Origin: Escherichia phage PGT2 | Length of the DNA stretch: 42,686 nucleotides | Direction: 5' to 3' (one strand) | Sequence record: NC_047890.1 | Shown: piece after piece, positions 1-42,686 of the stretch | Position numbering within the stretch: position 1 is the stretch's first letter | Layout of the letters: the number at the start of each line of letters is the position of its first letter | Translations under genes and position numbers: made by a program | The notes under the pieces: model-generated | Seen by the model: the letters and a program-made list of their open reading frames with translations, nothing else | Database searches by the model: none | What the model was told of the DNA's origin: nothing

Positions 1-260
1 TCCAACACAAATGAGGTCGCGTTTCCCCCGTAGGCCCGGCCTTCTGGATGGCTAAATGGCTGGATGGATGGATGGCTGGACGGCTAGACGTTTAGACGGC
101 TAAATGGCCAAATGACCGTAAAAAGGGCCGTGGGCACTGATAGGGTCAATCGGGCTGTAAGCCACGCCAACCGGGGTTTCCGCACATTACTTTATAAGAG
201 AGCTTGTAAGGTGTCTGGCGGCGATCCGTCTACGACGGGAGAAGGAAAGAGACGTGGGGT
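1..260. repeat. Left direct terminal repeat (DTR), 260 bp
   Basis: Bases 1-260 are identical to 42427-42686, checked block by block. The repeat runs to the window edge, so 260 bp is a minimum length. Confidence 0.9.
48..118. repeat. Array of short imperfect ~8-bp repeats (CTRRAYGG-like) inside the terminal repeat
   Basis: ggctaaatgg ctggatgg atggatgg ctggacgg ctagacgt ttagacgg ctaaatgg ccaaatga read directly. Resembles the short repeat series in T7 terminal repeats. Confidence 0.6.
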
Positions 261-316
261 ATCTATCTTTTTGGATACGCCTATCTTTTTCTAGTCATCT
301 ATCTTCTTACGATGAG

Positions 317-336
317 CTATCTATCTATCTATCTAT
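317..336. repeat. (CTAT)5 microsatellite flanked by TATCT-TTTTT iterons
   Basis: ctatctatctatctatctat at 317-336; ctatcttttt recurs at about 263-273 and 284-294, just inside the left terminal repeat. Confidence 0.6.
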
Positions 337-383
337 CCAGCTATCCGATTATCTTCGCTTCGACGGATCGGCTATCGCCTTTC

Positions 384-413
384 TTGTCTCCGCTACGATA
401 AGGGAGCTATACT
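384..413 (+). promoter_or_regulatory. Candidate sigma70-type promoter (TTGTCT-18-TATACT)
   Basis: -35 ttgtct at 384-389, -10 tatact at 408-413, 18-bp spacer; lies upstream of the strong RBS of ORF 453. Confidence 0.3.
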
Positions 414-452
414 AAGGATTGTGTTATTGCTCTTTAAGAATGAGGTGAGATT

Positions 453-656
453 ATGGCTATACGTAATTGGGCGGCGGTGCTGGCCATTGTGGATAGTGTG
501 GGGACTGAAGCGGCGTTATCCTTGCCGTATGTTCCGGCTGATGCTAACACTATGCCGGACCGGGCCAAAAGATATGCAATTGAGTACAACATACAACGGG
601 GGAAGTATGGCGAGACCTTGCCGGAAGTACCGACGTCGTGCACTTATCGGGATTGA
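453..656 (+). CDS. Hypothetical early protein (67 aa)
   Basis: ATG at 453 preceded by SD gaggtgag with 7-nt spacing; first ORF after the terminal repeat. Confidence 0.45.
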   Translation: MAIRNWAAVLAIVDSVGTEAALSLPYVPADANTMPDRAKRYAIEYNIQRGKYGETLPEVPTSCTYRD

Positions 657-1047
657 TGTATCCGGGTATCATCCGCCGGCTGTGGTCCGGAACTGGTTAA
701 GGGATACTTTAAGGGATGAATCCAAGGGACTAGCCGATCAGCTTATTTGTAAGCCGTGGGCTGTCTGGTTAGTTTGGGCGCATGATGAGATAGATAGTAA
801 GCGGGTCAGTCTTCTGTGCTGTGTAGGGGAGCGGCAAGCCTTAACTATTATGGATAACGCGGCCCGGCTTGACGGGTATCTGTGCCGGCTGTATCAGTCC
901 GATGGCGATGCGGTCGATATTAGTCATCTGTCCGAGTATAAATCGGTGCATAACTGGACCGGATACTGGAAGCATGTACACGGTGAGGATATGCCGATGA
1001 CGATTAGTGATGACGGATTGAGAAAGCTGCGGGAGATGATAGCATGA
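607..1047 (+). CDS. Hypothetical early protein (146 aa); possibly the C-terminal part of a frameshifted product with ORF 453-656
   Basis: ATG at 607 follows a G5 run (598-602); frame is +1 relative to ORF 453 and overlaps its 3' end; a strong terminator follows the stop. Confidence 0.35.
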   Translation: MARPCRKYRRRALIGIDVSGYHPPAVVRNWLRDTLRDESKGLADQLICKPWAVWLVWAHDEIDSKRVSLLCCVGERQALTIMDNAARLDGYLCRLYQSDGDAVDISHLSEYKSVHNWTGYWKHVHGEDMPMTISDDGLRKLREMIA

Positions 1048-1051
1048 TGAT

Positions 1052-1088
1052 AAGGGGCGGGGAGTGTATCCTTGCCCCTTTCTTTTTG
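1052..1088 (+). terminator. Rho-independent terminator
   Basis: 12-bp stem aaggggcgggga / tccttgcccctt (two G-U pairs), loop gtgta, then tctttttgt. Confidence 0.6.
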
Positions 1089-1217
1089 TATTGTGGATCC
1101 CTGACGTTCTCCTGATCGGGCTTATGCACTCATGGCTGTGCGTTGGCTTGTCTTACGTGTGATTAGGTGTCTGGTGAGAACGTGGGAGATTATTTTCGAT
1201 TATTTTTAAAATATCGC

Positions 1218-1246
1218 TTGCATAGTTCGTGAGGAGGCTATATAGT
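1218..1246 (+). promoter_or_regulatory. Candidate sigma70 early promoter (TTGCAT-17-TATAGT) with AT-rich upstream region
   Basis: -35 ttgcat at 1218-1223, -10 tatagt at 1241-1246, preceded by tatttttaaaatat. Confidence 0.4.
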
Positions 1247-1442
1247 TAATTTCAACGGCGGGGTAGTGGGAAGACAAGCCGATAAAATAGGATTCCCTCC
1301 ACATGGTCAGTTACCATAGGTCATCCGAGACACCAAACGGAATAACTAACAAGTAGTAACACCGGGGCAAGGAGGCCGCCTCGAAAGAGGAAAGTAGCTG
1401 GTAATGGCGTATGAAGCATTACCCCGGTGAGAAAGAAAGAGA

Positions 1443-1471
1443 TTGACAAGTTCAGAAGTAAGCAGTAAGAT
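1443..1471 (+). promoter_or_regulatory. Candidate sigma70 early promoter (TTGACA-17-TAAGAT)
   Basis: Consensus -35 ttgaca at 1443-1448; -10 taagat at 1466-1471; shares the upstream 18-mer aagaaagagattgacaag with the promoter at 1639. Confidence 0.45.
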
Positions 1472-1638
1472 GTAAATCAAGCAGTACGGGAGGAGGCGCA
1501 ACGGAAGGCGCGACACGGCGGGGAGTGATACAAGGACGCGCCAAAGGGAGAACGGATAGGAACTGCGAACCCTTCCGGATACCCGCTACGGATAGCACAG
1601 TTTGCCGGAGTATGCAGACACGGTAAGCAAGAAAGAGA

Positions 1639-1667
1639 TTGACAAGCTGGACAAGTTACCCGATAAT
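1639..1667 (+). promoter_or_regulatory. Candidate sigma70 early promoter (TTGACA-17-GATAAT)
   Basis: Consensus -35 ttgaca at 1639-1644; -10 gataat at 1662-1667; an RBS and small ORF follow. Confidence 0.55.
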
Positions 1668-1698
1668 AAGCTCAACGAATCGCAACGAGGAGAGAGAA

Positions 1699-1857
1699 AT
1701 GACTTACTACGAATCAGCAGAGAACGAGATGATCACCGCAGCACGCGCAGAAAAAGAAGTGCGCCGCCACGGTTGCAGCGTAGCAGAATTTTACGCAGAC
1801 TGCGGTACTCATGAGGAGTACGACGCACAAGCTGTGTTAGAATGGTTAGGGTACTAA
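1699..1857 (+). CDS. Small acidic early protein (52 aa)
   Basis: ATG at 1699 preceded by SD aggagag; lies downstream of the promoter at 1639; 11 acidic versus 4 K/R residues. Confidence 0.45.
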   Translation: MTYYESAENEMITAARAEKEVRRHGCSVAEFYADCGTHEEYDAQAVLEWLGY

Positions 1858-1878
1858 CAGAAAGTTTGAAGAAATAGG

Positions 1879-1907
1879 TTGACAAGTTAAGCAGTAAGCA
1901 GTAACCT
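1879..1907 (+). promoter_or_regulatory. Candidate sigma70 early promoter (TTGACA-17-TAACCT, weak -10)
   Basis: -35 ttgaca at 1879-1884; the spacer carries two AAGCAGTA copies, paralogous to the promoter at 1443. Confidence 0.35.
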
Positions 1908-2122
1908 AGAAAGCAAGCAGTACAGCAGTATCACAGCAGCCTAGAATAGGTTGAGTCGCACTCGGTGTGAATAGCTGACCTGACAGCGATATGGTTCAGG
2001 GGGGCCGGAGGATAGACAGTGACGTCGCCAATAAGCCCAACAAACGAAAGGTTTGTTAGTGTATCCTCACAGTAGGGTACAGCAACAAACTAACCGTAAA
2101 CGCAACGTAAACGAGGCGCACC

Positions 2123-2362
2123 ATGACTACACGTACAGAATACAACGGACACAAAAACAAAACTCACTGGAATGTAAGCCTTTGGATTAATAACGATGAG
2201 GCACTTTACCAGTTGGCAAGAGAATTTATCAACGATAACAATAACCGTAATGATGCGGCCCGCGCTATGGCGTTATTTTTAGCACAGTTGGGACAAGATA
2301 AAACGCCGGACGGATTCAAATACAGCGCTACGGCGATCCGCGCCGCTATGGTTGAGATGTAA
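2123..2362 (+). CDS. Hypothetical early protein (79 aa)
   Basis: ATG with SD acgagg at 6-nt spacing; first of a run of tightly packed same-strand early ORFs. Confidence 0.55.
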   Translation: MTTRTEYNGHKNKTHWNVSLWINNDEALYQLAREFINDNNNRNDAARAMALFLAQLGQDKTPDGFKYSATAIRAAMVEM

Positions 2363-2373
2363 GGAGGCACAGC

Positions 2374-2640
2374 ATGAAACTTTCAAAACAGACCGCGACC
2401 GATATTAGAAGCGCACTCATTGGCAAGGACGTGCCAGCTATCGCAAAGGCTTATCAGGAAAAAGGTTTATCATTCACTCGCTTCATATGGGACGCGTATC
2501 ACTCTATCGGCCACGCTAAGACCAACGAGATACTGACAGCTAACAACAAGCTGACAGTTATTGGTGGCTATGTAACCGATATTAATGACAGCCATATTGA
2601 AACAATGCTAAAACTAGCGTTCAAAGATTGTAAGTTTTAA
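2374..2640 (+). CDS. Hypothetical early protein (88 aa)
   Basis: ATG preceded by strong SD aaggagg. Confidence 0.6.
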   Translation: MKLSKQTATDIRSALIGKDVPAIAKAYQEKGLSFTRFIWDAYHSIGHAKTNEILTANNKLTVIGGYVTDINDSHIETMLKLAFKDCKF

Positions 2641-2682
2641 GATAGCGGCATACAAATAAACGCAACGTAAATGAGGCGCACC

Positions 2683-3177
2683 ATGAAAGTATTAATTTCT
2701 GCATTCCGTAAAGAAAACGATCTGTTAACCCATATCAATAATCACGCGGAATTATTCGACCGCATCACCGCATTAGGATTGACGCCGCAGCCCGTCGATG
2801 GCGTGTGGAAAGGTGTATCGGAGTTTTCTTACATGGTACACGGTGTTACCACAGCGATGCTCAAAGCGTTTTATGCAATGGCCCGCGACTACAATCAGGA
2901 GGCTATCTTGCTTGTTGCTGATGATAACCGTGCCGCAGTAGTGCCCACCGATGGCCCGGTGATGGCCCCGATGATTGACGTTGGCGACTGGAGGGAAGTA
3001 AGCAAAGAGATCGCGATACAATTTGACGGATACACCAAGACACGCGACGGCCGCTATTTTGTCGCCGCCACTCGTGAGCAGTTCGGCCTCGCCACTCGTC
3101 GGCTGTTAGCCACACAGATGGGCGTAATCGCTGCTAACGAATATGCAGCACGTGTAAACGCAGTGGGAGGATTATAA
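2683..3177 (+). CDS. Hypothetical early protein (164 aa)
   Basis: Start at the second ATG (2683), chosen because the 28-nt block before it is 27/28 identical to the leader of ORF 2123; the provided ORF track begins at the in-frame ATG at 2671. Confidence 0.55.
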   Translation: MKVLISAFRKENDLLTHINNHAELFDRITALGLTPQPVDGVWKGVSEFSYMVHGVTTAMLKAFYAMARDYNQEAILLVADDNRAAVVPTDGPVMAPMIDVGDWREVSKEIAIQFDGYTKTRDGRYFVAATREQFGLATRRLLATQMGVIAANEYAARVNAVGGL

Positions 3178-3178
3178 A

Positions 3179-3427
3179 ATGCGCAAACTTAGTGAAATTG
3201 TACATCATACCAACGTATTCTATAACAGCAAGGGTTATCTGTGGATAACCCTGAAGGACGTGCGACCTGACGGGCGTCATCGTGTGGTAGTACGTAAAAT
3301 GTACAGCAAATACGTTAGTAATTGGTCATTGGATACAGTACGCATTAATAACGAGACTTTTCAGATTGACTCACAGATTGACCTACAACCAACGGCAAGC
3401 CATTCCGCACCATATTTTTCTAACTGA
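3179..3427 (+). CDS. Hypothetical early protein (82 aa)
   Basis: ATG preceded by SD gggagg; overlaps the stop of the upstream gene. Confidence 0.55.
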   Translation: MRKLSEIVHHTNVFYNSKGYLWITLKDVRPDGRHRVVVRKMYSKYVSNWSLDTVRINNETFQIDSQIDLQPTASHSAPYFSN

Positions 3428-3504
3428 ATCCGGGCCTATGCCGCGCACTCATGGGCGGCATACACACGCAGTCAGATCACTCCCATTAAATGAGGACACA
3501 GAGC

Positions 3505-3618
3505 ATGAACACAATAACATCCGGCCTTGCACTCATCGGCGCGATTATCGGCGTCGCTGTGTTTAACGCATTACCCTTGATTATTGGCGTGGCGGTCCTC
3601 AGTTGGTGGCTGTCATAA
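3505..3618 (+). CDS. Small hydrophobic peptide (37 aa), probable single-pass membrane protein
   Basis: ATG with SD gagga at 8-nt spacing; translation MNTITSGLALIGAIIGVAVFNALPLIIGVAVLSWWLS; below the 60-aa cutoff of the ORF track. Confidence 0.4.
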   Translation: MNTITSGLALIGAIIGVAVFNALPLIIGVAVLSWWLS

Positions 3619-3682
3619 TCCACGCACTCATAGCCACACTGTACGTTTCCCAATCGCATAAATCATTTTGAGATATACGCAT

Positions 3683-3862
3683 ATGAATATCAAAGAATCC
3701 GTATCCACAGAACGCGCCGCCGCCATACAGTACGCGCACGATAACCTATCACCGGATGCCTACTGGCTGTTCTGTGACCGCCTGCGAGAAACAGAAGACC
3801 TATCCCCGGATAATATCCACGCCCTTATTGTCGCAGTAGCGCAGGAGGTATCTAATGTTTGA
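3683..3862 (+). CDS. Small acidic early protein (59 aa)
   Basis: ORF track starts at TTG 3668; first in-frame ATG is 3683; weak RBS. Confidence 0.4.
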   Translation: MNIKESVSTERAAAIQYAHDNLSPDAYWLFCDRLRETEDLSPDNIHALIVAVAQEVSNV

Positions 3863-4103
3863 GGCAGCGAACGACGACCATTACAACGAAAAAACAGCGG
3901 TGGAAGAGGCACAGAAGCGCCAGCGGGATATAAATATGGCCTACTATACACGCGTGCCGCCGTTTTACGTGTTCCAGCAAGGCGCTGGCGTAGGCGTATC
4001 CTTCGGTTATGTCACGAGATACGGTTACTCCCGTGTAGGTTATGCCAGCTATTCAGATGCGGCAGAGGCGGCAGAGGCTTATTCCAGTGAGGTAGAAAGA
4101 TGA
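3855..4103 (+). CDS. Hypothetical early protein (82 aa), Tyr/Gly-rich
   Basis: ATG preceded by SD aggagg. Confidence 0.55.
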   Translation: MFEAANDDHYNEKTAVEEAQKRQRDINMAYYTRVPPFYVFQQGAGVGVSFGYVTRYGYSRVGYASYSDAAEAAEAYSSEVER

Positions 4104-4288
4104 CACAGCCTGTATATAACGTGTACCGGGGTACGGGCGTATGCGTCCGGATGACATACCGGGCTGTTCCGGGGGCCACAGTGTCCCAATTCCTCACTGA
4201 CTCCGGCTGGCAGGATAGTCTAGTGACTGAACGCACTATTCGCGCCAGTCTCCCACTCGTGGCTAAAAACGTGAGGTTCAAGGCATGA
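4100..4288 (+). CDS. Hypothetical early protein (62 aa)
   Basis: ATG preceded by SD gtgaggtag; overlaps the upstream stop. Confidence 0.5.
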   Translation: MTQPVYNVYRGTGVCVRMTYRAVPGATVSQFLTDSGWQDSLVTERTIRASLPLVAKNVRFKA

Positions 4289-4620
4289 AAATCATTAATC
4301 CGTTACATCTCATCCAGTTCGTGGTGGTTTACTTGTACACGTGGTACGCCCTACGCAGTGCGCCGCGTGTAGAAGGCTTTAACGTCGGCTGGAGTAGTCC
4401 GCACGATGACTTTCAGGTGTACTATAACGCGCAGGTCAACGTGTTAGGCGTAATCACACCAGCGCAGGACACTACATGGCAACCAGTCGGCTGGCGTGCG
4501 TGGTTCAACCTTGTCCGGGCATACGATGACCTGCTCGAACAGACCACAGCGGCGTTCATTGAAGCGTATCTCCCAGACTTCGCAGATGACATCAACGAAT
4601 CAGACACAGAGGACAAATAA
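4285..4620 (+). CDS. Hypothetical early protein (111 aa)
   Basis: ATG preceded by SD gtgagg at 8-nt spacing. Confidence 0.55.
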   Translation: MKIINPLHLIQFVVVYLYTWYALRSAPRVEGFNVGWSSPHDDFQVYYNAQVNVLGVITPAQDTTWQPVGWRAWFNLVRAYDDLLEQTTAAFIEAYLPDFADDINESDTEDK

Positions 4621-4622
4621 TT

Positions 4623-5132
4623 ATGACAAGCATCAATCCGGTAGACCTGACCACTTTAGGCGCACGAGTAACCGACCCGGCACAGTTGACAGAAGGCCGC
4701 TGGTATGTGGTCCGCGTTAACTGTAGAGGCTATACCCCACTGGTACACGCCAAATACTTGGGTATGAAAGGGCGCGCCTCACATGCGTTTGAGGTGTGCG
4801 ATGAGGATCATCTCGCGTTAAAGCGTTCTCTGGGCCTCGCCAAGCGCATCCACCGCGACAACGGTAGTATCCGCTCAGGGAAGATTGATGGCGGCGGTAT
4901 CTGCGAGATATTCAAGTTTAAGCAGGCGACAGCTACCCGATCCAATGCGCCGCAGCCCACCGCAACCTTATCCACAGTGGACCAATTCAAATCAGAGATT
5001 GACGCGTTACGTGCCAAGGCTACACAGAAGCGCGACCAGATTGCTCAGCTCTCAGAAGAGATTGCCGGGATTAACATCGCTATCTACGACACACGCAAGA
5101 AACTCAAAGCCAGCTTAGAGGGTTACATCTAA
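4623..5132 (+). CDS. Hypothetical early protein (169 aa)
   Basis: ATG two bases after the upstream stop; long ORF in the gene-dense early block. Confidence 0.55.
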   Translation: MTSINPVDLTTLGARVTDPAQLTEGRWYVVRVNCRGYTPLVHAKYLGMKGRASHAFEVCDEDHLALKRSLGLAKRIHRDNGSIRSGKIDGGGICEIFKFKQATATRSNAPQPTATLSTVDQFKSEIDALRAKATQKRDQIAQLSEEIAGINIAIYDTRKKLKASLEGYI

Positions 5133-5150
5133 TGCTTGAAGGTGACAAAC

Positions 5151-5462
5151 ATGAAACCGAATCAAAAGAAAATCCCCGCGCTCCTGCTATGCTCAGTCGG
5201 CCTGTTATGGGCGGTGGCGGGGGTCAATCAGGCGTATGCTTCGACCCATATGCAGCGGGAGACAGTGACGTTCAACAGTCTTTTCAAGTCGGATGGGATG
5301 ACTATCAGTGAGTATTGTTCTGTGACATTGCAGGGCAATACACAGATTGTTGAAGCATCCTGCTACGGCATACTGAAACCCACAGTGACGGACTTACAAC
5401 GCCGCTATCCACTCGTGGCCTTCCACGTGATTATCAATGGCGAGTCACTGAACACTATTTGA
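5151..5462 (+). CDS. Predicted secreted/periplasmic early protein (103 aa) with N-terminal signal peptide
   Basis: N-terminus MKPNQKKIPALLLCSVGLLWAVAGVNQAYAS has a basic n-region, hydrophobic core and AxA-like cleavage site; two Cys in the mature part; ORF track start 5136 is a TTG. Confidence 0.55.
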   Translation: MKPNQKKIPALLLCSVGLLWAVAGVNQAYASTHMQRETVTFNSLFKSDGMTISEYCSVTLQGNTQIVEASCYGILKPTVTDLQRRYPLVAFHVIINGESLNTI

Positions 5463-5470
5463 GGTGTATC

Positions 5471-5761
5471 ATGGAATTATCTGATGATGAACTGCGCCTG
5501 ATTCGTCGGGCGCTGGCGTTCGCAGTCCGTCACCTGCATGTATGTGCCGATGAAGCACGAGACAACCACCGCATTAAAGAGAAGCTCGACTGTCAGGTCG
5601 AAGCAGCACGGTTAACCACACTATCGGAGAAACTCCATGGGCAAATCATCAAACAACTCAAAGCCAAATCTCAAAACACTACACGAGGAACTGAGGGATG
5701 CGGAGCCAGATGCACTAATCTCTGTGCGGCAGGCGCGTGTCCTAATCGCCAGTCTGATTAA
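5471..5761 (+). CDS. Hypothetical early protein (96 aa)
   Basis: ATG with SD gagg at 6-nt spacing; its 3' part overlaps ORF 5637 in another frame. Confidence 0.4.
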   Translation: MELSDDELRLIRRALAFAVRHLHVCADEARDNHRIKEKLDCQVEAARLTTLSEKLHGQIIKQLKAKSQNTTRGTEGCGARCTNLCAAGACPNRQSD

Positions 5762-5963
5762 CCTCCAGAATGTTGTGGTGTCATTGATGGACACCATGGA
5801 CCATAACACCAAAATCATGAACGACTCCCACGCAGCGACGAATGAGAATTTCATCGGGCTGTTAGGCATCTGTAAGGTGCTGGGCCGGGAGTTAAACGTC
5901 GAGATTAACGGCATCAACGAGGCCACCACAGGCTCCCCATACAACAACAAAACGAGGCACTAA
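5637..5963 (+). CDS. Hypothetical early protein (108 aa)
   Basis: ATG with SD ggag at 7-nt spacing; overlaps ORF 5471 by about 125 nt. Confidence 0.4.
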   Translation: MGKSSNNSKPNLKTLHEELRDAEPDALISVRQARVLIASLINLQNVVVSLMDTMDHNTKIMNDSHAATNENFIGLLGICKVLGRELNVEINGINEATTGSPYNNKTRH

Positions 5964-5964
5964 T

Positions 5965-6270
5965 ATGAGCGAACGTATCTGCGTACCATATGCACGTAAA
6001 GGCAATCCAGACGTACACACTATCGTAATCCCAGCAGGCTTTATCAGTCTGGAAGACCTCTTGTCCCATGTCGGCTTCCAGCTTGGCATGGGCGACCAGT
6101 TGCTGGATGAGATTAACGGCCTTCTGGCACAGGAATACACAGCAGGCAAGCGCGCGCTGGCTGAAGTCCTGAGCCGGGCTACTCATAGCGCGACGTACAC
6201 TCCCAACATGGAGGATGCGCACCGTATCCTGACGGCTGAAGAATTGGGGTATGCAAATGACCGTGAGTAA
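5965..6270 (+). CDS. Hypothetical early protein (101 aa)
   Basis: ATG preceded by acgaggc-type SD. Confidence 0.55.
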   Translation: MSERICVPYARKGNPDVHTIVIPAGFISLEDLLSHVGFQLGMGDQLLDEINGLLAQEYTAGKRALAEVLSRATHSATYTPNMEDAHRILTAEELGYANDRE

Positions 6271-6361
6271 AGCCATTGGCTGGCTGATAGCCTACGCAGT
6301 GTTTTCTATAGTCGCCAACATCATCGGCGGCATCTCGTTAATTTTGTTCCTGCTCAAGTGA
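6251..6361 (+). CDS. Small hydrophobic peptide (36 aa), possible membrane protein
   Basis: Translation MQMTVSKAIGWLIAYAVFSIVANIIGGISLILFLLK; overlaps the end of ORF 5965 in another frame; weak RBS. Confidence 0.3.
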   Translation: MQMTVSKAIGWLIAYAVFSIVANIIGGISLILFLLK

Positions 6362-6369
6362 GGTAATTA

Positions 6370-6645
6370 ATGTCTGAGTTCCAGAAGAAACTTAAACAGG
6401 CGTTTTACGCTAACTTCTCCCGGCAGCGGACCGATAAAGAGGGTGTTATCTCTTACCGGACCTATTTTGGCACGTCCCTACCAACCACGCGGTACGTAGA
6501 GACGCTGGTGGATGAGAAGAAGTCTGCGACGGAAGGCGTGGACACAGTGGCGATTGTTGATCAGATTCGTGTGCACCATTTCAACGAAATCATGGGATAC
6601 ATCGACAACGAACTGCGCAAGGTTCTCAAATTGCAGGAGGGATAA
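6370..6645 (+). CDS. Hypothetical protein (91 aa)
   Basis: ATG preceded by SD gtgaggtaa; immediately upstream of primase. Confidence 0.55.
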   Translation: MSEFQKKLKQAFYANFSRQRTDKEGVISYRTYFGTSLPTTRYVETLVDEKKSATEGVDTVAIVDQIRVHHFNEIMGYIDNELRKVLKLQEG

Positions 6646-7466
6646 TGAACTACCGTGATTCCGATTGGTATTTGGCTATAAAAGACCATCCGGTCGGTAC
6701 TCGGCTGCGTATGGCACACGATGGCTGCTCCACGAGTGAGGCACTCATCGTCACAAAACAGGATTCCGGGGTAAGCGCGTATTGCTTCCGTTGCAAATGG
6801 AACGGATTCGTTGGCGCGCCTCCTGAATCGTTGGCCCAAAAGTTAGAGCGTAAATCTCGTGAGAAGCTCGCCAGCAAGGTGATGAAGGATAGTAAGGCGT
6901 TACCATCCCCCAAGTGCGAAAACATCGCTGAGTGGCCGCTAGAAGCGCGGATTTGGCTCTATAAAGCTGGACTTAATAACCATGACATATCTGAAGCTGG
7001 TATTTATTATCATGGAGGCAGTAATCGTGTGGTCATCCCTATATTTGATGGTGACGCGCTGGTGTATTGGCAAGCCCGTGGATTTGACCCTGAAGCGCCT
7101 AAGTACCTCAATCCGTCGGTGGTGGACCGGACTGCTCTTGTCGCCAACTGGTACGGCTCTGAAAGATGCCTTGTTCTTACAGAGGACTGGCTATCAGGCT
7201 ACCGGGTACATCGGGCCACAGGCTTCCAAGTCTATGCCCTCCTTGGGACAACACTCACGGACGCAATCGCGGCCCAAATCGTCTACAACCGTGTACCAGT
7301 GGCCATATGGCTCGACCCGGATTCGGCGGGCCAGACTGCGGCGCGGAAGATTATTGCTAAACTCAGTGCGCTGAACCACCCGGTTAAAAACATCGTCACT
7401 GAGCGGGATCCTAAACTTTACAGTGACGCAGAAATCCGGGAGGTGTTACGATGCGACCCACAGTGA
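6645..7466 (+). CDS. DNA primase (zinc-binding and TOPRIM domains)
   Basis: Cys cluster HDGC...CFRC near the N-terminus; TOPRIM-like LVLTEDWLSGYR and IWLDPDSAGQTAARK; strong SD aggaggg. Confidence 0.8.
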   Translation: MNYRDSDWYLAIKDHPVGTRLRMAHDGCSTSEALIVTKQDSGVSAYCFRCKWNGFVGAPPESLAQKLERKSREKLASKVMKDSKALPSPKCENIAEWPLEARIWLYKAGLNNHDISEAGIYYHGGSNRVVIPIFDGDALVYWQARGFDPEAPKYLNPSVVDRTALVANWYGSERCLVLTEDWLSGYRVHRATGFQVYALLGTTLTDAIAAQIVYNRVPVAIWLDPDSAGQTAARKIIAKLSALNHPVKNIVTERDPKLYSDAEIREVLRCDPQ

Positions 7467-7852
7467 TGGAGAGTTGTTGCATCTGCCATACGCAGAAAGG
7501 TCCCTATAATCAGGCAGGCCGTGCAACATACAAGGGCCGGATGGTGGGGTTACACAGGCTTATCTTCTTTAAGGAGTTCGGTTACTGGCCGGAAGTTGTC
7601 CTGCACCTCTGCGACAACCAGCGCTGTATAAATCCTGAACATCTGGTAGGAGGTACACAGGCAGACAACATCCGAGATGCAGTAGAGAAAGGGCGGTGGG
7701 TAAGAAATTTCCCTAATAAGTTATCCGCAGACACTGTTCGGGCCATACGAAGCGCGGTAGGCACAAACAAGCAGATAGCACAACAGTTTAATATAGACCC
7801 GGCGCATGTAAGCCGTATCAAAAATGGTATTGCTTATAAGGAGGTCACATAA
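7451..7852 (+). CDS. HNH homing endonuclease
   Basis: HNH core LHRLIF...HLCDNQRCINPEHL...N with a C-terminal helix-turn-helix-like segment; sits between primase and helicase. Confidence 0.7.
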   Translation: MRPTVMESCCICHTQKGPYNQAGRATYKGRMVGLHRLIFFKEFGYWPEVVLHLCDNQRCINPEHLVGGTQADNIRDAVEKGRWVRNFPNKLSADTVRAIRSAVGTNKQIAQQFNIDPAHVSRIKNGIAYKEVT

Positions 7853-7923
7853 GCCTCGATAGTGAATTTCTCCGTAGTATCCGACACCGCTCTAAGTTCA
7901 AAGAGCGTATAGGAACTACCCCC

Positions 7924-9132
7924 TTGTATTTGTTCGAAGAGAAGACACGCGACCTGATAAAGCTCATGTCACGTTATTTTAAGACTTACAAGGCGGCAGA
8001 CGTCATCCTAAAAGATGACTTCATAACTTGGCTGAATGAACTAAAGGGAGACAAACTAACAGAGTCTGACAGCATACTGTTTCAGGCACTCATGGAAGAT
8101 TTTGAGTATGACCTGTCTGCCGCCGCCGAGCAGTTCCTGACCGAGCGTTTGCAGGAATCCGATTTAGTCTACAAAACCGCAGACCTGATTGAGAAATGGT
8201 CGAACGGTGATGAGATTGAAATCATTGAGCAAATGAAAATCGTCACCGACAAAGCGGCATTTGGCCGTGCTGACCGGGACGGTATTAAAGTAGTCACAGA
8301 GTCGATTGAGGAGATTCTGGAGCACGCCGGGAGCAAGTGGGGATTCGAGTGGTCATTGCCAATATTAGCTAAGGCCATGCGACCCGCACAGCCGGGAGAC
8401 ATGATTCTCATAGCTGCCCGACCGGACCAAGGGAAGACTACATTCATCGGTAACATTGTCCGGCCTTGGCTGGCACAACTGGATGAAATATTCCCCGATG
8501 AAGAACGCTGCATTCTCTGGCTCAATAACGAGGGACCGGGTACTCGTATCAAGCTCCGAAATTACCAATCGGCCCTCGGCCTGACTATCCCAGAAGTGGA
8601 CCAGATGGCTCATACTCGTGGGATGCTGGACGAGGAATACAGGAAGGTGGTAGCCAATGCCGACCGCCTTATTATCCTCGACGTCCACGGCAAGAACACG
8701 GCACAGATTGAGCGGAAGATTGCTGAATTGAAGCCGGGTGTCATTGTCTGGGACATGCTGGATAAGGTGAAGTATGTTACAGAAGACGCTTTTAGGAATA
8801 CACGTACGGATGAGTATCTTGAAGGCTTGTACTCGTGGGTACGAGAATCCGGTGTCATATATGACTGCGTTAACGTCGTATCAACCCAGTTATCCGGTGA
8901 TGCTGAGAACATGCAGTATCCGCACCTCGGAATGCTCAAAGACTCAAAAACGGGCAAACAGGGTACGGCTGATGCCATCATTACGTTCGGGTCGGTTGAC
9001 ACTTACCCCCGTACACGATTCATTGGTCTTACTAAAAATAAGCTCAATATGGGCCGCGCTACGAGTCGCCTAGGCGAAGTCGTATTCGACGGTGCCCGTG
9101 GCTTAATCACTATGCCAGAGGTAGAGAAATGA
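7924..9132 (+). CDS. Replicative DNA helicase (DnaB/T7 gp4 helicase-domain type)
   Basis: Walker A ARPDQGKTT; the frame is closed upstream so the start is TTG 7924 or the internal ATG at 7966. Confidence 0.8.
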   Translation: MYLFEEKTRDLIKLMSRYFKTYKAADVILKDDFITWLNELKGDKLTESDSILFQALMEDFEYDLSAAAEQFLTERLQESDLVYKTADLIEKWSNGDEIEIIEQMKIVTDKAAFGRADRDGIKVVTESIEEILEHAGSKWGFEWSLPILAKAMRPAQPGDMILIAARPDQGKTTFIGNIVRPWLAQLDEIFPDEERCILWLNNEGPGTRIKLRNYQSALGLTIPEVDQMAHTRGMLDEEYRKVVANADRLIILDVHGKNTAQIERKIAELKPGVIVWDMLDKVKYVTEDAFRNTRTDEYLEGLYSWVRESGVIYDCVNVVSTQLSGDAENMQYPHLGMLKDSKTGKQGTADAIITFGSVDTYPRTRFIGLTKNKLNMGRATSRLGEVVFDGARGLITMPEVEK

Positions 9133-9716
9133 TTGATACAGTAGTTTTAACAGCATCCGGCCAATACGTGAATATCCTTGCACCAACCGAGGATGAGATT
9201 GACATCCACGACATTGCTCATGCACTGGCTAATATCAATCGGTTCAACGGTCACACCGCTGTACCCTACACGGTAGCAGAGCACTCATTGCGCTGTTCAG
9301 CCTTGCTTAAGGCGTGGGGATACACTCCCTCATCTCAGTTGGCTGGCCTGCTGCATGATGCTACCGAGGCGTATATCGGCGACGTGGCTACCCCACTCAA
9401 ACAACTGCTGCCAGAGTTCAGAGTCATTGAGAAGAATCTGGAAAAGGTTATTGAGAAGAAGTTCGACATTATCATTAATGACCGTCCAGAAGTCCATTAC
9501 GCAGACCTCCAGCTACTGGCATCCGAACGCAAGTACCTGATGCCGGAAACGCCTGAGTATGTTTGGGAGATTATCGACGGGATTGGCCCGACGACCTACT
9601 CCACAGTGACTGGCAACAATCCTAAGTGGGGTGGTCGGACGCATAAGGAACTGGTCGGCTGGTTCATTAAACGCTTTGAGCAACTTATCAACGAGGTTCA
9701 CAATGTTAAAAATTGA
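9129..9716 (+). CDS. HD-domain phosphohydrolase (5'-deoxynucleotidase-like)
   Basis: HD motifs NINRFNGH...EHS and LLHDATEAYIGD. Confidence 0.65.
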   Translation: MIDTVVLTASGQYVNILAPTEDEIDIHDIAHALANINRFNGHTAVPYTVAEHSLRCSALLKAWGYTPSSQLAGLLHDATEAYIGDVATPLKQLLPEFRVIEKNLEKVIEKKFDIIINDRPEVHYADLQLLASERKYLMPETPEYVWEIIDGIGPTTYSTVTGNNPKWGGRTHKELVGWFIKRFEQLINEVHNVKN

Positions 9717-9996
9717 CCTGACTATCGGCGCATTTAGGATAACCTCTGATGAACACAATTACATTCTGCACCAGTGCAAGCCTAAGACCAAGGGTAAGGA
9801 CGTAGGAACTTTACATTGGGCGGTGATCGGGTACTACAGCAGTCTGGAGCACGTCGCTGGTAATATCGCAAAGTGTGCCGCAGACGGCGTTACCGAAGGC
9901 TTCCCTATCTACCAACTCGACGACCTGAAGAAAGTAGAACGGGCTATCTCAGAGGTAGGCACGGAACTGGTTAAGGCAATACAGGAGAAAGTTTAA
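9703..9996 (+). CDS. Hypothetical protein (97 aa)
   Basis: In-frame ATG at 9703 with SD acgagg at 6-nt spacing; the ORF track starts further upstream (9631) inside the HD gene. Confidence 0.5.
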   Translation: MLKIDLTIGAFRITSDEHNYILHQCKPKTKGKDVGTLHWAVIGYYSSLEHVAGNIAKCAADGVTEGFPIYQLDDLKKVERAISEVGTELVKAIQEKV

Positions 9997-12389
9997 TGTC
10001 CTATGTAACGTTCGATTTGGAGACAACGGTCAAATCCTTGGCTAAACGCAAGGCCAGCCCGTTCCACCCGAACAATTTCATAGTGGCGATTGGTTGGAAA
10101 CGACAAAACTGCTCTGTTCAGGGTAGTTACAGTAAAACGGGCGAGCACCATCCCAATTGGTTCGAAGGTCTTTTGGCAGGTACTAAATTACTTGTCGGCC
10201 AGAATATCAAATTTGACATTCTCTATGCTATAACCCGGTCCGAATCGGCATACGCCGCTTGGATGAACTGGGTAGAGGCCGGAGGAAATGTTTGGGATTG
10301 CCAGCTTGCCGAGTATTTACTGCGAGGTCAGGAACAATCAGCCCACATGTTGTCGATGGATGAGATGGTCGAGGAGTACGGCGGGAACACGAAGGTGGAT
10401 GAAGTCAAAGCCATGTGGGAAGCAGGCTACGATACACCGGAGATTCCTGAAGACTTGCTGATGCGTTATCTCTGCGGTGAGACAAGGGATGATGGTACTC
10501 GCGTGTTCGGCGACATTGAGAACACCGAAGCAATCTTCCTCGGTCAATTGAAGAAGGCACGTAAGCGCGGCCACCTGAAGTCCATCATGCTTAACATGGG
10601 GAGCCTGTTGGCCTCCATAGAGATGGAAAAGAACGGTATGGCCGTTGACCTGAAACTGGGCTTAGAGCAAGCCGAGAAGTTGAAGGTAGCGTGCAACGAA
10701 CTCCGCGAGAAAATGCAGCAGTACCTGCCAAGTGACCTACCGTGTGAGTTTAACTGGGGTTCCGGGCACCACTTATCGGCCCTTATCTTCGGCGGCGCGA
10801 TTAAGTACAAGCAGAAAGCCGAGATTCTGGATGACGAAGGCAACAACGTTTACCCACAGATTAAGGCCGTAGGCTACGAGACAGTAACCGGGGACTTCGT
10901 GGTGCCGGGCCACGGTATCTCTGAAGAGCGTTTTCAGGAGATGGTTGAGGCCGGGAACATTGCCACGTACAAGGCCGGGAAGAAGAAGGGCCAGTTCCGG
11001 TCCAAGCAGGTTAACGTTGATGACCTGTCCCGTCCTAAGACGAAGATAATGGAGTTCCGGTACAACATGCCGGGGTTCACGGAGCCGGACCCGAAGTGGG
11101 AGACGAAGCACGAAGGCGTTTACGCCACTAATGCGGACGTCATTGAGGAATTAGGAACACGCGACGTACCGTTCCTGAAAGACCTCACCAAGCTCAACAA
11201 AATGGATAAAGACCTGACGACATACTATATCTGCGAAGACCCTAAGAAAGAGGGGATGTTCAAAGGTATGTTGACGCTGGTCGGCGATGACGGCATTATC
11301 CACGGCAGCATTAACCACACCTCCACAGTGACCGGGCGATTCTCTGCGAGCAACCCTAACCTCCAGAACATCCCCCGTGCGGACACTTCTGAAGTTAAGA
11401 AGCTGTTCATCTCGCGCTTCGGCGACGACGGCCAGATTATTCAGTCTGACTTCTCGTCTCTGGAGATTTACGTTCAGGCATTACTCACAGGTGACAAGCA
11501 ATTGCTGGCAGACCTGAAGAAAGGTCTGGACATGCACTGCGTTCGCGTCGCCAGTAAATTCGGGGTGCCCTATGAGGAAGCAGTCAAACGTTGTAAGAAG
11601 GATGTTGACGCGCCGGACTACAAGCTATGGAAGTCTCGCAGGACTGGATGTAAGGAATTTTCATTCCAACGAGCATACGGCGCTGGAGCGGCAGCAGTGG
11701 CGAACTCTACGGGGATGTCTATTGAAGACGTGCAGGACCTTATCAAGTTAGAGGACGAACGTTACCCGGAGATTGAACCATTCTATGCAAGAGTTACAGC
11801 AGCAATTAACGAAAGCCGAGTACCAACAAGTCTGTATGTACATCATCCAGAGATACGGGGACTGTCTGTCTGCATCGGCAAAGGATTTTATAGAACGCCT
11901 GATGGGAAGAAATACACTTACCGAGAGTACCCTGCTCCGGCTGGTTTTATCAAACGCGGGGGTGCACACGCCTCCTTCTCGCCTCCTGAAATTAAGAACT
12001 ACATTGTGCAGGGTACAGGTGGCGAGTGGGCGAAAGCTGCGATGTGGCTTGCAGTCCGCACATTCTATCGTTTCAACAACTTCGGAGGAAAGGCGCTCTT
12101 AGTGAATATGGTGCACGATGCGCAATACGTCGATGCTCACAATGACGTGCTGTTCGAAGCCTGCGTAGCGTTACATGCTGCAATGGAAGCGGCCAGCGAG
12201 TTCATGGAGTACCGATTCGATTGGCAGGTCGATGCCCCGGTCCCTTCAGAAACAACCTTTGGCCCAGCGATGTACTACGAGACTGGTGCCGACACCCTGC
12301 CGGGATTCGCCGAAGCAGTGCGTGCTGAACGTCTCAAAATCCGTAAGCTGTACATGAACGACTACCAACCATCATTCGAGGGTAATTAA
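9996..12389 (+). CDS. Family A DNA polymerase with 3'-5' exonuclease domain
   Basis: Exo I motif FDLETT; polymerase motif A DFSSLEIYV, motif B RTGCKEFSFQRAYG, motif C VHDA. Confidence 0.9.
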   Translation: MSYVTFDLETTVKSLAKRKASPFHPNNFIVAIGWKRQNCSVQGSYSKTGEHHPNWFEGLLAGTKLLVGQNIKFDILYAITRSESAYAAWMNWVEAGGNVWDCQLAEYLLRGQEQSAHMLSMDEMVEEYGGNTKVDEVKAMWEAGYDTPEIPEDLLMRYLCGETRDDGTRVFGDIENTEAIFLGQLKKARKRGHLKSIMLNMGSLLASIEMEKNGMAVDLKLGLEQAEKLKVACNELREKMQQYLPSDLPCEFNWGSGHHLSALIFGGAIKYKQKAEILDDEGNNVYPQIKAVGYETVTGDFVVPGHGISEERFQEMVEAGNIATYKAGKKKGQFRSKQVNVDDLSRPKTKIMEFRYNMPGFTEPDPKWETKHEGVYATNADVIEELGTRDVPFLKDLTKLNKMDKDLTTYYICEDPKKEGMFKGMLTLVGDDGIIHGSINHTSTVTGRFSASNPNLQNIPRADTSEVKKLFISRFGDDGQIIQSDFSSLEIYVQALLTGDKQLLADLKKGLDMHCVRVASKFGVPYEEAVKRCKKDVDAPDYKLWKSRRTGCKEFSFQRAYGAGAAAVANSTGMSIEDVQDLIKLEDERYPEIEPFYARVTAAINESRVPTSLYVHHPEIRGLSVCIGKGFYRTPDGKKYTYREYPAPAGFIKRGGAHASFSPPEIKNYIVQGTGGEWAKAAMWLAVRTFYRFNNFGGKALLVNMVHDAQYVDAHNDVLFEACVALHAAMEAASEFMEYRFDWQVDAPVPSETTFGPAMYYETGADTLPGFAEAVRAERLKIRKLYMNDYQPSFEGN

Positions 12390-12391
12390 TA

Positions 12392-13330
12392 ATGGCTAAG
12401 CAATTTTCCGTACTGAAGAAGAAAGAACTGCTCGTAGACCAGACCAAAGCAAGCACTGGTGGTGACTATACGCCGCCAGCGGAAGGTCTGGCCCGTGCCC
12501 GACTCGTCGCCTACGTCGAGGTCGGCAAGCATGAGAAGGTCAGTAAGCAATACGGCACCAAGGTCCAGAGCATGGTGCATCTGACCTTCGAACTGTCCGG
12601 TCCGAAGTGGGAGCCGAAGAAGCTGGATGATGGTACTCTGATTCCGCAGCGTATCACCCTGAAAGAGAACCTGTCCACTAACACCAAGGCGCGATTCTAC
12701 AAGCTGTTCCTGAAGCTCCGCGATGGTCGTGAGGACATTACTCACTTCGCCGAAATGCTGGGTGAAGCCTGCCTCATCCGTATCAAGCACCGTGAGTACG
12801 AGGTGGATGCTGGCGGTAAGAAAGAGAAGCGCGTTGCGGTCGATGTGTACTCTCCAGACAGTGGTTGGTCAATCACTCCTCCGTACATCCTGAAAGATAT
12901 TATGGATGAGAACGACGAACCGACTGGCGAGCAAGAGAAGAAGCACGTCACCGTCTCCGACCCGGTTAGTGACCTCCGCCTGTTCATCTGGGATTGCGCG
13001 GACAAAGAGCAGTGGGACAGCCTGTACATCGAGCCGGGTGACGGCGACCGCAGCAAGAACGTGTTCCAAGAACTGATTGTCAACGCGAAGAACTTTATCG
13101 GTTCCCCGGCTGAAGCAGCGGCACACGGCTCTGAATCTCTGGAGGCCATTCTGAAGGGTGGTAAGGGTTCAACCGAGCCTGCCACTGACGATGACGATGA
13201 TGATGGCTCAGAAGGCGTTGTAGAGGATAAGAGCAGCAAGAAAGCTACCTCTGTTGTGAAGAAGGTCGTTAAGAAGACGGTAGAGGCTGAAAAGCCTGCT
13301 GACGAAGATGACTTAGGGGATATTGACTAA
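12392..13330 (+). CDS. Hypothetical protein with acidic C-terminal tail; possible ssDNA-binding protein (T7 gp2.5-like)
   Basis: C-terminus DDDDDDGSEG...ADEDDLGDID; position between polymerase and exonuclease. No sequence-level match verified. Confidence 0.35.
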   Translation: MAKQFSVLKKKELLVDQTKASTGGDYTPPAEGLARARLVAYVEVGKHEKVSKQYGTKVQSMVHLTFELSGPKWEPKKLDDGTLIPQRITLKENLSTNTKARFYKLFLKLRDGREDITHFAEMLGEACLIRIKHREYEVDAGGKKEKRVAVDVYSPDSGWSITPPYILKDIMDENDEPTGEQEKKHVTVSDPVSDLRLFIWDCADKEQWDSLYIEPGDGDRSKNVFQELIVNAKNFIGSPAEAAAHGSESLEAILKGGKGSTEPATDDDDDDGSEGVVEDKSSKKATSVVKKVVKKTVEAEKPADEDDLGDID

Positions 13331-13331
13331 C

Positions 13332-14282
13332 ATGACAAAGTTCAAGCTGCCTAAAGACCTCAGTTCGATGGTGCAGCCTGAACCTGTTAGCATTGTCCCT
13401 CCCCAAGTTCCGGGGAGGGTCTGCCATGTTGATGCGGACTTCTTAGCTTACTTCGCCGCTGGCGGTGAGAATATGCCTATTAGCATATGCCGCCAAGTGG
13501 TTAAGGAACGCGTCGAGAAGTTCCGCGTCATGACAGGATCAGAATCTGTACTCCTGCACCTGACGGACAGCCGCTCAACAAAAGGCGACAGATACCTCGT
13601 AGGTGCTACCGTACCATATCAGGGTCAACGTCTCTCTGGTAAGAAACCCGGTAACTGGGCGGCTACCCGAGAGTATATCGAATCAGGTACTCATGGCCTC
13701 CCCATGAAGTTCTGGAAGACGAGGGAGGCGGATGATGGGGTCGCATATTGTGCAGAACGCAGTGGTGGGGTTGACGCTATATGCACAAAAGATAAGGACT
13801 TTCGGATGTTCTCCGGGCTGCATTGCTTATGGGATACGTTCCAATTGGTGCAGGTTAATCCCGGTGATTTTCGTGTGGATGGTCCTGCTCCTGCCAAGGG
13901 CAAAGTACAGAAGTATTACGGCCACTTCTTCTTCTGGCAGCAGATGTTGTACGGAGATACTGCGGATAACATCCCCGGTATACATGGGATTGGCGAGGCC
14001 ACTGCCGCCCAACTTCTGCTTGATTGTACTAATAACGCCGAAGCATTCGATGTTGTCGCTGATATTTACAGGAAAAAGAAACGGGAGGGGTGGTCTGATT
14101 ATATGGTTGAGCAGGCTGCGCTTCTATGGATGCGAACTGACCGACACGCAGACCTGCTGGATTTCCTCAAGATATTCCCGGAAGATGAGGAAATTATCAT
14201 TGCTGCGGAGAAGATGAGGCAGCGGGTTCTCGAAGATAAGGCTACCTTAGAGAGCATACTCAAAGGTTACTCACATAAATAG
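13332..14282 (+). CDS. 5'-3' exonuclease / flap endonuclease (T7 gp6-like)
   Basis: H3TH-type motif GDTADNIPGIHGIGEATAAQLL; ORF track start 13323 is a TTG, ATG at 13332 has better SD spacing. Confidence 0.8.
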   Translation: MTKFKLPKDLSSMVQPEPVSIVPPQVPGRVCHVDADFLAYFAAGGENMPISICRQVVKERVEKFRVMTGSESVLLHLTDSRSTKGDRYLVGATVPYQGQRLSGKKPGNWAATREYIESGTHGLPMKFWKTREADDGVAYCAERSGGVDAICTKDKDFRMFSGLHCLWDTFQLVQVNPGDFRVDGPAPAKGKVQKYYGHFFFWQQMLYGDTADNIPGIHGIGEATAAQLLLDCTNNAEAFDVVADIYRKKKREGWSDYMVEQAALLWMRTDRHADLLDFLKIFPEDEEIIIAAEKMRQRVLEDKATLESILKGYSHK

Positions 14283-14295
14283 AGGGTATTCCGTG

Positions 14296-14775
14296 ATGAT
14301 GAAATTAACCCAATCCCTAATTCCCGTAGTAAGACGCAAGATGGCAGCAGAGCAAGGGAACCTGTGCCTATTATGCAGGGAACATATGGAAGATAAGCAA
14401 ATGGTGCTGGACCACGACCATGATACAGGCCACTGTCGCGGGGTTCTCCACAGAGGCTGTAATGCCATGCTCGGACATCTGGAAAACAACCGTGCCCGTC
14501 ACCTGCTGAAAGACGACGACAAGTTCGCTACGTTCCTCTCGAACATCATGGAATACATCAACATGGACTGCTCGCACCAGCCACTGCACAGCACTCATAA
14601 GAACACTGCGGAGAAGAAAGCGGCATCTTATGAGAAGTCCCGGAAGAAGTTAGTAGCTTCCCGGATTGCAGCCAACCCAACCGCCGCCGACGCTATCAAA
14701 GCGAAGGAAAAAGCATTGCGTAAAGTACGCGCCGACCGTAACCGTCCATCTGTTAAATCAAGCAAAGACATTTGA
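14296..14775 (+). CDS. Recombination endonuclease VII (Holliday junction resolvase)
   Basis: Zinc/catalytic motif CLLCREH...LDHDHDTGHCRGVLHRGCN, typical of T4 endo VII family. Confidence 0.8.
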   Translation: MMKLTQSLIPVVRRKMAAEQGNLCLLCREHMEDKQMVLDHDHDTGHCRGVLHRGCNAMLGHLENNRARHLLKDDDKFATFLSNIMEYINMDCSHQPLHSTHKNTAEKKAASYEKSRKKLVASRIAANPTAADAIKAKEKALRKVRADRNRPSVKSSKDI

Positions 14776-14782
14776 GGATATT

Positions 14783-15772
14783 ATGCCAAAGACTAATCTC
14801 ATTGCACTATTCACCAAGGAACAGCACCAGAACATCCTCGGCAAGCACCCCGACAACACGGCTGCTGCCAAGGCGTACAACGAACTGCTGGGCTGGAATA
14901 GTCCGGTAGTCTACCGCCAAGTGGTGGCGTACTGGCGCAAGATTTATATCGACCACGGTGGTAAGAAAGGCGAGGCTATTCGTGAAGAGAAACAAGCTGT
15001 TAAGCTGGTTCAGCCATCACCAAGTGACGATATTGGTAACACTGACGTCCCTGACGTGTGTCGCCGTATCCTTGTGGTTGGTGATTTACATGCTCCTTAT
15101 ACTCATCCCGACGCTATTGCTTTCCTTCGCCATGTCCGAGACAGTTATGTTCCTGACATGGTTGTTCAGGTAGGCGATGAGACGGACGGCCACGCAATCA
15201 GCTTCCACGACTCGGACCCGAATCTGGATAGCGCCGGGGTCGAATTAGAGAAAGCCAAAGCCGTACTGGAGCAATTACATGACCTGTTCCCGAACCTTCT
15301 GGTATGTGACTCCAATCACGGCAGTCTTGTGTATCGCCGCGCAAAGGCTCACGGTCTACCAGTGCAATTTATCAAGAAGTACCGTGATATTCTTTTCCCT
15401 GAGCACGGTGCTAAGAAGTGGTCATGGGCTGACGCATGGGTACTCAATACCCCGCTTGGCCAAGTTCGATTCCAACATCAAGTGTCGGGCGACTTCATGC
15501 TTAACGCCAGCCATGAGAGAACCTCGCTTGTCTTGGGTCACGAGCATGGTCGCTTTGAAGTGCAGTACGCAGCAAGCTCAACAGCTTTGTACTTTGGTGC
15601 ATACGCTGGGTGTCTGATTGACCGTAAGTCTCTGGCCTTTGCCTACGGCAAGTTGCACCGCAAGAAACCAATCCTCGGCGTGATGGTAATCACCGATGGT
15701 TGTCCGCAGTTAATCCCTATGCTGATGGATGAAAACGGGAGGTGGTGTGCGCGAGATAAAACCAAAGGTTGA
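14783..15772 (+). CDS. Calcineurin-like metallophosphoesterase
   Basis: Motifs VVGDLHAPY, VQVGDETDGH, CDSNHG, GHEH; in-frame ATG 14783 with upstream SD (ORF track start 14666 overlaps the endo VII gene). Confidence 0.65.
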   Translation: MPKTNLIALFTKEQHQNILGKHPDNTAAAKAYNELLGWNSPVVYRQVVAYWRKIYIDHGGKKGEAIREEKQAVKLVQPSPSDDIGNTDVPDVCRRILVVGDLHAPYTHPDAIAFLRHVRDSYVPDMVVQVGDETDGHAISFHDSDPNLDSAGVELEKAKAVLEQLHDLFPNLLVCDSNHGSLVYRRAKAHGLPVQFIKKYRDILFPEHGAKKWSWADAWVLNTPLGQVRFQHQVSGDFMLNASHERTSLVLGHEHGRFEVQYAASSTALYFGAYAGCLIDRKSLAFAYGKLHRKKPILGVMVITDGCPQLIPMLMDENGRWCARDKTKG

Positions 15773-15794
15773 TACAGGGAAGAGATTCCGGGGT

Positions 15795-16292
15795 ATGGTG
15801 GTGTACACTTGGGACTGCCCTTACTGTGGTAGAGAGTTTGAGGCTATACGGACTAAGCTCTTCAATACAAGTAAGCGAGGTGGTGCAGGGCATTGTGGGT
15901 GTCAGACTAAGGTTCGACAGTCACAAAGAAATGCAGGGCGTACACCGCCTAATAAGCTGGACGATTTGACAGCCTCCGCTAACAAGGTGTGGCAGTACAG
16001 TACCAAACTAGGCCGGAGCATTACTAAAGAGGATGCCAAAGCCTTAGTAAGTGCAAACTGTTACTACTGCGGGGCAGCGCCCAGCACCTACCGAGAGATT
16101 GGTGGAGGTCGCTGGTCGCGCAAGTCCGAAATACCCACAAACGGAATCGACAGAAAGGATTCATCTGTAGGTTATCACGTACATAATTGTGTACCTTGCT
16201 GCCCTACGTGCAACTACATGAAGTCCGATATGCACCACGACGACTTCTTGGAGTTGTGTAGTAAAATAGCCGACCGTTGGGCCGGTCGCTAA
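15795..16292 (+). CDS. HNH endonuclease (second free-standing copy)
   Basis: N-terminal CPYCG zinc motif and C-terminal HVHNCVPCCPTCNYMKSD HNH motif; start could also be ATG 15729. Confidence 0.65.
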   Translation: MVVYTWDCPYCGREFEAIRTKLFNTSKRGGAGHCGCQTKVRQSQRNAGRTPPNKLDDLTASANKVWQYSTKLGRSITKEDAKALVSANCYYCGAAPSTYREIGGGRWSRKSEIPTNGIDRKDSSVGYHVHNCVPCCPTCNYMKSDMHHDDFLELCSKIADRWAGR

Positions 16293-16332
16293 TTATACCG
16301 GGCACGGACGCCCATTCAATTGAGGATAATAT

Positions 16333-17052
16333 ATGTTGTTAATGCTCTCTGGCGCGATTGGCGCTGGCAAAGATACCTTCGGTGAGTTCCTGTACGACTC
16401 ATTCGACAAGTTCGGCTACAGCGTGGAAGTGGTGAAGTTTGCCGACCCCATTCGTGAAGCTGCATTTAAGCTCGGATTCAATCCAGATGACCGGGCAACC
16501 AAGGAAGTCCCTGCAATACGCCATTATAAACTCTCAGAACTTGATGAGGCCATTTTTACTACTCATACCTGCCTGACACCTTACGAGCGCCGAATGGTCG
16601 CTGTACGAGTTCACCAGAGATTAATTAACATTCGCAAGGAGAAACATGATGGCATCTACAAGCCTGTCGTCAGTACGCGAGAATTTATGCAGGTCGTCGG
16701 TGGGACTGTACGAGACGCTAAAGAAGATTATTACATCCAGCACATGCTTCTCAATACACCAGAATCACGCGTTAACATCTGCACTGATACTCGGTTCATC
16801 AACGAGCAGCGAATTGGGGATTATTCGGTCTACGTTGAGCGCCCAAACAACCCGTTGGCGGTTCATACCCGCGACGCGTCGGAAGCAGCACAAGCGTTGC
16901 TCCGGGGGGCGGCGAAGAAAGTAATCCTGAACAACAGCACTCTGGATAATCTGGCTGAAGAAGCCGATTACGTGGCTACAACATTAATTTCAAAAGGGTA
17001 TTGTGATGACGCAGTTAAAGACGCAGGCGGAACTGGAATCTTTATCGAGTGA
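16333..17052 (+). CDS. P-loop deoxynucleoside monophosphate kinase-like protein
   Basis: N-terminal P-loop MLLMLSGAIGAGKDT resembles T4 dNMP kinase MKLIFLSGVKRSGKDT; strong SD tgagga. Confidence 0.6.
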   Translation: MLLMLSGAIGAGKDTFGEFLYDSFDKFGYSVEVVKFADPIREAAFKLGFNPDDRATKEVPAIRHYKLSELDEAIFTTHTCLTPYERRMVAVRVHQRLINIRKEKHDGIYKPVVSTREFMQVVGGTVRDAKEDYYIQHMLLNTPESRVNICTDTRFINEQRIGDYSVYVERPNNPLAVHTRDASEAAQALLRGAAKKVILNNSTLDNLAEEADYVATTLISKGYCDDAVKDAGGTGIFIE

Positions 17053-18976
17053 GCGCGGTCTTGCCAAGCTGATGGCCGAGTGTGAGCAGGCTGAATCAGC
17101 GGGGCGTGCATCCGGCGCGTTTTATGCCAAGCAGTTGTTAGAGCGTTTTGTTAACCGTATGGCCGAACGTATTGACCACGAGATGGCGAATCCGGGTGCT
17201 GGCCGCGCGAAAGCGCATAAGAAACTGGTCGCTGTGTTTGACTCCAAAGTCACTGCGTTTATTTCTGTATCAACCACATTGAACATGCTGATGGTCAACG
17301 AGCAGACACCGGGCACCAGCCTTAGTCGCGCCCTCGGCAATGCAATGTATAACGAACTGTTCTGTACCACATTCGACGATGCCAACCCGGACCTGTTTCA
17401 CACCATCTGCAAGGACTTGGATAAGCGCCAGAGCAAATCCAGCCGCCACCGCATGACGGTACTGAAGAATCAGGCAGCGAAGAAGGGTATCGCGTGGGAG
17501 AACTGGACCGTCACCGAAATCCTTCAGGTCGGTGAGTGGTGTCTGGATAATCTGGTGTCAGTTGGTCTGTGCGAAACGCATACCGAGGTGTCTCGCGGTA
17601 AGGCGAAGATGTACGTGGAACTGTCCGACGAGGCGCTGGGAATGATTGAGGATACCAAACGTCTGGTGTCCTTCTTCCGGCCCCAGCGCCTCCCGTTCGT
17701 AGAGAAGCCTCTGGACTGGACCGGGATTGTTGGTGGTGGCTACCATACTGCTCGTATGCAGAGTACGATGCCTCGTTGCATCAAAGCCAGCCCGACCCAG
17801 ATGGATGTACTCATAAAGCACCGTGACGACTACAAGGATACGGTGGTGGCGTGCATTAACACTCTGCAATCGGTAGAGTGGCGTATCAACAAGCGTATTC
17901 TGGAAGTGCAGCAGCAGATGTTCCGAGGCTTTGAGCCGAAGAACAAGCCTGATGCTCTGGAGTGTCATAGCAAGGACGTTGAAGAGTGGACCGAGGCAGA
18001 TAAATCTCTACACAGCCACTGGAAGAAGGAAATGGCTCGCTGGTACACAGAGCAGCGTGCAGAGCGTTATGCCGCTTCACGACATGCCTACACGTTGTCA
18101 GTGGCACGAGAGTTCGCTGACTACCCGCGTATCTGGTTCATGTACTTCGCCGACTGGCGCGGGCGTTATTACCCGGCCACCACAGGCATCTCGCCGCAGG
18201 GGACCGACATCTCTAAATCCATGCTGGAGTTCGCCAATGGCAAGCCCATCTCTGACCCAATCGCAGAACAGTTCTTCTTCCTCCTTGGTTCAACTAAATT
18301 CGGATTCGACAAAGGCTCTATATCCGAACGAGTTCAGTGGGTTCACAAGAATCACGACCTTATCTTGGCGTGTGCCGACGAACCGCTACTACATACTGAT
18401 TTCTGGTACAGAGAAGCAGATAAGAAGACCCGCTACCAATTTCTGGCATGGTGTTTTGAATATGCTGAATACACGCGGTTCCCAGCTGGATTTGTATCAC
18501 GACTTCCGGTGTCTCTTGATGGCACATGTAATGGCCTACAACACTATTCGGCGATGCTACGAGATTCGGTTGGTGCTAAGGCTACCAACCTGTTACCTGC
18601 TAACCGACCAAACGATATTTACGCGCAAGTCGCAGGCGTTGTCACCAACCTTCTTGAAAGCATGTCACCTGCCGACTTCCCGGCACTGACACGCGAATCT
18701 AAGCCTCTCAGCGTCTATGAGGTGGACTTCTTCCGTAGGGCATGGTTACACCACGGTATCAGCCGTAGCCTCGTTAAACGGTGCGTTATGACGTTACCTT
18801 ACGGGTCCAAGAAGTTCAGCATGGGTCGCTTCATCAAAGGCGACTACATGATGGACATTCACCCGGAAGAGTTCGACACCGACGACTACACCGACGCAAA
18901 GTATGTTCCCGCCAGACCAGAGTTCGGTGACCTCGATTTAGAGCAGGTCAATCACTCCGAATACTTCTTCCTGTAG
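17006..18976 (+). CDS. T7-like single-subunit RNA polymerase, apparently lacking the C-terminal ~190 aa (motif C and C-terminus)
   Basis: PLDWTGIVGGGY, DWRGRYY...PQGTD, FLAWCFEYA, LDGTCNGLQHYSAMLRD (motif A) and VMTLPYGSKKF (motif B) align with T7 RNAP; the ORF stops about 50 residues after motif B. Confidence 0.85.
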   Translation: MTQLKTQAELESLSSERGLAKLMAECEQAESAGRASGAFYAKQLLERFVNRMAERIDHEMANPGAGRAKAHKKLVAVFDSKVTAFISVSTTLNMLMVNEQTPGTSLSRALGNAMYNELFCTTFDDANPDLFHTICKDLDKRQSKSSRHRMTVLKNQAAKKGIAWENWTVTEILQVGEWCLDNLVSVGLCETHTEVSRGKAKMYVELSDEALGMIEDTKRLVSFFRPQRLPFVEKPLDWTGIVGGGYHTARMQSTMPRCIKASPTQMDVLIKHRDDYKDTVVACINTLQSVEWRINKRILEVQQQMFRGFEPKNKPDALECHSKDVEEWTEADKSLHSHWKKEMARWYTEQRAERYAASRHAYTLSVAREFADYPRIWFMYFADWRGRYYPATTGISPQGTDISKSMLEFANGKPISDPIAEQFFFLLGSTKFGFDKGSISERVQWVHKNHDLILACADEPLLHTDFWYREADKKTRYQFLAWCFEYAEYTRFPAGFVSRLPVSLDGTCNGLQHYSAMLRDSVGAKATNLLPANRPNDIYAQVAGVVTNLLESMSPADFPALTRESKPLSVYEVDFFRRAWLHHGISRSLVKRCVMTLPYGSKKFSMGRFIKGDYMMDIHPEEFDTDDYTDAKYVPARPEFGDLDLEQVNHSEYFFL

Positions 18977-19062
18977 TACCCGGCCAAGGATGGCTACCTT
19001 CCCTCTCTATTTCGTCACCTACAATAGCACACAATACCCTCAAACTGTTCTTCTTGAACACT

Positions 19063-19095
19063 AGCCTTGGCCTCTTTGGTCAGGGCTATTTTTTC
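19063..19095 (+). terminator. Rho-independent terminator downstream of the RNA polymerase ORF
   Basis: 10-bp stem agccttggcc / ggtcagggct (two G-U pairs), loop tcttt, then attttttc. Confidence 0.65.
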
Positions 19096-19139
19096 TGATT
19101 TAGGGTATTTGTTAAATATGGCTTGAAGCCTTGATATAT

Positions 19140-19169
19140 GGGGTTTCCGCACATTATTTTAATAAGGGG
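19140..19169 (+). promoter_or_regulatory. Conserved 28-bp element GGGGTTTCCGCACATTAYTTTA(A)TAAGRG; candidate phage promoter or other regulatory site
   Basis: Near-identical copies at 173-200 and 42599-42626 (inside the terminal repeats); first 17 nt identical, then 1 mismatch and 1 indel. Confidence 0.4.
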
Positions 19170-19509
19170 TCCGGAGGGTGTTAAAATGTTCCTTAAATTT
19201 TACTTTGGTTAATTTCTAAGTTAAGCGAAAGCCAACTTAGTAAGGTAAGAGATTATTACCGGATTAGTGGTCCATACCGTAGTGAGTTAGAAAGACTACA
19301 TTCCCGGATTAGTGAGTTAGAGGGTGCTCTTTCCTCCTCAGAGTCTGTACCAGAACCTGTTACAGAAATATTCAGTAGAATGAACTATGAGGTGTACGAA
19401 TACTTTGAGCGTACAGTAAGTAATACTTCTGTAGCTAGTTCTACTACTGATTTAGAAGCTGGGTTTAAATTAGGTGTCCAGCATGTTCTCGCCAAGTTGA
19501 GGAATGGGT

Positions 19510-19938
19510 ATGTCACACCGCGAAGTCTCTGATTCTGATTGGGTAGCTAGTGTTCCTAAGTTGGTTGAGGCTATTTGCAACTCACCCAGCAGGATGATAT
19601 GTGATATTGACGTAGAGGCTACTCTGGCTCATTTTATGGCCGTAGCCACTCGTGGTGGTGCGTATATTGTCAAGGAGAAGTATCTGGTCGTATTCGACCG
19701 CTACAAGCTCTGGTATGCACCTACCAAGGATATTATCGAAGAGAAGATTGTCCTGTGTATTTACCCAGAAAATCCCGGCTCAATGTTCGATGTTGTCCGA
19801 TTTCTAATTGAACAACGTGATTACCTTGAAGCGAATCACTTGGTCATAGGTGACTTCCTGCACACTAATCAGGAAAAGTATGGTCGAGTCCTAACTAAAT
19901 TAGGGTTGACCAAAATCAACTCAGTTTACGCATGTTAG
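19510..19938 (+). CDS. Hypothetical protein (143 aa) in a compositionally atypical region
   Basis: SD gagga 6 nt before ATG 19510 (ATG 19504 is too close to the SD); no recognisable motif; region is more AT-rich than neighbours. Confidence 0.5.
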   Translation: MSHREVSDSDWVASVPKLVEAICNSPSRMICDIDVEATLAHFMAVATRGGAYIVKEKYLVVFDRYKLWYAPTKDIIEEKIVLCIYPENPGSMFDVVRFLIEQRDYLEANHLVIGDFLHTNQEKYGRVLTKLGLTKINSVYAC

Positions 19939-19948
19939 GAGGTTCCCA

Positions 19949-20551
19949 ATGGGAGGCTTACTCGGTGGCGGCGATAACGGTAAATCTCAAGCAAAGGCTA
20001 CCCGTGAAGCTGCCGAACGTCAGGCACAGGCAACATTGCAGGCCGCACGGGAGCAGATAGAGGCTCAGAACCGTCAGGCGGCTGCACAGCAACAATGGTC
20101 CAGTCAACAGGCCGCGCAACAGCGTGAGTTTGAGGCCCAGCTAAATCAGACCAATCAAGAATACCAATCAACCCTACAGGCACAACAGCTTGCTCAGCAG
20201 AAAGCACTCACTGAACAGACTAACGCCATTAACAAGGCGTATCAGGACAAGATGGCTAGTCTGCAACAGCAGGCCAACGAACAGCAGCAGTTTGAGTACA
20301 CCCAGCAGCTTTTACAGTCTTCCGCAGACGCACAGCGCCAGCAGGCACTGAAGGAAGCGCAGGATGCTACTTGGATGCCGCAGGAACAGGTTGAGGTTAC
20401 TCTGGCCGCAGATAGCTCTACGTATCTGGACGAGCAACGTCGTAGACGTCCCGTGAGCAACCTATACAATGGTGCAGGCAACGTGAACACGGCTTCGGCG
20501 AATGGGCAGTCTACGAGTGGCACAGGGCTTTCTAGTGGATTGAGGATTTAA
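19949..20551 (+). CDS. Gln/Ala-rich coiled-coil protein (200 aa), probable virion or assembly protein
   Basis: Strong SD aggagg; low-complexity Q/A-rich sequence; first gene of the structural block. Confidence 0.55.
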   Translation: MGGLLGGGDNGKSQAKATREAAERQAQATLQAAREQIEAQNRQAAAQQQWSSQQAAQQREFEAQLNQTNQEYQSTLQAQQLAQQKALTEQTNAINKAYQDKMASLQQQANEQQQFEYTQQLLQSSADAQRQQALKEAQDATWMPQEQVEVTLAADSSTYLDEQRRRRPVSNLYNGAGNVNTASANGQSTSGTGLSSGLRI

Positions 20552-20552
20552 T

Positions 20553-21491
20553 ATGACCGATGATGAAGCTCGCCAACTTGCTCAATGGGGCGAGGATGAA
20601 ATTGCCCGGATACTCGGACTGAACAGAAACTCATATTTGTCGGCACAGGGTCAGTCAGTAGCGGATTGGTCCAGCCGCTGGTCTTCCGGTCTAAATGACA
20701 TTTCTGGATATTATGACCAAGGTAAGGCTAACTCCCTGTACGCATCCCTTGGTGGGACTACATCGTCCACGTACCTTAACCAGTTGTCGATGCTGGCAGA
20801 GGAATCCAACAAGCTCTACACCTTAATTAATAACCCTAACGCAGTACACTCCAAGCTCCGGGAAGAGGCCGGGAGGCAAGGCGGTGTCGCGCAGTTCTCT
20901 ATCGGTATGGGTTATCGTACTGAAGGTAACGGTGGTTACGTTTACGACCTGATGGGCAACAGATTCAACGACATAACGATGAGTCCGCTGTACAAATCCT
21001 TGTATAGCATGGTTGATAGTTTTAGCAATCAGCAGGGTAAAATCGTCAATGAGTTGAACGCACAGCAGGGCCGTGAGCAGAACTATATCAGTCAGATTAG
21101 TGGTTTATTGCAGCAGGGTACGTTAGCAAAGACCAAAGCTGAACAGGAAGCTCAGAGGAAGGCGCTTGAAGAGCAGTATGCACAGCAACAGGAAGAATTG
21201 AACAAACAGGCTGCAGAGAATGCACGTATCCTCAAGGAGAAGCAGGAAGCTCAGACCAAGATGTTCAACGAGTCCGCTAAGGTTACGGCGGAATCCAACG
21301 CAGCGACATCCCAGCTTCAACAGGCCAAATCTGCTGCCACTCAGGTAGCCAATGTAGGTTCAGCCCGTGGTGGTGAGGCAATATCCTCAACCAACGCAGC
21401 CGCTAAATCAAAGACCAGACAAACCACGCGTACTGAACGCTGGCAGTCAACCCGCTCCCCAGCCGCTGGCGGTGGCGGCATCAACGTTTAA
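20553..21491 (+). CDS. Hypothetical virion-associated protein (312 aa) with Q/E-rich coiled-coil segment
   Basis: SD gagga; coiled-coil-like segment KTKAEQEAQRKALEEQYAQQQEELNKQAAE; immediately upstream of portal. Confidence 0.55.
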   Translation: MTDDEARQLAQWGEDEIARILGLNRNSYLSAQGQSVADWSSRWSSGLNDISGYYDQGKANSLYASLGGTTSSTYLNQLSMLAEESNKLYTLINNPNAVHSKLREEAGRQGGVAQFSIGMGYRTEGNGGYVYDLMGNRFNDITMSPLYKSLYSMVDSFSNQQGKIVNELNAQQGREQNYISQISGLLQQGTLAKTKAEQEAQRKALEEQYAQQQEELNKQAAENARILKEKQEAQTKMFNESAKVTAESNAATSQLQQAKSAATQVANVGSARGGEAISSTNAAAKSKTRQTTRTERWQSTRSPAAGGGGINV

Positions 21492-21502
21492 CAGGAGCTA
21501 TC

Positions 21503-23056
21503 ATGACCAACGCAGACAACGCTGTACAATCAACCGTTACAGCGCCGTCTCGCTGGACTGAACTTGACGGGCAGAGACGTAGCCTAGTGCGTCGGTGGGA
21601 GTCGTATTCCATCTACACCATCCCCTACATCTGCCCTGATGAGAACTACCAGCAGGACACGGATGAAATGACCCACGACTTCCAAGCAGTGGGCGCACAA
21701 GCCGTGAACAGTCTCGCCAACAAAATCATGTTAGCTCTGTTCGCACCATCCAGACCATTCTTCAAACTCGACCCGGATGATGACACCAAGGAAGAGTTGA
21801 TGAAGGTTGGTATCGACCCAGACGCATTGAAAGATGTGTTCTCATCCTTGGAACTTCAGAGCGCAAAGCTGCTGGATACCAAGAATTTCCGCCCGGTAAT
21901 GTTCGAAATCATCAAGTCACTCATCGTCACTGGCAATAGCCTGATGGACTTAGGTAACGAAGTGGCATATGTCCGGGTACGTGATTTTGTAGTGAAGCGT
22001 GACTACTACGGTCGCCCATGCGAAATCATGATTAAGACCTGCCTCAAATTTGAGCAGTTGACCATGGACGTTCAGGAATCCTGCCAGCAGAAGAAGCCGC
22101 ATGGATACACCCCTGACACGAAGGTGGACGTTTACCGTTGGTACAAAGTGGATGAGACGGGTAAACGTATGAAGATGACTTACTGGATAGATGACCTCTC
22201 TCTGGAAGATGGCAAGTATCAAGGGGATTGGAAGAGGGAAGATTGTCCCGTCCGCCCACTGACTTGGTGTCTTACTGCGAATGCCGACTACGGAACTGGT
22301 CTGGTAGAGGAATACGCTGGCGACTTCGCCGCGCTATCCACGATGTCAACCTCTTTCGTTCAGGGTAGTGTTCTCGCTTCCGAGTTCCGCTGGCTCTCCA
22401 ACCCGGCTGGTATGACCCAACCGGAAGATGTCCGCGACTCAAATAACGGTGCAGTAATTCCCGGCGTCGAAGGCGACCTATCCCTTATCTCTGCTGGTCA
22501 GGGTATGGGGCAGACTCTCCAGATGATGATGAACGGGATGGACATCTACACCCGACGTATCAGTCAAGGATTCTTGATGATGTCCGGTGTTACCCGCGAT
22601 GCAGAACGTGTGACCGCCGAAGAGATTCGGATGCAGGCCAACGAACTGGAGAACTCGCTGGGTGGAGCGTATAGCCGACTGGCTATCGACATGCAGCTTC
22701 CAATTGCCAACTGGCTTCTGGATATGCAAGACCTGTCCATCAAAGGCGTCAAGATGAACGTATCCATCGTGACTGGCCTCAACGCACTGTCTCGTAATGG
22801 CGACCTTGATAATCTCAATGCTGCCGTAGGCAATATCACCGCAATGTACCAGATGCCGCCGTTGGCTATGCGACTGCTCAAAATGGATGCAGTCATCTCC
22901 GACATCATGGCAGGCCACGGCCTGTTGGCAGCCCGGTACGTCAAAACTCAAGCTGAAGTTGCTCAAGAAGAACAGCAGGCTCAACAGCAGGCTCTTGCTC
23001 AACAAGGCGCGGCAAACGTGGTAGACCAAGCCACGATGCCTCAACAACCAATGTGA
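21503..23056 (+). CDS. Portal (head-tail connector) protein
   Basis: AVGAQAVNSLANKIMLALF matches T7 gp8 AVGARGLNNLASKLMLALF; size and position fit. Confidence 0.85.
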   Translation: MTNADNAVQSTVTAPSRWTELDGQRRSLVRRWESYSIYTIPYICPDENYQQDTDEMTHDFQAVGAQAVNSLANKIMLALFAPSRPFFKLDPDDDTKEELMKVGIDPDALKDVFSSLELQSAKLLDTKNFRPVMFEIIKSLIVTGNSLMDLGNEVAYVRVRDFVVKRDYYGRPCEIMIKTCLKFEQLTMDVQESCQQKKPHGYTPDTKVDVYRWYKVDETGKRMKMTYWIDDLSLEDGKYQGDWKREDCPVRPLTWCLTANADYGTGLVEEYAGDFAALSTMSTSFVQGSVLASEFRWLSNPAGMTQPEDVRDSNNGAVIPGVEGDLSLISAGQGMGQTLQMMMNGMDIYTRRISQGFLMMSGVTRDAERVTAEEIRMQANELENSLGGAYSRLAIDMQLPIANWLLDMQDLSIKGVKMNVSIVTGLNALSRNGDLDNLNAAVGNITAMYQMPPLAMRLLKMDAVISDIMAGHGLLAARYVKTQAEVAQEEQQAQQQALAQQGAANVVDQATMPQQPM

Positions 23057-23065
23057 GGGTAATTC

Positions 23066-23986
23066 ATGACCGTATCAACTCCGTCAACTCCGGTACAACA
23101 AGCAGCAGCCCCAGCGGCTGCTCCGGCACCACAAGCTCCGGCACAGAGCGGCATCCCGTATGTTCCGCCTGCCCCTGTAGCTCCGGCTGCTCCGGTGGAA
23201 GCACCGCAAGCAACGCTTGACCCGAATCAATTCGCTAACCCGTCTCAGGCAGGCATCCCCGCCGCCTCGGTACAGCAGCCAGCACCGCAGTCTCCACCGC
23301 AGGCTCCCGTAGAGCCGCCAGCACAGCAGACGCCATCGCAGGCAGAATTAACGCTGACAGAGAAACCGCTGTACAAGCACGAGCCTACTGGCAACGTTGC
23401 TTATGATATGGCTATGAATGCCTTCGCAGCTAAGGGATTCTCCCCGGACCACCCTGCGTTCGTCCCGGCATCCAAAGGTGACTTCTCCGCACTGGAGGCG
23501 TTCGTCAAGGAGCAAGGCATCGACCCGCAATATCTGGCACTGGCTCAACAGGCGTACATCCAGATTTCTGAGCACCACAACGCCACTCATGGCGAGACTA
23601 TCAAGAAAGCATTGGAAGTCGCTGGTGGTCAGGAACGCTGGAACAAGGTGCAGGCGTGGGTGCAGGATGTTGCCAGCCCGGAAGAGATTACTTACTACAA
23701 ACAGCAGCTTGAAGCTGGTGGTGTTGCCACCCTGAAGGCTGTGGAATACCTGTCCGGCCTGTACGGACAACATGCAGAGAATGCCCCGGCCCAGCCGAGT
23801 GAATCACCTGCTACCCCGTTCAATACCAATTCGTCACCTACAATAGCAACTAACGGTGCCCCGATTTCCCCGCAAGAATTTCGGGCAGAACTGTCTCGTC
23901 TCATTGACAAGGTAGGGTACTCCGGTCTGGAAACCTCACCGGAATACAAAGCGTTGCAACAACGTCGTCAGGCGTGGCGCGGGTAA
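23066..23986 (+). CDS. Capsid assembly (scaffolding) protein with Pro/Ala/Gln-rich N-terminal region
   Basis: Located between portal and major capsid, 306 aa; assigned by synteny only. Confidence 0.6.
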   Translation: MTVSTPSTPVQQAAAPAAAPAPQAPAQSGIPYVPPAPVAPAAPVEAPQATLDPNQFANPSQAGIPAASVQQPAPQSPPQAPVEPPAQQTPSQAELTLTEKPLYKHEPTGNVAYDMAMNAFAAKGFSPDHPAFVPASKGDFSALEAFVKEQGIDPQYLALAQQAYIQISEHHNATHGETIKKALEVAGGQERWNKVQAWVQDVASPEEITYYKQQLEAGGVATLKAVEYLSGLYGQHAENAPAQPSESPATPFNTNSSPTIATNGAPISPQEFRAELSRLIDKVGYSGLETSPEYKALQQRRQAWRG

Positions 23987-24035
23987 CATACATCCCTCCC
24001 GTCCTGCCGTAATCTTTGCTTAGAAGGAAACATAA

Positions 24036-25019
24036 ATGGCCTTACCAACTTGGACTCCTACCCGTCCTAACCAACAGAACCAAGCAGGTTCTGTGAATGC
24101 TCTCATCATCGAAGAGTTCACGGGCATCGTTGAGCACACTATTAAGCGTAAGCAGGTGCTGGCCCCGTTTATCCCGATGCGTACCATTCGTGGTACTAAC
24201 ACCCTGACCAACTATGCGGTCGGCAACACCACTCTCGGCACTGTAACCACTGGTACTGAACCAGCGGAAACTTCTGGCCCGGATGTATCCCGCAACTTCT
24301 TGGTTGTGGATACTCACGTCTATGCACGTAACTCCATCGGTCTGCTGGAAACCTTCCAGAGCACCATCGACATCCGTCGTGAGATTGCAATTGAGCATGG
24401 CGAAACCATGTCCAAGTTTACTGACCAAGCCTTCTTCATTCAGGCGGTCAAAGCGGCTCGTGCTGTTCAGAGTTCTTACTCTGGTGGTACTGCTAGTAAA
24501 CCGGGTGGCTTCGGCGTGGGTAACGTCCAGACTCTGGCTGCGGCTGGTGACGAACTGGATGGCACCAAGCTGTACAAAGCAATCAGCAACCTGTTCGTGA
24601 AGATGGAACAGCAGGACGTGCAGCCGAATATGGATGGTATGGTACTTGCTCTGGTTCCGTCTGCGTTCTATGCGCTGCTGGATGCTGAGCAGATTATCAA
24701 CGGTAACTATGTTACTGCTGATGGTACCAGCGTGTCCGGTATGGTGTTTAAGGCGTTCGGTGTGCCTGTTGTTAAATCCAACAACATCCCGACCACCAAC
24801 GTCACCTCTCACCCGCTGGGTGCGAACTACACTGGCGACTTCTCCAAAGTTGTCGGCGTGGTCCTGTCTCCGAAAGCCCTGATGGCTGGTGAGACTATCC
24901 CGCTCCAGAGCGACCTGTTCTACGACAAGCTGCGTAAGACTTGGTACGTGGACTCCGAGCGTGCATTCGGTGTTGCACCGAACCGCAACGAATACGCTGG
25001 CGTTATTGAGAAAGCGTAA
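24036..25019 (+). CDS. Major capsid protein
   Basis: Synteny (after scaffold, followed by a terminator), strong RBS, 327 aa; loose similarity to remembered T7 gp10A. Confidence 0.8.
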   Translation: MALPTWTPTRPNQQNQAGSVNALIIEEFTGIVEHTIKRKQVLAPFIPMRTIRGTNTLTNYAVGNTTLGTVTTGTEPAETSGPDVSRNFLVVDTHVYARNSIGLLETFQSTIDIRREIAIEHGETMSKFTDQAFFIQAVKAARAVQSSYSGGTASKPGGFGVGNVQTLAAAGDELDGTKLYKAISNLFVKMEQQDVQPNMDGMVLALVPSAFYALLDAEQIINGNYVTADGTSVSGMVFKAFGVPVVKSNNIPTTNVTSHPLGANYTGDFSKVVGVVLSPKALMAGETIPLQSDLFYDKLRKTWYVDSERAFGVAPNRNEYAGVIEKA

Positions 25020-25026
25020 TCCAACT

Positions 25027-25059
25027 AGCCTCTACCTTAATTGGTAGGGGCTATTTTTC
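25027..25059 (+). terminator. Rho-independent terminator after the major capsid gene
   Basis: Stem agcctctacc / ggtaggggct (one G-U pair), loop ttaatt, then atttttcc. Confidence 0.65.
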
Positions 25060-25083
25060 CTAAAGTATTCAGAGGAACTTTTC

Positions 25084-25698
25084 ATGGGTAATATCACGAA
25101 GTTGACTGTGGTCAACGAATGCCTGAAGACTATGGGAGAGGTTCCTCTGAATACCTTGGTTAACGAGGACCACCCGTACATTGCAGCGGCATTATCCGCG
25201 CTTGATTTGGCTCTTATCCGAGAACTCTCCTTACCGTGGTGGTTCAATACTGAGTATTGCACCCTGCATCCCGACAGCATCACAAAGAAGATTGTTCTCC
25301 CGCAGAACTGTCTCGACATCGACCCCCGTTCCGGCACCGGGTATCTGGTAGCCCGTGGTCGATACCTCTTTGACCGTATGAAGCAGAGCTACGAGTTCGA
25401 TGGTCCAGAGGAAGTCCGGTACACGTCATTTATTGAGTTTGATGACCTGCCGATGCTGTTCAAGATGTACGTGATGTATTCTGCGGTACTGGACTTCTGT
25501 TCCAGCTTTGATGCAGATGAACAACGCGTACAGGAAGTGAACATGAAATATGCAGCTTCTCGTGTGACCGTGAAGTCAGCCGATACCCGCAACAAGGACA
25601 TCAACATGTTCCAGCAGGTGAGCACTTCTACCAAACTTAACCGTATTGCTTGGCCGGGTACAACCGCTGTCCGAGCACGTAACGCAATGAGACGATAA
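25084..25698 (+). CDS. Tail tubular protein A
   Basis: Synteny with T7 gp11 (directly after capsid and its terminator) and similar size (204 aa). Confidence 0.7.
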   Translation: MGNITKLTVVNECLKTMGEVPLNTLVNEDHPYIAAALSALDLALIRELSLPWWFNTEYCTLHPDSITKKIVLPQNCLDIDPRSGTGYLVARGRYLFDRMKQSYEFDGPEEVRYTSFIEFDDLPMLFKMYVMYSAVLDFCSSFDADEQRVQEVNMKYAASRVTVKSADTRNKDINMFQQVSTSTKLNRIAWPGTTAVRARNAMRR

Positions 25699-25701
25699 TC
25701 T

Positions 25702-28332
25702 ATGGCGCGTGTTGAAGGTTCTTACGAATCAGTAGTTCGGGGCGTCTCTCAGCAGGTGCCACACCAACGTTTCTCAGGTCAGCACACTGACCAAAAAAAC
25801 TTACTTAGTGACCCGGTAGAGGGTCTGGTACGGCGCAGAGGTACTCGCCGCATATCAGAGCATCTTGTTACCCCGTCACTGACTGCCTCCGATATTGCAG
25901 AGATTCAAAAATATCGTACACACAAGTGGAACCCCGGTTCCGCTGGCGAACCCCTACAGGTTGCATATAAGGCCAAGCCCGGTGTTATAGGGGATAGCCG
26001 TCTGCTGTACATCATCAATCAGGTTACTCGGAACCGGGTTAACACTGCTGGTATAGACGCCGAGACTGATACGGTGTATCAGAAAGCGCGCGCTAACGGT
26101 CTGTCCGCCATAACCTCTGTAGGTCGTTACCTGTTCATGGCGGTAAACAATCATGTGGGCAGCGTGGCTGCGTCTCAGGATTACTTAGCAACAGCCAACC
26201 GCAATAAGGTTGTAGCATGGGTCCGTGGTGGGGCATATGCCCGTACATATACCGTGACCCTATTGCTGGATGCTGGTGGTCAATTGAAGTTCAGCTACAC
26301 CACAATGTCCTCGTCATATCCTACCTTGATTGACACCACTGCGGCTGGTAACACCACCGATACGGATTATCAGAATAAGCTGTCCAAGATAGTCGCCGAT
26401 TACAACTCGGCCACTACCAAGTGGATTTCGGACGCAGCCAAGGACATCGACGCGGAGAATATTGCCAACCGCTTATTGAACGGTCCAGCCACATCCGGTA
26501 ATACTGGTACTGGCACGGGTCTTATTGCAGCAAACGCTGCTGCCACTGGAATCAATAAAGTAACCAACCTGACATACGCGCTGGTTAGCTCCACGCTGTA
26601 TATTCAGGGCGACAACATTCGTGAGATAGTTGTTGACGATGGTGGCGACACGACACTGATTCGTGGCGTTGGTAATGAGGTAACGAGCGCGGACTTAGTA
26701 TCCACACGACACTTCTATGACAAGATTGTGAAGGTGCGTGCTAAGAAGTCGGACGACTCTGACGCATACTACCTGAAGGCAGAATCAAAGAACGATTCCA
26801 ATGACCCCGGTGTAACTGACCGTGGGGAGGTGGTCTGGAAAGAGTGTGCTGGATATACTCAGACGTTGACCAACCATTTCCTGTTCGGCTACTACCACAC
26901 CGATGGGGTCGTGTATGTTTCAAGCTCTCTTTCTAAGCTGTCTACTGCGCTTTCAATCACTACCCCGGTTCTCCAACCGAACCTTGCTGGGGATGATTTC
27001 ACCAACCCACCACCTAACTTCGGGACCAAGCAGATTAGTTACTTGGGTATGTTCCAAGACCGTCTTGTCGTGGGTTCGGGGGCAGTTGCTTCGTTCTCGC
27101 GGCCCGGAGATTACCTTAATTTCTTCCGACAATCAGTGCTCACGCTTACTGACACTGACCCGATTGACATGTTCGCACTCGGTGCCGAGGATGATGTTCT
27201 CCGACACTCGGCGTTGTTCGATAAGTCCTTATTCATCTTTGGTGACAAGCGACAATACGTAGTCAATGGGCGTACCGTCCTGACTCCGACCAACCAGAAC
27301 ATGACCGTGGTATCGCAGTTCCCGAACACTACCGGGGCGCAACCACAGGGTTCCGGCAACTTCATCTTCTATACGAAGCCCGGTGACACGAGTTCTCCAG
27401 TTATTACTCTCAACCAGATGCAGTATGGGCAGATTGCAGACTCCACGGAGTCCTATGACCTGTCTCAACAGTTAACTGACTTCTGTGCTGGGGTATGTGC
27501 TGAAATCGTTCCTGTGACCTCTCCAGCGGCTGTGTTGGTTCGTCCAGAGACATCGCAGAACTTGTACGTGTTCCGGTATACCGATGAGGTGGGTACTGGT
27601 CGTCGTATGCAGGCTGCATGGGACCGCTGGGAGTTCGACCCGGCATTCGGGACAATCATCTCTATGGCGACCTACGGCGATGAGATTCTGGCTATGGTTA
27701 TGCGTAGGGCCGAGGATGGTTCGACGTACCTGTGCGTTGAGCAGTTATCGTTACGACCTGCAAAAAGCAACGAACCATATTTCGACTCATATCAGGTGGC
27801 CACTGGTGTAGGTTCCGGGATTACCGTATCCTCTCCGTACCTGTTAGCAAGTCCGAACTTACTTAATCGCTGTTATGTTGCGGTTGTTGGTGGTAGCCAT
27901 GCTTTGACCGGGACCACGTATGAGGATCGTGCAGAACTGACAGCCTCTCAAATTGCCGATGGGACTTTGGCGGCGGGTATCCCGTTCGAATCTTCCTGCA
28001 TCCCAACCAACCCTTATCAGCGCGACCAGAATGGGAACGCTATTCTACAGGGTAGGCTGGTGCTGTCTCAGGTTCAAATATCCGTGCAGGAGACTGGGGC
28101 TATGGACGTATACGTGGCTGACGCTAACCGTGAGTGGTTATCGAAACACTTCAACGGGTTCCGCCTGTCTCGTACCGCATCTATGGTTGGTAGTCAACCT
28201 GTCGTGGACACCTCTATAACAGCATTGATTGGCCGAGAGGTCCGTGAATGCCGTTATCGCATTCAATCCGTTAAATTCCTGCCCATGGTGGTAACAGCCA
28301 TCTCGTGGCAGGGTCAATCATTTAGGAGATAA
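25702..28332 (+). CDS. Tail tubular protein B
   Basis: 876 aa; N-terminus resembles T7 gp12; synteny. Confidence 0.75.
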   Translation: MARVEGSYESVVRGVSQQVPHQRFSGQHTDQKNLLSDPVEGLVRRRGTRRISEHLVTPSLTASDIAEIQKYRTHKWNPGSAGEPLQVAYKAKPGVIGDSRLLYIINQVTRNRVNTAGIDAETDTVYQKARANGLSAITSVGRYLFMAVNNHVGSVAASQDYLATANRNKVVAWVRGGAYARTYTVTLLLDAGGQLKFSYTTMSSSYPTLIDTTAAGNTTDTDYQNKLSKIVADYNSATTKWISDAAKDIDAENIANRLLNGPATSGNTGTGTGLIAANAAATGINKVTNLTYALVSSTLYIQGDNIREIVVDDGGDTTLIRGVGNEVTSADLVSTRHFYDKIVKVRAKKSDDSDAYYLKAESKNDSNDPGVTDRGEVVWKECAGYTQTLTNHFLFGYYHTDGVVYVSSSLSKLSTALSITTPVLQPNLAGDDFTNPPPNFGTKQISYLGMFQDRLVVGSGAVASFSRPGDYLNFFRQSVLTLTDTDPIDMFALGAEDDVLRHSALFDKSLFIFGDKRQYVVNGRTVLTPTNQNMTVVSQFPNTTGAQPQGSGNFIFYTKPGDTSSPVITLNQMQYGQIADSTESYDLSQQLTDFCAGVCAEIVPVTSPAAVLVRPETSQNLYVFRYTDEVGTGRRMQAAWDRWEFDPAFGTIISMATYGDEILAMVMRRAEDGSTYLCVEQLSLRPAKSNEPYFDSYQVATGVGSGITVSSPYLLASPNLLNRCYVAVVGGSHALTGTTYEDRAELTASQIADGTLAAGIPFESSCIPTNPYQRDQNGNAILQGRLVLSQVQISVQETGAMDVYVADANREWLSKHFNGFRLSRTASMVGSQPVVDTSITALIGREVRECRYRIQSVKFLPMVVTAISWQGQSFRR

Positions 28333-28334
28333 CT

Positions 28335-29162
28335 ATGGGGTCTACTGGTGGCGGTGCCTTGGGCGGTGCTGCTGGCGGTGCTGCTGCCGGGTACTCCGTC
28401 GGGGGTCCGTGGGGCGCTGCGATTGGTGGCGCTCTCGGCCTTGTCTCTGGCCTGTTCTCCGGTAACAAAGAGAAAGCTCAGGCCCGGATAGCGAACGCAC
28501 AGCAACAAGCTCAGTACATCGTTCAGAACGCACAGGCTCAGGCTCAGACAATGCTGAGTCAGAACTCTGCGGCTGCTCAAAACTTGGTGGCATCGGGCAA
28601 TAACTTTCTGGCAGCAGCCAATGAAAGCGTTGCCCTGTACACCCAATCTCTAAACAACCAGCGGTCATATAAGGCTACTGGAGAAGCATACAATGCCCTT
28701 CAGGAGTCTATTGGTCGTTACAGCGACGATTACCTTCGTGGCACATTCCAACAGCGCCTACAGGCTTCTGAGATGTTAGGGCGCACAACGGCAGAGTTCG
28801 CTGCTGCCGGGGTTGGTGGTTCTACATCGCAACTCGTTAACCGGACCATGCGTCTTCAGGCTGGTGTGGCAGAAGAAGAGATGCGCATCGGTAATCGCTC
28901 GGCTATGTGGGACTTCGCTAAACAGCGAGGGGCGCTCACTGACCAAGCAGTCGATGGTACGCAGATGCTCGTCCAGCGTGACATGACAGGTTACGACCCG
29001 TCAGCCGGGTTCTACTTCGGTAACACTACGATTGGGCCGCAGGCTCCTGTCGGTACTCAGAACCTTAATAGCTGGAGCAATACACTCGGTTCCGTACTCG
29101 GTTCCGGTATGTCTGCATATAATACCGTCCAAGGTATGAGCGCATTAAGTAAACTCAAATAG
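28335..29162 (+). CDS. Internal virion protein (gp14-like) with Gly/Ala-rich hydrophobic N-terminus
   Basis: Synteny; N-terminus GALGGAAGGAAAGYSVGGPWGAAIGGALGLVSGLFSG. Confidence 0.6.
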   Translation: MGSTGGGALGGAAGGAAAGYSVGGPWGAAIGGALGLVSGLFSGNKEKAQARIANAQQQAQYIVQNAQAQAQTMLSQNSAAAQNLVASGNNFLAAANESVALYTQSLNNQRSYKATGEAYNALQESIGRYSDDYLRGTFQQRLQASEMLGRTTAEFAAAGVGGSTSQLVNRTMRLQAGVAEEEMRIGNRSAMWDFAKQRGALTDQAVDGTQMLVQRDMTGYDPSAGFYFGNTTIGPQAPVGTQNLNSWSNTLGSVLGSGMSAYNTVQGMSALSKLK

Positions 29163-29171
29163 TGAGGCTAT

Positions 29172-31490
29172 ATGGCAGGGCCAGAAACTTATTCAGTGAA
29201 TACGCAGCGGCAACAGGCTGCTGTTGCGCCACAGGGTCAATCTCTGATTCGCTCTACTGGCGCTGCCACTCGTCCCGCTACCGCTGCTCAACAGGGCAGC
29301 ATTTCTTATGTCGGGGCGCAAGTGGCAGAGGAATCCGCCGCGTCCCAATACTCCCGTGCACAGAGTGACAAGACAACGGACTGGCTGTTAAAGGCCGCTT
29401 CCGCCATCATCGAACCAAAGATGCAGGCTCTCCAGTCCCAACAGGTGATGAAGGGTATTCAGGAAGCGGCAGCAGGGAAGTCGATTGATGAGATTAAGGA
29501 CGCACCTCCGTGGTACTCCGCAATCTTCGGCGATAGCGATTTGGTTACTGCTGCCCGTGCTTATCAGGCACAGGCTGCGGTATCTAAGTTCGTAACCCAA
29601 GTACAGCGTGACATTCCGACGATGAACGACATGTCGCCGGAAGAAGCGCGGAACTACATGACCACCAAGTGGCAGGAGTTCCAGACCGGGGACATGATTA
29701 CGGATGCCGTAGCGAACCAACAGTTCCTCAATGCGGCACCGGGCTTGTTTGAACAATACAACAAGCAGAACTACAAGAACTGGCAGGAAACTGCCAAGGT
29801 TGCACAGCAGCAGGCGTACAGTGCCATGTCCGCCAGCTACAACCAGAAAGCCATGAGCTATGCGACGGACGGGACCATCTCCAAAGATGATCTTCTGAAA
29901 TCGCAGGTTGAGCTGATTAACGGTCTGTCCTCGGTTGATGGCCAGACTTTTGAGTCGTGGTCCAGCAACTTGGTATCCGCTGTGCAGGATGCTGTTAACA
30001 ATGGCAACTTCCATTCGGTGACGGCGATAACTTCCTCCGGCTTACTGGACAACTTACCCCCTGACCAACAGTCCGCTATAGGTTCCATGATTCGTGCTGG
30101 TGAAGCCAAATCCATTATGGATGTGAGAATCACTCCAGAATACTCATCTCAGATTGCGGACCTGCAATGGGAACTGCGTACCGGGCAACTCTCCCCGCAG
30201 GATGTATTTCAACGCACTGCGGTAATTAACGCCTCGGCCAAGGCCAAGTACGGGTACACGATGCCTCTAATCGGACCGGATGAGGTTGAGAGTTGGATGG
30301 GGACGTCAATTGGATTGTCGTCCAATGAGGTTAACCAATCCCGTACTCAGGCTATCTCCGACCAGAAACGTCTGGCTCAGAAGACTGCTGATGAGGCTGG
30401 TCGTCAGGATGCGGAACGTCGGGAACTACTGTTGGGTGGGAACCGCTTCTCTTCGGGTGGGCTTATTCCTCCGGGAGAATCCACTGACCCAGTTAAGAAA
30501 GCTGGTGCTGGTATGTTCGACCGTATGGAGAAGGTTAACCCCGGTAGCGGATATACGTCCCTAGTGAACCTCTACGCGAACAATAACGGTCTGGTCATCC
30601 CTACCCTACAGGCTCGCTTTCAGAGTGGCCTACAGACTTCTGACAAGACCGAATGGACGCCTGAGTTTGATGAGTCCACTACCAAGCCGTTTATGCAGAT
30701 GATAGCCCAGCATGGTGGTCATAATGCGGCTGTTCAGTATTTCGGTGCTGACGGCTACAAGAAGATGACCAACTACCTGTCTGCCATGAATAACGGTGTT
30801 CCGCAGCCACTGGCGTATCACGAAGCCTTTGTGGAACCGCAGCGTTTGGGAGATACATCCAACCTGACTAAAGAGGAGCAGAAGCTCTTAGGTAAGGAGT
30901 TGGATGTGGCGTGGTATGAACGTTTCTTCACGGATGGTAAGAGCGCTTCTGCCCGTGCTACCATCATGCACTCAGCCGCTGGTCACTATGCTGACCTGAA
31001 GGCAAACTCGCGGTACACGGATGACGACGAGCGAGCAAAGACAGCACTCAATCTGGCCCTAAATGATGGCAACATTGCCACGTATGGGCGCTGGGCGTGG
31101 GACCGGGATAAGTCTGCAAAACCTCTGCATGAGCAGGTTGGTTTGAGCAGCGACCAGACCTACGGTGTATTGTCTACGCATCTGGAACGTATGCCACAGT
31201 TCAAAGGAACCAATCTTGATAACGCCTCGTTCATTGAGCGGGTTGACTCCGATGGCAACTCAGACCTGCTGGTGTACGTCCCTACTGGGGATGGTAAGTT
31301 CCGCATCGGTAGCGTGTCCGCTGCTGACATCCGGGAAACGGCCAAGAGGATTCGTGATGCAGAACGTGAGAGTCGTATTAAGTTACGCACAGAACTCAAC
31401 AACCCTACCCTGCGCCGTGGTACTGGTGAAGGCTTAATTAATACTGGTGGCGGTACTGGACTATTCTCAGGCGGTACTGGACAACGTTAA
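29172..31490 (+). CDS. Internal virion protein (gp15-like)
   Basis: 772 aa, synteny and size comparable to T7 gp15. Confidence 0.6.
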   Translation: MAGPETYSVNTQRQQAAVAPQGQSLIRSTGAATRPATAAQQGSISYVGAQVAEESAASQYSRAQSDKTTDWLLKAASAIIEPKMQALQSQQVMKGIQEAAAGKSIDEIKDAPPWYSAIFGDSDLVTAARAYQAQAAVSKFVTQVQRDIPTMNDMSPEEARNYMTTKWQEFQTGDMITDAVANQQFLNAAPGLFEQYNKQNYKNWQETAKVAQQQAYSAMSASYNQKAMSYATDGTISKDDLLKSQVELINGLSSVDGQTFESWSSNLVSAVQDAVNNGNFHSVTAITSSGLLDNLPPDQQSAIGSMIRAGEAKSIMDVRITPEYSSQIADLQWELRTGQLSPQDVFQRTAVINASAKAKYGYTMPLIGPDEVESWMGTSIGLSSNEVNQSRTQAISDQKRLAQKTADEAGRQDAERRELLLGGNRFSSGGLIPPGESTDPVKKAGAGMFDRMEKVNPGSGYTSLVNLYANNNGLVIPTLQARFQSGLQTSDKTEWTPEFDESTTKPFMQMIAQHGGHNAAVQYFGADGYKKMTNYLSAMNNGVPQPLAYHEAFVEPQRLGDTSNLTKEEQKLLGKELDVAWYERFFTDGKSASARATIMHSAAGHYADLKANSRYTDDDERAKTALNLALNDGNIATYGRWAWDRDKSAKPLHEQVGLSSDQTYGVLSTHLERMPQFKGTNLDNASFIERVDSDGNSDLLVYVPTGDGKFRIGSVSAADIRETAKRIRDAERESRIKLRTELNNPTLRRGTGEGLINTGGGTGLFSGGTGQR

Positions 31491-31509
31491 TAACACATAG
31501 GAACCTCCG

Positions 31510-34500
31510 ATGAACTATACAGAACTTCGTGGTAAAACCTCCGACGAAATCTTTGAGGCTGTTGCCAAAGACACGGGGGTTCCTACTCAACTGCTGAAGA
31601 ACATGTGGCAGGTAGAATCTGGTGGCGGACAGAATATGAAGTCCCCCGCTGGTGCTGTCGGCCACATGCAAATTATGCCGCGCGAATTGGGCGTAATGCG
31701 TAAGACCTATGGTGAAGACCTCGACCCTATGAATTTGGCTGACTCGGTGTTTATGGCCGGGAAGATGCTCAAAGAAAACATGCAGCACTTTGGGAACATC
31801 CCCGATGCTGTATCCGCCTACAACGGCGGGTGGACTAAATCCCGATGGAGTAACCCAGAGACTTCGGCATACACCCCGAAGGTTCTCGCCGGAACAGGAA
31901 TCACCTTTGATGAACAAGGCACCCCGCACGTCGAGCAACCCTACACAACGAGCCGTGCTCAGATTGATTCGGTTCGTCCTGAACCTGTTGTTCAAGCGAA
32001 AACCTACTTAAATTCTGTAGAGAAGAACGCTATTGAACAGCAGATGTACAATAAGCAGCTTCAGGGTACTGACACCAATGAAGTTGTTAATGAGGCTGTT
32101 CAATTAAGTTTTAACCCGGAGGCTGCATTCGGTCTGGCTGATAGCCTATCCACTACACCTCCGGCAACCTCCTATGACAGCGCCGACCAAGCCATCGCCC
32201 TTGATGTGCAGGCGTCAGTCAAAGAGGCCACCCGTATTGCGAACACTACTGCCGGAGATGCCTTCTCCGCAGCATTCAAGCAATACTCGTTGACGGGTAC
32301 TGCTATGGAGGCGATGGCTAACACCACCGCCGATATAATGGACAAGCGCCAGCAGGTAGACCGGAAGTGGATTGAGGAGTACGAGGCAAAGCGTGAGCAG
32401 ATGATTAAAGGTCTGTCTCCCTATGCCGTTACTCAACTGGACCAAGCCCTTAACGCGCAGGAAGCGAAGGACATCGTGGACCGCGATAAGCGTGACCAAG
32501 TGGTCCAGCAGACTTTGAATGATTCTGGTCATCCAATCCTCTGGGGATTAACCGCAGGTATCCTTGACCCGGCTGGTTGGGTTGTTGGTGGGGGTGTAGG
32601 CAAGGCATTTATGCTTGGTAAAAGCGTCAGCATGGCTGCTCGCATGGGTAAGTTGGCCGCAGGTAACGCCGCAGGTAACGTGGCCGTTACTGGTGCTATG
32701 GATTTGTTGGGTGGCCAGATTACCCCTGACGACTATATCCATGCCGCTGCCTTTGGTTTGGCTACTGGTGCCGCTTTGGGAGCATTCTCTCGTGGCGACC
32801 GGGCGGCTATACAGCAGGCAGCAGCAGATATGCACGAAGCCGCAACAGCGCGTACTCAAGCGACCGTAGAACGCGCGGCGAAAGAGCACTACAAAATGTA
32901 CGCTGGTGTGGACCCGTTCGAAGCCACTGACCCAAATGCAATCGTACAGCTTCATCGTGGGAACACTGACCCTAGTAATGGTCCGGTGTGGTGGACTACC
33001 GACCGGGCTAAGGCCGCTGGGGATGGGGATGTTGACAGTATCTGGGTACGGGCCTCCGATATACAAACTAAGGGAGTGGCTGGTCCTAACGGCCCTGATG
33101 AAGTGGTATTCCAAACTGACCCTCGTTCGTTTGCTGTAGGCGGGCCGAGTGCTGAGGATTTGGCCCAGACAGCAGCTAAGATGTCTGAGCGTGAGATTAT
33201 GGATACTGTTGACCAAGTGCTCACTCAACCTACTGCTGAATCCAAAGTGTTCCAGCCACGGGACATCGACCCGGTAGAGACTGGTCGCCTACAGCAGCAG
33301 TACAGTCTGGATAGTGTAACCGATGAGCATCGCTTGTCATCCATCAACTCCCTGTACAAATCCGCTGAAGACTTCATCGCCGCCAACAAGGATAAGATTC
33401 GTCATACGGCTATTACCAACCAGAAGTACCGTCCCATATCCGATGCTCTCGGCTTTCGTTCCGCTAGTAACGAGTTAATCTCCGATGACAACTATCTGGC
33501 GAAGGTTTTGGGTATGGTGGTAGCTGAGGATACCGCTGGCATTTCTGGTGTCCGTGGGGTTACTGTGGCGATTAAATCTCGCTTACTGAACAACCACGTC
33601 AACCTGAACATTGAACGCGGTATCCACGAGAACTATACCGCTTACCTAAAGGCCAAGGGCGTTGGTCGCGTTAAAGGTGCTTTAGAAACCTACACCACCG
33701 GGAAGAACATTACCGAGTTCTATGCACAGGTTGCAGCAGAGATTCGTAACCGGGCCAACCCGATGTTCGTATCCACTGCACATCGTTCCGTACAGCAAGC
33801 AGCCAACGTACTGGAAGATGGCTTCCAGCGCATGGGTGACCTTCAGCGCATGGCTAAGACTCTGGGGCACGAGTTCATACCAACCAGTTCCCGTGGCTAC
33901 CTGCCGCAGCAACTGAATGGTAAGGCATTCGCCGCATTGTCTGGTGCAGAGAAGCGTCAGGTTCAACAGGAGTTCATCCGACAGGCTACCAAAGATTTTG
34001 GGTGGGATACAGAGTTCGCCTCTAAGAAGGTGGCCGAGTACATGAACCGTGCTGAGGATGCTGCTACGCCTGCTGGCCGGATGAATCCATCTGCTGGTAA
34101 AGACCTGATGGGTATGTTGATGGAAGAGTTGGATAACCCCAATCTGGCCCCTGACCAGTACATGCAGATTCTTGAGCGTCTCCGTTCTGGTGCTGCAAAG
34201 CATACCAACAAACGCCTTGACTGGGATTTGAACGCAACTATCCGTATGGATAACGGTGACATGATTCCTCTGTCCTCCCTGTACAATAACGACGTACTGT
34301 CACTGTACAAAGGGTACGCCAACCGGGTATCCGGTGACGTAGCATTCGCTCATGTAGGAATTTATGGCGACCGTGACATACGTATGATTACCGAGGCACT
34401 CCAGAGGAGCAAAGTTGGCGACCCTACGAAAACCATCCCGGCTTGGCAGCAAGTCGTCAACGAAGTTTACCAGCGCCCTACTGCCACTGACGCTGGTGGT

Positions 34501-35712
34501 AATCTCTCCACTTCTGCTCGTTTTATTCGTCAGTATACTGGCATTCGTTTACTCGGCGGAGTAGCGTTCATGCAGTTAGGGGAGATGGCCAATACCATCT
34601 CTCACTTGGGCGTAGGTGTGTTTATGAAGTTCCTCCCAGCCGTTCCTCGTCTCCTGAAAGAGGCAAAGGCTCTCAAGGCGGGTCAGATACCAGAGAACAG
34701 TGTTATGTGGTCTGTGGACTCCATAGCAGGTTCTCCGTTGGGTGTTGAGCAGTTCCAGATGGTAATGCCGCAGGTTATTGACGAAGGTCTGTCCATTGTG
34801 GACCAGCGTTCATTCAATACTGTGATGCGTGCTATGGGCGGTGCTCAGTTGCTGCATAACAAGTTCTCCTTCATGCGTGCTGTAACGGTGGTGCAGCAGC
34901 GTTTCGTTGGTAATGAAATCGTCATGAAGGCTATGCGCTACATGCGTGATGGTACGGATGACGTGGCTTTACGTGATATGGGTATCACACCAGAACTGGC
35001 AGCTAAGTTCCGTGCAGAGATGGGGAATATTGCCGAGTTCACTGAGAGCGGCCACCTGAAGGCGTTGAACCTCTACCATATGAAGGATATGGATGCTGTG
35101 GCGGAGTTCATTACGGCGGTACGTCGTGGGACCGGGCAAATCATTCAGGATACCTTCCCCGGCGAGACTGGTAAGTGGATGCGTTCGGAGATTGGTCAGT
35201 TACTGATGCAGTTCCGTAAATTCCCTTCCGTAGCCATTGAGAAGCAGTACATGCGTCAGTACGGTAAGTTTGGGTTCACCAAAGCTCTGGGCGGCACACT
35301 AGCTGCTATGGGTATTGGCACCTTTCTTTACTATGGCCGCGCTATGGTTGCTGCATCCTTGCTCGGAGAGAGTGAGCGCGAGAAGTTCTTAGAGGCACGT
35401 CTGGCACCTGCATCCGTAGCGAGTGGGGCGTTGATGTACGTATCCAACTTGGGTATGCTCAGCGACTTCCTACAGCTTGGTAGTGGTGTTGGGAACATGC
35501 TGGACGACTCTATGGACTTAGGCTGGACACACGGGCGGGGTATTCCAGCACAAGGTATCGGTGGGGTAATCCCATCCCTTGGTACGCTGAGCGATGCCTA
35601 CAACCTGACTCAACAACCTTCTGTGAACGGTGCGTTGAAACTACTCCCATTCACAAACTTGCCTATGGTTCTTCCGATAATCAATGCAATCAAGCATTCG
35701 GATGACGACTAA
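31510..35712 (+). CDS. Internal virion protein (gp16-like) with N-terminal lytic transglycosylase domain
   Basis: N-terminal SLT-type motif MWQVESGGGQNMKSPAGAVGHMQIMP; 1400 aa; synteny. Confidence 0.8.
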   Translation: MNYTELRGKTSDEIFEAVAKDTGVPTQLLKNMWQVESGGGQNMKSPAGAVGHMQIMPRELGVMRKTYGEDLDPMNLADSVFMAGKMLKENMQHFGNIPDAVSAYNGGWTKSRWSNPETSAYTPKVLAGTGITFDEQGTPHVEQPYTTSRAQIDSVRPEPVVQAKTYLNSVEKNAIEQQMYNKQLQGTDTNEVVNEAVQLSFNPEAAFGLADSLSTTPPATSYDSADQAIALDVQASVKEATRIANTTAGDAFSAAFKQYSLTGTAMEAMANTTADIMDKRQQVDRKWIEEYEAKREQMIKGLSPYAVTQLDQALNAQEAKDIVDRDKRDQVVQQTLNDSGHPILWGLTAGILDPAGWVVGGGVGKAFMLGKSVSMAARMGKLAAGNAAGNVAVTGAMDLLGGQITPDDYIHAAAFGLATGAALGAFSRGDRAAIQQAAADMHEAATARTQATVERAAKEHYKMYAGVDPFEATDPNAIVQLHRGNTDPSNGPVWWTTDRAKAAGDGDVDSIWVRASDIQTKGVAGPNGPDEVVFQTDPRSFAVGGPSAEDLAQTAAKMSEREIMDTVDQVLTQPTAESKVFQPRDIDPVETGRLQQQYSLDSVTDEHRLSSINSLYKSAEDFIAANKDKIRHTAITNQKYRPISDALGFRSASNELISDDNYLAKVLGMVVAEDTAGISGVRGVTVAIKSRLLNNHVNLNIERGIHENYTAYLKAKGVGRVKGALETYTTGKNITEFYAQVAAEIRNRANPMFVSTAHRSVQQAANVLEDGFQRMGDLQRMAKTLGHEFIPTSSRGYLPQQLNGKAFAALSGAEKRQVQQEFIRQATKDFGWDTEFASKKVAEYMNRAEDAATPAGRMNPSAGKDLMGMLMEELDNPNLAPDQYMQILERLRSGAAKHTNKRLDWDLNATIRMDNGDMIPLSSLYNNDVLSLYKGYANRVSGDVAFAHVGIYGDRDIRMITEALQRSKVGDPTKTIPAWQQVVNEVYQRPTATDAGGNLSTSARFIRQYTGIRLLGGVAFMQLGEMANTISHLGVGVFMKFLPAVPRLLKEAKALKAGQIPENSVMWSVDSIAGSPLGVEQFQMVMPQVIDEGLSIVDQRSFNTVMRAMGGAQLLHNKFSFMRAVTVVQQRFVGNEIVMKAMRYMRDGTDDVALRDMGITPELAAKFRAEMGNIAEFTESGHLKALNLYHMKDMDAVAEFITAVRRGTGQIIQDTFPGETGKWMRSEIGQLLMQFRKFPSVAIEKQYMRQYGKFGFTKALGGTLAAMGIGTFLYYGRAMVAASLLGESEREKFLEARLAPASVASGALMYVSNLGMLSDFLQLGSGVGNMLDDSMDLGWTHGRGIPAQGIGGVIPSLGTLSDAYNLTQQPSVNGALKLLPFTNLPMVLPIINAIKHSDDD

Positions 35713-35714
35713 AT

Positions 35715-35743
35715 GGTGGGCTTCGGCCCACCTCTATTTTATT
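35715..35743 (+). terminator. Rho-independent terminator between the gp16-like gene and the tail fiber gene
   Basis: Perfect 7-bp stem ggtgggc / gcccacc with loop ttcg, then tctattttatt. Confidence 0.6.
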
Positions 35744-35753
35744 GGAGATTTTG

Positions 35754-38516
35754 ATGGCTATTACGTTTTATGCTACCAACAACTTCACTGGTGATGGTAC
35801 TACCGTAAACTGGAATATTAACTTCGCAGACGGTTATATCGACATCACCACCGTGAAGGCGCGGTATCTGGATAATACCGGGAGCTACGTTGACATCGCT
35901 ATTTCAAGCGTGGCAGGAAACGTAGTAACCATTTCCCCGGCTGTGGCGGACGGTCAGGAGTTCCAAATCTATCGTGATACAGAGAAGCGGTTCCCGCTGG
36001 TGGACTTCTCTGACGGTGCAATCCTCAACGAGACTAACCTTGACACGCTGGCTACTCAAGCTGTGATGGTGTCTGCTGAGGCATTCGACCAGTCTAACAA
36101 CGGTGTGCGTATCGCAGGTGATTCCTTGGTTGTTGCACAGGGTATCGACGCCAAGGCACAGGAAGCTCTGGACAACTCCGAGGCTGCTGTAGCTACAGCG
36201 AACGGTATCGACGGTAAAGCGCAGACGGCATTGAATACCGCCGCCGCCGCTGTCGCCACGGCTAATGCTGCCACATCTACTGCTGCTGGTGCTGTATCTA
36301 CGGCCAACACCGCACTGTCTACTGCCCACGATGCCGCCGATGACGCAGCTACCGCTATCACTACCGCTAACGGCGCTGTGATTACGGCCAATGCTGCAAC
36401 CACTACGGCCAACGCCGCTAGTGCTGCCGCCTCTGCTGCAACGACTACTGCGAACAGTGCTGCAAACGACGCTGCTACTGCTGTGTCTACTGCGGGTACG
36501 GCCTTGTCTACTGCGAACACCGCATCTACCAACGCCTCTACCGCTGTGTCCACGGCTAACGGCGCTAAGGCTACTGCTGAGGGTATCGAGGCTAAAGCGG
36601 ATTCTGCTTTGGCAGCCTCTGCTACCGCTGTGTCCACAGCTAACTCAGCCGAGGCTACGGCCAACGCTATCGACGGTAAGGCTACGGACGCATTAGACAC
36701 TGCCGACTCCGCTGTGGCTACGGCTAACGCTGCTGTTTCTACGGCTAACTCTGCTACTGCTACGGCTAATGCTGCCTCTTCTACTGCGAGTTCGGCTGCC
36801 TCTGACGCCAGTACCGCCTTGAGCACAGCTAATGCTATTGACGCAAAGGCACAGACTGCTTTGGATAATACCACGGCTCTGGATGCGGCCACCATGAAGA
36901 AAGCCGCCAACTTATCTGATATTGCGGATAAGGCGGCTGCATGGCTTAACGTCCGTCCTATTGGCTCCACGCCATTGGCAGGCGACCCGGTAGGGGATTA
37001 CGATGCTGTTACTAAGCGTTGGGTAGAGAACCTGATTAACACAGGTACTGTCGGTCCAACCATGAACGGGGTGATGAACTTCGGCGTCGGTGACTTCCAT
37101 CTCCGGGATAGCCGCGCGTACATCCAGCCTTATGAGGTTGTCTCTGACGGTCAGTTACTGAACCGCGCTGACTGGCCTGAACTTTGGGCCTACGCCCAAA
37201 TGCTGTCGCCTATAACGGATGCAGCTTGGTTGGCAGACCCTCTCAAGCGCGGCGCTTACTCTACCGGAAACGGAACCACTACCTTCCGAGTACCGGATAG
37301 GAACGGTGTTCAGTCAGGCTCTGTAAGGGCGCTTTTTGGGCGTGGTGACGGTGGGAACTCTTCTATCGGCAGTACCATCATGGAGTCCTTCGTACCGAAT
37401 ATCACGGCTACGTTAAATATGCACGGTGCTGGTCCCGCATCAGAACCTGCCGCTGGTACTAACGTGGCAGGATTTGGTGGTGCCTTGGTTGCTACGGGAG
37501 AGGCTCTCCCGAGATACCTGCGTGGGGTTACTCTGTTATCTGCTGGTGGTAACTCCTATGGTGGAGCTACCTTCGATGCCTCCCGTTCCAGTGCTGCTTA
37601 TGGTCGTGGTGGTCTGACTACGGATGAGGTTCTGCCGCGTAACTTCACTGGTGTATGGGTAATTCGTGCATCTGGCGGCTTCGTAGCGGCTAATACGCAG
37701 TGGCAGGTTATAAACCAAGATGCGACTAGGCCCGGTAACGGTACTGCCGTCTTAGGTGGTAATATTGTATCTGAGTACCGCGTTGGTGGTGCCTTGGAGG
37801 GTACAGCAAACTTCCGTATGGCGGGTACTATCGATGGTTCGTATGGCGCGCGCATTGCTGTTTATAATGCCACATCTTTAAATGGCGCCAGCTTCGATTT
37901 TACAGAGCACGGGAACATAGAGACTCCCCTTGGTAGGGCTATTGTTATAGGCAACTATGGTATAGGTTCGCAAGCAGATGCTATACCTACTTCGAGGGAT
38001 AACGCATTTATCTCTAACGCTGATAGTAATAGTTCTTGGTCTGCTTCTAACGGGGGTGGCTTTCAAATTACATATGCAGCTAACCGTATCGTCCAGTTCT
38101 GGGTAAGTCAAGGTGGTACTACGGCTTATTTCCGTGCTAATAGCACAGACAGTAACCCCCAACGACCGAAGTCTGCATCTCCTTGGGTCACACTCCAGAA
38201 TGCTGGTACTTCGGACGCTAATGTAAAAACCGTCCTCGGTGACTTAGACTTATCTATACCGTTGAGTAATATCAACGCACTGGAGTTTAAGAAATTCCGC
38301 TACAACAAGGATGGTGAGGATGGCCCGGTTCGACGGGGCATTATCGCGCAGCAGGCGCAGAATGTGGACCCGGAGTACGTACATTCTGCGGATAAGTCCG
38401 GGGTTATGACTCTTGATAGTAACCCGCTGCTGTTGGATGCTCTAGCTGCTGTCAAAGCACTATCTGCTAAAGTGGCCGCTCTGGAAGAGCGTATTGATGA
38501 ACTAACTTCTCAGTAA
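35754..38516 (+). CDS. Tail fiber protein: T7 gp17-like N-terminal adaptor, Ala/Thr/Ser-rich repeat shaft, C-terminal intramolecular chaperone domain
   Basis: N-terminus LVDFSDGAILNETNLDTLATQAVMVSAEA parallels T7 gp17 [29 protein letters not shown]; C-terminus GIIAQQAQ...LAAVKALSAKVAALEERIDELT is chaperone-like; ORF track start 35742 is a TTG. Confidence 0.8.
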   Translation: MAITFYATNNFTGDGTTVNWNINFADGYIDITTVKARYLDNTGSYVDIAISSVAGNVVTISPAVADGQEFQIYRDTEKRFPLVDFSDGAILNETNLDTLATQAVMVSAEAFDQSNNGVRIAGDSLVVAQGIDAKAQEALDNSEAAVATANGIDGKAQTALNTAAAAVATANAATSTAAGAVSTANTALSTAHDAADDAATAITTANGAVITANAATTTANAASAAASAATTTANSAANDAATAVSTAGTALSTANTASTNASTAVSTANGAKATAEGIEAKADSALAASATAVSTANSAEATANAIDGKATDALDTADSAVATANAAVSTANSATATANAASSTASSAASDASTALSTANAIDAKAQTALDNTTALDAATMKKAANLSDIADKAAAWLNVRPIGSTPLAGDPVGDYDAVTKRWVENLINTGTVGPTMNGVMNFGVGDFHLRDSRAYIQPYEVVSDGQLLNRADWPELWAYAQMLSPITDAAWLADPLKRGAYSTGNGTTTFRVPDRNGVQSGSVRALFGRGDGGNSSIGSTIMESFVPNITATLNMHGAGPASEPAAGTNVAGFGGALVATGEALPRYLRGVTLLSAGGNSYGGATFDASRSSAAYGRGGLTTDEVLPRNFTGVWVIRASGGFVAANTQWQVINQDATRPGNGTAVLGGNIVSEYRVGGALEGTANFRMAGTIDGSYGARIAVYNATSLNGASFDFTEHGNIETPLGRAIVIGNYGIGSQADAIPTSRDNAFISNADSNSSWSASNGGGFQITYAANRIVQFWVSQGGTTAYFRANSTDSNPQRPKSASPWVTLQNAGTSDANVKTVLGDLDLSIPLSNINALEFKKFRYNKDGEDGPVRRGIIAQQAQNVDPEYVHSADKSGVMTLDSNPLLLDALAAVKALSAKVAALEERIDELTSQ
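36100..36900. repeat. Imperfect tandem codon repeats (STAN/ATAN units) inside the tail fiber gene
   Basis: About 16 copies of nCyACnGCnAAy (encoding x-T-A-N) at roughly 7-, 11- and 14-residue spacing. Confidence 0.7.
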
Positions 38517-38525
38517 GGAGAGCCG

Positions 38526-38897
38526 ATGTCCGACTTCGAAGAAGAGGATGTCACACAGGAAGAGAACGGGTCTTCGGACCTGTTCAAACCCTTAGAGACT
38601 ATCCCCGGCGCTACCGCCAACCGGGACCAGATGGCAGAGCTACACCAGCTTATCTGCATCGCCCTGTCCGCACGTATCCGGGCAGGTATCTGGTCCTCCG
38701 GCGATATTGCCGCAGCTACAAAGTTCCTGAAGGACAACAACGTTACTGCCGATGTTGGCGACAACAAGGCACTCCAGAAACTACGCGATGAGATGGAAAC
38801 TAAGCAGAAGGCACGTCGTGAAGAACGGACGTATCTCTCTGAGCAAGAACTCGTCAAACTCGCAACGGAAGAACTGAATAACGAGATATGGCACTAA
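38526..38897 (+). CDS. Terminase small subunit (putative)
   Basis: Small acidic protein directly upstream of and overlapping the large terminase gene; strong SD aaggagag; assigned by synteny. Confidence 0.55.
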   Translation: MSDFEEEDVTQEENGSSDLFKPLETIPGATANRDQMAELHQLICIALSARIRAGIWSSGDIAAATKFLKDNNVTADVGDNKALQKLRDEMETKQKARREERTYLSEQELVKLATEELNNEIWH

Positions 38898-40696
38898 GAG
38901 AATCAGCAGAAAGAGAAGAACAGCGGTTACTTGAACTCGCAGCACTGCGGGACATGTACCCCACGTTCCTACCGTTTCTGATTGATTTCATGGTGATGCT
39001 CGGATTCTTCGTCACCCCGGTACAGAAGCTCATTGCTCAATTCCTTGAGTACGGGCCTCTGTACCGGATGGTGCAGGCCCAGCGTGGCCAAGCGAAGACT
39101 ACCATCACAGCCGCATATGCAATCTGGCGACTTATCCACGATACCAACCTTGCCGTGTTAATCGTCTCGGCAGGGGGCAAGCAGGCGAACGAGATTTCAA
39201 CCCTCATCGTCCGCTCATTCAAAACGTGGGATAAGCTGGCCTGCATGTGTCCTGACGCCTCTATGGGCGACCGTGAGTCAGTCGAAGCATTCGACGTTCA
39301 CTACAACTTAAAGAGGCTGAATAAATCTCCGTCCGTGGCCTGTACTGGCATCACGGGTAACTTGCAGGGTAAACGTGCGGGTCTGCTTATCGCGGACGAC
39401 GTTGAGTCCCAGAAGAACTCCCTGACTGCGGTCATGCGTGAGAACCTTCTGAACCTGACTCGTGACTTTACCTCCATCTGCTCCACCGGGGATATTATCT
39501 ACCTCGGTACACCGCAGACTACAGAATCAATTTATAACACCCTGCCGGGGCGTGGCTTTACTGTCCGCATCTGGCCGGGACGTTTCCCTACCGCAGAGCA
39601 GGTGGAAGCCTACGGCGACCAGCTATGCCCTGTCTTTAGGATGAAGATTGCTTCACGCCCTGACCTGACTACAGGCTACGGGCCGGATGGGCTTCAGGGT
39701 GCTCCGGTTGACCCTGTAATCCTCGGCGAAGCCTTCCTGAACAAGAAAGAGATTGACCAAGGAACTGCATACTTCCAGTTGCAGCACATGCTTCAGACGC
39801 GCCTGATGGATGCTATGCGCAAGCCATTACACGCAGAGAAGCTGATTGTGGCCCAACTGCCGAAGCGTGACGGTCTGTTCCCTATCACCATTACGCGAGA
39901 AATCTCTGTACAAGCCTACATGCGCCGAAACGTCCTGAGCAAGCCTCTGGTATTCGGTGTGCCCGGTAGCGTGTCTAAGGACGTCGCTACGCTTCAGGGC
40001 GTATGCTTCTACATCGACCCTGCTGGTGGTGGTAAGAACGCGGATGAAACTGCATTCGCTTGTACCGGGTTCCTGAACTCCAATATCTTCCTACTGGATT
40101 GGGGCGGCTTACCGGGCGGATATGCCCCGGATGTTATGTCCGCTCTCGCTCAACGTGTGTTTGATGTACGGCCCAATGTTGTCAAAATCGAAAAGAACTT
40201 CGGTTACGGCGCATTCCGCGAAGTATGGTTGCCGTACCTCTGGGCCATTTATGATAAAGCTGGTGTTAACCGTCCCGGCGTAGAGGACGATATGGTACAC
40301 GGCCAGAAGGAGAAGCGAATCATTGATACGCTTGAGCCTGTAATGGGTCGTGGCTCGCTTATTGTTGACGAGCGTCTCATCAAGGAAGACGAAGACCAAA
40401 CCATGCGGTACAGCGCACAAATGCGTGTGACGTACTCCGGGTTCCTACAGATGGTTAATATCTCCTACGACAAAGATGCGTTGGTGCATGATGACCGACT
40501 GGATGCTTTGGAAGGAGCGGTTCGTCATTGGCAGGATTGGCTTGCCAAGAACCAAGAGAAGGCCATTCAGGCTCAACGGAAACGTGAGTTCGAAGAGTGG
40601 CAGAAAGACCCTATGATGAAGAAGCGTTGTCAGTCCGTGAAGGAATACAATGCTGGTCGTCGTGGTAAAACCATGTTTGATAAGAGAAAACGCTAA
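38888..40696 (+). CDS. Terminase large subunit
   Basis: LAVLIVSAGGKQ, SPSVACTGITGNLQGKRAGLLIADDVESQKNS, IIYLGTPQT and ALVHDDRLDALEGA match the corresponding T7 gp19 segments. Confidence 0.9.
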   Translation: MALRESAEREEQRLLELAALRDMYPTFLPFLIDFMVMLGFFVTPVQKLIAQFLEYGPLYRMVQAQRGQAKTTITAAYAIWRLIHDTNLAVLIVSAGGKQANEISTLIVRSFKTWDKLACMCPDASMGDRESVEAFDVHYNLKRLNKSPSVACTGITGNLQGKRAGLLIADDVESQKNSLTAVMRENLLNLTRDFTSICSTGDIIYLGTPQTTESIYNTLPGRGFTVRIWPGRFPTAEQVEAYGDQLCPVFRMKIASRPDLTTGYGPDGLQGAPVDPVILGEAFLNKKEIDQGTAYFQLQHMLQTRLMDAMRKPLHAEKLIVAQLPKRDGLFPITITREISVQAYMRRNVLSKPLVFGVPGSVSKDVATLQGVCFYIDPAGGGKNADETAFACTGFLNSNIFLLDWGGLPGGYAPDVMSALAQRVFDVRPNVVKIEKNFGYGAFREVWLPYLWAIYDKAGVNRPGVEDDMVHGQKEKRIIDTLEPVMGRGSLIVDERLIKEDEDQTMRYSAQMRVTYSGFLQMVNISYDKDALVHDDRLDALEGAVRHWQDWLAKNQEKAIQAQRKREFEEWQKDPMMKKRCQSVKEYNAGRRGKTMFDKRKR

Positions 40697-40920
40697 TGAC
40701 TATTGCTGCACAACTCCCAGACCCGAAGCTCGACGTTAAGGGCGACCGACTGCGTTTCCTGTTGGCCGCTTGTATCAGCGAGTGTAATATCCAAGCAGAC
40801 AACGGTGCGTATGATAAAGGCACCAGCTTCAAAGCCCTGCTTACTGCCGCTGCTGCACTCGTGAAGGTAGCTCCGGTAGAACCTGAAGACCCGGAAGACC
40901 CTGAAAACCCGGGAGAATAA
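40696..40920 (+). CDS. Hypothetical protein (74 aa)
   Basis: ATG overlapping the terminase stop; acidic Pro/Glu-rich C-terminus. Confidence 0.45.
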   Translation: MTIAAQLPDPKLDVKGDRLRFLLAACISECNIQADNGAYDKGTSFKALLTAAAALVKVAPVEPEDPEDPENPGE

Positions 40921-40957
40921 TACAATTGGCCAAGGACGGCTATTGAGGAACCTATTT

Positions 40958-41245
40958 ATGCGTATCGACGACATCTGTTCACCCGGTTTTGTACCTAACT
41001 CCCACCGCCTTCGTCAGGAGACTGTCCGGGCTATTGCTTTCTGTGAAACCATAGGAAGCGCTGAGAAGGCCGTAGAGCTACAAAAATACTTTCGTGAGGC
41101 TATCGAATACCTTGACCGAGAAATCGTCTCCAGCGGCTTGCCAGAGAGCGAGAAGCCTATTGTGGATGCTGATGCTGTGTCACCATTCGCTGAGGAAGAA
41201 GTTGTGGCCGAACCGAAACCTAAAGCCAAAGGAGGCAAGAAGTGA
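40958..41245 (+). CDS. Hypothetical protein (95 aa)
   Basis: ATG at 40958 with SD gaggaa at 8-nt spacing (ORF track start 40943 is a TTG). Confidence 0.5.
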   Translation: MRIDDICSPGFVPNSHRLRQETVRAIAFCETIGSAEKAVELQKYFREAIEYLDREIVSSGLPESEKPIVDADAVSPFAEEEVVAEPKPKAKGGKK

Positions 41246-41694
41246 ATCTGACCGCAGCGGAGAAGTTAGTTCGACATTTTGAGGGTCTGAAGTTGGAATC
41301 GTACCTGTGTCCTGCTGGTATATGGACTATCGGGTACGGGCAGACCAAGGGTATTAAGAAAGGCATGGTGTGGACCAAGGCTCAGGCCGAGGCAGATATG
41401 TCTGCCACTGTCCGGCGCTTTGCCGAAGAAGTACGTCAACTGGTCCGCAAGGATACGACCGACGCTGAACTGAGCGCATTCACATCTCTGGCCTATAACA
41501 TCGGTACTCCGAACTTTAAGACGTCCTCTGCTCTGCGTTGGCATAATGCCCGTGAGTCCGCGTCCAAGGTATGTGCTGGTATCCGTATGTGGAACAAGGC
41601 CACCGTCAATGGCAAGAAGATTATCCTGAAAGGTCTGGTACGTCGCCGAGAGGCTGAATGCTCCGTATATACAACTGGAGACTTTAATGAATAA
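41242..41694 (+). CDS. Endolysin, phage lysozyme family (GH24 / T4-lysozyme-like)
   Basis: Motif EGLKLESYLCPAGIWTIGYGQT (Glu-8aa-Cys-5aa-Thr arrangement); GTG start with SD ggagg at 6-nt spacing; no N-terminal hydrophobic segment. Confidence 0.75.
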   Translation: MNLTAAEKLVRHFEGLKLESYLCPAGIWTIGYGQTKGIKKGMVWTKAQAEADMSATVRRFAEEVRQLVRKDTTDAELSAFTSLAYNIGTPNFKTSSALRWHNARESASKVCAGIRMWNKATVNGKKIILKGLVRRREAECSVYTTGDFNE

Positions 41695-41857
41695 ATTTAA
41701 GCAATATCTGGGTGCCGCATGGGATTTCACCAAGGAACATGGTGTTACTATCCTGCGTGGTGTGGCTGTCCTCCTTGTAGGTCGTAAGGTTGGTCGCGTT
41801 GCCAACCAGTCCGCCGATGTACTTGATACGGTCATCAAAGGGACTAAGAAGAATTAA
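41687..41857 (+). CDS. Small protein (56 aa) with one short hydrophobic segment; possible lysis accessory protein
   Basis: ATG overlaps the endolysin stop; translation MNKFKQYLGAAWDFTKEHGVTILRGVAVLLVGRKVGRVANQSADVLDTVIKGTKKN; below the 60-aa ORF cutoff. Confidence 0.3.
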   Translation: MNKFKQYLGAAWDFTKEHGVTILRGVAVLLVGRKVGRVANQSADVLDTVIKGTKKN

Positions 41858-41866
41858 AGGATAGCC

Positions 41867-42250
41867 ATGTTCGAAGGCACCGGGAACTACGGTTCCCTTG
41901 TGACCACCCTCCTTACGGGAGCAGTGGCGGCTCAAACCTCTTATCAGGTATCCCGTATAGTCACACATGATTCTCTGTTATTAGTTGGCATCCTCTGCGT
42001 CATCGGTATCGTGGTAGGTCTGGGTCATGCTCTCTCAAGCAAGTCCCCTCTCCCATTCCGCCGTATCGTAGGCAAGGTGCTTATGTCTACTGGCGTGGCC
42101 GTTACAGCCGCTGCTGTTTATTACTTCAAACCAAGTACCGACCCGTTAGTCGTCATTGCCATTGGCGCTGGGTTAAGCGTCATGGGTTCTGGCTGGCTGG
42201 AAGAGTTCGTCCGTAACAGAACAGGAACCAAGAAGGATGATGGTAGTTAA
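41867..42250 (+). CDS. Multi-pass membrane protein, putative holin
   Basis: Three to four hydrophobic segments and a charged C-terminal tail EEFVRNRTGTKKDDGS; SD aagga at 6-nt spacing; adjacent to endolysin. Confidence 0.55.
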   Translation: MFEGTGNYGSLVTTLLTGAVAAQTSYQVSRIVTHDSLLLVGILCVIGIVVGLGHALSSKSPLPFRRIVGKVLMSTGVAVTAAAVYYFKPSTDPLVVIAIGAGLSVMGSGWLEEFVRNRTGTKKDDGS

Positions 42251-42402
42251 AAGCTCTCACAAGCTCTACAACGCTCTCAAGGACGAGAGCAGTACGATGT
42301 TACCACCTGACCCTGATTAGATGCCTGATGACTTCATTAGCACGTTTTAAGTTGATTCCTGATTACGTGGTTAGCTAGTCCACAGAGGGCAGTCCTAAAA
42401 TT

Positions 42403-42411
42403 TGATATAAT
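42403..42411 (+). promoter_or_regulatory. Extended -10 promoter element (TGaTATAAT) facing the right terminal repeat
   Basis: tg at 42403-42404 and perfect tataat at 42406-42411; no good -35, which extended -10 promoters can lack. Confidence 0.35.
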
Positions 42412-42426
42412 TTTGTGAGGGGGCAG

Positions 42427-42686
42427 TCCAACACAAATGAGGTCGCGTTTCCCCCGTAGGCCCGGCCTTCTGGATGGCTAAATGGCTGGATGGATGGATG
42501 GCTGGACGGCTAGACGTTTAGACGGCTAAATGGCCAAATGACCGTAAAAAGGGCCGTGGGCACTGATAGGGTCAATCGGGCTGTAAGCCACGCCAACCGG
42601 GGTTTCCGCACATTACTTTATAAGAGAGCTTGTAAGGTGTCTGGCGGCGATCCGTCTACGACGGGAGAAGGAAAGAGACGTGGGGT
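42427..42686. repeat. Right direct terminal repeat (DTR), 260 bp
   Basis: Exact copy of 1-260. Confidence 0.9.

What the first reader, a model, noticed from the sequence alone, without database searches (positions are those of the whole stretch)
14783..17052. Nucleotide-metabolism genes: metallophosphoesterase and dNMP kinase next to the RNAP gene
A calcineurin-like phosphoesterase and a T4-gp1-like dNMP kinase P-loop, together with the HD hydrolase at 9129, form an unusually rich nucleotide-handling set for a ~42-kb podophage. This might indicate salvage, dNTP pool reshaping or nucleotide-based defense evasion.
Basis: partly seen in the sequence, partly recalled or inferred. Interest (0 to 1): 0.4.

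Follow-up and report, generated by a model that had tools for sequence, protein, structure and literature searches.

The report
Standard phage nuclease–kinase block, plus hitchhiker

Summary
The window is a 94-96% relative of Escherichia phage phiKT (Autographiviridae, Ermolevavirus). The interval 14783-17052 holds three genes, not two.

- **14783-15772:** a calcineurin-fold metallophosphoesterase (MPE).
- **15729-16292:** an HNH/EndoVII-type endonuclease, carried on a 542-bp insertion that phiKT lacks.
- **16333-17052:** a T4-gp1-type dNMP kinase.
- **9129-9716:** the HD protein, which is YfbR/YfdR-like.

phiKT already annotates the same trio. The order exonuclease, endonuclease VII, MPE, dNMP kinase, RNA polymerase recurs in Acinetobacter Friunavirus and Burkholderia phage Paku. 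The set is therefore not unusual.

The MPE belongs to PHROG 221 together with mycobacteriophage Bxb1 gp47. Its closest solved folds are the PolD DP1 proofreading exonuclease, SbcD and Mre11. Published work on gp47 and its relatives reports nuclease activity and a requirement for phage DNA replication. It most likely acts on DNA, not on the nucleotide pool.

The best model is a nuclease block that releases dNMPs and a kinase that recycles them. The HNH gene behaves like a free-standing homing endonuclease aimed at the 3' end of the MPE gene. Interest is low.

In passing: the RNA polymerase gene has a 167-codon in-frame deletion that removes catalytic motif C.

The parts
14783..15772 (+). Metallophosphoesterase, 329 aa. 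It has an N-terminal five-helix domain (about residues 1-75) and a calcineurin-fold catalytic domain (about residues 94-323). It belongs to PHROG 221, the Bxb1 gp47 family.
15729..16292 (+). Free-standing HNH/EndoVII-type (His-Me finger) endonuclease, 187 aa, with an N-terminal CxxC zinc ribbon. Candidate homing endonuclease. Its start overlaps the last 44 nt of the MPE gene.
   Evidence: PHROG 1035 at 2e-25; PHROG 2214 and 3118 'HNH' at 6e-6 and 2e-5. No significant Pfam hit. Copies 86-92% identical in protein sit at the same spot in about 11 Drulisvirus and E. coli phage genomes and in metagenome contig L005.
15733..16275 (.). A 542-bp insertion relative to phiKT. It carries the HNH gene and a replacement 3' end for the MPE gene (...GRWCARDKTKG*). 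The original MPE tail (RWxGR*) now ends the HNH ORF.
   Evidence: blastn of window against phiKT. Junction alignment. C-terminal tails of 120 MPE homologues: HNH-linked alleles end ...GRWCARDKTKG/D, the others ...GRWVGR(KK/SK).
15250..15650 (.). Divergent tract in the 3' half of the MPE gene, upstream of the HNH insertion. Candidate co-conversion tract.
   Evidence: Identity to phiKT is 76-85% here, against a regional median of 97% and 100% at 14960-15230. The tract is closer to HNH-bearing L005 (87-96%) and to Drulisvirus VLCpiA1j (78-90%).
16333..17052 (+). T4-gp1-type deoxynucleoside monophosphate kinase, 239 aa. P-loop G7-AIGAGKDT15. It overlaps the RNA polymerase start by 47 nt.
   Evidence: PHROG 139 at 2.4e-26. 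Pfam DNMK 25.1 bits, below the 27.1 cutoff. Profile against 1DEK at 1.5e-6, covering both the P-loop and the C-terminal half. AlphaFold2 pLDDT 89. Foldseek top hit 1DEK.
9129..9716 (+). HD-domain phosphohydrolase, YfbR/YfdR-like, a predicted 5'-deoxynucleotidase, 195 aa.
   Evidence: Pfam PF12917 at 31.7 bits (cutoff 25.9) and PHROG 318 at 1.5e-66. PDB 2GZ4 at 6.6e-14 and YfbR 2PAQ at 0.017, with the HDxxExxxGD motif aligned. 35% identical to lambdoid-prophage YfdR-type proteins.
13323..14282 (+). 5'-3' exonuclease (context: first gene of the nuclease block).
   Evidence: Pfam 5_3_exonuc at 8.5e-9. phiKT gp08 annotation.
14293..14775 (+). Recombination endonuclease VII (context: second gene of the nuclease block).
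   Evidence: Pfam Endonuclease_7 at 4e-15 and PHROG 423 at 2.4e-39.
17006..18976 (+). Single-subunit RNA polymerase gene, 656 aa from ATG 17006. It carries an in-frame 167-codon deletion relative to phiKT; the junction is at 18897|18899.
   Evidence: blastn and protein alignment. Pfam RNA_pol matches only profile positions 16-183 of 448, and PHROG 414 only 1-624 of 816.

Best explanation
The interval is the tail of the conserved DNA-metabolism (middle) gene block of a phiKT-like Autographiviridae phage: 5'-3' exonuclease, endonuclease VII, metallophosphoesterase, [HNH insert], dNMP kinase, RNA polymerase.

(1) The metallophosphoesterase is a catalytically intact member of the Bxb1-gp47 family (PHROG 221). 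It most likely acts on DNA as a Mn/Mg-dependent nuclease. It would take part in phage DNA replication or processing, in host-chromosome breakdown, or in both. It does not appear to be an enzyme of the free-nucleotide pool.

(2) The T4-gp1-type kinase phosphorylates the 5'-dNMPs that the nuclease block releases from host DNA. The resulting dNDPs are converted by host NDP kinase to dNTPs for the phage polymerase. This is salvage, analogous to the nucleotide kinases of T4, T5 and T7.

(3) The HD protein upstream is a YfbR/YfdR-type 5'-deoxynucleotidase. It trims or balances dNMPs.

(4) The 187-aa HNH gene is a free-standing homing endonuclease. It has inserted into the last codons of the MPE gene, brought a substitute MPE C-terminus with it, and probably dragged in a flanking tract of foreign MPE sequence.

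What is shown here: the gene coordinates, family and fold assignments, intact motifs, synteny, the insertion polymorphism and the sequence mosaicism. What is inferred: the MPE substrate, the kinase specificity, the flow from nucleases to kinase, and homing activity.
For: **Identity and synteny.** The window is 94-96% identical to phiKT, which carries the same annotated genes. The order exonuclease, endoVII, MPE, dNMP kinase, RNAP is seen in Friunavirus Ab11. Burkholderia phage Paku has it too, with MazG between MPE and kinase and ligase after the kinase, and its MPE slot holds a PHROG 284 'exonuclease' MPE.

**Kinase.** 1DEK is the best match by profile and by fold. Invariant residues: GxxxxGKDT, S114, R116, Q120, D152, R154, E158, R170.

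**HNH.** It is absent from phiKT. It is present at the same site in about 11 Drulisvirus or E. coli phages and in contig L005, out of 641 MPE-bearing genomes. C-terminal tails are allele-specific. A divergent tract lies next to it.

Against: The phage DNA polymerase seems to carry its own ExoI (DxE) motif. This is read from the sequence 'FDLETT' and is an inference. If correct, a dedicated editing exonuclease is not obviously needed.

The exonuclease activity reported for Bxb1 gp47 was weak, and the authors could not rule out contamination.

The kinase misses Pfam's gathering score by 2 bits.

An HD 5'-nucleotidase works against salvage, and nothing here resolves that conflict.

Low-identity patches between the window and phiKT also occur away from any HNH gene (13350-14000, 16650-16900). 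The 100 nt immediately upstream of the insertion are 99% phiKT-like. The link between the divergent tract and homing is therefore suggestive, not proven. Pfam does not recognise the HNH ORF.
Confidence: 0.7

Rival explanations
1. MPE, dNMP kinase and HD hydrolase form a dedicated nucleotide-pool module. It reshapes dNTP pools or counters nucleotide-based defences, for example dNTP-depletion systems or defences triggered by dNMPs released from degraded host DNA.
For: All three have phosphoryl-transfer or hydrolase chemistry compatible with nucleotides. The generic nucleotide phosphodiesterases MJ0936 and YfcE are near the top of the MPE fold list. Literature context: an E. coli PUA-Calcineurin-HAD defence is triggered by m6-dAMP from phage-induced chromosome degradation and depletes dNTPs (bioRxiv 10.64898/2026.01.15.699771). 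A phage dNMP phosphatase or kinase could in principle remove that trigger or refill the pool.
Against: The genes are not clustered as a unit: the HD gene lies 5 kb from the other two. The MPE's family and best folds point to DNA nucleases. The set is the ordinary core of this phage group, not an accessory acquisition. There are no hits to defence-related profiles. The cited preprint reports DNA-mimic proteins, not nucleotide enzymes, as the counter-defence.
Confidence: 0.12
2. The MPE is a phosphoprotein phosphatase or small-molecule phosphodiesterase (λ-PPase-like, Ap4A hydrolase, cyclic-nucleotide phosphodiesterase) that rewires host signalling, and it is unrelated to DNA.
Against: These hits rank below DP1, SbcD and Mre11. 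The gene sits among replication and nuclease genes in every genus examined. Characterised members of the same PHROG act on DNA or are needed for replication.
Confidence: 0.13
3. The 187-aa HNH protein is not selfish. It is a working partner of the MPE or the replication machinery, for example an accessory repair or packaging nuclease.
For: It is always found next to the MPE gene and overlaps it translationally. HNH proteins assist terminases in some phages (general knowledge).
Against: It is absent from the 94-96% identical phiKT and from about 98% of MPE-bearing phage genomes. It is shared between different genera at 86-92% protein identity, while their flanking N-terminal MPE sequence is only about 50-70% identical at the nucleotide level. 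It carries a duplicated, recoded copy of the insertion site. This is the pattern expected of a mobile homing-endonuclease gene.
Confidence: 0.08
4. The HD protein acts mainly like prophage YfdR. It would bind DnaA to shut down host replication initiation rather than hydrolyse dNMPs.
For: It is 35% identical to YfdR-type proteins of lambdoid phages. YfdR binds DnaA, and its nucleotide affinities are reported as much lower than YfbR's (PMC4776307).
Against: The HD metal and catalytic motif (H...HDxxE...D) is intact, and the best Pfam family is the 5'-deoxynucleotidase one. No DnaA-binding determinant was tested.
Confidence: 0.1

Closest known systems
Escherichia phage phiKT (NC_019520) gp03, gp10 and gp11
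   Same: Same genes in the same order. Proteins are 99.5% (HD), 97% (MPE) and 91% (dNMP kinase) identical. They are already annotated as dNMP phosphatase, metallo-phosphoesterase and dNMP kinase.
   Different: phiKT has no HNH gene between the MPE and the kinase. It has a different HNH (gp06) after the DNA polymerase, which the window lacks. Its RNA polymerase is full length at 823 aa.
Mycobacteriophage Bxb1 gp47 / A10ZJ24 gp48 (PHROG 221 metallophosphoesterases)
   Same: Same PHROG family. hhalign 96.9% over the whole catalytic domain. Same top structural neighbours, DP1 and Mre11. Located among replication and endonuclease VII genes.
   Different: Only about 21% identical. The window protein has an extra N-terminal helical domain of about 90 aa. 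Bxb1 gp47 has Q in place of the motif-I His and moonlights as an integrase directionality factor, which is irrelevant in this lytic phage. Nuclease activity has not been tested for any Autographiviridae member.
Phage T4 gp1 deoxynucleoside monophosphate kinase (PDB 1DEK; Pfam PF21448)
   Same: Best solved relative by profile and by fold. Shared P-loop SGxxxxGKDT and C-terminal DxR...E / RP / ND..L motifs.
   Different: About 18% identity. The Pfam score is just under the cutoff. T4 gp1 is tuned to hmdCMP, dGMP and dTMP in a phage with modified DNA (general knowledge). None of the ORFs annotated here is a base-modification enzyme. Substrate range is unknown.
E. coli YfbR and prophage YfdR HD-domain 5'-deoxynucleotidases
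   Same: Pfam YfbR-like above the cutoff, with the HD motif aligned. 35% identity to YfdR-type phage proteins.
   Different: Closest solved structure is the uncharacterised Atu1052 (2GZ4). Activity is untested. YfdR itself has an unclear function.
Free-standing HNH homing endonucleases of T-odd/T7-like and T4-like phages
   Same: A small His-Me-finger ORF inserted at a gene boundary of a conserved DNA-metabolism gene. Sporadic among close relatives, shared across genera, with a recoded target site and a divergent flanking tract.
   Different: Not recognised by Pfam HNH. Cleavage site and homing are untested. The divergent tract is not contiguous with the insertion point.

Membership tests
Calcineurin-like metallophosphoesterase superfamily (PF00149) | Five metal-binding motifs: DxH, GD, GNH, H, GHxH | tested here: met
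   D101-x-H103, G131-D132, N178-H179, H232 and G252-H253-x-H255 are invariant or ≥90% conserved in 109 homologues. Pfam 24.4 bits, cutoff 21.5.
Calcineurin-like metallophosphoesterase superfamily (PF00149) | Four-layer α/β/β/α sandwich fold | tested here: met
Bxb1 gp47-type phage MPE (PHROG 221) | Full-length profile membership and homology across the catalytic domain | tested here: met
   The window MPE scores 2e-107 and Bxb1 gp47 scores 4.5e-116 against PHROG 221. hhalign 96.9%, E 1.7e-10, 200 columns.
Bxb1 gp47-type phage MPE (PHROG 221) | Nuclease activity and requirement for phage DNA replication | not testable with these tools
   Known only from the literature for the mycobacteriophage members.
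PolD DP1 / Mre11 / SbcD nuclease MPEs | Accessory DNA- or partner-binding domains (OB fold in DP1; capping domain in Mre11/SbcD) | tested here: not met
T4 gp1 dNMP kinase family (PF21448 DNMK) | Pfam gathering threshold | tested here: not met
   25.1 bits against a 27.1 cutoff for the single sequence. However, 8 of its 11 homologues carry a precomputed PF21448 hit.
T4 gp1 dNMP kinase family (PF21448 DNMK) | P-loop GxxxxGK[DT] plus a family-specific C-terminal half, with the gp1 fold as nearest neighbour | tested here: met
   The profile matches 1DEK over residues 1-42 and 113-210 at E 1.5e-6. Foldseek rank 1 is 1DEK at 1.2e-7. Invariant residues are listed.
T4 gp1 dNMP kinase family (PF21448 DNMK) | ATP-dependent phosphorylation of dNMPs; substrate range | not testable with these tools
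YfbR-like HD 5'-deoxynucleotidase (PF12917) | Pfam threshold and the H...HD...D metal motif | tested here: met
   31.7 bits, cutoff 25.9. H52, H76-D77 and E80 align with Atu1052, Lin2634 and YfbR.
Free-standing HNH homing endonuclease | His-Me finger (HNH) catalytic domain | tested here: inconclusive
   PHROG 1035 'endonuclease VII' at 2e-25 and HNH PHROGs at 6e-6 and 2e-5. Pfam HNH gives only 7.1 bits. Catalytic residues were not verified.
Free-standing HNH homing endonuclease | Presence/absence polymorphism among near-identical genomes, with the same insertion site across lineages | tested here: met
   Absent in phiKT and L006. Present at the MPE 3' end in the window, in L005 and in about 11 Drulisvirus or E. 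coli phages.
Free-standing HNH homing endonuclease | Co-conversion of flanking markers | tested here: inconclusive
   A divergent tract at 15250-15650 is closer to HNH-bearing genomes. Similar patches exist elsewhere, and the 100 nt next to the insertion are phiKT-like.
Free-standing HNH homing endonuclease | Site-specific cleavage of the endonuclease-free allele and super-Mendelian inheritance | not testable with these tools
   Requires biochemistry and mixed infections.

The most novel reading that the evidence does not exclude
The conserved pairing of a nuclease block (exonuclease, endonuclease VII, gp47-type MPE) with a dNMP kinase and an HD 5'-deoxynucleotidase may be more than salvage. 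It could be a way of controlling which dNMPs accumulate when the host chromosome is destroyed. One example would be removing Dam-methylated m6-dAMP or other 'danger' mononucleotides that trigger dNTP-depleting abortive-infection systems, while keeping the canonical dNMPs for phage DNA synthesis.
Probability: 0.06. Interest if true: 0.55.

Novelty: already known. Interest (0 to 1): 0.15.

Why it matters
The finding matters little as originally posed. The gene trio is the annotated, conserved equipment of phiKT-like phages, and the MPE–kinase pair is common in other Autographiviridae.

Two points are useful for annotation. First, the widespread 'metallo-phosphoesterase' of KP34-, phiKT-, SP6- and Friunavirus-type therapeutic phages belongs to the family of Bxb1 gp47. 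It should be treated as a candidate replication or host-DNA nuclease, not as a nucleotide-pool enzyme or a 'protein phosphatase 2a-like' protein. Second, the MPE gene is a recurrent target of selfish elements: an HNH gene at its 3' end here, and an intein-like insert at motif II in a Proteus phage. This creates mosaic alleles across genera and can mislead phylogeny.

The truncated RNA polymerase and a homopolymer frameshift suggest this sequence should be checked before anyone treats it as a viable genome.

Tried and rejected
- **PDB sequence searches with the MPE.** Neither the single sequence nor the 109-sequence profile found anything meaningful. Fold comparison was needed instead.
- **Curated libraries.** NCBIfam gave only sub-threshold hits (YfcE family 15 bits; APS kinase). 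PADLOC gave nothing relevant.
- **AlphaFold-database fold library.** Not available.
- **Pfam on the HNH ORF and the MPE N-terminal domain.** Nothing significant, so the N-terminal domain stays unassigned. Only the Friunavirus homologue shows faint HTH or sigma-like PHROG hits.
- **Promoter, terminator and repeat scans over 14000-19600.** Results were at chance level, apart from the expected terminator after the RNA polymerase gene and a shared ribosome-binding context.
- **BLASTP against a T4 gp1 sequence.** The 1DEK alignments are the evidence.
- **Kinase as APS kinase or dephospho-CoA kinase.** Rejected. Those match only the P-loop third, whereas T4 gp1 matches both halves.
- **RNA polymerase difference as an insertion or intein in phiKT.** Rejected. 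The missing segment contains polymerase motif C and aligns to the conserved family profile.
- **Missing RNA polymerase DNA moved elsewhere in the window.** It is not there.
Full report
**What the window is.** Megablast of 14000-19600 finds Escherichia phage phiKT (NC_019520; Autographiviridae, Ermolevavirus; 42,608 bp) at 94% identity. A blastn of window 8001-22000 against phiKT gives four collinear blocks at 90-96% identity. The phiKT record annotates, in order: primase, helicase, 'deoxyribonucleoside 5' monophosphate phosphatase' (gp03), DNA polymerase, an HNH (gp06), gp07, 5'-3' exonuclease, endonuclease VII, 'metallo-phosphoesterase' (gp10), 'dNMP kinase' (gp11) and RNA polymerase.

**Checking the observation.**
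- ORF 14783-15772 (329 aa) passes Pfam Metallophos (24.4 bits, cutoff 21.5) and matches PHROG 221 at 2e-107.
- ORF 16333-17052 (239 aa) matches PHROG 139 'deoxynucleoside monophosphate kinase' at 2.4e-26. Its Pfam DNMK score is 25.1 bits, just under the 27.1 cutoff.
- ORF 9129-9716 passes Pfam YfbR-like (31.7 bits, cutoff 25.9) and matches PHROG 318 at 1.5e-66. It also matches the HD protein Atu1052 (PDB 2GZ4) at 6.6e-14, with the HDxxExxxGD motif aligned.

The coordinates and domain calls are correct. ORF 15729-16292 (187 aa) matches PHROG 1035 'endonuclease VII' at 2e-25 and two HNH PHROGs. It lies on a 542-bp segment (15733-16275) that has no counterpart in phiKT.

**Is the set unusual?** It is not.
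- The MPE has 2,026 close homologues in the 5.8-billion-protein search and 1,628 clusters at 50% identity.
- It occurs in 641 deposited phage genomes, almost all podophages of about 40-45 kb infecting Klebsiella, Escherichia, Pectobacterium, Pseudomonas, Aeromonas, Vibrio and Proteus.
- The kinase is rarer: 11 close homologues and 83 phage records. Those records are again about 40-44-kb podophages of Acinetobacter (Friunavirus), Ralstonia, Burkholderia and Achromobacter.
- In Friunavirus Ab11 the order is exonuclease, nucleotidyltransferase, endonuclease VII, MPE, dNMP kinase, RNA polymerase.
- In Burkholderia phage Paku it is exonuclease, endonuclease VII, metallo-phosphohydrolase, MazG, dNMP kinase, ligase, RNA polymerase.

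This is a conserved block, not an unusual accumulation.

**What the metallophosphoesterase is.**
- An alignment of 109 diverse homologues shows every metal-binding motif invariant or nearly so: D101, H103, D132, N178, H179, H232, H253, H255. The enzyme is presumably active.
- The conserved unit is the C-terminal domain of about 230 aa. Many homologues are about 235 aa and lack the N-terminal extension.
- The AlphaFold2 model is confident (pLDDT 93). It shows five N-terminal helices, a low-confidence linker, and then the MPE core.
- The literature search turned up two papers on mycobacteriophage MPEs. I therefore fetched Bxb1 gp47. hhalign of my family alignment against it gives 96.9% probability and E 1.7e-10 over 200 columns spanning the whole catalytic domain. 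Bxb1 gp47 scores 4.5e-116 against PHROG 221, the same family as the window protein and the Friunavirus MPE.
- According to PMC12287305, the cluster-A homologue A10ZJ24 gp48 is a phosphodiesterase that degrades linear, plasmid and genomic DNA in vitro and host DNA in vivo, dependent on the MPE motifs.
- In Paku, the syntenic slot is filled by a different MPE that belongs to PHROG 284 'exonuclease'.

Taken together, DNA is the more probable substrate. I put this at about 60%. The generic phosphodiesterases MJ0936 and YfcE score almost as well as DP1. The phage polymerase also appears to have its own ExoI motif ('FDLETT' at its N-terminus; this is my inference).

**The kinase.**
- A profile of the 12-member family finds T4 dNMP kinase (1DEK) as the best solved relative at E 1.5e-6. 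The match covers both the P-loop (SGxxxxGKDT) and the C-terminal half (S/T-x-R…Q…G, D-T/S-R…E, R-P, N-D/N-x-x-L). APS, dephospho-CoA and adenylate kinases match only the P-loop segment.
- The model (pLDDT 89) again has 1DEK as its top Foldseek hit (1.2e-7).
- Family-invariant residues include G7, G10, G12, K13, D14, T15, S114, R116, Q120, D152, R154, E158 and R170.
- Substrate range cannot be determined here.
- From general knowledge, T4 gp1, the T5 dNMP kinase and T7 gp1.7 all feed dNMPs from degraded host DNA back into dNTP synthesis. The position of this gene directly after three nuclease-type genes fits that role.

**The HD protein.** It is a YfbR/YfdR-type enzyme. It is 35% identical to the YfdR-type proteins of lambdoid phages. 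The YfdR paper notes an HD fold, much lower nucleotide affinities than YfbR, and DnaA binding. A 5'-deoxynucleotidase would run against salvage. I cannot resolve whether it balances pools, removes particular dNMPs or acts on host replication.

**The missed gene.**
- tblastn finds copies of the 187-aa protein at 86-92% identity in only about 11 deposited genomes (Klebsiella Drulisvirus phages and E. coli phage ZX6). In each case the copy overlaps the 3' end of the MPE gene.
- A metagenomic Ermolevavirus-like contig (L005) has endonuclease VII, a 329-aa MPE, a 187-aa ORF, a 52-aa ORF, the dNMP kinase and the RNA polymerase. Another relative (L006) and phiKT lack the ORF.
- MPE alleles linked to the HNH gene end in …GRWCARDKTKG/D. 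HNH-less alleles end in …GRWVGR(KK/SK).
- At the junctions, the window's MPE switches from phiKT-like to Drulisvirus-like sequence at about 15727. The HNH ORF itself ends …DRWAGR*, followed by the phiKT intergenic sequence. The element therefore sits inside the last MPE codons, supplies a recoded replacement tail, and leaves the old tail fused to its own 3' end.
- Upstream, the window is 100% identical to phiKT at 14960-15230. Identity falls to 76-85% at 15250-15650, where the window is closer to L005 (87-96%) and to VLCpiA1j (78-90%).

This is what co-conversion during homing would produce, with three caveats. The 100 nt immediately next to the insertion are again 99% phiKT-like. Similar low-identity patches occur elsewhere: 13350-14000, 16650-16900, and 12100-12300 next to the site where phiKT has its own gp06 HNH. 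Pfam does not recognise the ORF as HNH. I rate 'free-standing homing endonuclease' at about 70%.

**Mechanistic summary.** Steps marked (i) are inferred.
- Middle-gene expression yields the 5'-3' exonuclease, endonuclease VII and the gp47-type MPE.
- These process replication and recombination intermediates and degrade host DNA to 5'-dNMPs (i).
- The gp1-type kinase converts the dNMPs to dNDPs (i).
- Host NDP kinase completes dNTP synthesis (i, general knowledge).
- The HD nucleotidase modulates the dNMP pool (i).
- The HNH gene is a passenger that spreads by cutting HNH-less MPE alleles in mixed infections (i).

**Comparison and novelty.** Everything fits known kinds: Bxb1 gp47-type MPE, T4 gp1-type kinase, YfbR/YfdR-type HD hydrolase, and free-standing HNH homing endonuclease. 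The trio is already annotated in phiKT. The new items are minor: an HNH insertion shared between Ermolevavirus and Drulisvirus, and the link from the Autographiviridae 'metallo-phosphoesterase' to the gp47 nuclease literature. PHROG 221 already implies that link.

**Other observations.**
- *RNA polymerase.* The gene (17006-18976) lacks 167 codons in frame relative to phiKT. The missing segment runs from ANFLG… to …AQAIS and includes 'MIHDDYGTH', the motif-C aspartate region. There is no junction microhomology, and the missing DNA is not elsewhere in the window. As written, the polymerase should be inactive.
- *gp13 homologue.* The gene (19138-19532) is frameshifted by loss of one T in a T5 run. 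Both defects could be sequencing or assembly errors.
- *Intein-like insert.* In Proteus phage RS1pmA the MPE is 637 aa. A roughly 300-aa insert follows 'GDE', begins with Cys, ends in Asn followed by Cys, and contains a LAGLIDADG-like 'LAVAFQADG'. This looks like an intein in motif II, although Pfam gave no intein hit.

Noticed in passing
window 17006-18976 (junction 18897|18899): The RNA polymerase gene has a clean in-frame 167-codon (501-bp) deletion relative to phiKT. It removes motif C ('MIHDDYGTH') and the region where the specificity loop would lie. There is no microhomology at the junction, and the missing DNA is not elsewhere in the window. As encoded, the polymerase should be inactive. 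It is either a defective genome or an assembly artefact.
   Followed up: yes
window 19138-19532 (indel near 19198): The homologue of phiKT gp13 is frameshifted by loss of one T in a T5 homopolymer (AAATTTTTAC becomes AAATTTTAC). This is probably a sequencing error or a pseudogene.
   Followed up: yes
window 12296-12392 and 12100-12300: phiKT carries an HNH endonuclease gene (gp06) right after the DNA polymerase, and the window lacks it. The adjacent 3' end of the polymerase gene is a low-identity patch (61-84%). This is a second HNH presence/absence polymorphism with a divergent flank.
   Followed up: partly
L008 1501-3414 (Proteus phage vB_PmiP_RS1pmA; also Pseudomonas phage PA28): The MPE gene is 637 aa here. 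An in-frame insert of about 300 aa follows 'GDE' (motif II). It starts with Cys, ends ...SGN|C, and contains a LAGLIDADG-like 'LAVAFQADG'. It looks like an intein, but Pfam gives no intein hit.
   Followed up: partly
L006 6565-7191 and 7660-8001 (metagenomic phiKT relative): This relative has an extra 208-aa ORF with a weak Gad2 Pfam hit between the exonuclease and endonuclease VII, and a 113-aa ORF before the MPE. Both are absent from the window and from phiKT.
   Followed up: no
window 13350-14000, 14700-14850, 16650-16900, 20600-20850: These are discrete patches of 67-87% identity to phiKT against a background of 97%. They lie in the exonuclease gene, the endoVII/MPE boundary, the dNMP kinase gene and a late gene. 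They indicate frequent patchwise recombination not tied to any visible homing endonuclease.
   Followed up: partly
window 14769-14784 and 16317-16332: The MPE and the dNMP kinase are preceded by the same translation-initiation context, CA(T/A)TTGAGGATA(T/A)TATG.
   Followed up: no
window 19062-19088: A strong intrinsic-terminator-like hairpin (11-bp stem followed by a T run) lies just downstream of the RNA polymerase gene. It probably marks the boundary between middle and late genes.
   Followed up: no

What the first reader, a model, noticed from the sequence alone, without database searches (positions are those of the whole stretch)
15795..16292. Second HNH endonuclease inserted in the nucleotide-metabolism block
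It has a CPYCG zinc motif and a C-terminal HNH motif (HVHNCVPCCPTCNYMKSD), and lies between the metallophosphoesterase and dNMP kinase genes, overlapping the 3' end of the former. Two independent HNH genes suggest active homing at more than one locus.
Basis: partly seen in the sequence, partly recalled or inferred. Interest (0 to 1): 0.4.

Follow-up and report, generated by a model that had tools for sequence, protein, structure and literature searches.

The report
PacI-type homing endonuclease gene in phage
This is a small selfish nuclease gene that has inserted itself into the last few codons of a phage phosphoesterase gene; it is a well-supported but fairly ordinary example of a mobile "homing endonuclease" gene, of an unusual catalytic subtype related to the restriction enzyme PacI.

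Summary
The ORF is real and intact. The window is a phiKT-like Autographiviridae coliphage, probably PGT2.

**Insertion.** The closest relative, phiKT, lacks the gene precisely. Window 15740-16274 (535 bp) is inserted between the Gly and Arg codons of the metallophosphoesterase (MPE) tail. The insert supplies a substitute MPE tail (RWCARDKTKG*). The nuclease ORF runs into the resident tail and uses its stop codon (…DRWAGR*).

**Distribution.** Homologues of 68-93% aa identity occur in only 13 phage records, always at the MPE 3' end, in three Autographiviridae lineages with different downstream genes. MPE homologues occur in 631 records. Between the window and a Drulisvirus, the nuclease is 90% identical and MPE 81%, against 31% for DNA polymerase. 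dN/dS is 0.03-0.07.

**Protein.** It belongs to the HNH (His-Me finger) superfamily, PacI subtype. No Pfam model matches. PacI is the only solved structure found by sequence and the top structural match. The invariant residues are D119, R120, Y127, N131, N140, K143 and the cysteines.

**Verdict.** This is a free-standing homing endonuclease gene and a new member of a known kind. Cleavage and homing were not tested. Interest is low to moderate.

The parts
14783..15772 (+). Metallophosphoesterase (MPE) gene, the host gene of the insertion
   Evidence: Pfam Metallophos and PHROG 221 at E 7e-108. It is 96.6% aa identical to phiKT gp10. The start is set by homology to phiKT gp10.
15740..16274 (+). 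Inserted element (535 bp) absent from phiKT. Donor-like sequence may start at about 15727.
   Evidence: BLAST blocks against phiKT end at 15733 and resume at 16275. The tail comparison across 13 phages is.
15740..15772 (+). Element-borne substitute C-terminus and stop codon of MPE (RWCARDKTKG*)
   Evidence: All 5 alleles that carry the nuclease gene end GRWC(A/N)R…*. Of the 8 comparison phages without it, 7 end (G/N)RWV… or GNWV…, and KP34 (unrelated HNH_3 gene in the slot) ends RWC.
15729..16292 (+). PacI-type HNH endonuclease ORF. Alternative starts are ATG 15729, GTG 15747 and ATG 15795.
   Evidence: PHROG 1035 at E 2e-25. dN/dS 0.03-0.07 against Drulisvirus homologues.
15816..15902 (+). 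N-terminal zinc motif C8-x2-C11 … C34-x-C36 (numbering from ATG 15795)
   Evidence: C11, G12, C34, G35 and C36 are at least 90% conserved in 71 homologues. The AlphaFold model has a beta hairpin at residues 3-18.
16059..16223 (+). Beta-beta-alpha-metal nuclease core with its flanking CxxC pairs: C89, C92, N116-G-I-D119-R120, G126-Y127, N131, C135, C136, C139, N140, K143
16275..16292 (+). Resident MPE tail (CGT TGG GCC GGT CGC TAA), now read as the last 5 codons and stop of the nuclease ORF
   Evidence: It aligns to the phiKT MPE end GRWVGR* in the same frame. In Drulisvirus the nuclease ORF ends GRWVGRSK*, identical to the MPE tail of Drulisvirus phages without the gene.
15230..15620 (+). Patch inside MPE that diverges from phiKT and is slightly closer to Drulisvirus; a possible co-conversion tract
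   Evidence: Sliding identity to phiKT is 77-88% here, against 99-100% on either side. The window is closer to Drulisvirus than to phiKT at about 15350-15600.
16333..17052 (+). dNMP kinase gene, the right-hand neighbour
   Evidence: PHROG 139 at E 2.4e-26, with a weak Pfam DNMK match. It is collinear with phiKT gp11.
7451..7852 (+). The other HNH gene of the window (HNH_3 plus HTH), also polymorphic relative to phiKT

Best explanation
**What it is.** The ORF is a free-standing homing endonuclease gene. It encodes a small PacI-type His-Me-finger (HNH superfamily) nuclease whose home site is the 3' end of the phage metallophosphoesterase gene.

**Shown**
- The gene is a 535-bp insertion between the Gly and Arg codons of the MPE tail (…G|RWVGR*).
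- It brings its own substitute tail and stop codon for MPE, and it borrows the resident tail and stop for its own C-terminus.
- It is sporadic among phages that carry MPE.
- It is always at this site in several lineages.
- It is under strong purifying selection.
- It retains every residue that is invariant in its family and equivalent to the PacI active site.

**Inferred**
- In a mixed infection the enzyme cuts MPE alleles that lack the gene, at or near the intact tail sequence (about GAAGGT|CGTTGGGTCGGTCG).
- The break is repaired from the allele that carries the gene, which copies the gene together with some flanking MPE sequence.
- The carrier genome is immune because the insertion splits that sequence.
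- Catalysis probably follows PacI: D119 and N140 hold one divalent metal, Y127 replaces the usual histidine as base or nucleophile, and two Cys4 zinc sites are structural.
- Expression is probably by read-through of the nucleotide-metabolism operon and translational coupling to MPE. No promoter-like site was found on the + strand nearby.
For: **Precise absence in the closest relative**
- The gene is absent from phiKT, with intact flanks.

**Junction anatomy, repeated across phages**
- The MPE gene ends in an RWC-type tail to the left of the nuclease gene.
- The resident tail follows on the right and differs by host lineage: …GR* in the window and phiKT, …GRSK* in Drulisvirus.

**Same site in distinct lineages**
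- The gene sits at the MPE 3' end in Ermolevavirus, Drulisvirus, Stompvirus and two metagenomic lineages.
- The downstream genes differ.

**Rarity**
- 13 records carry close homologues. 631 carry MPE, 395 of them at 60% aa identity or more.
- In IMG/VR, 2 contigs have the left junction and 31 have the intact 17-mer target.
- Drulisvirus phages with and without the gene have nearly identical MPE 3' halves.

**Cross-genus similarity**
- Nuclease 90% and MPE 81%, against DNA polymerase 31% and exonuclease 26%.
- Synonymous divergence from Drulisvirus drops in the MPE 3' half.

**Function retained**
- dN/dS is 0.03-0.07.
- The intact 20-mer target has no match in the window, even with 3 mismatches allowed.

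**Fold and motif**
- PacI is the only PDB sequence hit, at E 3e-4, with the catalytic residues aligned.
- The same residues are invariant in 71 homologues.
- The AlphaFold model has mean pLDDT 86.

**Literature**
- Tyr substitutes for His in PacI (PMC5714182, PMC4081073).
- PacI-like free-standing HNH genes in Skunavirus phages are interpreted as homing endonucleases (PMC12724721).

**No intron**
- No Rfam match, including any intron family, at 15300-16700.
Against: - No cleavage, target-site or inheritance data exist for this protein or its close homologues.
- The PacI-like Skunavirus gene was among those tested for exclusion of a phage lacking it, but only two I-HmuI-like enzymes were reported as giving a strong effect in the passage read.
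- The 100 bp immediately upstream of the insertion are 99% phiKT-like. The divergent patch lies further away, which is not a simple co-conversion gradient.
- Synonymous divergence from the Drulisvirus copies is large (dS about 1.2), so the transfer is not recent and current activity is unproven.
- Strong purifying selection fits a gene useful to the phage as well as it fits a selfish one.
- The start codon is unresolved, and no structured RNA or own promoter was found.
Confidence: 0.75

Rival explanations
1. A domesticated accessory nuclease kept because it helps the phage. Examples would be cutting competitor phages (marker exclusion without self-propagation) or degrading host DNA like a rare-cutting restriction enzyme. 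It would no longer be primarily a selfish homing element.
For: - dN/dS is 0.03-0.07 despite dS of about 1.2.
- The closest solved relative is a restriction enzyme.
- Viral PacI homologues have been speculated to be viral restriction enzymes (PMC5714182).
Against: - The gene is absent from about 97% of phages with a closely related MPE, and from phiKT.
- Strict linkage to one site inside one gene, across lineages with different neighbours, is what homing predicts. A generally useful gene would not be so constrained.
- PacI's own site TTAATTAA is not avoided in the window: 3 found, 0.39 expected.
Confidence: 0.12
2. An ancestral gene inherited vertically with MPE and lost many times. It would not be mobile.
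For: It always lies next to MPE. Divergent homologues (56-61%) lie next to divergent MPE genes.
Against: - Alleles without the gene carry a clean native tail with no scar.
- The right junction carries the tail specific to each host lineage.
- The nuclease is 90% identical between genera whose DNA polymerases are 31% identical.
- Drulisvirus phages with nearly identical MPE flanks differ in whether they carry it.
Confidence: 0.05
3. An endonuclease VII-type junction resolvase, as homologues are annotated in GenBank and as PHROG 1035 is labelled.
For: PHROG 1035, labelled 'endonuclease VII', matches at E 2e-25. Several Drulisvirus records carry that annotation.
Against: - There is no Pfam Endonuclease_7 match.
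- A genuine Endonuclease_7 gene lies at 14293-14775 (Pfam E 4e-15) and is conserved in phiKT.
- The best sequence and structure match is PacI.
Confidence: 0.03
4. A decaying, inactive remnant of a former homing endonuclease gene.
For: The transfer appears old (dS about 1.2). The canonical catalytic His is absent.
Against: - The ORF is intact and all family-invariant residues are present.
- dN/dS is 0.03-0.07.
- Absence of the His is the family norm and is shared with active PacI.
Confidence: 0.05

Closest known systems
Restriction endonuclease PacI (PDB 3ldy/3m7k); His-Me finger group 20 of Jablonska et al. 2017
   Same: - The sizes are similar: 142 aa against 165-187 aa.
- Zinc-binding Cys motifs flank a beta-beta-alpha-metal site in both.
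- Both have 'DR' in place of the usual 'DH', a Tyr in the loop (Y127 = PacI Y100), a metal-binding Asn (N140 = N113), and K143 = K116.
   Different: - Identity is only 23%.
- PacI is a chromosomal restriction enzyme that cuts the palindrome TTAATTAA as a homodimer. This protein is a phage gene linked to one insertion site, with a presumably longer, non-palindromic target.
- Its oligomeric state and specificity are unknown.
PacI-like free-standing HNH endonuclease genes of lactococcal Skunavirus phages (e.g. Phi93_03; PMC12724721)
   Same: - Same protein family: phage phi93 is a tblastn hit at 32.5% identity.
- Both are free-standing, variably present, and confined to one insertion location per phage group.
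   Different: - The host phage family and the target gene differ; the Skunavirus genes are in the morphogenesis module.
- The tail-swap arrangement inside a coding sequence was not mentioned in the passages of that paper that I read.
Free-standing homing endonucleases of T4-like and T7-like phages (SegF, SegG, MobE, F-TslI, F-CphI). This comparison rests on my own knowledge plus the titles and abstracts listed.
   Same: - They have no intron or intein.
- They sit next to or at the edge of a conserved gene, which is their target.
- Their distribution is sporadic.
- Flanking markers are co-converted.
- The target is disrupted or altered in the carrier genome.
   Different: - Those enzymes are GIY-YIG, canonical HNH or EndoVII-motif proteins.
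- Most sit in intergenic regions. Here the insertion point is inside the last codons of the host gene, and the two ORFs exchange tails.
MobE in Aeromonas phage Aeh1, which splits nrdA into two genes, and 'fractured genes' (from my own knowledge; PMC2677866 was listed but not read)
   Same: A homing endonuclease gene lands inside a coding sequence without an intron or intein, and the host gene stays functional.
   Different: Here only 5-8 terminal codons are displaced, and they are replaced by an element-encoded tail. No split protein has to reassemble.

Membership tests
His-Me finger / HNH superfamily (beta-beta-alpha-metal nucleases) | Beta-beta-alpha-metal fold | tested here: met
   [not shown]
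His-Me finger / HNH superfamily (beta-beta-alpha-metal nucleases) | Metal-ligand Asp/Asn at the end of strand 1 and on the helix | tested here: met
   D119 and N140 are invariant in 71 homologues. They align to PacI D92 and N113. One Asp and one Asn ligate the metal in PacI (PMC4081073); that these are D92 and N113 is my assignment from the alignment.
His-Me finger / HNH superfamily (beta-beta-alpha-metal nucleases) | Catalytic His (general base) at the end of strand 1 | tested here: not met
   That position holds invariant R120, in 'IDR'. H128 and H130 are not conserved. The same exception defines the PacI group.
His-Me finger / HNH superfamily (beta-beta-alpha-metal nucleases) | Match to Pfam HNH models (PF01844, PF13392 and others) | tested here: not met
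   No HNH family matches at E up to 1. Nearly all homologues have no precomputed Pfam domain. NCBIfam gives nothing.
PacI group (His-Me finger group 20) | Loop Tyr replaces the catalytic His, with a conserved 'DR…GY…N…C..CN..K' core | tested here: met
   Y127 is invariant and aligns to PacI Y100 in the phmmer alignment.
PacI group (His-Me finger group 20) | Two Cys4 zinc sites around the active site | tested here: met
   C8/C11/C34/C36 and C89/C92/C136/C139 are conserved. The second set aligns to PacI C63/C66/C109/C112. Metal binding itself was not tested.
PacI group (His-Me finger group 20) | Significant sequence and structure similarity to PacI over most of its length | tested here: met
   [not shown]
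PacI group (His-Me finger group 20) | Homodimer cutting a short palindrome | not testable with these tools
   No complex prediction or biochemistry was available. The candidate target shows no obvious palindrome by eye.
Free-standing homing endonuclease gene | Presence/absence polymorphism at one precise site among close relatives | tested here: met
   phiKT against the window. Drulisvirus VLCpiA1j against Ou2. 13 records against 631.
Free-standing homing endonuclease gene | Same home site in different genomic backgrounds | tested here: met
   The gene is at the MPE 3' end in five lineages with different downstream genes.
Free-standing homing endonuclease gene | The putative target is disrupted in the carrier genome | tested here: met
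   The intact phiKT junction 20-mer has 0 matches in the window with up to 3 mismatches. The true recognition site is unknown.
Free-standing homing endonuclease gene | Not carried in a group I/II intron or an intein | tested here: met
   No Rfam match at 15300-16700. The MPE frame ends at a stop inside the element, and the nuclease is read in another frame.
Free-standing homing endonuclease gene | Site-specific cleavage of the allele lacking the gene, and super-Mendelian inheritance | not testable with these tools
   This needs biochemistry and phage crosses.
Recombination endonuclease VII (PF02945), as homologues are annotated | Match to the Endonuclease_7 model | tested here: not met
   There is no match. 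The neighbouring ORF 14293-14775 does match, at E 4e-15.

The most novel reading that the evidence does not exclude
**The reading.** This family would represent a distinct way for a free-standing homing endonuclease gene to live inside a coding sequence without an intron or intein.
- The element carries a replacement C-terminus and stop codon for its host gene, and finishes its own ORF on the displaced host tail.
- This would make the conserved MPE tail a shared landing slot. The unrelated HNH_3 gene of KP34 sits in the same slot and shares about 45 bp of the left end.
- Repeated homing would have spread the MPE 3' half itself between Autographiviridae genera. MPE is 81% identical where DNA polymerase is 31%.

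**A second layer.** A Tyr-dependent PacI-type active site would be acting as a homing enzyme, possibly as a dimer.
Probability: 0.2. Interest if true: 0.45.

Novelty: new member of a known kind. Interest (0 to 1): 0.3.

Why it matters
- **Annotation.** Homologues are labelled 'endonuclease VII' or 'hypothetical protein'. No Pfam or NCBIfam model matched this protein, and nearly all homologues lack a precomputed Pfam domain.
- **An experimental pair.** PGT2 and phiKT came from the same site and differ at three nuclease-gene loci. They could be used to test homing by a PacI-type, Tyr-dependent HNH enzyme, which has hardly been characterised as a homing endonuclease.
- **Mosaicism.** It may explain local mosaicism around the phosphoesterase gene in phages being developed for Klebsiella and E. 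coli therapy.
- **Limits.** It does not change the current picture of homing endonucleases in phages.

Tried and rejected
- **Pfam and NCBIfam** scans of the ORF gave only sub-threshold zinc-ribbon noise. Family assignment had to come from PDB sequence search, a homologue alignment and structure prediction.
- **The PacI structure paper** (PMC2886031) is not held. PacI residue roles come from reviews and from my numbering of the phmmer alignment.
- **Own promoter or terminator:** no sigma-70-like site lies on the + strand at 14200-17200. The only hairpins reported are on the minus strand.
- **RNA structure at the start region** (15715-15825) folds no better than shuffled sequence, z = 0.09. There is no evidence for structure-based translational control.
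- **A group I intron or other RNA family** at 15300-16700 was not found.
- **Shared specificity with PacI:** TTAATTAA occurs 3 times in the window, so it is not avoided. The idea was dropped.
- **A simple co-conversion gradient** next to the insertion was not seen. The pattern is patchy, so it is reported only as suggestive.
- **A second structure prediction** with the longer N-terminus was considered and not run. The close homologues lack the N-terminal strand seen in more distant relatives, so it would not settle the start codon.

Full report
**Identity of the window.**
- The window is a complete Autographiviridae genome, closest to Escherichia phage phiKT (genus Ermolevavirus). Aligned blocks are about 86-97% identical in nucleotide sequence, and the window is circularly permuted relative to the phiKT record.
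- Its length is 42,686 bp and it has an exact 260-bp terminal repeat. Both match the published description of phage PGT2, isolated from the same horse-faeces source as phiKT (PMC5773715). The window is therefore very probably PGT2; this is an inference.

**The observation.**
- An intact ORF ends at 16292. It lies between the metallophosphoesterase (MPE) gene at 14783-15772 and the dNMP kinase gene at 16333-17052.
- The strings CPYCG and HVHNCVPCCPTCNYMKSD are present.
- The frame is open from 15726. Two upstream starts do overlap MPE: ATG 15729, and GTG 15747, which sits 4 nt after GGGAGG.
- GTG 15747 is conserved in the Drulisvirus homologues and is the start of the database representative P0001.
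- I could not settle the start. The conserved protein begins at about W6-D-C-P-Y-C-G (numbering from 15795).

**It is an insertion.**
- Against phiKT, homology stops at window 15733 and resumes at 16275. phiKT has about 6 bp where the window has 541 bp.
- phiKT MPE ends …NEEG RWVGR*. In the window, MPE ends …DENG RWCARDKTKG*, and the nuclease ORF ends …IAD RWAGR*.
- The last 18 nt of the nuclease ORF (16275-16292) are therefore the resident MPE tail and stop codon, read in their original frame.
- The formal insertion is 15740-16274, 535 bp, which is 1 modulo 3. It lies between the Gly codon and CGT-TGG.
- The element brings a substitute tail and stop codon for MPE, and its own ORF has no stop of its own.
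- The same anatomy recurs in Drulisvirus. There the nuclease ORF ends GRWVGRSK*, which is exactly the MPE tail of Drulisvirus phages that lack the gene (Ou2, IK_ECO1). The right boundary is therefore host sequence in each lineage.

**Distribution.**
- Close homologues (68-93% aa identity) occur in only 13 phage records. These are eleven Drulisvirus-like Klebsiella or E. coli phages and Dickeya phage BF25/12, a Stompvirus.
- In each one inspected, the gene directly follows or overlaps the MPE 3' end, while the downstream gene differs. It is dNMP kinase in the window, small hypothetical or single-strand-binding genes in Drulisvirus, and polynucleotide kinase in BF25/12.
- Metagenomic homologues of 56-61% identity also follow the MPE-like gene that comes after endonuclease VII. 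There the native MPE tail is intact and the nuclease has its own …SRF* end, so the gene is in an intergenic arrangement.
- MPE itself is found in 631 records, 395 of them at 60% aa identity or more.
- In IMG/VR, the exact left junction occurs in 2 contigs, one of which is 42,686 bp long. The intact target 17-mer GGTCGTTGGGTYGGTCG occurs in 31 contigs.
- Drulisvirus phages with and without the gene have nearly identical MPE 3' halves (55-60 of 60 nt per sliding window).

**Horizontal movement and selection.**
- Between the window and Drulisvirus VLCpiA1j, the nuclease is 90% aa identical and MPE 81%. DNA polymerase is 31% and the 5'-3' exonuclease 26%.
- Synonymous divergence (pS) of MPE from Drulisvirus is saturated in the 5' half (about 0.8) and about 0.5 in the 3' half.
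- Between the window and phiKT, pS is 0.02 in codons 79-159 but 0.47-0.67 in the 3' half.
- Sliding identity shows a divergent patch at about 15230-15620, slightly closer to Drulisvirus than to phiKT. The last 100 bp before the insertion are then 99% phiKT-like.
- This fits recombination tracts associated with the nuclease gene, but it is patchy and not decisive.
- The nuclease gene has dN/dS of 0.03-0.07 against the Drulisvirus copies, with dS of about 1.2. The protein is functional and the split is not recent.

**What the protein is.**
- Pfam and NCBIfam give nothing. PHROG 1035, labelled 'endonuclease VII', matches at E 2e-25.
- That label looks wrong. There is no Endonuclease_7 match, and a genuine endonuclease VII gene lies at 14293-14775.
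- The only solved structure found by sequence is the restriction enzyme PacI, at E 3e-4. Query residues 86-165 align to PacI 60-139.
- In 71 homologues the invariant residues are C89, G117, I118, D119, R120, Y127, N131, V133, C135, C136, N140 and K143. Nearly invariant are C11, G12, C34, G35, C36, Y91, C92, G93, N116, G126, C132, P134, C139 and F151.
- These correspond to PacI C63/C66, D92, R93, Y100, N104, C109/C112, N113 and K116.
- An AlphaFold model built on the alignment has mean pLDDT 86 and shows a beta-beta-alpha unit.
- In PacI the usual catalytic His is absent, and a loop Tyr acts as base or nucleophile. One metal ion is held by an Asp and an Asn, and Cys4 zinc sites are structural (PMC5714182, PMC3384342, PMC4081073).
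- The protein is therefore a PacI-type member of the His-Me finger superfamily. It is 'HNH' in the broad sense but lacks the first H.

**How it most likely works.**
- *Shown:* the insertion anatomy, the sporadic site-specific distribution, purifying selection, and conservation of the PacI-type active-site residues.
- *Inferred — cleavage and copying:* in mixed infections the enzyme cleaves MPE alleles lacking the gene, at or near the intact tail sequence. Repair from the allele carrying the gene copies it together with some flanking MPE sequence.
- *Inferred — immunity:* the carrier genome is immune because the sequence is split. The intact phiKT junction 20-mer has no match in the window, even with 3 mismatches allowed.
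- *Inferred — expression:* there is no promoter-like site on the + strand nearby and no special RNA structure at the start. The gene is probably expressed by operon read-through and translational coupling to MPE. The recoded Arg codon (CGT to AGG) creates the GGAGG element upstream of GTG 15747.
- *Inferred — origin:* the arrangement inside the gene probably arose from the intergenic arrangement seen in divergent homologues and in KP34. A right-hand crossover just upstream of the recipient's CGTTGGGT would have fused the nuclease ORF to the resident tail.

**Rivals.**
- *Domesticated accessory nuclease:* not excluded by the selection data. It does not explain the rarity of the gene or its strict linkage to one site.
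- *Vertical descent with repeated loss:* contradicted by the scar-free alleles lacking the gene, the host-specific right junctions, and 90% against 31% cross-genus identity.
- *Endonuclease VII:* not supported by the domain searches.
- *Decaying remnant:* not supported by the intact ORF and low dN/dS.

**The 'two HNH genes' claim.**
- The window has an HNH_3 plus HTH gene at 7451-7852, between primase and helicase. It is absent from that site in phiKT.
- phiKT gp06, a 45%-identical paralogue after the DNA polymerase gene, is absent from the window at 12296-12392.
- Together with the present gene, that makes three nuclease-gene polymorphisms between two phages from the same source. This supports recent mobility at several loci but does not prove current activity.

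**Comparison with what is known, and novelty.**
- Free-standing homing endonuclease genes are well known in T4-like and T7-like phages.
- PacI-like free-standing HNH genes have already been catalogued in Skunavirus phages and interpreted as homing endonucleases (PMC12724721). One of them, in phage phi93, is a distant tblastn hit here.
- This is therefore a new member of a known kind.
- The modestly unusual points are the tail swap inside the host gene, the shared slot with an unrelated HNH_3 gene in KP34, and the lack of any Pfam or NCBIfam match for the family.
- Interest is 0.3.

Noticed in passing
window 17003-18976 (junction at about 18897/18898): The phage RNA polymerase ORF is 657 aa. 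It lacks, in frame, 167 aa that phiKT gp12 has (phiKT about 13788-14288). The missing part includes the motif-C-like 'AMIHDDYGTH' stretch, while the C-terminal end …HSEYFFL* is kept. No clear repeat lies at the deletion ends. This is either an assembly error in a 454-based draft or a defective polymerase gene.
   Followed up: partly
window 7451-7852; window 12296-12392 against L004 (phiKT) 7357-7814: A canonical HNH_3 plus HTH gene sits between primase and helicase in the window but not in phiKT. phiKT has a 45%-identical paralogue (gp06) after the DNA polymerase gene that the window lacks. These are two further nuclease-gene presence/absence differences.
   Followed up: partly
L011 (Klebsiella phage KP34) 1590-2140: KP34 carries an unrelated HNH_3/AP2-type gene in the same slot after MPE. 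Its MPE has an RWC-type tail, and about 45 bp of its left end (TGGTGT…AGAG…CTGATAC.GG.AGAG) are shared with the PacI-like element. This suggests nuclease cassettes are swapped within one landing site.
   Followed up: partly
L043 3088-3128 and L023 12876-12916 (IMG/VR contigs): In two metagenomic Drulisvirus-like contigs the MPE tail unit GGTCGTTGGGTT is tandemly triplicated, giving GRWVGRWVGRWVGRTK*. This lies exactly at the proposed target and insertion point. It could reflect slippage, imprecise break repair or an escape allele.
   Followed up: no
window 14783-15772 against L002 (Drulisvirus VLCpiA1j): MPE is 81% aa identical between Ermolevavirus and Drulisvirus, while DNA polymerase is 31% and the 5'-3' exonuclease 26%. 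Synonymous divergence drops in the MPE 3' half. The whole MPE gene, not only the nuclease gene, seems to have been exchanged between genera.
   Followed up: partly
window 16625-16775: A second short patch of low identity to phiKT (69-80% against 95-100% around it) lies inside the dNMP kinase gene, about 350 bp downstream of the insertion.
   Followed up: no
window 13342-13924 and 37355-38478: Two other mosaic regions relative to phiKT: the first half of the 5'-3' exonuclease gene (64-79% identity) and the C-terminal part of the tail-fibre gene (essentially unrelated). Both fit the 'nine regions of low homology' reported for PGT2.
   Followed up: no
window 1-260 and 42427-42686: There is an exact 260-bp direct terminal repeat. 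The window is circularly permuted relative to the phiKT GenBank record: window 1 corresponds to phiKT 37842.
   Followed up: yes
window 16621, 20823, 31434: The PacI site TTAATTAA occurs 3 times against 0.39 expected from shuffles. This is probably chance and is not related to this enzyme.
   Followed up: no

What the first reader, a model, noticed from the sequence alone, without database searches (positions are those of the whole stretch)
17006..19938. RNA polymerase ORF ends ~50 residues after motif B and abuts an AT-rich island with an unknown ORF
The ORF has the T7-type RNAP N-terminal, thumb and palm motifs, including motif A (LDGTCNGLQHYSAMLRD) and motif B (VMTLPYGSKKF), but stops at 18976. 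From remembered T7 RNAP, about 190 further residues are expected, carrying the specificity loop, motif C (HDSFG with the second catalytic Asp) and the C-terminal FAFA. None of these appears in any of the six frames downstream or elsewhere in the window. The stop is followed by a strong terminator (19063-19095), an AT-rich stretch (about 36% G+C by hand count over 19101-19300), a copy of a terminal-repeat motif, and a 143-aa ORF with no recognisable family. Possible explanations are replacement of the RNAP 3' end by acquired DNA, an assembly or sequencing defect, or a split or atypical polymerase.
Basis: partly seen in the sequence, partly recalled or inferred. Interest (0 to 1): 0.8.

Follow-up and report, generated by a model that had tools for sequence, protein, structure and literature searches.

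The report
Internal deletion in phage RNA polymerase gene
The short RNA polymerase gene of this phage genome (Escherichia phage PGT2) lacks a 501-base in-frame piece from its middle, including a catalytic motif, so it most likely reflects a defective stock or a faulty sequence record rather than a new kind of polymerase.

Summary
The window is the complete genome of Escherichia phage PGT2, shown by an exact protein match to ATS92446.1 and a 42,686-bp contig. Its T7-type RNA polymerase ORF (17006-18976, 656 aa) really is short.

- **Where the loss is.** It is not cut at the 3' end. It lacks exactly 167 internal codons (501 bp), which are phiKT residues 632-798 and roughly T7 residues 674-859. 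The lost piece holds the specificity loop, H784 and motif C with the catalytic Asp. The last 25 residues, including the counterpart of the T7 C-terminal tail, are kept in frame.
- **What lies downstream.** The terminator, the AT-rich stretch and the two small ORFs are 97-99% identical to phiKT and are syntenic in other relatives. This DNA is ancestral, not acquired.
- **How unusual the deletion is.** Every relative found has a polymerase of about 800-830 aa. The junction occurs nowhere else. The missing segment is nowhere in the window.
- **Age of the lesion.** The retained part shows no decay, with 0 private amino-acid changes. A one-base homopolymer frameshift lies 300 bp downstream.

The best reading is a very recent loss-of-function deletion in the sequenced stock, or an error in the 454 assembly or record. 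It is ordinary biology, but it is a flaw in a reference record.

The parts
17006..18976 (+). T7-type single-subunit RNA polymerase ORF, 656 aa, with an internal 167-codon in-frame deletion
   Evidence: ORF listed. Pfam RPOL_N plus a partial RNA_pol match. Exact match to ATS92446.1 of phage PGT2. Residues 1-631 are 98% identical to phiKT 1-631.
18896..18901 (+). Deletion junction (GCA|AAG, Ala631|Lys632). It joins phiKT codon 631 to codon 799; phiKT nt 13789-14289 are absent.
   Evidence: blastn and tblastn breakpoints. Junction sequences in PGT2, phiKT, L003 and L005 show no microhomology. No repeats lie at the breakpoints.
18899..18976 (+). Retained native C-terminal tail of the polymerase (25 codons plus stop), the counterpart of T7 residues 860-883
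   Evidence: tblastn places phiKT 798-823 on window 18896-18973 in the same frame. Alignment of phiKT to T7 RNAP.
19062..19095 (+). Intrinsic terminator after the polymerase gene
   Evidence: Stem of 11 pairs with a T-run. The stem is invariant in phiKT and L005 and recognisable in L007 and L008.
19140..19161 (+). 22-nt motif GGGGTTTCCGCACATTATTTTA. Candidate phage-polymerase promoter at the head of the late operon.
   Evidence: Three copies in the window, including both terminal repeats, against 0 expected by chance. Conserved at this site in phiKT and L005, and in L007 in degenerate form. The promoter function is inferred, not shown.
173..194 (+). Copy of the same motif in the left terminal repeat, repeated at 42599-42620 in the right terminal repeat
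   Evidence: The terminal repeat 1-260 equals 42427-42686 and matches the 260-bp repeat in the paper.
19186..19532 (+). Conserved small ORF (phiKT ORF13 counterpart, 115 aa in relatives). In this record it is broken by a missing T in the T-run 19198-19201.
   Evidence: T4 here against T5 in phiKT and L005. tblastn shows the frame switch. Inserting one T restores a 115-aa ORF.
19510..19938 (+). Conserved 142-aa ORF (phiKT ORF14 counterpart) with a predicted GNAT-like fold
   Evidence: 100% identical in protein to phiKT ORF14. Eight homologue clusters of 141-147 aa. PHROG 37045 and 6472, unknown function. AF2 model with pLDDT 78.9. The top 50 Foldseek PDB hits were almost all GNAT-family acetyltransferases or GNAT-fold proteins.

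Best explanation
The window is the deposited genome of the lytic coliphage PGT2 (genus Ermolevavirus, phiKT-like Autographiviridae). Its T7-type RNA polymerase gene carries a 501-bp in-frame internal deletion seen in no other sequence.

The deletion removes 167 codons, equivalent to T7 residues about 674-859. These cover the rest of the fingers, the promoter specificity loop, H784 and motif C with the second catalytic Asp. The N-terminal 631 residues become fused to the native last 25 residues.

The encoded protein keeps the N-terminal domain, motif A and motif B. It cannot carry out two-metal catalysis or read its promoter, so it is a dead enzyme. It is not a short, split or 3'-replaced polymerase.

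The lesion is evolutionarily instantaneous. Either a defective deletion variant dominated the lysate that was sequenced and was complemented in trans by intact phage, or the 454/Newbler consensus or the deposited record is wrong. I rate these two sub-scenarios about equal, with a slight preference for the first. My reason is an inference: 454 reads of about 417 nt should have spanned the junction, and no repeat is present that could mislead an assembler.

The downstream terminator, candidate phage promoter, AT-rich small ORF and GNAT-like ORF are the normal ancestral start of the late region.
For: Identity of the window:
- Exact protein look-up returns PGT2 ATS92446.1/YP_009795460.1 on a 42,686-bp contig.
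- The terminal repeat of 260 bp matches the paper.

The deletion:
- Window 16275-18897 matches phiKT 11165-13787, and window 18899-36764 matches phiKT 14290-32144.
- tblastn places both flanks in the same frame.
- The absent phiKT segment translates to ANFLG...MIHDDYG...EAQAIS.
- It aligns to T7 674-859, including HDSFG.

Uniqueness:
- 47 of the 49 homologues are 796-866 aa; the other two, distant at 33-35% identity, are 553-554 aa.
- All listed members of its 90% cluster are 823 aa, apart from PGT2 itself and one 158-aa fragment.
- The 167-aa segment is found in 2,480 phage records.
- The junction peptide and junction DNA are absent from the viral, metagenome and genome collections.

No replacement:
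- No other match to the missing segment exists in the window.
- Every other phiKT gene is intact and syntenic.

Recency:
- There are 0 private amino-acid changes in the retained 656 residues against 13 full-length relatives.
- Against phiKT, 47 codons differ synonymously and 12 non-synonymously.
- The terminator and candidate promoter are unchanged.

Record quality and context:
- A T5 to T4 homopolymer frameshift lies 300 bp downstream and breaks an ORF that is intact in phiKT and L005.
- PGT2 is a plaque-forming phage sequenced only by 454 and assembled with Newbler.
Against: - No reads are available, so neither sub-scenario is shown directly.
- The paper reports a single contig at 96x. That argues against a simple mis-assembly and implies that most molecules carried the junction. 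This is hard to reconcile with a phage that must make its own polymerase, unless helper genomes were present.
- No microhomology or repeat explains the breakpoints.
- The essentiality of the polymerase has not been tested in this genus. It is inferred from T7 biology.
- An in-frame deletion has a 1 in 3 chance by accident. It could instead hint at selection for a stable truncated protein.
Confidence: 0.85

Rival explanations
1. The deletion is real, and PGT2 is a viable phage that does not need a catalytically active polymerase of its own. Late genes would be transcribed by the host polymerase, or the truncated protein would serve a non-catalytic role.
For: - PGT2 was isolated and propagated as a plaque-forming phage, and assembly gave one contig at 96x.
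- The deletion is in frame and keeps the native C-terminus.
- Sigma-70-like sites exceed the shuffled expectation in 18800-20100, with 6 found against 1.8 expected.
- From general knowledge, T7-related phages without any phage polymerase exist (SIO1, VpV262), and Xp10 uses the host enzyme for its late genes.
Against: - No relative of any degree shares the short form.
- There is no compensatory change. The terminator between the middle and late genes and the candidate phage promoter match those of relatives with intact polymerases.
- The polymerase sequence was under purifying selection right up to the present, with 0 private amino-acid changes.
- Loss of the motif C Asp abolishes catalysis in T7 RNAP (established knowledge).
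Confidence: 0.07
2. The 3' end of the polymerase gene was replaced by horizontally acquired AT-rich DNA carrying an unknown ORF.
For: G+C drops to 36-40% just after the gene, against 51.6% for the genome.
Against: - The native last 25 codons and the stop codon are present.
- The region 18960-19540 is about 99% identical to phiKT and 97% across three genomes, more conserved than the genome average.
- The same gene order follows full-length polymerases in L005, L007, L008 and L009.
- The low G+C is therefore an old, shared property of this segment.
Confidence: 0.01
3. This is a split polymerase, with the missing fingers, specificity-loop and motif C part supplied from a separate gene.
For: From general knowledge, engineered T7 RNAP tolerates splitting. 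PHROG 2166 is a 505-position profile covering only the N-terminal part of such polymerases, which hints that fragment ORFs exist in some phage records.
Against: - tblastn of the whole window in six frames finds no second fragment.
- PGT2-specific DNA occurs only in pieces of about 1.1 kb or less, and these are HNH-type or tail-fibre sequences.
- The product is a fusion of both flanks, not two ORFs.
Confidence: 0.01

Closest known systems
RNA polymerase of Escherichia phage phiKT (AEZ65095.1, 823 aa), the sister species in genus Ermolevavirus
   Same: 98% identical over residues 1-631 and 92% over the last 26 residues. The flanking genes, terminator and downstream ORFs are the same.
   Different: phiKT has the 167 residues 632-798, with the specificity loop and MIHDDYG (motif C). 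PGT2 lacks exactly these.
T7 RNA polymerase (PDB 1ARO, 1CEZ, 1QLN and others)
   Same: Same family, E = 1e-106 for phiKT against T7. The N-terminal domain, motif A Asp, motif B Lys/Tyr and C-terminal tail are all identifiable in PGT2.
   Different: The counterpart of T7 residues about 674-859 is absent. That covers specificity loop 739-770, H784 and H811/D812. In T7 these are needed for promoter recognition and catalysis (established knowledge).
Laboratory T7 gene 1 deletion mutants, which are propagated only where T7 RNAP is supplied in trans (from general knowledge, not tested here)
   Same: A T7-group genome whose polymerase gene is inactivated by a deletion while everything else is intact. 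Such genomes are fully complementable because the enzyme is diffusible.
   Different: Those are engineered or selected on complementing hosts. Here the allele sits in the reference record of a wild isolate, and no complementing source is known.
T7-supergroup phages that naturally lack a phage RNA polymerase (for example roseophage SIO1 and vibriophage VpV262; from general knowledge)
   Same: They show that T7-like replication and structural modules can run on the host polymerase alone.
   Different: Those lineages have no polymerase gene at all and have adapted promoters. PGT2 keeps a freshly damaged gene, its terminator and its candidate phage promoter.

Membership tests
T7-type single-subunit RNA polymerase (Pfam PF14700 + PF00940) | N-terminal promoter-opening domain (RPOL_N) | tested here: met
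   PF14700 matches at E = 1.6e-11 over residues 8-289.
T7-type single-subunit RNA polymerase (Pfam PF14700 + PF00940) | Palm motif A with the first catalytic Asp (T7 D537) and motif B (T7 K631, Y639) | tested here: met
   LDGTCNG lies at residues 504-510 and VKRCVMTLPYGSKKF ends at residue 604. Both align to T7 motifs A and B.
T7-type single-subunit RNA polymerase (Pfam PF14700 + PF00940) | Motif C with the second catalytic Asp (T7 H811-D812) | tested here: not met
   phiKT MIHDDYG lies inside the deleted codons 632-798. No copy exists anywhere in the window.
T7-type single-subunit RNA polymerase (Pfam PF14700 + PF00940) | Promoter specificity loop (T7 739-770) | tested here: not met
   It falls inside the deleted segment.
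T7-type single-subunit RNA polymerase (Pfam PF14700 + PF00940) | Full-length catalytic domain | tested here: not met
   PF00940 is matched only over profile positions 16-183 of 448. PHROG 414 is matched over positions 3-624 of 816.
T7-type single-subunit RNA polymerase (Pfam PF14700 + PF00940) | C-terminal tail (T7 FAFA 880-883 region) | tested here: met
   ...NHSEYFFL is retained in frame and aligns to T7 ...ESDFAF.
T7-type single-subunit RNA polymerase (Pfam PF14700 + PF00940) | Polymerase activity | not testable with these tools
   Needs in vitro transcription with the 656-aa protein.
Genus Ermolevavirus (phiKT-like Autographiviridae) | Genome-wide nucleotide similarity and synteny with phiKT | tested here: met
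   Blocks are 85-97% identical across the genome, and all phiKT CDS are found in the same order. The record is named PGT2.
Split or fragmented polymerase | A second ORF encoding the missing part | tested here: not met
   Six-frame tblastn of the window finds none.
GNAT acetyltransferase (for the 142-aa ORF at 19510-19938) | GNAT fold | tested here: met
   AF2 model with pLDDT 78.9 and pTM 0.75. The top 50 Foldseek PDB hits were almost all GNAT-family acetyltransferases or GNAT-fold proteins, mostly with TM 0.5-0.67 and E down to 9e-5.
GNAT acetyltransferase (for the 142-aa ORF at 19510-19938) | Sequence-family membership and the acetyl-CoA loop Q/R-x-x-G-x-G/A | tested here: inconclusive
   There is no Pfam hit. 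Only the central Gly of the loop (G92) is invariant among the nine homologues, and the other motif positions do not match.
Phage-polymerase promoter (for the 22-nt motif) | Conserved motif repeated in the transcription direction at the operon head and near the genome end | tested here: met
   Three copies against 0 expected by chance. Conserved at the same site in relatives.
Phage-polymerase promoter (for the 22-nt motif) | Transcription initiation by the phage enzyme | not testable with these tools
   Needs 5'-end mapping or in vitro transcription.

The most novel reading that the evidence does not exclude
PGT2 truly carries the 501-bp deletion in all its genomes and still forms plaques. It would then be an autographivirus growing with a catalytically dead single-subunit polymerase. 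Its late genes would be expressed by the host polymerase despite the intervening terminator, caught at the first step of losing the defining gene of its family.
Probability: 0.06. Interest if true: 0.8.

Novelty: already known. Interest (0 to 1): 0.22.

Why it matters
As biology this is most likely just a broken copy of a well-understood gene. Its practical importance lies in the databases.

- The record is the RefSeq exemplar of the species Ermolevavirus PGT2.
- Its 656-aa protein (YP_009795460.1, in UniRef) is labelled as an RNA polymerase.
- Anyone using it for polymerase phylogeny, promoter-specificity prediction or enzyme mining would inherit a protein without its specificity loop and catalytic motif. 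The authors explicitly offered the genome as a source of protein sequences.
- The neighbouring homopolymer frameshift suggests the record needs re-sequencing.

If the deletion proved real and tolerated, it would challenge the assumption that Autographiviridae depend on their own polymerase.

Tried and rejected
1. **MAFFT alignment of the four polymerase genes.** It placed the 501-nt gap about 45 nt too far 3'. I relied on the BLAST breakpoints and manual register instead.
2. **Microhomology or direct repeats at the breakpoints** in phiKT, L003 and L005. None lies at the junction. The nearest similar 20-mer pair is offset by 20-29 nt and only 75% alike.
3. **Inverted repeats that could bring the breakpoints together.** Only 8-13-nt chance-level arms were found.
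4. **The junction in other sequences.** The exact 30-mer and a codon-degenerate pattern were scanned in viral, metagenome and genome contigs. All returned 0.
5. **Exact-product look-up of the 656-aa protein in assemblies.** Nothing is on record.
6. **DNA for the closest cluster members P0052 and P0054.** I reached relatives through P0001, P0064, P0066 and P0068 instead.
7. **Literature.** The genome announcement and the papers citing PGT2 do not mention the polymerase lesion.
8. **Pfam on the 187-aa Cys-rich ORF at 15729-16292 and on ORF13.** No family was found.
9. **Text-editing accident.** I considered accidental removal of whole lines from the sequence file. 501 is not a multiple of 60, 70 or 80, so there is no support for this.
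10. **Intein or intron in relatives.** Rejected, because the segment absent from PGT2 is core polymerase sequence found in 2,480 phage records.
Full report
**What the window is.** An exact-sequence look-up of the 656-aa product of 17006-18973 returns RNA polymerase ATS92446.1/YP_009795460.1 of Escherichia phage PGT2, on a contig of 42,686 bp, which is the length of the window. The window has a perfect 260-bp terminal repeat, 1-260 = 42427-42686, as the genome announcement describes (PMC5773715). The only close relative among 50,697 phage records is phiKT (JN882298/NC_019520, genus Ermolevavirus, Autographiviridae), at 95.6% identity over the queried 4.1 kb. The two genomes are collinear but start at different points.

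**Checking the observation.** The ORF is there: 17003/17006-18976, 657 aa from GTG or 656 aa from ATG. Relatives begin MTQLK or MMQLK, so ATG 17006 is the start. Motif A is at residues 504-520 and motif B at 594-604, and the ORF ends 52 residues later. Pfam RNA_pol is matched only over profile positions 16-183 of 448, and PHROG 414 over 3-624 of 816. The terminator at 19062-19088 plus T-run, the 36.0% G+C of 19101-19300 against 51.6% overall, the copy of a terminal-repeat motif and the small ORF without a Pfam family are all confirmed.

**What is really missing.** The 4,101-nt query maps onto 4,602 nt of phiKT in two pieces.
- Window 16275-18897 matches phiKT 11165-13787, and window 18899-36764 matches phiKT 14290-32144.
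- With the phiKT polymerase (823 aa) as tblastn query, residues 1-631 fall on 17006-18898 and residues 798-823 fall on 18896-18973, in the same reading frame. Nothing else in the window matches in any frame.
- The window therefore lacks exactly codons 632-798 of the phiKT gene (nt 13789-14289, 501 bp, 167 codons).
- The native last 25 codons (KYVPARPEFGDLDLEQVNHSEYFFL) and the stop codon are retained.
- The absent peptide runs ANFLGDIVWK ... NIVHSLDAAHL ... FAMIHDDYGTHAAD ... EAQAIS.
- In a phmmer alignment of phiKT to T7 RNAP (E = 1e-106), it corresponds to T7 A674-D859. That includes the specificity loop (T7 739-770), H784 and the HDSFG motif C with D812. The retained tail corresponds to T7 860-883.

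The lesion is internal and in frame.

**The junction.** The window reads ...ACC GAC GCA | AAG TAT GTT.... In phiKT and in two Logan relatives the left side reads ...ACC GAC GCG GCG AAC and the right side reads ...TCC AAG TAT. There is no microhomology. No direct or inverted repeat at the breakpoints could explain slippage or mislead an overlap assembler. Base 18898 (A) matches neither flank in relatives. It is either a synonymous variant or an untemplated base.

**Is the short form a property of the lineage?** No.
- Of the 49 homologues found among 5.8 billion proteins, 47 are 796-866 aa. The other two are distant (33-35% identity) and 553-554 aa.
- In the 90%-identity cluster of 35 members, the 15 listed are all 823 aa, except PGT2 itself and one 158-aa fragment.
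- The deleted 167-aa segment is detected in 2,480 phage records, 2,384 of them at 80% coverage or more.
- The junction was sought as an exact 30-mer and as a codon-degenerate pattern for DYTDAKYVP. It is absent from the viral, metagenome and genome contig collections.
- The 656-aa product is on no other assembly.

**Is the downstream DNA foreign?** No.
- Window 18960-19540 is about 99% identical to phiKT, and 97% mean column identity in a three-way alignment with Logan contig L005. That exceeds the genome average.
- The order dNMP kinase, RNA polymerase (823-824 aa), small ORF (111-135 aa), 142-aa ORF, roughly 200-aa ORF, roughly 304-343-aa ORF, portal is kept in L005, L007, L008 and L009. These include relatives whose 142-aa protein is only 60% identical.
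- The low G+C is therefore an old, shared feature of this block and is unrelated to the polymerase lesion.

**Age of the lesion.**
- The retained 656 residues have no private amino-acid substitution when compared with 13 full-length relatives.
- Against phiKT, 47 codons differ synonymously and 12 non-synonymously. Of 40 nucleotide changes private to PGT2 among four genes, 7 alter the protein, and all 7 states occur in other functional relatives.
- The terminator stem and the 22-nt motif that follow are unchanged.
- The gene was under purifying selection until essentially the present, and there is no sign of compensation for its loss.

**Record quality.** All other phiKT coding sequences are found intact in the window as single-frame matches, except the small ORF just downstream. 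There, a T-run at 19198-19201 has four T where phiKT and L005 have five. This breaks a 115-aa ORF that starts at ATG 19186 behind a GGAGGG ribosome-binding site. Inserting one T restores it. That is the classic 454 homopolymer error. According to the paper, PGT2 was sequenced only on a 454 Junior (9,893 reads, mean 417 nt) and assembled with Newbler into one contig at 96x. Two gene-breaking lesions within 300 bp of each other, in a genome that is otherwise intact, point to a local problem rather than two independent events.

**Most likely explanation.** The anatomy is shown directly: an in-frame 501-bp internal deletion, unique to this record, in an otherwise standard T7-type polymerase gene. 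Non-function is inferred. From established knowledge of T7 RNAP, the motif C aspartate is one of the two metal ligands and the specificity loop reads the promoter. PGT2 is a plaque-forming lytic phage. A terminator and a candidate phage-specific promoter separate its late genes from upstream transcription. The recorded allele therefore probably does not represent the replicating phage. Two sub-scenarios remain, and I cannot separate them without reads:
- A defective deletion variant was the majority of the sequenced lysate and was complemented in trans by intact genomes. I slightly prefer this one. My reason is an inference: a single contig at 96x with about 417-nt reads implies that reads spanned the junction, and no repeat is there to fool the assembler.
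- An assembly, consensus or curation error occurred. The adjacent homopolymer error favours this.

Together I give these 0.85.

**Rivals.**
- A viable phage that tolerates a dead polymerase (0.06-0.07) is not excluded, but it has no positive support beyond the isolate being viable and the deletion being in frame.
- Replacement of the 3' end by acquired DNA is refuted by the alignments.
- A split polymerase is refuted by the six-frame search. PGT2-specific DNA occurs only in pieces of about 1.1 kb or less.

**The surroundings.**
- The 22-nt motif GGGGTTTCCGCACATTAYTTTA occurs at 173-194, 19140-19161 and 42599-42620, against 0 expected by chance. It is conserved at the post-terminator site in phiKT, L005 and L007. 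A phage-polymerase promoter is the natural reading, but it is untested.
- The 142-aa ORF (19510-19938) is 100% identical to phiKT ORF14. It belongs to PHROGs of unknown function and is predicted to have a GNAT-like fold (pLDDT 78.9), and the top 50 PDB matches were almost all GNAT-family acetyltransferases or GNAT-fold proteins. It has no Pfam hit and only a degenerate acetyl-CoA loop.

**Novelty and verdict.** This is a known gene family in a known phage genus, carrying a loss-of-function deletion that is most likely a stock or record defect. None of the papers found mentions it, so it is worth reporting to curators. It is not new biology. Interest 0.22.

Noticed in passing
window 19186-19532 (T-run 19198-19201): A one-base homopolymer difference (T4 against T5 in phiKT and L005) breaks a conserved 115-aa ORF, the counterpart of phiKT ORF13. 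It is probably an uncorrected 454 error. The phiKT annotation seems to start this ORF too far upstream (131 aa, against the 115 aa called in L005).
   Followed up: yes
window 173-194, 19140-19161, 42599-42620: A 22-nt motif, GGGGTTTCCGCACATTAYTTTA, is present in both terminal repeats and just after the polymerase terminator. It is conserved in relatives and is a candidate phage-polymerase promoter. No other copies occur even with 3 mismatches allowed, so late transcription may start from very few promoters.
   Followed up: partly
window 19510-19938: The conserved 142-aa protein of unknown function is predicted to have a GNAT acetyltransferase-like fold. It has no Pfam match and only a degenerate acetyl-CoA loop.
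   Followed up: partly
window 15729-16292: A 187-aa Cys-rich ORF, with an HNH-like ...HNCVPCCPTCNYMK... stretch by eye, lies in a roughly 550-bp block that phiKT lacks at this site. A gene of the same length sits at the same place in L005. It has no Pfam family. A different HNH gene (7478-7822, PF13392) sits between primase and helicase, whereas in phiKT the HNH gene follows the DNA polymerase. Homing-endonuclease genes therefore occupy different sites in the two phages.
   Followed up: partly
window 19949-21491: Two conserved ORFs between the GNAT-like gene and the portal gene are not annotated in phiKT but are called in all relatives fetched. They are 200 aa (Gln-rich) and 312 aa (coiled-coil-looking).
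   Followed up: no
PHROG 2166, matched by window 17006-18973: A PHROG named 'N4-like RNA polymerase' has a profile of only 505 positions and matches only the N-terminal 605 residues of this T7-type enzyme. It is the likely source of the odd RefSeq product name for PGT2 and phiKT. It also hints that N-terminal polymerase fragments occur as separate ORFs in other phage records.
   Followed up: no
window 36244-36829: A long array of imperfect 21/42-nt repeats rich in Ala, Thr and Ser codons lies in the tail-fibre gene. It sits just before the region where PGT2 and phiKT diverge (the receptor-binding part, 64% protein identity overall).
   Followed up: no
window 1425-1930 and 2097-2686: Early-region repeats are present. 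There are three to four copies of AAGAAAGAGATTGACAAG-type sequences, which contain a TTGACA hexamer and may be an array of host promoters. There is also a 30-nt sequence repeated 560 nt apart.
   Followed up: no

What the first reader, a model, noticed from the sequence alone, without database searches (positions are those of the whole stretch)
19063..25059. Two terminators share the same 3' arm and U-tract (GGGCTATTTTT)
The terminator after the RNAP ORF (19063-19095) and the one after the capsid gene (25027-25059) both end in GG(G)GCTATTTTT(T/C)C. This suggests a common origin or a recognition element beyond the hairpin, comparable to the T7 late terminator.
Basis: seen in the sequence. Interest (0 to 1): 0.25.

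Follow-up and report, generated by a model that had tools for sequence, protein, structure and literature searches.

The report
Two related phage transcription terminators
Two hairpin terminators in a T7-like coliphage genome are versions of one conserved design, each sitting downstream of a copy of the phage's own promoter; this is mostly ordinary, apart from one terminator lying only 35 bases after its promoter.

Summary
The window is a complete phiKT-like coliphage genome (Ermolevavirus, Autographiviridae). T1 (19062-19088 + T6) and T2 (25026-25053 + T5) share both arms, not only the 3' arm. Both are 11-bp stems; 8 pairs are identical, including a U·G wobble, and 3 differ while keeping pairing. 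This similarity is beyond chance (0.08% of pair-shuffled controls).

In 13 related genomes or contigs both sites always carry a perfect hairpin plus T-run. The stem tops turn over compensatorily, while the base G3-5(C)TA-T5-6-C persists. They are class I (intrinsic-type) terminators. T2 is the positional analogue of T7 Tφ, but shows no sequence homology to it, and no class II signal is present.

New context: a T7-like promoter motif, TTCGTCACCTACAATAGCA, occurs exactly twice, 35 nt upstream of T1 and about 190 nt upstream of the capsid gene. The two copies co-vary within genomes (1/720 permutations); the terminators do not (303/720).

A shared origin or shared constraint is supported. A polymerase-specific recognition element is not. 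T1 is probably a promoter-proximal partial terminator, giving a possible ~68-nt RNA.

Aside: this genome's RNA polymerase gene carries a 498-nt in-frame deletion that removes the catalytic motif C.

The parts
17003..18976 (+). RNA polymerase gene (657 aa here; 821-833 aa in all relatives). It carries an in-frame 498-nt deletion with its junction near 18896-18900.
   Evidence: relatives
18982..18995 (+). Small hairpin H0 just after the polymerase stop (GGCCA-agga-TGGCT), with no T-run. It co-varies in L063 (GGGGCTA-tgga-TGGCCCC).
19009..19029 (+). Pphi1, a T7-like phage promoter motif ATTTCGTCACCTACAATAGCA, with putative +1 at G19027.
19032..19042 (+). Invariant block CAATACCCTCA in the putative leader. 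It shares ATACCCTCAA with the 3-copy promoter of Caulobacter phage Cd1.
19046..19060 (+). Small conserved hairpin TGTTC-ttctt-GAACA; GTTC...TTGAAC is invariant in relatives.
19062..19088 (+). T1 hairpin, an 11-bp stem with a 5-nt loop.
19089..19095 (+). T1 U-tract (T6) followed by C.
19115..19161 (+). Element D (core GGGGTTTCCGCACATTATTTTA, 19140-19161), repeated in the terminal repeat. Function unknown.
148..194 (+). Copy of element D inside the 260-bp direct terminal repeat (also at 42574-42620).
23828..23848 (+). Pphi2, the second copy of the promoter motif (AATTCGTCACCTACAATAGCA), inside the 3' end of the scaffold gene. Putative +1 is G23846, 190 nt before the capsid ATG.
24036..25019 (+). 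Major capsid protein gene.
25026..25053 (+). T2 hairpin, an 11-bp stem with a 6-nt loop.
25054..25060 (+). T2 U-tract (T5) followed by CC.
25084..25698 (+). Tail tubular protein A gene, the first gene that depends on read-through of T2.
35715..35732 (+). Another sense-strand terminator-like hairpin (GGTGGGC-ttcg-GCCCACC, then TCTATTTTAT). It does not share the T1/T2 stem base.
1052..1080 (+). Terminator-like hairpin in the left-end region (12 bp, then TCTTTTTG). It does not share the T1/T2 stem base.

Best explanation
T1 and T2 are two class I (intrinsic-type) transcription terminators built on one conserved template: a G-rich 3' arm ending in GGG(G)CUA, then U5-6, then C, with the complementary UAGCC at the 5' base.

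Shown here:
- Both are stable hairpins with T-runs on the sense strand of a one-strand genome.
- Both positions carry a perfect hairpin plus T-run in every relative examined.
- The tops of the stems change by compensatory substitutions while the base and tract persist.
- Each terminator is the first one downstream of one of the only two copies of a T7-like promoter motif.

Inferred, for T2. Transcripts started by the phage polymerase at Pphi2 run through the capsid gene. A fraction end at T2, giving abundant capsid mRNA as in the T7 phi10-gene 10-Tφ unit. The rest read through into the tail, internal-protein, terminase and lysis genes, for which no further promoter copy was found.

Inferred, for T1. 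It ends the transcripts that carry the polymerase gene. Because Pphi1 lies 35 nt upstream of it, it also acts as a promoter-proximal partial terminator (attenuator) on the first late transcription unit. That would yield a ~68-nt RNA whenever it fires.

Inferred, for the shared sequence. It reflects common ancestry plus purifying selection on the part of an intrinsic terminator that matters most, the bottom pairs and the U-rich tract. It is not a polymerase-specific recognition motif.
For: - Structure and statistics of the two hairpins.
- Identity of the genome (phiKT-like, 96%) and gene order.
- T1 orthologues. The hairpin is identical in phiKT, L059 and L060. L062 and L089 keep TAGCC(T/C)...AGGGCTA-T5-6-C with different tops (for L062, for L089). 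L090, L093 and L063 keep ...GGG(A)TA-T5-6-C on other bases.
- T2 orthologues. There are 12 distinct hairpins in 14 loci, all with perfect stems. The base TAGCC...GGGGCTA-T5-6-C is retained down to 56% polymerase identity (L092).
- More distant relatives and the literature. A post-capsid terminator is present in L047-L050, L002, phiKMV and GAP227 and is described for JG068, LIMEzero, the KP34 group and LUZ100.
- Promoter motif. There is a 19-nt exact repeat at 19011-19029 and 23830-23848. It matches T7 phi10 positions -10..+1 at 8/11, and at 10/11 in L062. The two copies change together within genomes: the true pairing is the best of 720 permutations.
- Class I terminators stop both bacterial and phage polymerases, and only partially. 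Single-molecule efficiencies were 54% for T7 polymerase at Tφ and 12-86% over the eight polymerase-terminator pairs tested.
Against: - There are no transcript 3'-end or 5'-end data for this phage or for phiKT. Both termination and the promoter assignment are predictions.
- A promoter directly upstream of an efficient terminator looks wasteful. T1 may be ignored by the phage polymerase, as I recall for T7 TE, or the motif at 19009-19029 may not fire.
- Element D, downstream of T1, could be the promoter that actually drives the late genes.
- More distant relatives (Cd1, PSTNGR1, Scott, GAP227, phiKMV) show no post-polymerase terminator by a simple scan. T1 is therefore confined to this clade.
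- The window's own polymerase gene lacks motif C, so this particular genome could not make an active enzyme.
Confidence: 0.7

Rival explanations
1. The shared GGGCUAUUUUU is a sequence-specific termination or pause signal read by the phage polymerase, a recognition element beyond the hairpin comparable to T7 class II signals.
For: UA immediately before the T-run, and C after it, are kept in T1 and T2 of nearly all relatives, even where the UA cannot pair (T1 of L063 and L090). CTATTTTT occurs only at T1 and T2 in the window, and CTATTTT also follows the 35715 hairpin.
Against: - No HATCTGTT lies at or near either site.
- The stem base itself varies among relatives with 70-75% identical polymerases (CCCGCC, TCCCGG, ACCCGAC).
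- T1-T2 pairs show no genome-specific co-variation (303 of 720 permutations), whereas the promoters do (1 of 720).
- UA-U5-6 is adequately explained as an 8-9-nt U-rich tract.
Confidence: 0.1
2. Pphi1 plus T1 form a small-RNA gene. This would be a ~68-nt transcript (G19027-U19094) made by the phage polymerase, whose conserved single-stranded 5' region (CAAUACCCUCA) acts in trans.
For: The promoter-leader-hairpin-terminator layout is conserved in nine genomes. The predicted fold is a 19-nt unpaired 5' region, a small hairpin, then a terminator with a U-tail. CAATACCCTCA and GTTC...TTGAAC are invariant in non-coding DNA. [quoted passage not shown]
Against: That complementarity is absent in L062 and L063, although the 'seed' there is unchanged. 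The duplex energy is no better than that of shuffled seeds scanned over the genome. The invariant block could equally be a DNA signal, since it matches the core of the Cd1 promoter. No expression data exist.
Confidence: 0.15
3. T1 works only on the host polymerase. It ends early and middle transcription after the polymerase gene (as I recall for T7 TE), while the phage polymerase starting at Pphi1 ignores it. Its resemblance to T2 is then historical only.
For: Strong sigma-70-type promoters lie at 1443-1928, and no strong sense-strand terminator lies between them and T1. As I recall from the T7 literature, phage promoters lie upstream of TE and T7 polymerase reads through it. This arrangement would explain why a promoter can sit upstream of T1.
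Against: T1 and T2 are nearly the same hairpin with the same tract. If T2 stops the phage polymerase, as its Tφ-like position implies, T1 should do so too. Class I terminators act on both enzyme types.
Confidence: 0.2
4. The resemblance is coincidental: two unrelated G-C-rich hairpins with T-runs that happen to look alike.
For: All intrinsic terminators share a G-rich 3' arm and a T-run. The motif ACTAGCC...GGGCTATTTTT also turns up in about 40 unrelated viral contigs.
Against: Only 0.08% of pair-shuffled hairpins reach the observed alignment score. Only 1 of 595 unrelated terminator pairs shares 6 or more basal pairs. The same base recurs at both sites in L062 and L089.
Confidence: 0.04

Closest known systems
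T7 late terminator Tφ (class I terminator after gene 10)
   Same: T2 lies immediately after the major capsid gene and before tail tubular protein A. It is a stable hairpin with G·U pairs followed by a U-run. A phage promoter lies upstream of the capsid gene, and downstream genes must rely on read-through.
   Different: There is no sequence homology: alignment score 15 against a null mean of 14.9. The stem is shorter (11 bp against about 15 bp). A UA sits between the G-rich arm and the U-run. The polymerase is only about 34% identical to T7's over the C-terminal region compared. T1 has no T7 counterpart at this spacing from a promoter.
Post-capsid terminators of phiKMV-like and related Autographiviridae (phiKMV, GAP227, KP34 group, JG068, LIMEzero, LUZ100)
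   Same: The position and type are the same. The polymerase gene sits at the end of the DNA-metabolism block, directly before the structural genes.
   Different: The sequences are unrelated. Of those whose sequence I scanned, phiKMV and GAP227 showed no terminator after the polymerase gene by a simple scan. Neither T1 nor T2 is annotated in the phiKT record.
T7 early terminator TE
   Same: T1 lies at the end of the block that contains the polymerase gene and is presumably read by the host polymerase. As in T7 (from my own knowledge of the literature), a phage promoter lies upstream of it.
   Different: In T7 a whole gene separates the nearest upstream promoter from TE; here the gap is 35 nt. 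Whether the host polymerase reaches T1 was not tested.
Lambda PR'-tR' (6S RNA) late-gene attenuator
   Same: A late promoter is followed within tens of bases by an intrinsic terminator, just upstream of the late genes.
   Different: No antiterminator is known or predicted here. The polymerase is a single-subunit enzyme. This is an analogy in layout only.

Membership tests
Class I (intrinsic, hairpin-dependent) terminator | G-C-rich RNA hairpin on the transcribed strand | tested here: met
   Both stems are 11 bp with 6 G-C pairs. Free energies are -19.0 and -19.6 kcal/mol, z about -5.
Class I (intrinsic, hairpin-dependent) terminator | U-rich tract immediately 3' of the hairpin | tested here: met
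   T6 (19089-19094) and T5 (25054-25058) directly follow the stems.
Class I (intrinsic, hairpin-dependent) terminator | Pairing maintained in evolution through compensatory changes | tested here: met
   All 20 distinct T1/T2 orthologous hairpins have unbroken stems despite different sequences.
Class I (intrinsic, hairpin-dependent) terminator | RNA 3' ends in the U-tract during transcription | not testable with these tools
   No transcript-end data are available for this phage group.
T7 Tφ-type late terminator | Located directly after the major capsid gene, before the tail tubular genes | tested here: met
   Met by T2 only: 7 nt after the capsid stop and 24 nt before the tail tubular A start.
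T7 Tφ-type late terminator | Capsid gene driven by its own phage-polymerase promoter | tested here: inconclusive
   A T7-like motif lies 190 nt upstream and co-varies with its second copy. Transcription starts are not mapped.
T7 Tφ-type late terminator | Sequence homology to T7/T3 Tφ | tested here: not met
   Alignment score 15 against a null of 14.9 +/- 2.4.
T7 class II terminator / pause signal | Conserved HATCTGTT followed by a T-rich stretch | tested here: not met
   Three matches in the window, none near T1 or T2, and no more than chance.
Trans-acting small RNA with intrinsic terminator | Own promoter, unpaired conserved region, terminator hairpin with U-tail | tested here: inconclusive
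   The layout is present and conserved. The promoter and the RNA are unverified.
Trans-acting small RNA with intrinsic terminator | Conserved complementarity to a target | tested here: not met
   The 11-nt match to the polymerase gene start region occurs only in the closest relatives and is not above shuffled controls.

The most novel reading that the evidence does not exclude
The conserved module Pphi1 - invariant leader - small hairpin - T1 is a functional unit of its own. It would be a promoter-proximal terminator that gates the late genes of a T7-like phage, analogous in layout to lambda PR'-tR'. It might also produce an abundant ~68-nt RNA made by the phage polymerase, possibly with a regulatory role. 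No such unit has, to my knowledge, been described for a single-subunit phage RNA polymerase.
Probability: 0.25. Interest if true: 0.6.

Novelty: new member of a known kind. Interest (0 to 1): 0.28.

Why it matters
It matters only modestly. It provides an unannotated transcription map for the phiKT group: two copies of a T7-like promoter and two related terminators. That map predicts how a phage with very few promoters sets the ratio of capsid to other late proteins by partial termination.

The comparative series also shows which parts of a terminator evolve freely (stem top and loop) and which are held (bottom pairs, UA-U5-6-C). That is useful for choosing or designing terminators for orthogonal phage polymerases.

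The one unusual point is a terminator conserved 35 nt downstream of a promoter. It can be tested directly with a single transcript-end mapping experiment on phiKT.

Tried and rejected
- Sequence homology of T1 or T2 to T7 Tφ: rejected, scores at the null mean. The shared AACTAGC before T2 and Tφ is treated as chance.
- Class II signal HATCTGTT: absent.
- Rfam: no family matches anywhere in the window.
- Collection-wide scan for ACTAGCC...GGGCTATTTTT in viral contigs: 43 stretches, almost all unrelated phages. In L002 the match sits after a capsid gene but folds differently, so the motif does not mark a family.
- Metagenome scan with the leader pattern: only chance hits plus the contig already held as L062.
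- Within-genome concerted evolution of T1 and T2: not found.
- Small-RNA target search: the best hit is the polymerase gene's start region, but it is not conserved and not above controls.
- Depletion of sense-strand T5 runs as indirect support: dropped. T5 runs number 11 against 26.8 expected. A5 runs number 22 against roughly 46 by my own hand calculation from the composition, so they are about equally depleted.
- Presence in complete E. coli genomes (prophage or host origin): no match.
- Six look-ups failed because the service was busy and were repeated later.
Full report
**What the window is.** The region 18500-25200 is 96% identical to Escherichia phage phiKT (NC_019520; Ermolevavirus, Autographiviridae). 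The window equals IMG/VR contig IMGVR_UViG_2974667396_000001 and has a 260-bp direct terminal repeat, so it is a complete genome. All genes are on the + strand. The polymerase gene (17003-18976) ends the DNA-metabolism block, and the structural genes follow. Neither terminator is annotated in the phiKT record.

**The observation.** GGGCTATTTTT occurs exactly twice.
- T1 is TAGCCTTGGCC-tcttt-GGTCAGGGCTA followed by TTTTTTC (19062-19095).
- T2 is TAGCCTCTACC-ttaatt-GGTAGGGGCTA followed by TTTTTCC (25026-25060).
- Both fold far better than shuffles, with z about -5.

The match is larger than reported. ACTAGCCT on the 5' side is shared as well. Eight of 11 pairs are identical, including a U·G wobble, and three pairs differ while keeping pairing. 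The T1-T2 alignment score of 30 is reached by only 0.08% of T1 versions whose pairs were shuffled with the T-run kept. Among unrelated phage terminator-like hairpins, 1 of 595 pairs shares six basal pairs. Outside the hairpin the two loci do not align convincingly.

**Relatives.** Public phage records hold only phiKT as a close relative. Protein searches with the capsid and the polymerase, followed by contig look-ups, gave genomes and contigs from 97% down to 56% polymerase identity.

T1 in relatives:
- The hairpin is identical in phiKT, L059 and L060.
- L062 and L089 keep TAGCC(T/C)...AGGGCTA-T5-6-C but have different stem tops (TGTCCA/TGGATA, TATCCA/TGGATA).
- L090, L093 and L063 keep a recognisably homologous 3' arm, TGG(T/A)(C/T)(A/G)GGG(C/A/-)TA-T5-6-C, on other bases.

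T2 in relatives:
- It is present in all 14 loci that include the capsid gene's 3' end, as 12 distinct hairpins, each with an unbroken stem.
- The base TAGCC...GGGGCTA-T5-6-C persists down to L092, at 56% polymerase identity.
- phiKT, which is 96% identical to the window overall, has a different stem top and loop at T2 (CCTCAC-ttcg-GTGGGG) on the same base.

RNAalifold on a MAFFT alignment shows the same picture, an invariant base and compensatory changes higher up, although indels blur the register. More distant relatives and the literature show that a post-capsid terminator is a standard feature of this phage family. A post-polymerase terminator was not seen in Cd1, PSTNGR1, Scott, GAP227 or phiKMV.

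**Context that changes the reading of T1.** A 19-nt sequence, TTCGTCACCTACAATAGCA, occurs exactly twice:
- at 19011-19029, between the polymerase stop and T1;
- at 23830-23848, inside the 3' end of the scaffold gene, 190 nt before the capsid ATG.

Aligned on ATAG, it matches T7 phi10 positions -10 to +1 at 8 of 11. The L062 version, ACCCACTATAG, matches at 10 of 11. In six genomes the two copies change together, for example to CACCCACTATAG in both copies in L062, to CACCTAG(A/T)ATAG in L089, and to CGTCCCCTAATGTAG in L090/L066. In L062 the two changes in the coding copy are synonymous. The true within-genome pairing gives the smallest total distance of all 720 permutations. The L090/L066 pairing rests only on the two contigs coming from the same sample. 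This concerted change is the expected signature of promoters tracking a polymerase's specificity; gene conversion is the alternative. I therefore treat the two sites as phage promoters, Pphi1 (+1 at G19027) and Pphi2 (+1 at G23846). This is an inference, because no transcript starts are mapped.

T2 then closes a promoter-capsid-terminator unit of the T7 phi10-gene 10-Tφ type. T1 lies only 35 nt downstream of Pphi1. The order Pphi1, then the invariant CAATACCCTCA, then a small GTTC/GAAC hairpin, then T1 is kept in nine genomes down to 58% polymerase identity. In L092 a terminator precedes the promoter-like motif instead.

**How it most likely works.** Class I terminators act on both bacterial and single-subunit phage polymerases and are only partially efficient. 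Single-molecule efficiencies were 54% for T7 polymerase at Tφ and 12-86% across the polymerase-terminator pairs tested. No further copy of the promoter motif lies downstream of T2. Unless unrecognised promoters exist, the 17 kb of tail, internal-protein, terminase and lysis genes must therefore be read by polymerases that pass T2. T2 is best seen as an attenuator that raises capsid mRNA over the rest.

T1 would end transcripts carrying the polymerase gene. No strong sense-strand terminator lies between the sigma-70-type early promoters near 1443-1928 and T1. T1 would also reduce the flow from Pphi1 into the first late genes, releasing a ~68-nt RNA when it fires.

The shared base and tract are the parts of an intrinsic terminator most exposed to selection. 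The tops need only pair, which fits the pattern seen. Terminator pairs show no genome-specific co-variation (303 of 720 permutations). The resemblance is therefore inherited or commonly constrained, not tuned genome by genome.

**Rivals.**
- A sequence-specific signal is not supported, for the reasons above and because no class II consensus is present. The retention of UA before the U-run even where it cannot pair (T1 of L063 and L090) remains unexplained. It may simply be part of an 8-9-nt U-rich tract.
- A small-RNA gene is possible. The predicted RNA has an unpaired conserved 5' region, a small hairpin and a terminator with a U-tail. Its only notable complementarity is 11 nt to the start region of the polymerase gene. 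That match is confined to the closest relatives and is not above shuffled controls.
- T1 might stop only the host polymerase, as I recall for T7 TE. Its near identity to T2 argues against a large difference between the two.

**Comparison and novelty.** T1 and T2 are members of a known kind, class I terminators of Autographiviridae, and are unannotated in this phage group. T2 is a positional analogue of Tφ but not a sequence relative of it. A conserved terminator placed 35 nt after a phage-polymerase promoter is the only feature I have not seen described.

**Caveat on this genome.** The window's polymerase lacks phiKT residues 632-797. These align to about T7 residues 674-858 and include the IHD motif with Asp812. 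All relatives encode 821-833 aa. The first gene after T1 is also frameshifted. Either the genome is defective or the assembly is wrong, so experiments should use phiKT.

Noticed in passing
window 17003-18976 (junction near 18896-18900): The RNA polymerase gene has an in-frame 498-nt deletion relative to phiKT and all other relatives (657 aa against 821-833 aa). It removes the region aligning to about T7 residues 674-858, including the catalytic IHD (Asp812) motif. No obvious microhomology is visible at the junction.
   Followed up: partly
window 19186-19212: The homologue of phiKT ORF13, the first gene after T1, is truncated after 8 codons by a 1-nt deletion in a T-run (MFLKFYFG* against MFLKFLLWLISK...). 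The annotated phiKT ORF13 start lies further upstream, inside element D, and is probably too long.
   Followed up: partly
window 19009-19029 and 23828-23848: A T7-like promoter motif is present in exactly two copies (19 nt identical). The copies co-vary within genomes across six relatives. It is not annotated in phiKT.
   Followed up: yes
window 148-194, 19115-19161, 42574-42620: A 47-nt element (core GGGGTTTCCGCACATTAYTTTA) lies in the terminal repeat and again just downstream of T1. It is conserved in relatives, and in L093 it lies upstream of the promoter motif instead. Function unknown.
   Followed up: partly
window 19032-19042; L053 (Cd1) 323, 19916, 35242: The invariant CAATACCCTCA between Pphi1 and T1 shares ATACCCTCAA with a 17-27-nt motif. 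That motif is present three times in intergenic regions of Caulobacter phage Cd1, where it looks like that phage's own promoter.
   Followed up: partly
window 16997-17007 versus 19030-19040: [quoted passage not shown] It is present in the window, phiKT and L059 but not in L062 or L063.
   Followed up: yes
window 18982-18995: A small hairpin lies right after the polymerase stop codon, without a T-run. It shows a compensatory variant in L063.
   Followed up: no
window 1-260 and 42427-42686; 40-110; 258-345: The genome has a 260-bp direct terminal repeat. Inside it are runs of GGATGG and GGCTAAATGG-like repeats. Just right of the left copy are CTATCT(A/T)TCT repeats, including two CTATCTTTTT.
   Followed up: no
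window 1425-1928: Three similar sigma-70-type promoters (AAGAAAGAGATTGACAAG..., up to 11/12 matches to consensus) resemble the tandem early promoters of T7-like phages.
   Followed up: no
window 25017-25028: The capsid stop TAA is followed three codons later by an in-frame TAG that forms the start of the T2 5' arm (TAA TCC AAC TAG). The same holds in phiKT, L059 and L066 but not in L062 or L064.
   Followed up: no
window 21921-21940: A weaker promoter-like sequence (TCATCGTCACTGGCAATAGCC) lies inside the portal gene. It is conserved in close relatives, but its ATAG is lost in L062.
   Followed up: no
window 36244-36829: An array with 21-nt periodicity (GCTAC/GCTGC-rich) lies inside the 924-aa tail fibre gene.
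   Followed up: no
L092 12473-13132; L059 4490-5877: Relatives carry extra cargo in the same interval. L092 has a 660-nt post-polymerase region containing a tRNA-like sequence (...GGTTCGAATCC...CCA). L059 has two HNH endonuclease genes between the polymerase and portal genes.
   Followed up: no

What the first reader, a model, noticed from the sequence alone, without database searches (positions are those of the whole stretch)
19140..19169. 28-bp element shared between the terminal repeat and the site just downstream of the RNAP terminator
GGGGTTTCCGCACATTA is identical at 173-189 and 19140-19156, and the following TTTA(A)TAAG is near-identical, while the flanks are unrelated. A match of this length cannot plausibly arise by chance in 42 kb. 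Its placement, once near a genome end and once after the RNAP terminator at the head of the late module, is where T7-like phages carry phage-polymerase promoters or origin/packaging signals.
Basis: seen in the sequence. Interest (0 to 1): 0.6.

Follow-up and report, generated by a model that had tools for sequence, protein, structure and literature searches.

The report
Predicted phage RNA-polymerase promoter, repeated
The repeated 28-bp element is real and is most likely a promoter for the phage's own T7-type RNA polymerase, sitting where T7 and related phages also carry such promoters, so it is an ordinary though previously unannotated feature.

Summary
The window is the complete genome of Escherichia phage PGT2. 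It is a phiKT-like Autographiviridae phage (Ermolevavirus) with a 260-bp direct terminal repeat (DTR).

GGGGTTTCCGCACATTA occurs three times: at 173, at 19140, and at 42599, which is the right-DTR copy of 173. The core GTTTCCGCACATTAyTTT(A)ATAAG is invariant or nearly so in phiKT and in five metagenome-assembled relatives. Its flanks vary in those genomes.

The internal copy lies in the order RNAP stop, terminator (19062-19098), element, Shine-Dalgarno, ATG (19186). In six more distant relatives (Prado, Cota, Percy, Cd1, JG068, P14) each phage's own repeated motif occupies the same places: the left end and just after the RNAP gene. In Prado one copy lies inside the DTR. In JG068 these motifs are annotated as phage promoters. 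T7 has the same layout with phiOL, phi1.1A and phi1.1B.

Best reading: a promoter for the phage single-subunit RNAP, possibly also serving as an origin or packaging-linked site.

A second motif, TTCGTCACCTACAATAGCA (19011, 23830), shares the 5' half and is probably a second promoter class.

Caveats: nothing here has been tested experimentally. PGT2's deposited RNAP gene also lacks 167 residues, including the specificity loop and catalytic residues.

This is a new member of a known kind, of low to moderate interest.

The parts
173..200 (+). M1 copy in the left DTR: GGGGTTTCCGCACATTACTTTATAAGAG. The conserved core runs 176-198. The conserved block extends to about 223 (..GAGCTTGTAAGGTGTCTGGCGGCG).
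   Evidence: The core is 100% identical in 6 Ermolevavirus genomes, and the block is the most conserved part of the whole non-coding right end and DTR.
19140..19169 (+). M1 internal copy: GGGGTTTCCGCACATTATTTTAATAAGGGG. Putative start of transcription is around 19164-19166 (inferred).
   Evidence: The core has 0.92 mean identity against 0.80/0.77 in the flanks across 5 genomes. In three relatives it reads CACATTACTTTATAAGAAGCTGTCC, i.e. the DTR version.
42599..42626 (+). M1 copy in the right DTR, identical to 173-200 by virtue of the terminal repeat.
1..260 (.). Left direct terminal repeat, equal to 42427-42686.
   Evidence: (family D2, 100% identity). The boundaries look biological: the left edge TCCAAC and the right edge GGGGT|ATCTATCTTTTT are conserved in relatives.
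42427..42686 (.). Right direct terminal repeat.
19062..19098 (+). Intrinsic terminator after the RNAP gene: an 11-bp stem followed by a T-run. It lies between M2 and M1.
   Evidence: Invariant in 5 genomes.
19173..19188 (+). Shine-Dalgarno GGAGGG (19173-19178) and ATG (19186-19188) of the first late gene, directly downstream of M1.
   Evidence: In phiKT this ATG opens a 115-aa ORF. Gene callers place the start here in three relatives.
19011..19029 (+). M2 copy 1: TTCGTCACCTACAATAGCA, 35 nt after the RNAP stop codon and upstream of the terminator. Probably a second promoter class.
   Evidence: Exact in phiKT and in three relatives. Shares TTCskCACmT with M1.
23830..23848 (+). M2 copy 2, inside the scaffold gene, about 200 nt upstream of the capsid ATG at 24036.
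   Evidence: Exact in phiKT and in three relatives.
17003..18976 (+). Single-subunit RNAP gene, the presumed reader of M1 and M2. In this record it carries an in-frame 501-nt deletion at 18897/18899.
261..272 (+). ATCTATCTTTTT immediately after the DTR, repeated at 297-305. It resembles the T7 class II pause/termination signal and lies about 63 nt downstream of the DTR copy of M1.
   Evidence: T7's ATCTGTT lies at 161-167, right after its 160-bp terminal repeat. Background on class II signals: bioRxiv 10.1101/2021.01.11.426313.

Best explanation
M1 (core GTTTCCGCACATTAyTTT(A)ATAAG) is a promoter for the phage-encoded T7-type single-subunit RNA polymerase.

The internal copy sits just past the terminator that ends the middle (RNAP) transcription unit. 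It launches late transcription a few bases upstream of the Shine-Dalgarno and ATG of the first late gene.

The terminal-repeat copy is the counterpart of T7 phiOL/phiOR. It is a promoter at the genome end that fires rightwards, towards the DTR boundary and the left-end genes.

M2 (TTCGTCACCTACAATAGCA) is probably a second promoter class read by the same enzyme. It shares the 5' half TTTC..CAC.T. With M2, the post-RNAP region has a promoter-hairpin-promoter layout like T7 phi1.1A, R1.1, phi1.1B.

Shown here: the repeat itself, its orientation, its position, its conservation, and the positional parallels in relatives and in T7. Inferred: recognition by the RNAP, and the start site (about 19164-19166 and 197-199).
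For: (1) M1 is repeated and always on the + strand. No other copies exist at up to 3 mismatches. A PHIRE-like self-scan leaves only M1 and M2 as non-sigma70 repeated motifs.

(2) The gene context is RNAP stop 18976, terminator 19062-19098, M1 19140-19169, SD 19173, ATG 19186.

(3) Conservation footprint. The DTR copy's core is 100% identical in 6 genomes, against 0.84/0.88 in the flanks and 0.2-0.8 elsewhere in the DTR. The internal copy scores 0.92 against 0.80/0.77.

(4) Positional homology. Each relative's own repeated motif lies near the left end and right after the RNAP gene:
- Percy: 279, 20864, 36485
- Cd1: 315, 19908, 35241
- JG068: 252, 18834, 22918, 34541 (annotated 'phage promoter')
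- P14: 876, 20370, 23726, 35227
- Cota: 3629, 22442, 22500, 37912
- Prado: 160 (inside its 616-bp DTR), 19051, hairpin, 19106, 35191
.

(5) Sequence resemblance in the expected register. The family 5' consensus is TTTCGGyAC; M1 has TTTCCGCAC. M1 versus Cota is 18/31 (p = 9e-5 per offset) and M1 versus Percy is 17/31.

(6) The T7 record has phiOL at 405, the end of gene 1 at 5822, phi1.1A at 5848 and phi1.1B at 5923.

(7) M1 is not a sigma70 promoter. The two copies share no common -35/-10.
Against: - There is no transcript or binding data for any Ermolevavirus.
- Promoters in the relatives are themselves only predictions (PHIRE). The one functional screen I read does not name the P14 or JG068 enzyme-promoter pairs among the six active ones it lists by number.
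- A PWM built only from the relatives' motifs does not single out M1 genome-wide. M1 ranks 11-12 with a score of 10.4, while the shuffle maximum averages about 14.
- M1 and M2 differ strongly in their 3' halves, which is unusual for one stringent T7-type enzyme. M2 resembles the P14 and Cd1 start regions (TAGCACA) better than M1 does.
- The conserved block of the DTR copy runs about 25 nt beyond the presumed start site. This is more than a minimal promoter needs.
- The RNAP in this particular record lacks the specificity loop and the catalytic Asp/His.
Confidence: 0.65

Rival explanations
1. M1 is chiefly a replication-origin or packaging-linked RNAP loading site rather than a gene-expression promoter. 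On this view the internal M2-terminator-M1 cluster plus the AT-rich stretch is the primary origin, as T7 phi1.1A/B plus its AT-rich region are. The DTR copy loads RNAP about 63 nt upstream of a class-II-like pause (ATCTATCTTTTT) at the DTR boundary, to trigger concatemer processing as at the T7 concatemer junction.
For: - Tandem promoter-like motifs lie directly after the RNAP gene here and in Cota, Prado and T7.
- GC falls to 0.33-0.36 at 19100-19300, a stretch that also holds direct repeats.
- ATCTRT sits at the DTR boundary in PGT2 and its relatives, and in Percy, JG068, Lullwater and T7.
- The DTR copy is followed by these signals before any gene, and its conserved block is longer than a minimal promoter.
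- Class II signals and the T7 concatemer-junction site are described in bioRxiv 10.1101/2021.01.11.426313.
Against: - This reading still requires M1 to be a promoter, so it refines the best explanation rather than replacing it.
- In Percy and JG068 the left-end promoter lies to the right of the boundary, so it cannot feed a pause there.
- Prado's boundary lacks ATCT.
- T7 class II signals are said to lose function with any base change, and the sequence here differs from ATCTGTT at two positions.
- No replication or packaging data exist.
Confidence: 0.15
2. M2 is the only true RNAP promoter, and M1 is a binding site for a different protein, such as a phage regulator, the small terminase or a host factor.
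For: - M2 has both the family 5' element and a P14/Cd1-like start region (TAGCACA).
- M2 is 19/19 identical in all five genomes examined, at both of its sites.
- M1's 3' half is unlike the relatives' start regions.
- The conserved DTR block is long.
Against: - M1, not M2, occupies the two positions that relatives reserve for their repeated motif: the left end, and immediately upstream of the SD of the first late gene.
- M2 copy 1 is followed within about 35 nt by a strong terminator, so on its own it is poorly placed to drive the late genes.
- M1 shares TTTCnnCACnT with M2 and GTTTC.GCAC with Cota.
- The small palindrome upstream of M1 is not conserved.
- A terminase site duplicated in mid-genome would be hazardous to the phage.
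Confidence: 0.12
3. The repeat is a functionless relic of a duplication or recombination event, or it is a host sigma70 promoter.
For: - There are only two independent copies.
- Weak sigma70-like hexamers overlap the internal copy.
Against: - The core is conserved while the flanks diverge in seven genomes, at both sites.
- The two copies share no -35/-10 pair, and none is reported at the DTR copy.
- Good sigma70 early promoters lie elsewhere, at 1443 and 1639.
Confidence: 0.05

Closest known systems
T7 promoters phiOL (left end) and phi1.1A/phi1.1B (directly after gene 1, part of the primary origin)
   Same: One promoter lies near the left genome end, upstream of the host early promoters. Two promoter-like sites lie within about 170 nt after the RNAP stop codon, with a hairpin between them. 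All point rightwards.
   Different: - The sequences are unrelated to TAATACGACTCACTATAG.
- The RNAP gene sits at 40-45% of the genome, next to the late genes (phiKMV-type order).
- The end copy lies inside the DTR rather than 245 nt beyond it.
- The two post-RNAP sites (M2 and M1) differ strongly from each other.
- Only four sites exist in total, against 17 in T7 (the T7 count is from general knowledge).
Predicted phage promoters of JG068 (PHIRE, annotated), and the equivalent repeated motifs of Prado, Cota, Percy, Cd1 and P14
   Same: The positions match: left end, just after the RNAP gene abutting the SD of a small first late gene, and before the capsid gene. The 5' pattern is similar (TTTCGGyAC versus TTTCCGCAC). 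Prado also has a copy inside its DTR and a promoter-hairpin-promoter arrangement after the RNAP gene.
   Different: - The RNAPs are only 39-41% identical, and the 3' halves of the motifs differ.
- PGT2 and phiKT lack a pre-tail-fibre copy.
- PGT2 and phiKT use two distinct motif classes.
- All of these promoters are predictions, not mapped starts.
T7 concatemer-junction class II pause/termination signal (ATCTGTT)
   Same: ATCTATCTTTTT begins at the first base after the DTR, exactly where ATCTGTT lies in T7 (161-167 after a 160-bp terminal repeat). The same holds within 1-2 nt in Percy, JG068 and Lullwater.
   Different: This is a neighbouring feature, not the element under review. The sequence differs from ATCTGTT at two positions. 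No pausing data exist, and the signal is absent at Prado's boundary.

Membership tests
Promoters of T7-type single-subunit phage RNAP | A short (about 20-25 bp) conserved sequence, repeated in the genome, with all copies oriented with transcription | tested here: met
   M1 has two independent copies plus the DTR duplicate, and M2 has two. All are on the + strand. The copy number is low.
Promoters of T7-type single-subunit phage RNAP | Placed upstream of transcription units, typically after a terminator and before the SD of the next gene | tested here: met
   The order is terminator 19062-19098, M1 19140-19169, SD 19173, ATG 19186. The DTR copy lies upstream of the left-end genes at 453-1047.
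Promoters of T7-type single-subunit phage RNAP | The genome encodes a cognate, functional single-subunit RNAP | tested here: inconclusive
   phiKT and 33 cluster members encode an 823-aa enzyme that aligns with T7 RNAP end to end. This record's gene (656 aa) lacks the region equivalent to T7 residues 674-858.
Promoters of T7-type single-subunit phage RNAP | Equivalent motifs at equivalent positions in related phages | tested here: met
   Percy, Cd1, JG068, P14, Cota and Prado all show this. Sequence similarity is modest and is not genome-wide significant by PWM.
Promoters of T7-type single-subunit phage RNAP | RNAP-dependent initiation at a defined +1 within the motif | not testable with these tools
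   This needs in vitro transcription or 5'-end mapping.
T7-type primary replication origin (promoter(s) plus AT-rich region) | Tandem phage promoters followed by an AT-rich stretch just after the RNAP gene | tested here: met
   M2 and M1 lie within 160 nt of each other. GC is 0.33-0.36 at 19100-19300, against about 0.5 in the flanks.
T7-type primary replication origin (promoter(s) plus AT-rich region) | Replication initiates there | not testable with these tools
   No replication data are available.
Terminase/pac recognition site of the concatemer junction | Confined to the terminal repeat or junction | tested here: not met
   A second copy lies at 19140 in mid-genome.
Sigma70 host promoter | -35 and -10 hexamers at 16-18 bp spacing, shared by the copies | tested here: not met
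   Only the internal copy overlaps weak 9/12 matches, made partly from non-shared flank. None is reported at 173-200.
Known structured RNA families (Rfam) | Match to a curated covariance model | tested here: not met
   There are no gathering-threshold hits anywhere in the window.

The most novel reading that the evidence does not exclude
The DTR copy of M1 is not there to express genes. It is a dedicated RNAP-loading site that fires into a conserved class-II-like pause signal (ATCTATCTTTTT), which begins at the first base beyond the terminal repeat, about 63 nt downstream. This would couple transcription to terminal-repeat processing. The internal M2-terminator-M1 cluster would act as the primary replication origin, and M2 would make a conserved ~70-nt terminated RNA. 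If so, the 'ATCTRT at the DTR boundary' rule would extend the T7 concatemer-junction mechanism across distant Autographiviridae.
Probability: 0.15. Interest if true: 0.55.

Novelty: new member of a known kind. Interest (0 to 1): 0.3.

Why it matters
The GenBank record of phiKT annotates only host-type promoters predicted by BPROM and NNPP, and I found no published phage-promoter annotation for Ermolevavirus. Identifying M1, and its companion M2, gives the genus a testable transcription map: left-end unit, promoter-terminator-promoter after the RNAP gene, and a pre-capsid promoter.

It also supplies a candidate promoter for a divergent single-subunit RNAP. Lack of a reliable cognate-promoter prediction is described as the limiting step in exploiting new RNAPs (PMC11475235).

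Beyond that, the element is what one expects in a T7-supergroup phage.

Tried and rejected
- **Exact 15-mer scan of IMG/VR.** It gave 57 loci. Apart from the window itself and phiKT, all were unrelated. About 30 are the reverse strand of a conserved coding stretch (..LMCGNPT.., next to a DEAS Walker-B-like motif) in ATPase or terminase-like genes. Others are zinc-ribbon coding sequence or chance matches.
- **Metagenome scan with TTTCCGCACATTAYTTTA.** It gave 36 loci. None aligns to the window.
- **Rfam** on the window and on ten of those loci: no hits.
- **PWM built from the relatives' motifs:** not discriminating genome-wide.
- **Upstream palindrome GGCTnnnAGCC as a protein site.** It is enriched in the window (6 unique occurrences against 0.7 expected). 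But it is mutated in phiKT's end copy and in relatives' internal copies, so I dropped it.
- **RNA/DNA hairpin formed by M1's 3' half with downstream sequence.** Most relatives carry an A-to-C change that breaks a pair without compensation, and the internal copy has no equivalent hairpin. Rejected.
- **M1 as the start of a gene.** phiKT ORF13 is annotated from the ATG at the motif. In PGT2 that ORF is only 24 aa. The DTR copy has no ATG. Gene callers in relatives start at the SD-preceded ATG 46 nt downstream.
- **Search for a pre-tail-fibre copy:** none, only a hairpin.
- **Literature searches** for phiKT and Ermolevavirus promoters found nothing specific. The RSB1 paper is not held in the library.

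Full report
**What the window is.** The window is a complete podophage genome with a 260-bp direct terminal repeat: 1-260 equals 42427-42686. All major ORFs are on the + strand in phiKMV-type order, with the single-subunit RNAP gene (17003-18976) directly before the structural genes. It is 95% identical to Escherichia phage phiKT (Autographiviridae, Ermolevavirus). An exact protein look-up identifies it as Escherichia phage PGT2.

**The observation.** GGGGTTTCCGCACATTA is exact at 173, at 19140 and also at 42599. The last is the right-DTR image of the first, so there are two independent sites. The similarity extends beyond 17 nt. It is 74% over 47 nt upstream through the core (family D4), and continues downstream as yTTTA(A)TAAG..GGTGT. 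The pattern search expects 0.15 matches. In a whole-genome 20-mer self-comparison only four pairs reach 19/20: this one, the sigma70 early promoters, a pair of ribosome-binding-site regions, and a second motif described below.

**Conservation in close relatives.** phiKT keeps both sites: exact at 14531, and one mismatch at 38015. The 90% protein clusters revealed many Ermolevavirus assemblies in public metagenomes. I fetched the post-RNAP region from three of them and the holin-to-left-end junction from five.
- At the terminal-repeat site, the 23-nt core GTTTCCGCACATTACTTTATAAG is identical in all six genomes aligned. The surrounding 30 nt average 0.84/0.88 identity, and the tandem-repeat part of the DTR falls to 0.2-0.5. 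The block from the core to ..GTCTGGCGGCG is the best-conserved stretch of the whole non-coding end.
- At the internal site, the core averages 0.92 against 0.80/0.77 for the flanks.
- In three relatives the internal copy reads CACATTACTTTATAAGAAGCTGTCC.
- The small palindrome upstream (GGCTnnnAGCC) is not conserved.

**Local anatomy.** The order is RNAP stop codon 18976, a second motif M2 at 19011-19029, a strong intrinsic terminator at 19062-19098, M1 at 19140-19169, SD GGAGGG at 19173, and ATG at 19186. In phiKT that ATG opens a 115-aa ORF. Gene callers choose it in three relatives. Its C-terminal 50 residues match phrog_5112, a PHROGs family of small (~60-aa) proteins of unknown function. 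I did not test whether the small genes that follow the RNAP gene in Percy, Cd1 or RSB1 belong to that family. The arrangement terminator, then motif, then SD, then gene is what a late promoter should look like. At the left end M1 lies 250 nt upstream of two small conserved genes (453-656 and about 574-1047). These genes end at a strong terminator (1052-1090) and lie upstream of the sigma70 early promoters at 1443 and 1639.

**Distant relatives.** No phage outside the genus has an RNAP more than about 41% identical, so the same sequence cannot be expected elsewhere. The architecture, however, recurs. In each relative I asked what the post-RNAP intergenic region shares with the rest of its genome.

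| Phage | Repeated motif | Positions |
|---|---|---|
| Percy (DTR 1-201) | TTTTGGTACATTCTCGCTACA | 279; 20864 (after its annotated terminator, abutting the RBS); 36485 (pre-fibre) |
| Cd1 | TTGATTTGATACCCTCAAGCACAAGG | 315; 19908; 35241 |
| JG068 (DTR 1-216) | TCrGTAGAsTATCTAG | 252; 9560; 9662; 18834; 22918; 34541 |
| P14 | TTTCGGTACGCTCTAGCA | 876; 20370; 23726; 35227 |
| Cota (closest RNAP) | GAGTTTCGGCACCCTACATAcACAG | 22442 and 22500, either side of a hairpin just after the RNAP stop; 3629; 37912 |
| Prado (DTR 1-616) | CCTTTTGGTACACATACGACAGAGG | 160 (inside the DTR); 19051; hairpin; 19106 (before the SD); 35191 |

The JG068 copies are annotated 'phage promoter' from a PHIRE prediction. 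Prado reproduces every feature of the PGT2 layout, including a copy inside the DTR. The T7 record itself shows phiOL at 405, the end of gene 1 at 5822, phi1.1A at 5848 and phi1.1B at 5923.

**Sequence resemblance.** The family 5' pattern is TTTCGGyAC. M1 has TTTCCGCAC and M2 has TTTCGTCAC. M1 aligns without gaps to the Cota and Percy post-RNAP copies at 18/31 and 17/31 in the expected register. This is suggestive only. A weight matrix built from the relatives alone ranks M1 11th-12th in the window, within shuffle noise.

**The second motif.** TTCGTCACCTACAATAGCA (M2) is exact at 19011 and 23830. The latter lies about 200 nt before the capsid ATG, where JG068, P14 and RSB1 have a copy of their own motif. 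M2 is exact in phiKT and in three relatives at both sites. It shares TTCskCACmT with M1: five matches, all of them these sites, against 0.65 expected. It ends in TAGCACA like the P14 and Cd1 motifs. I read M1 and M2 as two promoter classes for one enzyme. That they differ so much in the 3' half is the main unexplained point, and it is the basis of the rival in which only M2 is the promoter.

**Mechanism proposed.** Host RNAP transcribes the early and middle genes up to the terminator at 19062-19098. The phage RNAP then starts at M1, and late transcription begins a few nucleotides before the SD of the first late gene. M2 boosts capsid expression from 23830. The pair M2/M1 flanking a hairpin after the RNAP gene mirrors T7 phi1.1A, R1.1, phi1.1B, which in T7 also form the primary origin (the origin role is general knowledge; the positions are). 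The region 19100-19300 is AT-rich. The DTR copy corresponds to T7's end promoters. These steps are inferred from position and conservation; none has been shown.

**A caveat specific to this record.** PGT2's RNAP is 656 aa, against 823 aa in phiKT and in 33 other cluster members. The in-frame 501-nt gap at 18897/18899 removes the segment that aligns to T7 RNAP 674-858. That segment holds the specificity loop, His784 and Asp812. Pfam RNA_pol matches only profile positions 16-183 of 448. Either the deposited assembly is wrong or this genome cannot read its own promoters. Experiments should use the phiKT enzyme.

**Things that led nowhere.** Exact-word scans of IMG/VR and of the metagenome collection returned only coincidental matches. 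Most were the reverse strand of an ..LMCGNP.. coding motif. Rfam found nothing. A sigma70 reading fails because the two copies share no hexamer pair. A hairpin involving M1's 3' half is not supported by the substitutions seen in relatives.

**Verdict.** The element is a new, unannotated member of a well-known kind. Interest is low to moderate. The more interesting possibilities are a promoter inside the terminal repeat firing into a conserved class-II-like signal at the repeat boundary, a conserved ~70-nt M2-to-terminator unit, and two divergent promoter classes. These are listed separately with low probability.

Noticed in passing
window 17003-18976 (junction 18897/18899): The RNAP gene has an in-frame 501-nt deletion relative to phiKT and 33 other cluster members (656 versus 823 aa). 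It removes the equivalent of T7 RNAP 674-858, which holds the specificity loop, His784 and Asp812. The deletion is present in the deposited PGT2 protein ATS92446.1. It is either an assembly error or a defective genome.
   Followed up: yes
window 19011-19029 and 23830-23848: A second exact 19-mer, TTCGTCACCTACAATAGCA (M2). One copy lies between the RNAP stop codon and the terminator, the other about 200 nt upstream of the capsid gene inside the scaffold gene. It is exact in phiKT and three relatives, shares TTTC..CAC.T with the element under review, and looks T7-like (..CAC.TACAATAG).
   Followed up: partly
window 19008-19098: The block from M2 through the terminator is almost invariant in five genomes. 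The only variable columns fall in the loop of a small hairpin (GTTC-nnnnn-GAAC). If M2 fires, it would make a ~70-nt two-hairpin terminated RNA. Cota and Prado also have promoter-hairpin-promoter here.
   Followed up: partly
window 261-272, 282-292, 297-305: ATCTATCTTTTT begins at the first base after the DTR and is conserved in all Ermolevavirus junctions examined. T7 has its class II pause signal ATCTGTT at 161-167, right after its 160-bp terminal repeat. Percy (gggca|TCTATCTT), JG068 (gggca|TCTGTATT) and Lullwater (gggc|CATCTATCT) show the same; Prado does not.
   Followed up: partly
window 19186-19212 (T-run 19198-19201): The first late gene is frameshifted in PGT2. It has four T where phiKT and three relatives have five, leaving an 8-codon ORF. 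The conserved C-terminal part (phrog_5112) survives only as a 50-aa ORF at 19380-19532.
   Followed up: partly
window 44-108 (and 42470-42534): Tandem 8/16-nt repeats (GATGGCTA / CTGGACGGCTAAATGG) lie inside the DTR. They are replaced or absent in other Ermolevavirus genomes. They give about 80% matches to terminal or non-coding regions of jumbo phages (PBECO4-like; in one record within a feature annotated 'Direct Terminal Repeats').
   Followed up: no
window 453-1090: Two small conserved genes (453-656, with SD and ATG; about 574-1047 in another frame) are followed by a strong terminator (1052-1090). They form a separate unit upstream of the sigma70 early promoters (1443, 1639, about 1879). 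They are unannotated in the phiKT record and match no family. They are the only genes the DTR copy of the element could serve directly.
   Followed up: partly
window 15729-16292 and 12296-12378: There are mosaic differences from phiKT. An extra 187-aa ORF with no Pfam match is absent from phiKT, and its 3' part is about 87% identical to Klebsiella phage genes. The HNH endonuclease gene that phiKT has after the DNA polymerase is missing here. Metagenomic relatives carry up to four HNH genes at varying sites.
   Followed up: no
window 19076-19095 and 25041-25060: The terminator after the RNAP gene and the one after the capsid gene are near-identical in sequence (TTGGTCAGGGCTATTTTTTC versus TTGGTAGGGGCTATTTTTCC).
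   Followed up: no
window 36244-36830: The tail-fibre gene contains a long array of degenerate 21-nt (7-codon) repeats rich in GCT/ACT/GCC codons.
   Followed up: no

What the first reader, a model, noticed from the sequence alone, without database searches (positions are those of the whole stretch)
19949..21491. Two adjacent Gln/Ala/Glu-rich coiled-coil proteins at the head of the structural module
ORF 19949 (200 aa) and ORF 20553 (312 aa) both contain long Q/A/E-rich predicted coiled-coil segments and immediately precede the portal gene. Their role (virion component, assembly factor or ejection protein) is unclear.
Basis: partly seen in the sequence, partly recalled or inferred. Interest (0 to 1): 0.3.

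Follow-up and report, generated by a model that had tools for sequence, protein, structure and literature searches.

The report
Two tail-channel ejection proteins before portal
The two genes just before the portal gene of this phiKT-like coliphage most likely encode small virion proteins of the T7 gp7.3 kind, which sit in the tail channel and are expelled at infection; one is an ordinary long member and the other an unusual version with an extra unknown domain, so this is a modest variant of a known thing.

Summary
Both ORFs are real at the stated coordinates. They are intact in phage phiKT (95% identical genome), where they were never annotated, and under purifying selection (dN/dS 0.17 and 0.09). 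They are Gln/Ala-rich, predicted to form very long helices, and directly precede the portal gene. A classical heptad coiled coil is not shown.

ORF1 (200 aa) is a long member of the gp7.3-like family encoded 5' of the portal gene across Autographiviridae (T7 gp7.3, phiKMV gp29, Ar-KM gp34). It has the N-terminal MGGLLGGG..K, an A/Q-rich helix, an acidic VEVTL stretch, an RRRR cluster and a C-terminal G-L-R-I.

ORF2 (312 aa) belongs to a tiny family of 13 metagenomic relatives. It joins an orphan 165-residue N-terminal domain to a gp7.3-like rod and an invariant C-terminal tail ending GGGGI(N/R)x. That tail matches the only ordered, nozzle-bound segment of T7 gp7.3 (SSGGGINI).

Standard profile methods (Pfam, hhalign) do not detect domain-level homology. 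The case rests on synteny, architecture and a strongly enriched C-terminal motif.

Best reading: two virion-resident, ejected tail-channel or core factors. This is a new variant of a known kind, and virion presence is untested.

The parts
19504..19938 (+). Context: 144-aa homologue of phiKT gp14, at the position of the GNAT-like / T7 gp7-like gene that precedes the gp7.3-like gene in relatives
   Evidence: phrog_37045 and phrog_6472. JG068 gp29 and Cd1 ADD21663 fall in phrog_6472. The chain phrog_6472 - 1249 (acetyltransferase: SP6 gp28, phiKMV gp28) - 3986 - 2746 (T7 gp7, GAP227 gp31) links these families.
19949..20551 (+). ORF1, 200 aa: long member of the gp7.3-like tail-channel / ejection-factor family
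   Evidence: phrog_9212 at E=5.8e-6. Same architecture as Cd1 ADD21664, Lullwater gp31, Prado gp31, GAP227 gp32, JG068 gp31, phiKMV gp29 and T7 gp7.3.
19949..19996 (+). ORF1 N-terminal Gly-rich/basic motif MGGLLGGGDNGKSQAK (residues 1-16)
   Evidence: Aligned with MGGLFGGGAKKAAK (Cd1) and MGSLVGGGSAKKAALK (Prado) in A2. Similar N-termini occur in L028, L062 and L068.
19976..20368 (+). ORF1 Q/A-rich rod free of Gly and Pro, predicted as a single long helix (residues 10-140)
   Evidence: AF2 gives H10-140 at pLDDT 91-98. No G or P between residues 12 and 143, and no significant heptad signal.
20381..20446 (+). ORF1 acidic 'QEQVEVTLAADSSTYLDEQ' stretch followed by the RRRR cluster (residues 145-166)
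   Evidence: Aligned with the (V/I)-(D/E)-(V/I)-x-L ... RRR module of relatives in A2 and A8. Net charge is -5 for residues 141-162, then +5 for residues 163-200.
20519..20548 (+). ORF1 extreme C-terminal tail GTGLSSGLRI (residues 191-200), the putative docking peptide
   Evidence: The strict motif G[ILV][NRQ][ILV]$ is found in 14/62 non-redundant portal-upstream proteins against 1/613 background ORFs (Fisher p=1e-14). In the window only ORF1 and ORF2 carry it, out of 263 segments.
20553..21491 (+). ORF2, 312 aa: orphan N-terminal domain fused to a gp7.3-like rod and C-terminal tail
20553..21047 (+). ORF2 N-terminal domain (residues 1-165). Invariant GYYD, LG..S, N..Y and D..LY positions; no detectable relatives outside the family.
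   Evidence: A1 and A6 alignments. No Pfam, PHROG, NCBIfam or PDB sequence match. AF2 confidence is low and Foldseek is null.
21048..21356 (+). ORF2 Q/A/E-rich helical rod (residues 166-268)
   Evidence: AF2 helix 145-287. Aligns weakly but selectively with the Q/A-rich centres of gp7.3-like proteins: 16 of the 19 best non-self hits.
21357..21488 (+). ORF2 conserved C-terminal tail GSARGGEAISSTNAAAKSKTRQTTRTERWQSTRSPAAGGGGINV (residues 269-312), a basic cluster plus GGGGI(N/R)x
   Evidence: This is the most conserved part of the family: 22 invariant positions in the 49 residues aligned in A7, and 66% identity to L093 against 37% for the N-terminal domain. It matches the T7 gp7.3 C-terminus ...ARSSGGGINI, which is the ordered nozzle-bound loop (PMC11784390).
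21503..23056 (+). Context: portal (head-tail connector) gene
   Evidence: PF12236 at E=2.5e-57 and phrog_449. Matches the T7 portal in PDB at E=9e-55.
25702..28332 (+). Context: tail tubular protein B (nozzle), the putative docking partner
   Evidence: phrog_457. Homologous to the T7 gp12 nozzle (E=2e-17) and to the phiKMV-like nozzle 9s0y_AA (E=1.7e-29).
28335..35712 (+). Context: three internal virion (ejectosome) proteins of 275, 772 and 1400 aa, at the positions of T7 gp14, gp15 and gp16
   Evidence: phrog_5745, phrog_3883 and phrog_342, all 'internal virion protein'.

Best explanation
ORF1 and ORF2 are late, co-transcribed and translationally coupled structural genes. They encode two members of the 'gp7.3-like' class of small podovirus virion proteins.

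What is shown here:
- Both genes are real and under constraint.
- ORF1 has the family's position and full architecture.
- ORF2 combines an orphan N-terminal domain with a family-like helical rod, a basic cluster and a C-terminal tail.
- Both end in the G-[IL]-[NR]-[IV] motif that marks portal-upstream proteins across Autographiviridae.

What is inferred from T7 and Ar-KM structures: during assembly the C-terminal tail docks on the inner wall of the tail at the adaptor/nozzle junction (as T7 gp7.3 residues 84-98 do between adjacent gp12 subunits) or on the portal-barrel/gp14-like core (as Ar-KM gp34 does). The adjacent Arg/Lys cluster faces the leading DNA end, and the long polar helix lies along the portal-tail lumen. 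On adsorption the nozzle opens and these proteins leave first. They then help keep the nozzle open so that the gp14/15/16-like internal proteins can exit and build the trans-envelope channel.

The ORF2 N-terminal domain would be extra cargo or a plug carried on the same anchor. Its activity is unknown.
For: - The genes are real. They are intact in phiKT with dN/dS of 0.17 and 0.09, have SD sites and coupled stop/start codons, and are conserved as a pair in L093.
- Synteny is conserved. The order RNAP - small protein - GNAT/gp7-like - gp7.3-like - portal is seen in T7, SP6, phiKMV, Cd1, Lullwater, GAP227, Prado and JG068.
- The architecture aligns.
- A PHROG chain links ORF1 to phrog_9212, then GAP227 gp32 and JG068 gp31 to phrog_6529, then weakly to phrog_1320, which holds T7 gp7.3 and SP6 gp29.
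- The C-terminal motif is strongly enriched: strict form 14/62 against 1/613, p=1e-14; loose form 35/62 against 13/613, p=7e-31. In the window it occurs only in ORF1 and ORF2.
- The ORF2 tail is the most conserved part of its family.
- In an ORF2 profile search, 16 of the 19 best non-self hits are gp7.3-like ORFs.
- Experimental anchors exist. T7 gp7.3 has its C-terminal loop bound to the nozzle and is ejected (PMC11784390; PDB 9jyz_1). The phiKMV gp29 homologue is deposited as 'tail channel protein' 9s0y_AE. Ar-KM gp34 is described as an 'ejection wedge', and portal-upstream ORFs of 45-450 aa are generalised across 205 genera (preprint).
- The nozzle and the three internal virion proteins are present in the window.
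- Tandem pairs with the same C-terminal ending exist elsewhere: JG068 gp30 and gp31, and fHe-Yen3-01.
Against: - No domain-level homology is detectable. Pfam PF11653 does not match either ORF even at E<=10.
- hhalign aligns only the last 7-10 residues, at probability 10-27% and P=7e-4 to 3e-3.
- PDB sequence searches do not retrieve gp7.3 or 9s0y_AE.
- ORF1 and ORF2 show no pairwise similarity.
- The ORF2 N-terminus is acidic, not basic, and ORF1's is only weakly basic.
- At 312 aa per copy, ORF2 is large for the tail lumen.
- There are no virion proteomics for phiKT-like phages.
- The ORF1 match to phrog_9212 and the ORF2 rod hits could be partly compositional.
- T7 and Ar-KM place their proteins at different sites, so the docking site here is uncertain.
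Confidence: 0.6

Rival explanations
1. ORF2, and possibly ORF1, is a morphogenetic factor that acts only during assembly, as a chaperone or scaffold for joining portal, core, adaptor and nozzle. It would not be a stable or ejected virion component.
For: T7 gp7.3 is described as needed for assembling infective particles and as a 'structural scaffold' for mounting the nozzle on the adaptor (PMC11784390). The gene lies next to the portal and scaffolding genes. ORF2 is large for a channel resident.
Against: In T7 and in phiKMV-like phages the counterparts are physically present in virions. The invariant C-terminal tail looks like a docking peptide that would persist in the particle.
Confidence: 0.2
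2. The pair corresponds functionally to the two T7 proteins gp6.7 and gp7.3. [quoted passage not shown] The other would be the tail-channel protein.
For: T7 encodes two such small ejected proteins upstream of the portal. Many marine relatives have two tandem small ORFs that mix gp6.7-like MC... N-termini with gp7.3-like C-termini. Ar-KM gp34 sits on the portal barrel with the gp14-like protein, as T7 gp6.7 does.
Against: Neither ORF has the MCF..PK N-terminus of gp6.7 or matches PF17570 or phrog_1391. Both carry the gp7.3-type C-terminus, not the gp6.7-type.
Confidence: 0.15
3. These are not functional genes, or are generic low-complexity coiled-coil fillers. The phiKT depositors left the region unannotated and placed a promoter in it.
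For: The phiKT record has no CDS across 1.56 kb and annotates a 'P2 promoter' inside ORF2. The sequences are low-complexity and have no Pfam match.
Against: Both ORFs are intact and of equal length in phiKT, with dN/dS of 0.09-0.17. Both are conserved with sharply conserved termini at 45-72% identity in L093. ORF2 has 13 homologues down to 39% identity. SD sites are present. The sigma-70 scan finds no hit at the annotated P2 position; the only hit inside either ORF is a weak 9/12 match near the end of ORF1.
Confidence: 0.03

Closest known systems
T7 gp7.3 (Protein 7.3, 'host specificity protein B'; Pfam PF11653 VirionAssem_T7; PDB 9jyz chain 1)
   Same: - Encoded upstream of the portal gene and after the gp7-like gene; in T7 the HNH gene 7.7 lies between gene 7.3 and the portal gene 8.
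- Begins with MG.
- Low-complexity centre, then an acidic stretch, then a basic cluster.
- C-terminus G-G-I-N-I (ORF2: GGGGINV; ORF1: SSGLRI). In T7 this C-terminal loop is the ordered part bound between nozzle subunits.
   Different: - 99 aa against 200 and 312 aa.
- The T7 N-terminus is strongly Lys-rich; ORF1's is Gly-rich and weakly basic, and ORF2's is acidic and carries an extra domain.
- There is no Pfam or hhalign-level homology.
phiKMV gp29 / Ar-KM gp34 'ejection wedge' (PDB 9s0y_AE 'tail channel protein'; phrog_3112)
   Same: - Same gene position.
- Helical, with an A/Q-rich centre, an acidic stretch, an RRRR cluster and a C-terminal ..LGINY.
- Ar-KM gp34 is shown in virions and in open nozzles, and proposed as conserved across Autographivirales with sizes of 45-450 aa (preprint 10.64898/2026.05.18.726046).
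   Different: - 98 aa.
- A single gene, not a pair.
- Observed on the portal barrel and gp14-like ring rather than at the adaptor/nozzle junction.
- No significant direct sequence match to ORF1 or ORF2.
PHROG 9212 / 6529 proteins (JG068 gp31, GAP227 gp32, Prado gp31, Cd1 ADD21664, Lullwater gp31 'plectin 1')
   Same: These are the closest sequence relatives of ORF1. They share the MG(G/S)L.GGG..KK N-terminus, the Q/A rod, the VEV(T/D)L - RRR module and the G(L/I)R(L/I) end. Lullwater gp31 is equally long, at 203 aa.
   Different: Most are 104-140 aa. Apart from JG068 gp31, whose partner is gp30, none is followed by an ORF2-like gene.
Burkholderia phage JG068 gp30 + gp31, and Yersinia phage fHe-Yen3-01 tandem ORFs
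   Same: Two adjacent genes before the portal gene, both ending in the same C-terminal motif (..ATGIRIS and ..MTGIRLS..EGLRL and ..GTGIRL). JG068 gp30 also has an extra N-terminal region ahead of a Q/A rod.
   Different: In JG068 the order is reversed, with the extended protein first. The extra N-terminal regions are unrelated to that of ORF2.

Membership tests
T7 gp7.3 family (Pfam PF11653 VirionAssem_T7) | Match to the family HMM above the gathering score | tested here: not met
   Neither ORF matches PF11653, even at E<=10. T7 gp7.3 itself scores 204.7 bits.
T7 gp7.3 family (Pfam PF11653 VirionAssem_T7) | Profile-profile homology to T7-like gp7.3 sequences | tested here: inconclusive
   hhalign of A5 against A4 aligns only the last 10 residues, at P=0.002 and probability 14%. 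A7 against A8 gives P=0.003 over 7 residues.
T7 gp7.3 family (Pfam PF11653 VirionAssem_T7) | Gene located 5' of the portal gene and downstream of the gp7-like gene | tested here: met
   The upstream neighbour is linked to T7 gp7 through a PHROG chain.
T7 gp7.3 family (Pfam PF11653 VirionAssem_T7) | C-terminal nozzle-binding loop (T7 residues 84-98, KKSLSVARSSGGGIN) | tested here: met
   At motif level only. ORF2 has ...RSPAAGGGGINV and ORF1 has ...GTGLSSGLRI. The strict motif is enriched 14/62 against 1/613. Actual binding was not tested.
T7 gp7.3 family (Pfam PF11653 VirionAssem_T7) | Present in virions and ejected into the cell at infection | not testable with these tools
   Needs virion LC-MS/MS, cryo-EM or ejection assays on phiKT.
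gp7.3-like 'ejection wedge' class as defined in the Ar-KM preprint (four features) | Short ORF directly preceding the portal gene (typically 100-140 aa, range 45-450) | tested here: met
   ORF2 (312 aa) directly precedes the portal gene and ORF1 (200 aa) is one gene further upstream.
gp7.3-like 'ejection wedge' class as defined in the Ar-KM preprint (four features) | Predicted to be highly helical | tested here: met
   AF2 gives ORF1 H10-140 and ORF2 H145-287, plus low-confidence helices in the ORF2 N-terminal domain. These are single-sequence models.
gp7.3-like 'ejection wedge' class as defined in the Ar-KM preprint (four features) | Positively charged N- and C-terminal segments | tested here: inconclusive
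   The C-terminal segments are +5 in both. The ORF1 N-terminus is only +1 over residues 1-20. ORF2 opens with an acidic MTDDEARQLAQWGEDE, and residues 1-165 carry a net charge of -4.
gp7.3-like 'ejection wedge' class as defined in the Ar-KM preprint (four features) | Central low-complexity A/Q/P region followed by an acidic stretch before the C-terminal basic cluster | tested here: met
   ORF1 meets this fully. ORF2 has the A/Q/E rod and the basic cluster, but its acidic stretch is weak.
PHROG 9212 / 6529 (unnamed; gp7.3-position proteins of Cd1-, Prado-, GAP227- and JG068-type phages) | HMM match | tested here: met
   ORF1 matches phrog_9212 at E=5.8e-6 over residues 7-89. ORF2 has no PHROG match. 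JG068 gp31 scores 2e-31 and GAP227 gp32 scores 1e-9 to the same family.
Canonical (heptad) coiled-coil proteins | Significant a/d hydrophobic heptad periodicity along the helix | tested here: not met
   For ORF1 the best 28-residue window is no better than shuffles (fraction 0.48). For ORF2 the signal is weak (0.08), at residues 137-158 and 189-199. This was a home-made test, not COILS or MARCOIL.
T7 gp6.7 family (Pfam PF17570) | HMM match and MCF.PK N-terminus | tested here: not met
   No Pfam or PHROG match. The N-termini are MGGLLGGG and MTDDEARQ.

The most novel reading that the evidence does not exclude
ORF1 and ORF2 form a length-matched heteromeric helical rod inside the portal-tail lumen. 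Both would be anchored by the same C-terminal docking peptide on the nozzle, making an internal, ejectable plug or ruler. The orphan 165-residue N-terminal domain of ORF2 would then be the first phage protein delivered to the host envelope.

Three hints point this way:
- The predicted rods are of similar length (131 and 143 residues).
- In the only distant relative with both genes available (L093), each rod carries an 18-residue insertion, which is five alpha-helical turns, about 31-35 residues before the end of the helix.
- JG068 gp30 and gp31 look, by eye, as if their Q/A-rich regions are also of similar length, roughly 70-75 residues each (not measured).
Probability: 0.15. Interest if true: 0.6.

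Novelty: new variant of a known kind. Interest (0 to 1): 0.35.

Why it matters
gp7.3-type factors are essential in T7, but they diverge so fast that authors report they cannot be found by homology in other podophages (Peru-2 and Ar-KM preprints).

This analysis gives a simple, statistically supported sequence hallmark. It is an extreme C-terminal G-[ILV]-polar-[ILV] tail preceded by a basic cluster, and it coincides with the segment of T7 gp7.3 that is seen bound to the nozzle. It therefore offers a testable docking-peptide hypothesis across Autographiviridae.

It also adds two missing genes to the annotation of the reference phage phiKT, a model for spanin-less lysis.

Finally, it shows that the anchor can carry extra domains or occur in tandem pairs, as in ORF2 and JG068 gp30. 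That suggests a modular way of loading additional proteins into the tail channel for ejection.

Tried and rejected
- Pfam, NCBIfam and PHROG scans of ORF2 and its N-terminal domain found nothing beyond coiled-coil noise such as SMC and TolA.
- PDB sequence searches with the ORF2 family, the ORF2 N-terminal domain and the ORF1 family found no significant hit.
- Foldseek of the ORF2 model against PDB was null, and the model is of low confidence.
- tblastn of both ORFs against 50,697 phage records found only phiKT.
- An IMG/VR scan with the ORF2 profile found only the window itself and phiKT. A scan of GTDB genomes found nothing.
For these reasons the N-terminal domain fold and the ORF1 partners of the +29 clade could not be examined.
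- Recent duplication of ORF1 to give ORF2 is rejected: BLASTP shows no similarity.
- Homology between the extra N-terminal regions of ORF2 and JG068 gp30 is rejected.
- An internal promoter or terminator splitting the pair is rejected. The scan finds no hit at the 'P2' position annotated in phiKT (about 21009-21058 in the window), and the terminator-like hit at 21139-21155 is on the minus strand.
Full report
**What the window is.** The 42,686-bp window is a close relative (about 95% nucleotide identity) of Escherichia phage phiKT (Autographiviridae, Ermolevavirus). The finding's two ORFs exist exactly as described: ORF1 at 19949-20551 (200 aa) and ORF2 at 20553-21491 (312 aa), on the + strand. 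They are followed by the portal gene (21503-23056; PF12236 E=2.5e-57), then scaffold, major capsid, adaptor, nozzle and three internal virion proteins. Upstream lie the RNA polymerase gene, a strong terminator-like hairpin, an AT-rich spacer, a small conserved ORF and a 144-aa protein homologous to phiKT gp14.

**Are they genes?** Yes.
- The phiKT GenBank and RefSeq records annotate no CDS across the equivalent 1.56 kb and instead place a predicted 'P2 promoter' inside ORF2. Even so, both ORFs are intact there at identical lengths.
- Against phiKT, dN/dS is 0.17 for ORF1 and 0.09 for ORF2. Both have Shine-Dalgarno sites, and the ORF2 start is 1 nt after the ORF1 stop.
- A metagenomic contig (L093, JACCDR010862451) with 82% portal identity carries the same cassette: RNAP, small ORF, gp14-like, ORF1-like (214 aa), ORF2-like (338 aa), portal.
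- ORF2 has 13 homologues down to 39% identity, all metagenomic and none named.

**Composition and structure.**
- ORF1 is 21% Gln and 16% Ala, with no Gly or Pro between residues 12 and 143. AF2 (single sequence) predicts one helix spanning residues 10-140 at pLDDT >90.
- ORF2 is Q/A/E-rich only in residues 161-280, with a predicted helix at 145-287. Its first 165 residues form a separate, conserved, non-Q/A/E-rich region that is poorly modelled.
- A heptad periodicity test against shuffles is null for ORF1 and weak for ORF2. 'Long polar helix' is therefore supported, and 'coiled coil' is not.

**What ORF1 is.** In T7, SP6, phiKMV, Cd1, Lullwater, GAP227, Prado and JG068, the gene before the portal gene follows a GNAT-like / T7 gp7-like gene. 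In T7 the HNH gene 7.7 sits between it and the portal gene. It encodes a small protein with a consistent layout:
- an MG... N-terminus
- a low-complexity A/Q-rich centre
- a (V/I)-(D/E)-(V/I)-x-L acidic stretch
- an Arg/Lys cluster
- a C-terminus of the form G-(L/I)-(R/N/Q)-(L/I)

ORF1 aligns with these along its termini (A2, A8). Its N-terminus MGGLLGGG..K matches Cd1 MGGLFGGG..KK and Prado MGSLVGGG..KK. Its module QEQVEVTLAAD...RRRR matches EQVEVDV...RRR. Its C-terminus is SSGLRI.

ORF1 matches phrog_9212 (E=5.8e-6), the family of JG068 gp31 (2e-31) and GAP227 gp32 (1e-9). Those proteins also match phrog_6529 and, weakly, phrog_1320, the family of T7 gp7.3 and SP6 gp29.

**What ORF2 is.** Its most conserved segment is the last 44 residues, RGGEA..STN...TRTERWQSTR.PA.GGGGI(N/R)x. 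Identity to L093 there is 66%, against 37% for the N-terminal domain. The T7 gp7.3 C-terminus is ...KKSLSVARSSGGGINI.

In a search of 6,561 ORF segments from 90 related loci with the ORF2 profile, 16 of the 19 best non-self hits are the gp7.3-like ORFs next to the portal gene. They align to ORF2 residues around 190-285. ORF2 therefore reads as an orphan N-terminal domain fused to a gp7.3-like rod, basic cluster and tail.

The N-terminal domain has no Pfam, PHROG, NCBIfam, PDB-sequence or Foldseek relative. ORF1 and ORF2 are not recent duplicates of each other.

**The C-terminal motif is not chance.** I took the ORF ending next to the portal gene in 62 non-redundant Autographiviridae-like loci from IMG/VR.
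- 14 of the 62 end in the strict pattern G[ILV][NRQ][ILV], against 1 of 613 other long ORFs (Fisher p=1e-14). That single background hit is itself a tandem family member.
- The looser pattern gives 35/62 against 13/613 (p=7e-31).
- Among 263 stop-to-stop segments of at least 60 aa in the window, only ORF1 and ORF2 carry the strict motif.

**Limits of the homology claim.** Pfam PF11653 matches neither ORF. hhalign aligns only the last 7-10 residues, with P=7e-4 to 3e-3 and probability 10-27%. PDB sequence searches do not link them to gp7.3 or to the phiKMV-type protein. I therefore do not file them as PF11653 members. The claim is the same position, the same architecture and the same terminal peptide.

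**Mechanism, from published structures.**
- In mature T7, only residues 84-98 of gp7.3 are ordered. Six copies are each anchored between two adjacent gp12 nozzle subunits at the adaptor/nozzle junction. K84 and K85 contact the DNA end, and the rest is disordered around the DNA. The protein is ejected at infection and is needed for infective, adsorbing particles (PMC11784390; PDB 9jyz_1).
- In the phiKMV-like phage Ar-KM, gp34 is 98 aa, the same length as phiKMV gp29, and occupies the same portal-upstream position. It is present in eight copies on the portal barrel and gp14-like ring. After triggering, six copies wedge the nozzle open.
- The same preprint notes that portal genes in 205 Autographivirales genera are preceded by small helical ORFs of 45-450 aa with basic ends and an A/Q/P-rich centre (10.64898/2026.05.18.726046).
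- A phiKMV gp29 homologue is deposited as 'tail channel protein' (9s0y_AE).
- The window encodes homologues of the nozzle (T7 gp12 E=2e-17; 9s0y_AA E=1.7e-29) and of the three internal virion proteins.

By inference, ORF1 and ORF2 are incorporated through their C-terminal tails, lie along the portal-tail lumen or core, and are expelled first to help open the nozzle and build the ejectosome. The role of the ORF2 N-terminal domain is unknown.

**Tandem pairs elsewhere.**
- JG068 gp30 (204 aa, with an extra N-terminal region, ending ...ATGIRIS) sits beside gp31 (136 aa, ending ...MTGIRLS).
- Yersinia phage fHe-Yen3-01 has a 131-aa ORF (...EGLRL) followed by a 59-aa ORF (...GTGIRL).
- Several marine contigs also carry two such genes.

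Pairing is therefore recurrent. The ORF2 family itself is confined to phiKT-like phages.

**A lead, not a result.** Relative to the window, L093 has an 18-residue insertion in the ORF1 rod (after residue 108) and an 18-residue insertion in the ORF2 rod (after about residue 238). Each lies about 31-35 residues before the end of the helix. This is one event only. It is compatible with rods whose lengths co-vary.

**Verdict.** The interpretation narrows to gp7.3-like virion and ejection factors. ORF1 is a new, long member of a known kind, and ORF2 is a new variant (anchor plus orphan domain, in tandem). The general concept was already published in 2024-2026, so interest is moderate.

Noticed in passing
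window 17003-18976 (junction near 18897/18899): The T7-type RNA polymerase gene carries an in-frame 501-bp deletion relative to phiKT, giving 657 aa against 823 aa. Judged against the intact L093 RNAP, about 167 residues are missing, including palm motif C (FAMVHDDYGTH), so the enzyme is predicted to be catalytically dead. This could be a defective genome, a deletion mutant or an assembly artefact.
   Followed up: partly
phiKT record NC_019520 / JN882298, 15331-16894 (equivalent to window 19949-21491): The reference phiKT records annotate no CDS for either gene. They place an NNPP-predicted 'P2 promoter' (16401-16450) inside what is a conserved ORF. The reference annotation is missing two genes.
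   Followed up: yes
L093 5962-7624 against window 19949-21491: There are matched 18-residue insertions in the helical rods of both the ORF1-like and ORF2-like proteins of a distant relative. The ORF2 family also has a clade with a 29-residue insertion (P0010, P0011), whose ORF1 partners could not be retrieved.
   Followed up: partly
window 19062-19350: A strong terminator-like hairpin (19062-19088, followed by a T-run) lies after the RNAP gene. It is followed by an AT-rich spacer (GC about 0.42) with direct repeats CCGGATTAGTG (19259 and 19304) and TAGTGAGTTAGA (19280 and 19310). These are candidate phage-promoter or regulatory elements at the start of the late region.
   Followed up: no
window 19380-19532: A small ORF upstream of the GNAT-like gene ends in ...LEAGFKLGVQHVLAKLRNGYV. 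The same motif recurs in the equivalent small ORF of Lullwater, Cd1, GAP227 and Prado, and in looser form in SP6, phiKMV and many marine podophage contigs. This is a widely conserved but uncharacterised small protein. Its start codon is uncertain: phiKT annotates 131 aa.
   Followed up: no
window 19949-21491 against the flanking genes: ORF1 and ORF2 are the most diverged genes between the window and phiKT in this region. Their nucleotide identity is 94% and 92%, with dS of 0.18 and 0.30. The gp14-like and portal genes are at 98-99%, with dS of 0.05 and 0.08. This suggests faster evolution or recombination at this locus.
   Followed up: partly
loci L012, L036, L038-L040, L043-L046, L059, L060, L083, L084 (upstream of the portal gene): Many portal-upstream small proteins combine a T7 gp6.7-like N-terminus (MCF/MCL..P.P, Cys at position 2) with a gp7.3-like C-terminus (..SGLNIP.). 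They often occur as two tandem genes. This hints that gp6.7 and gp7.3 belong to one diversified class.
   Followed up: no
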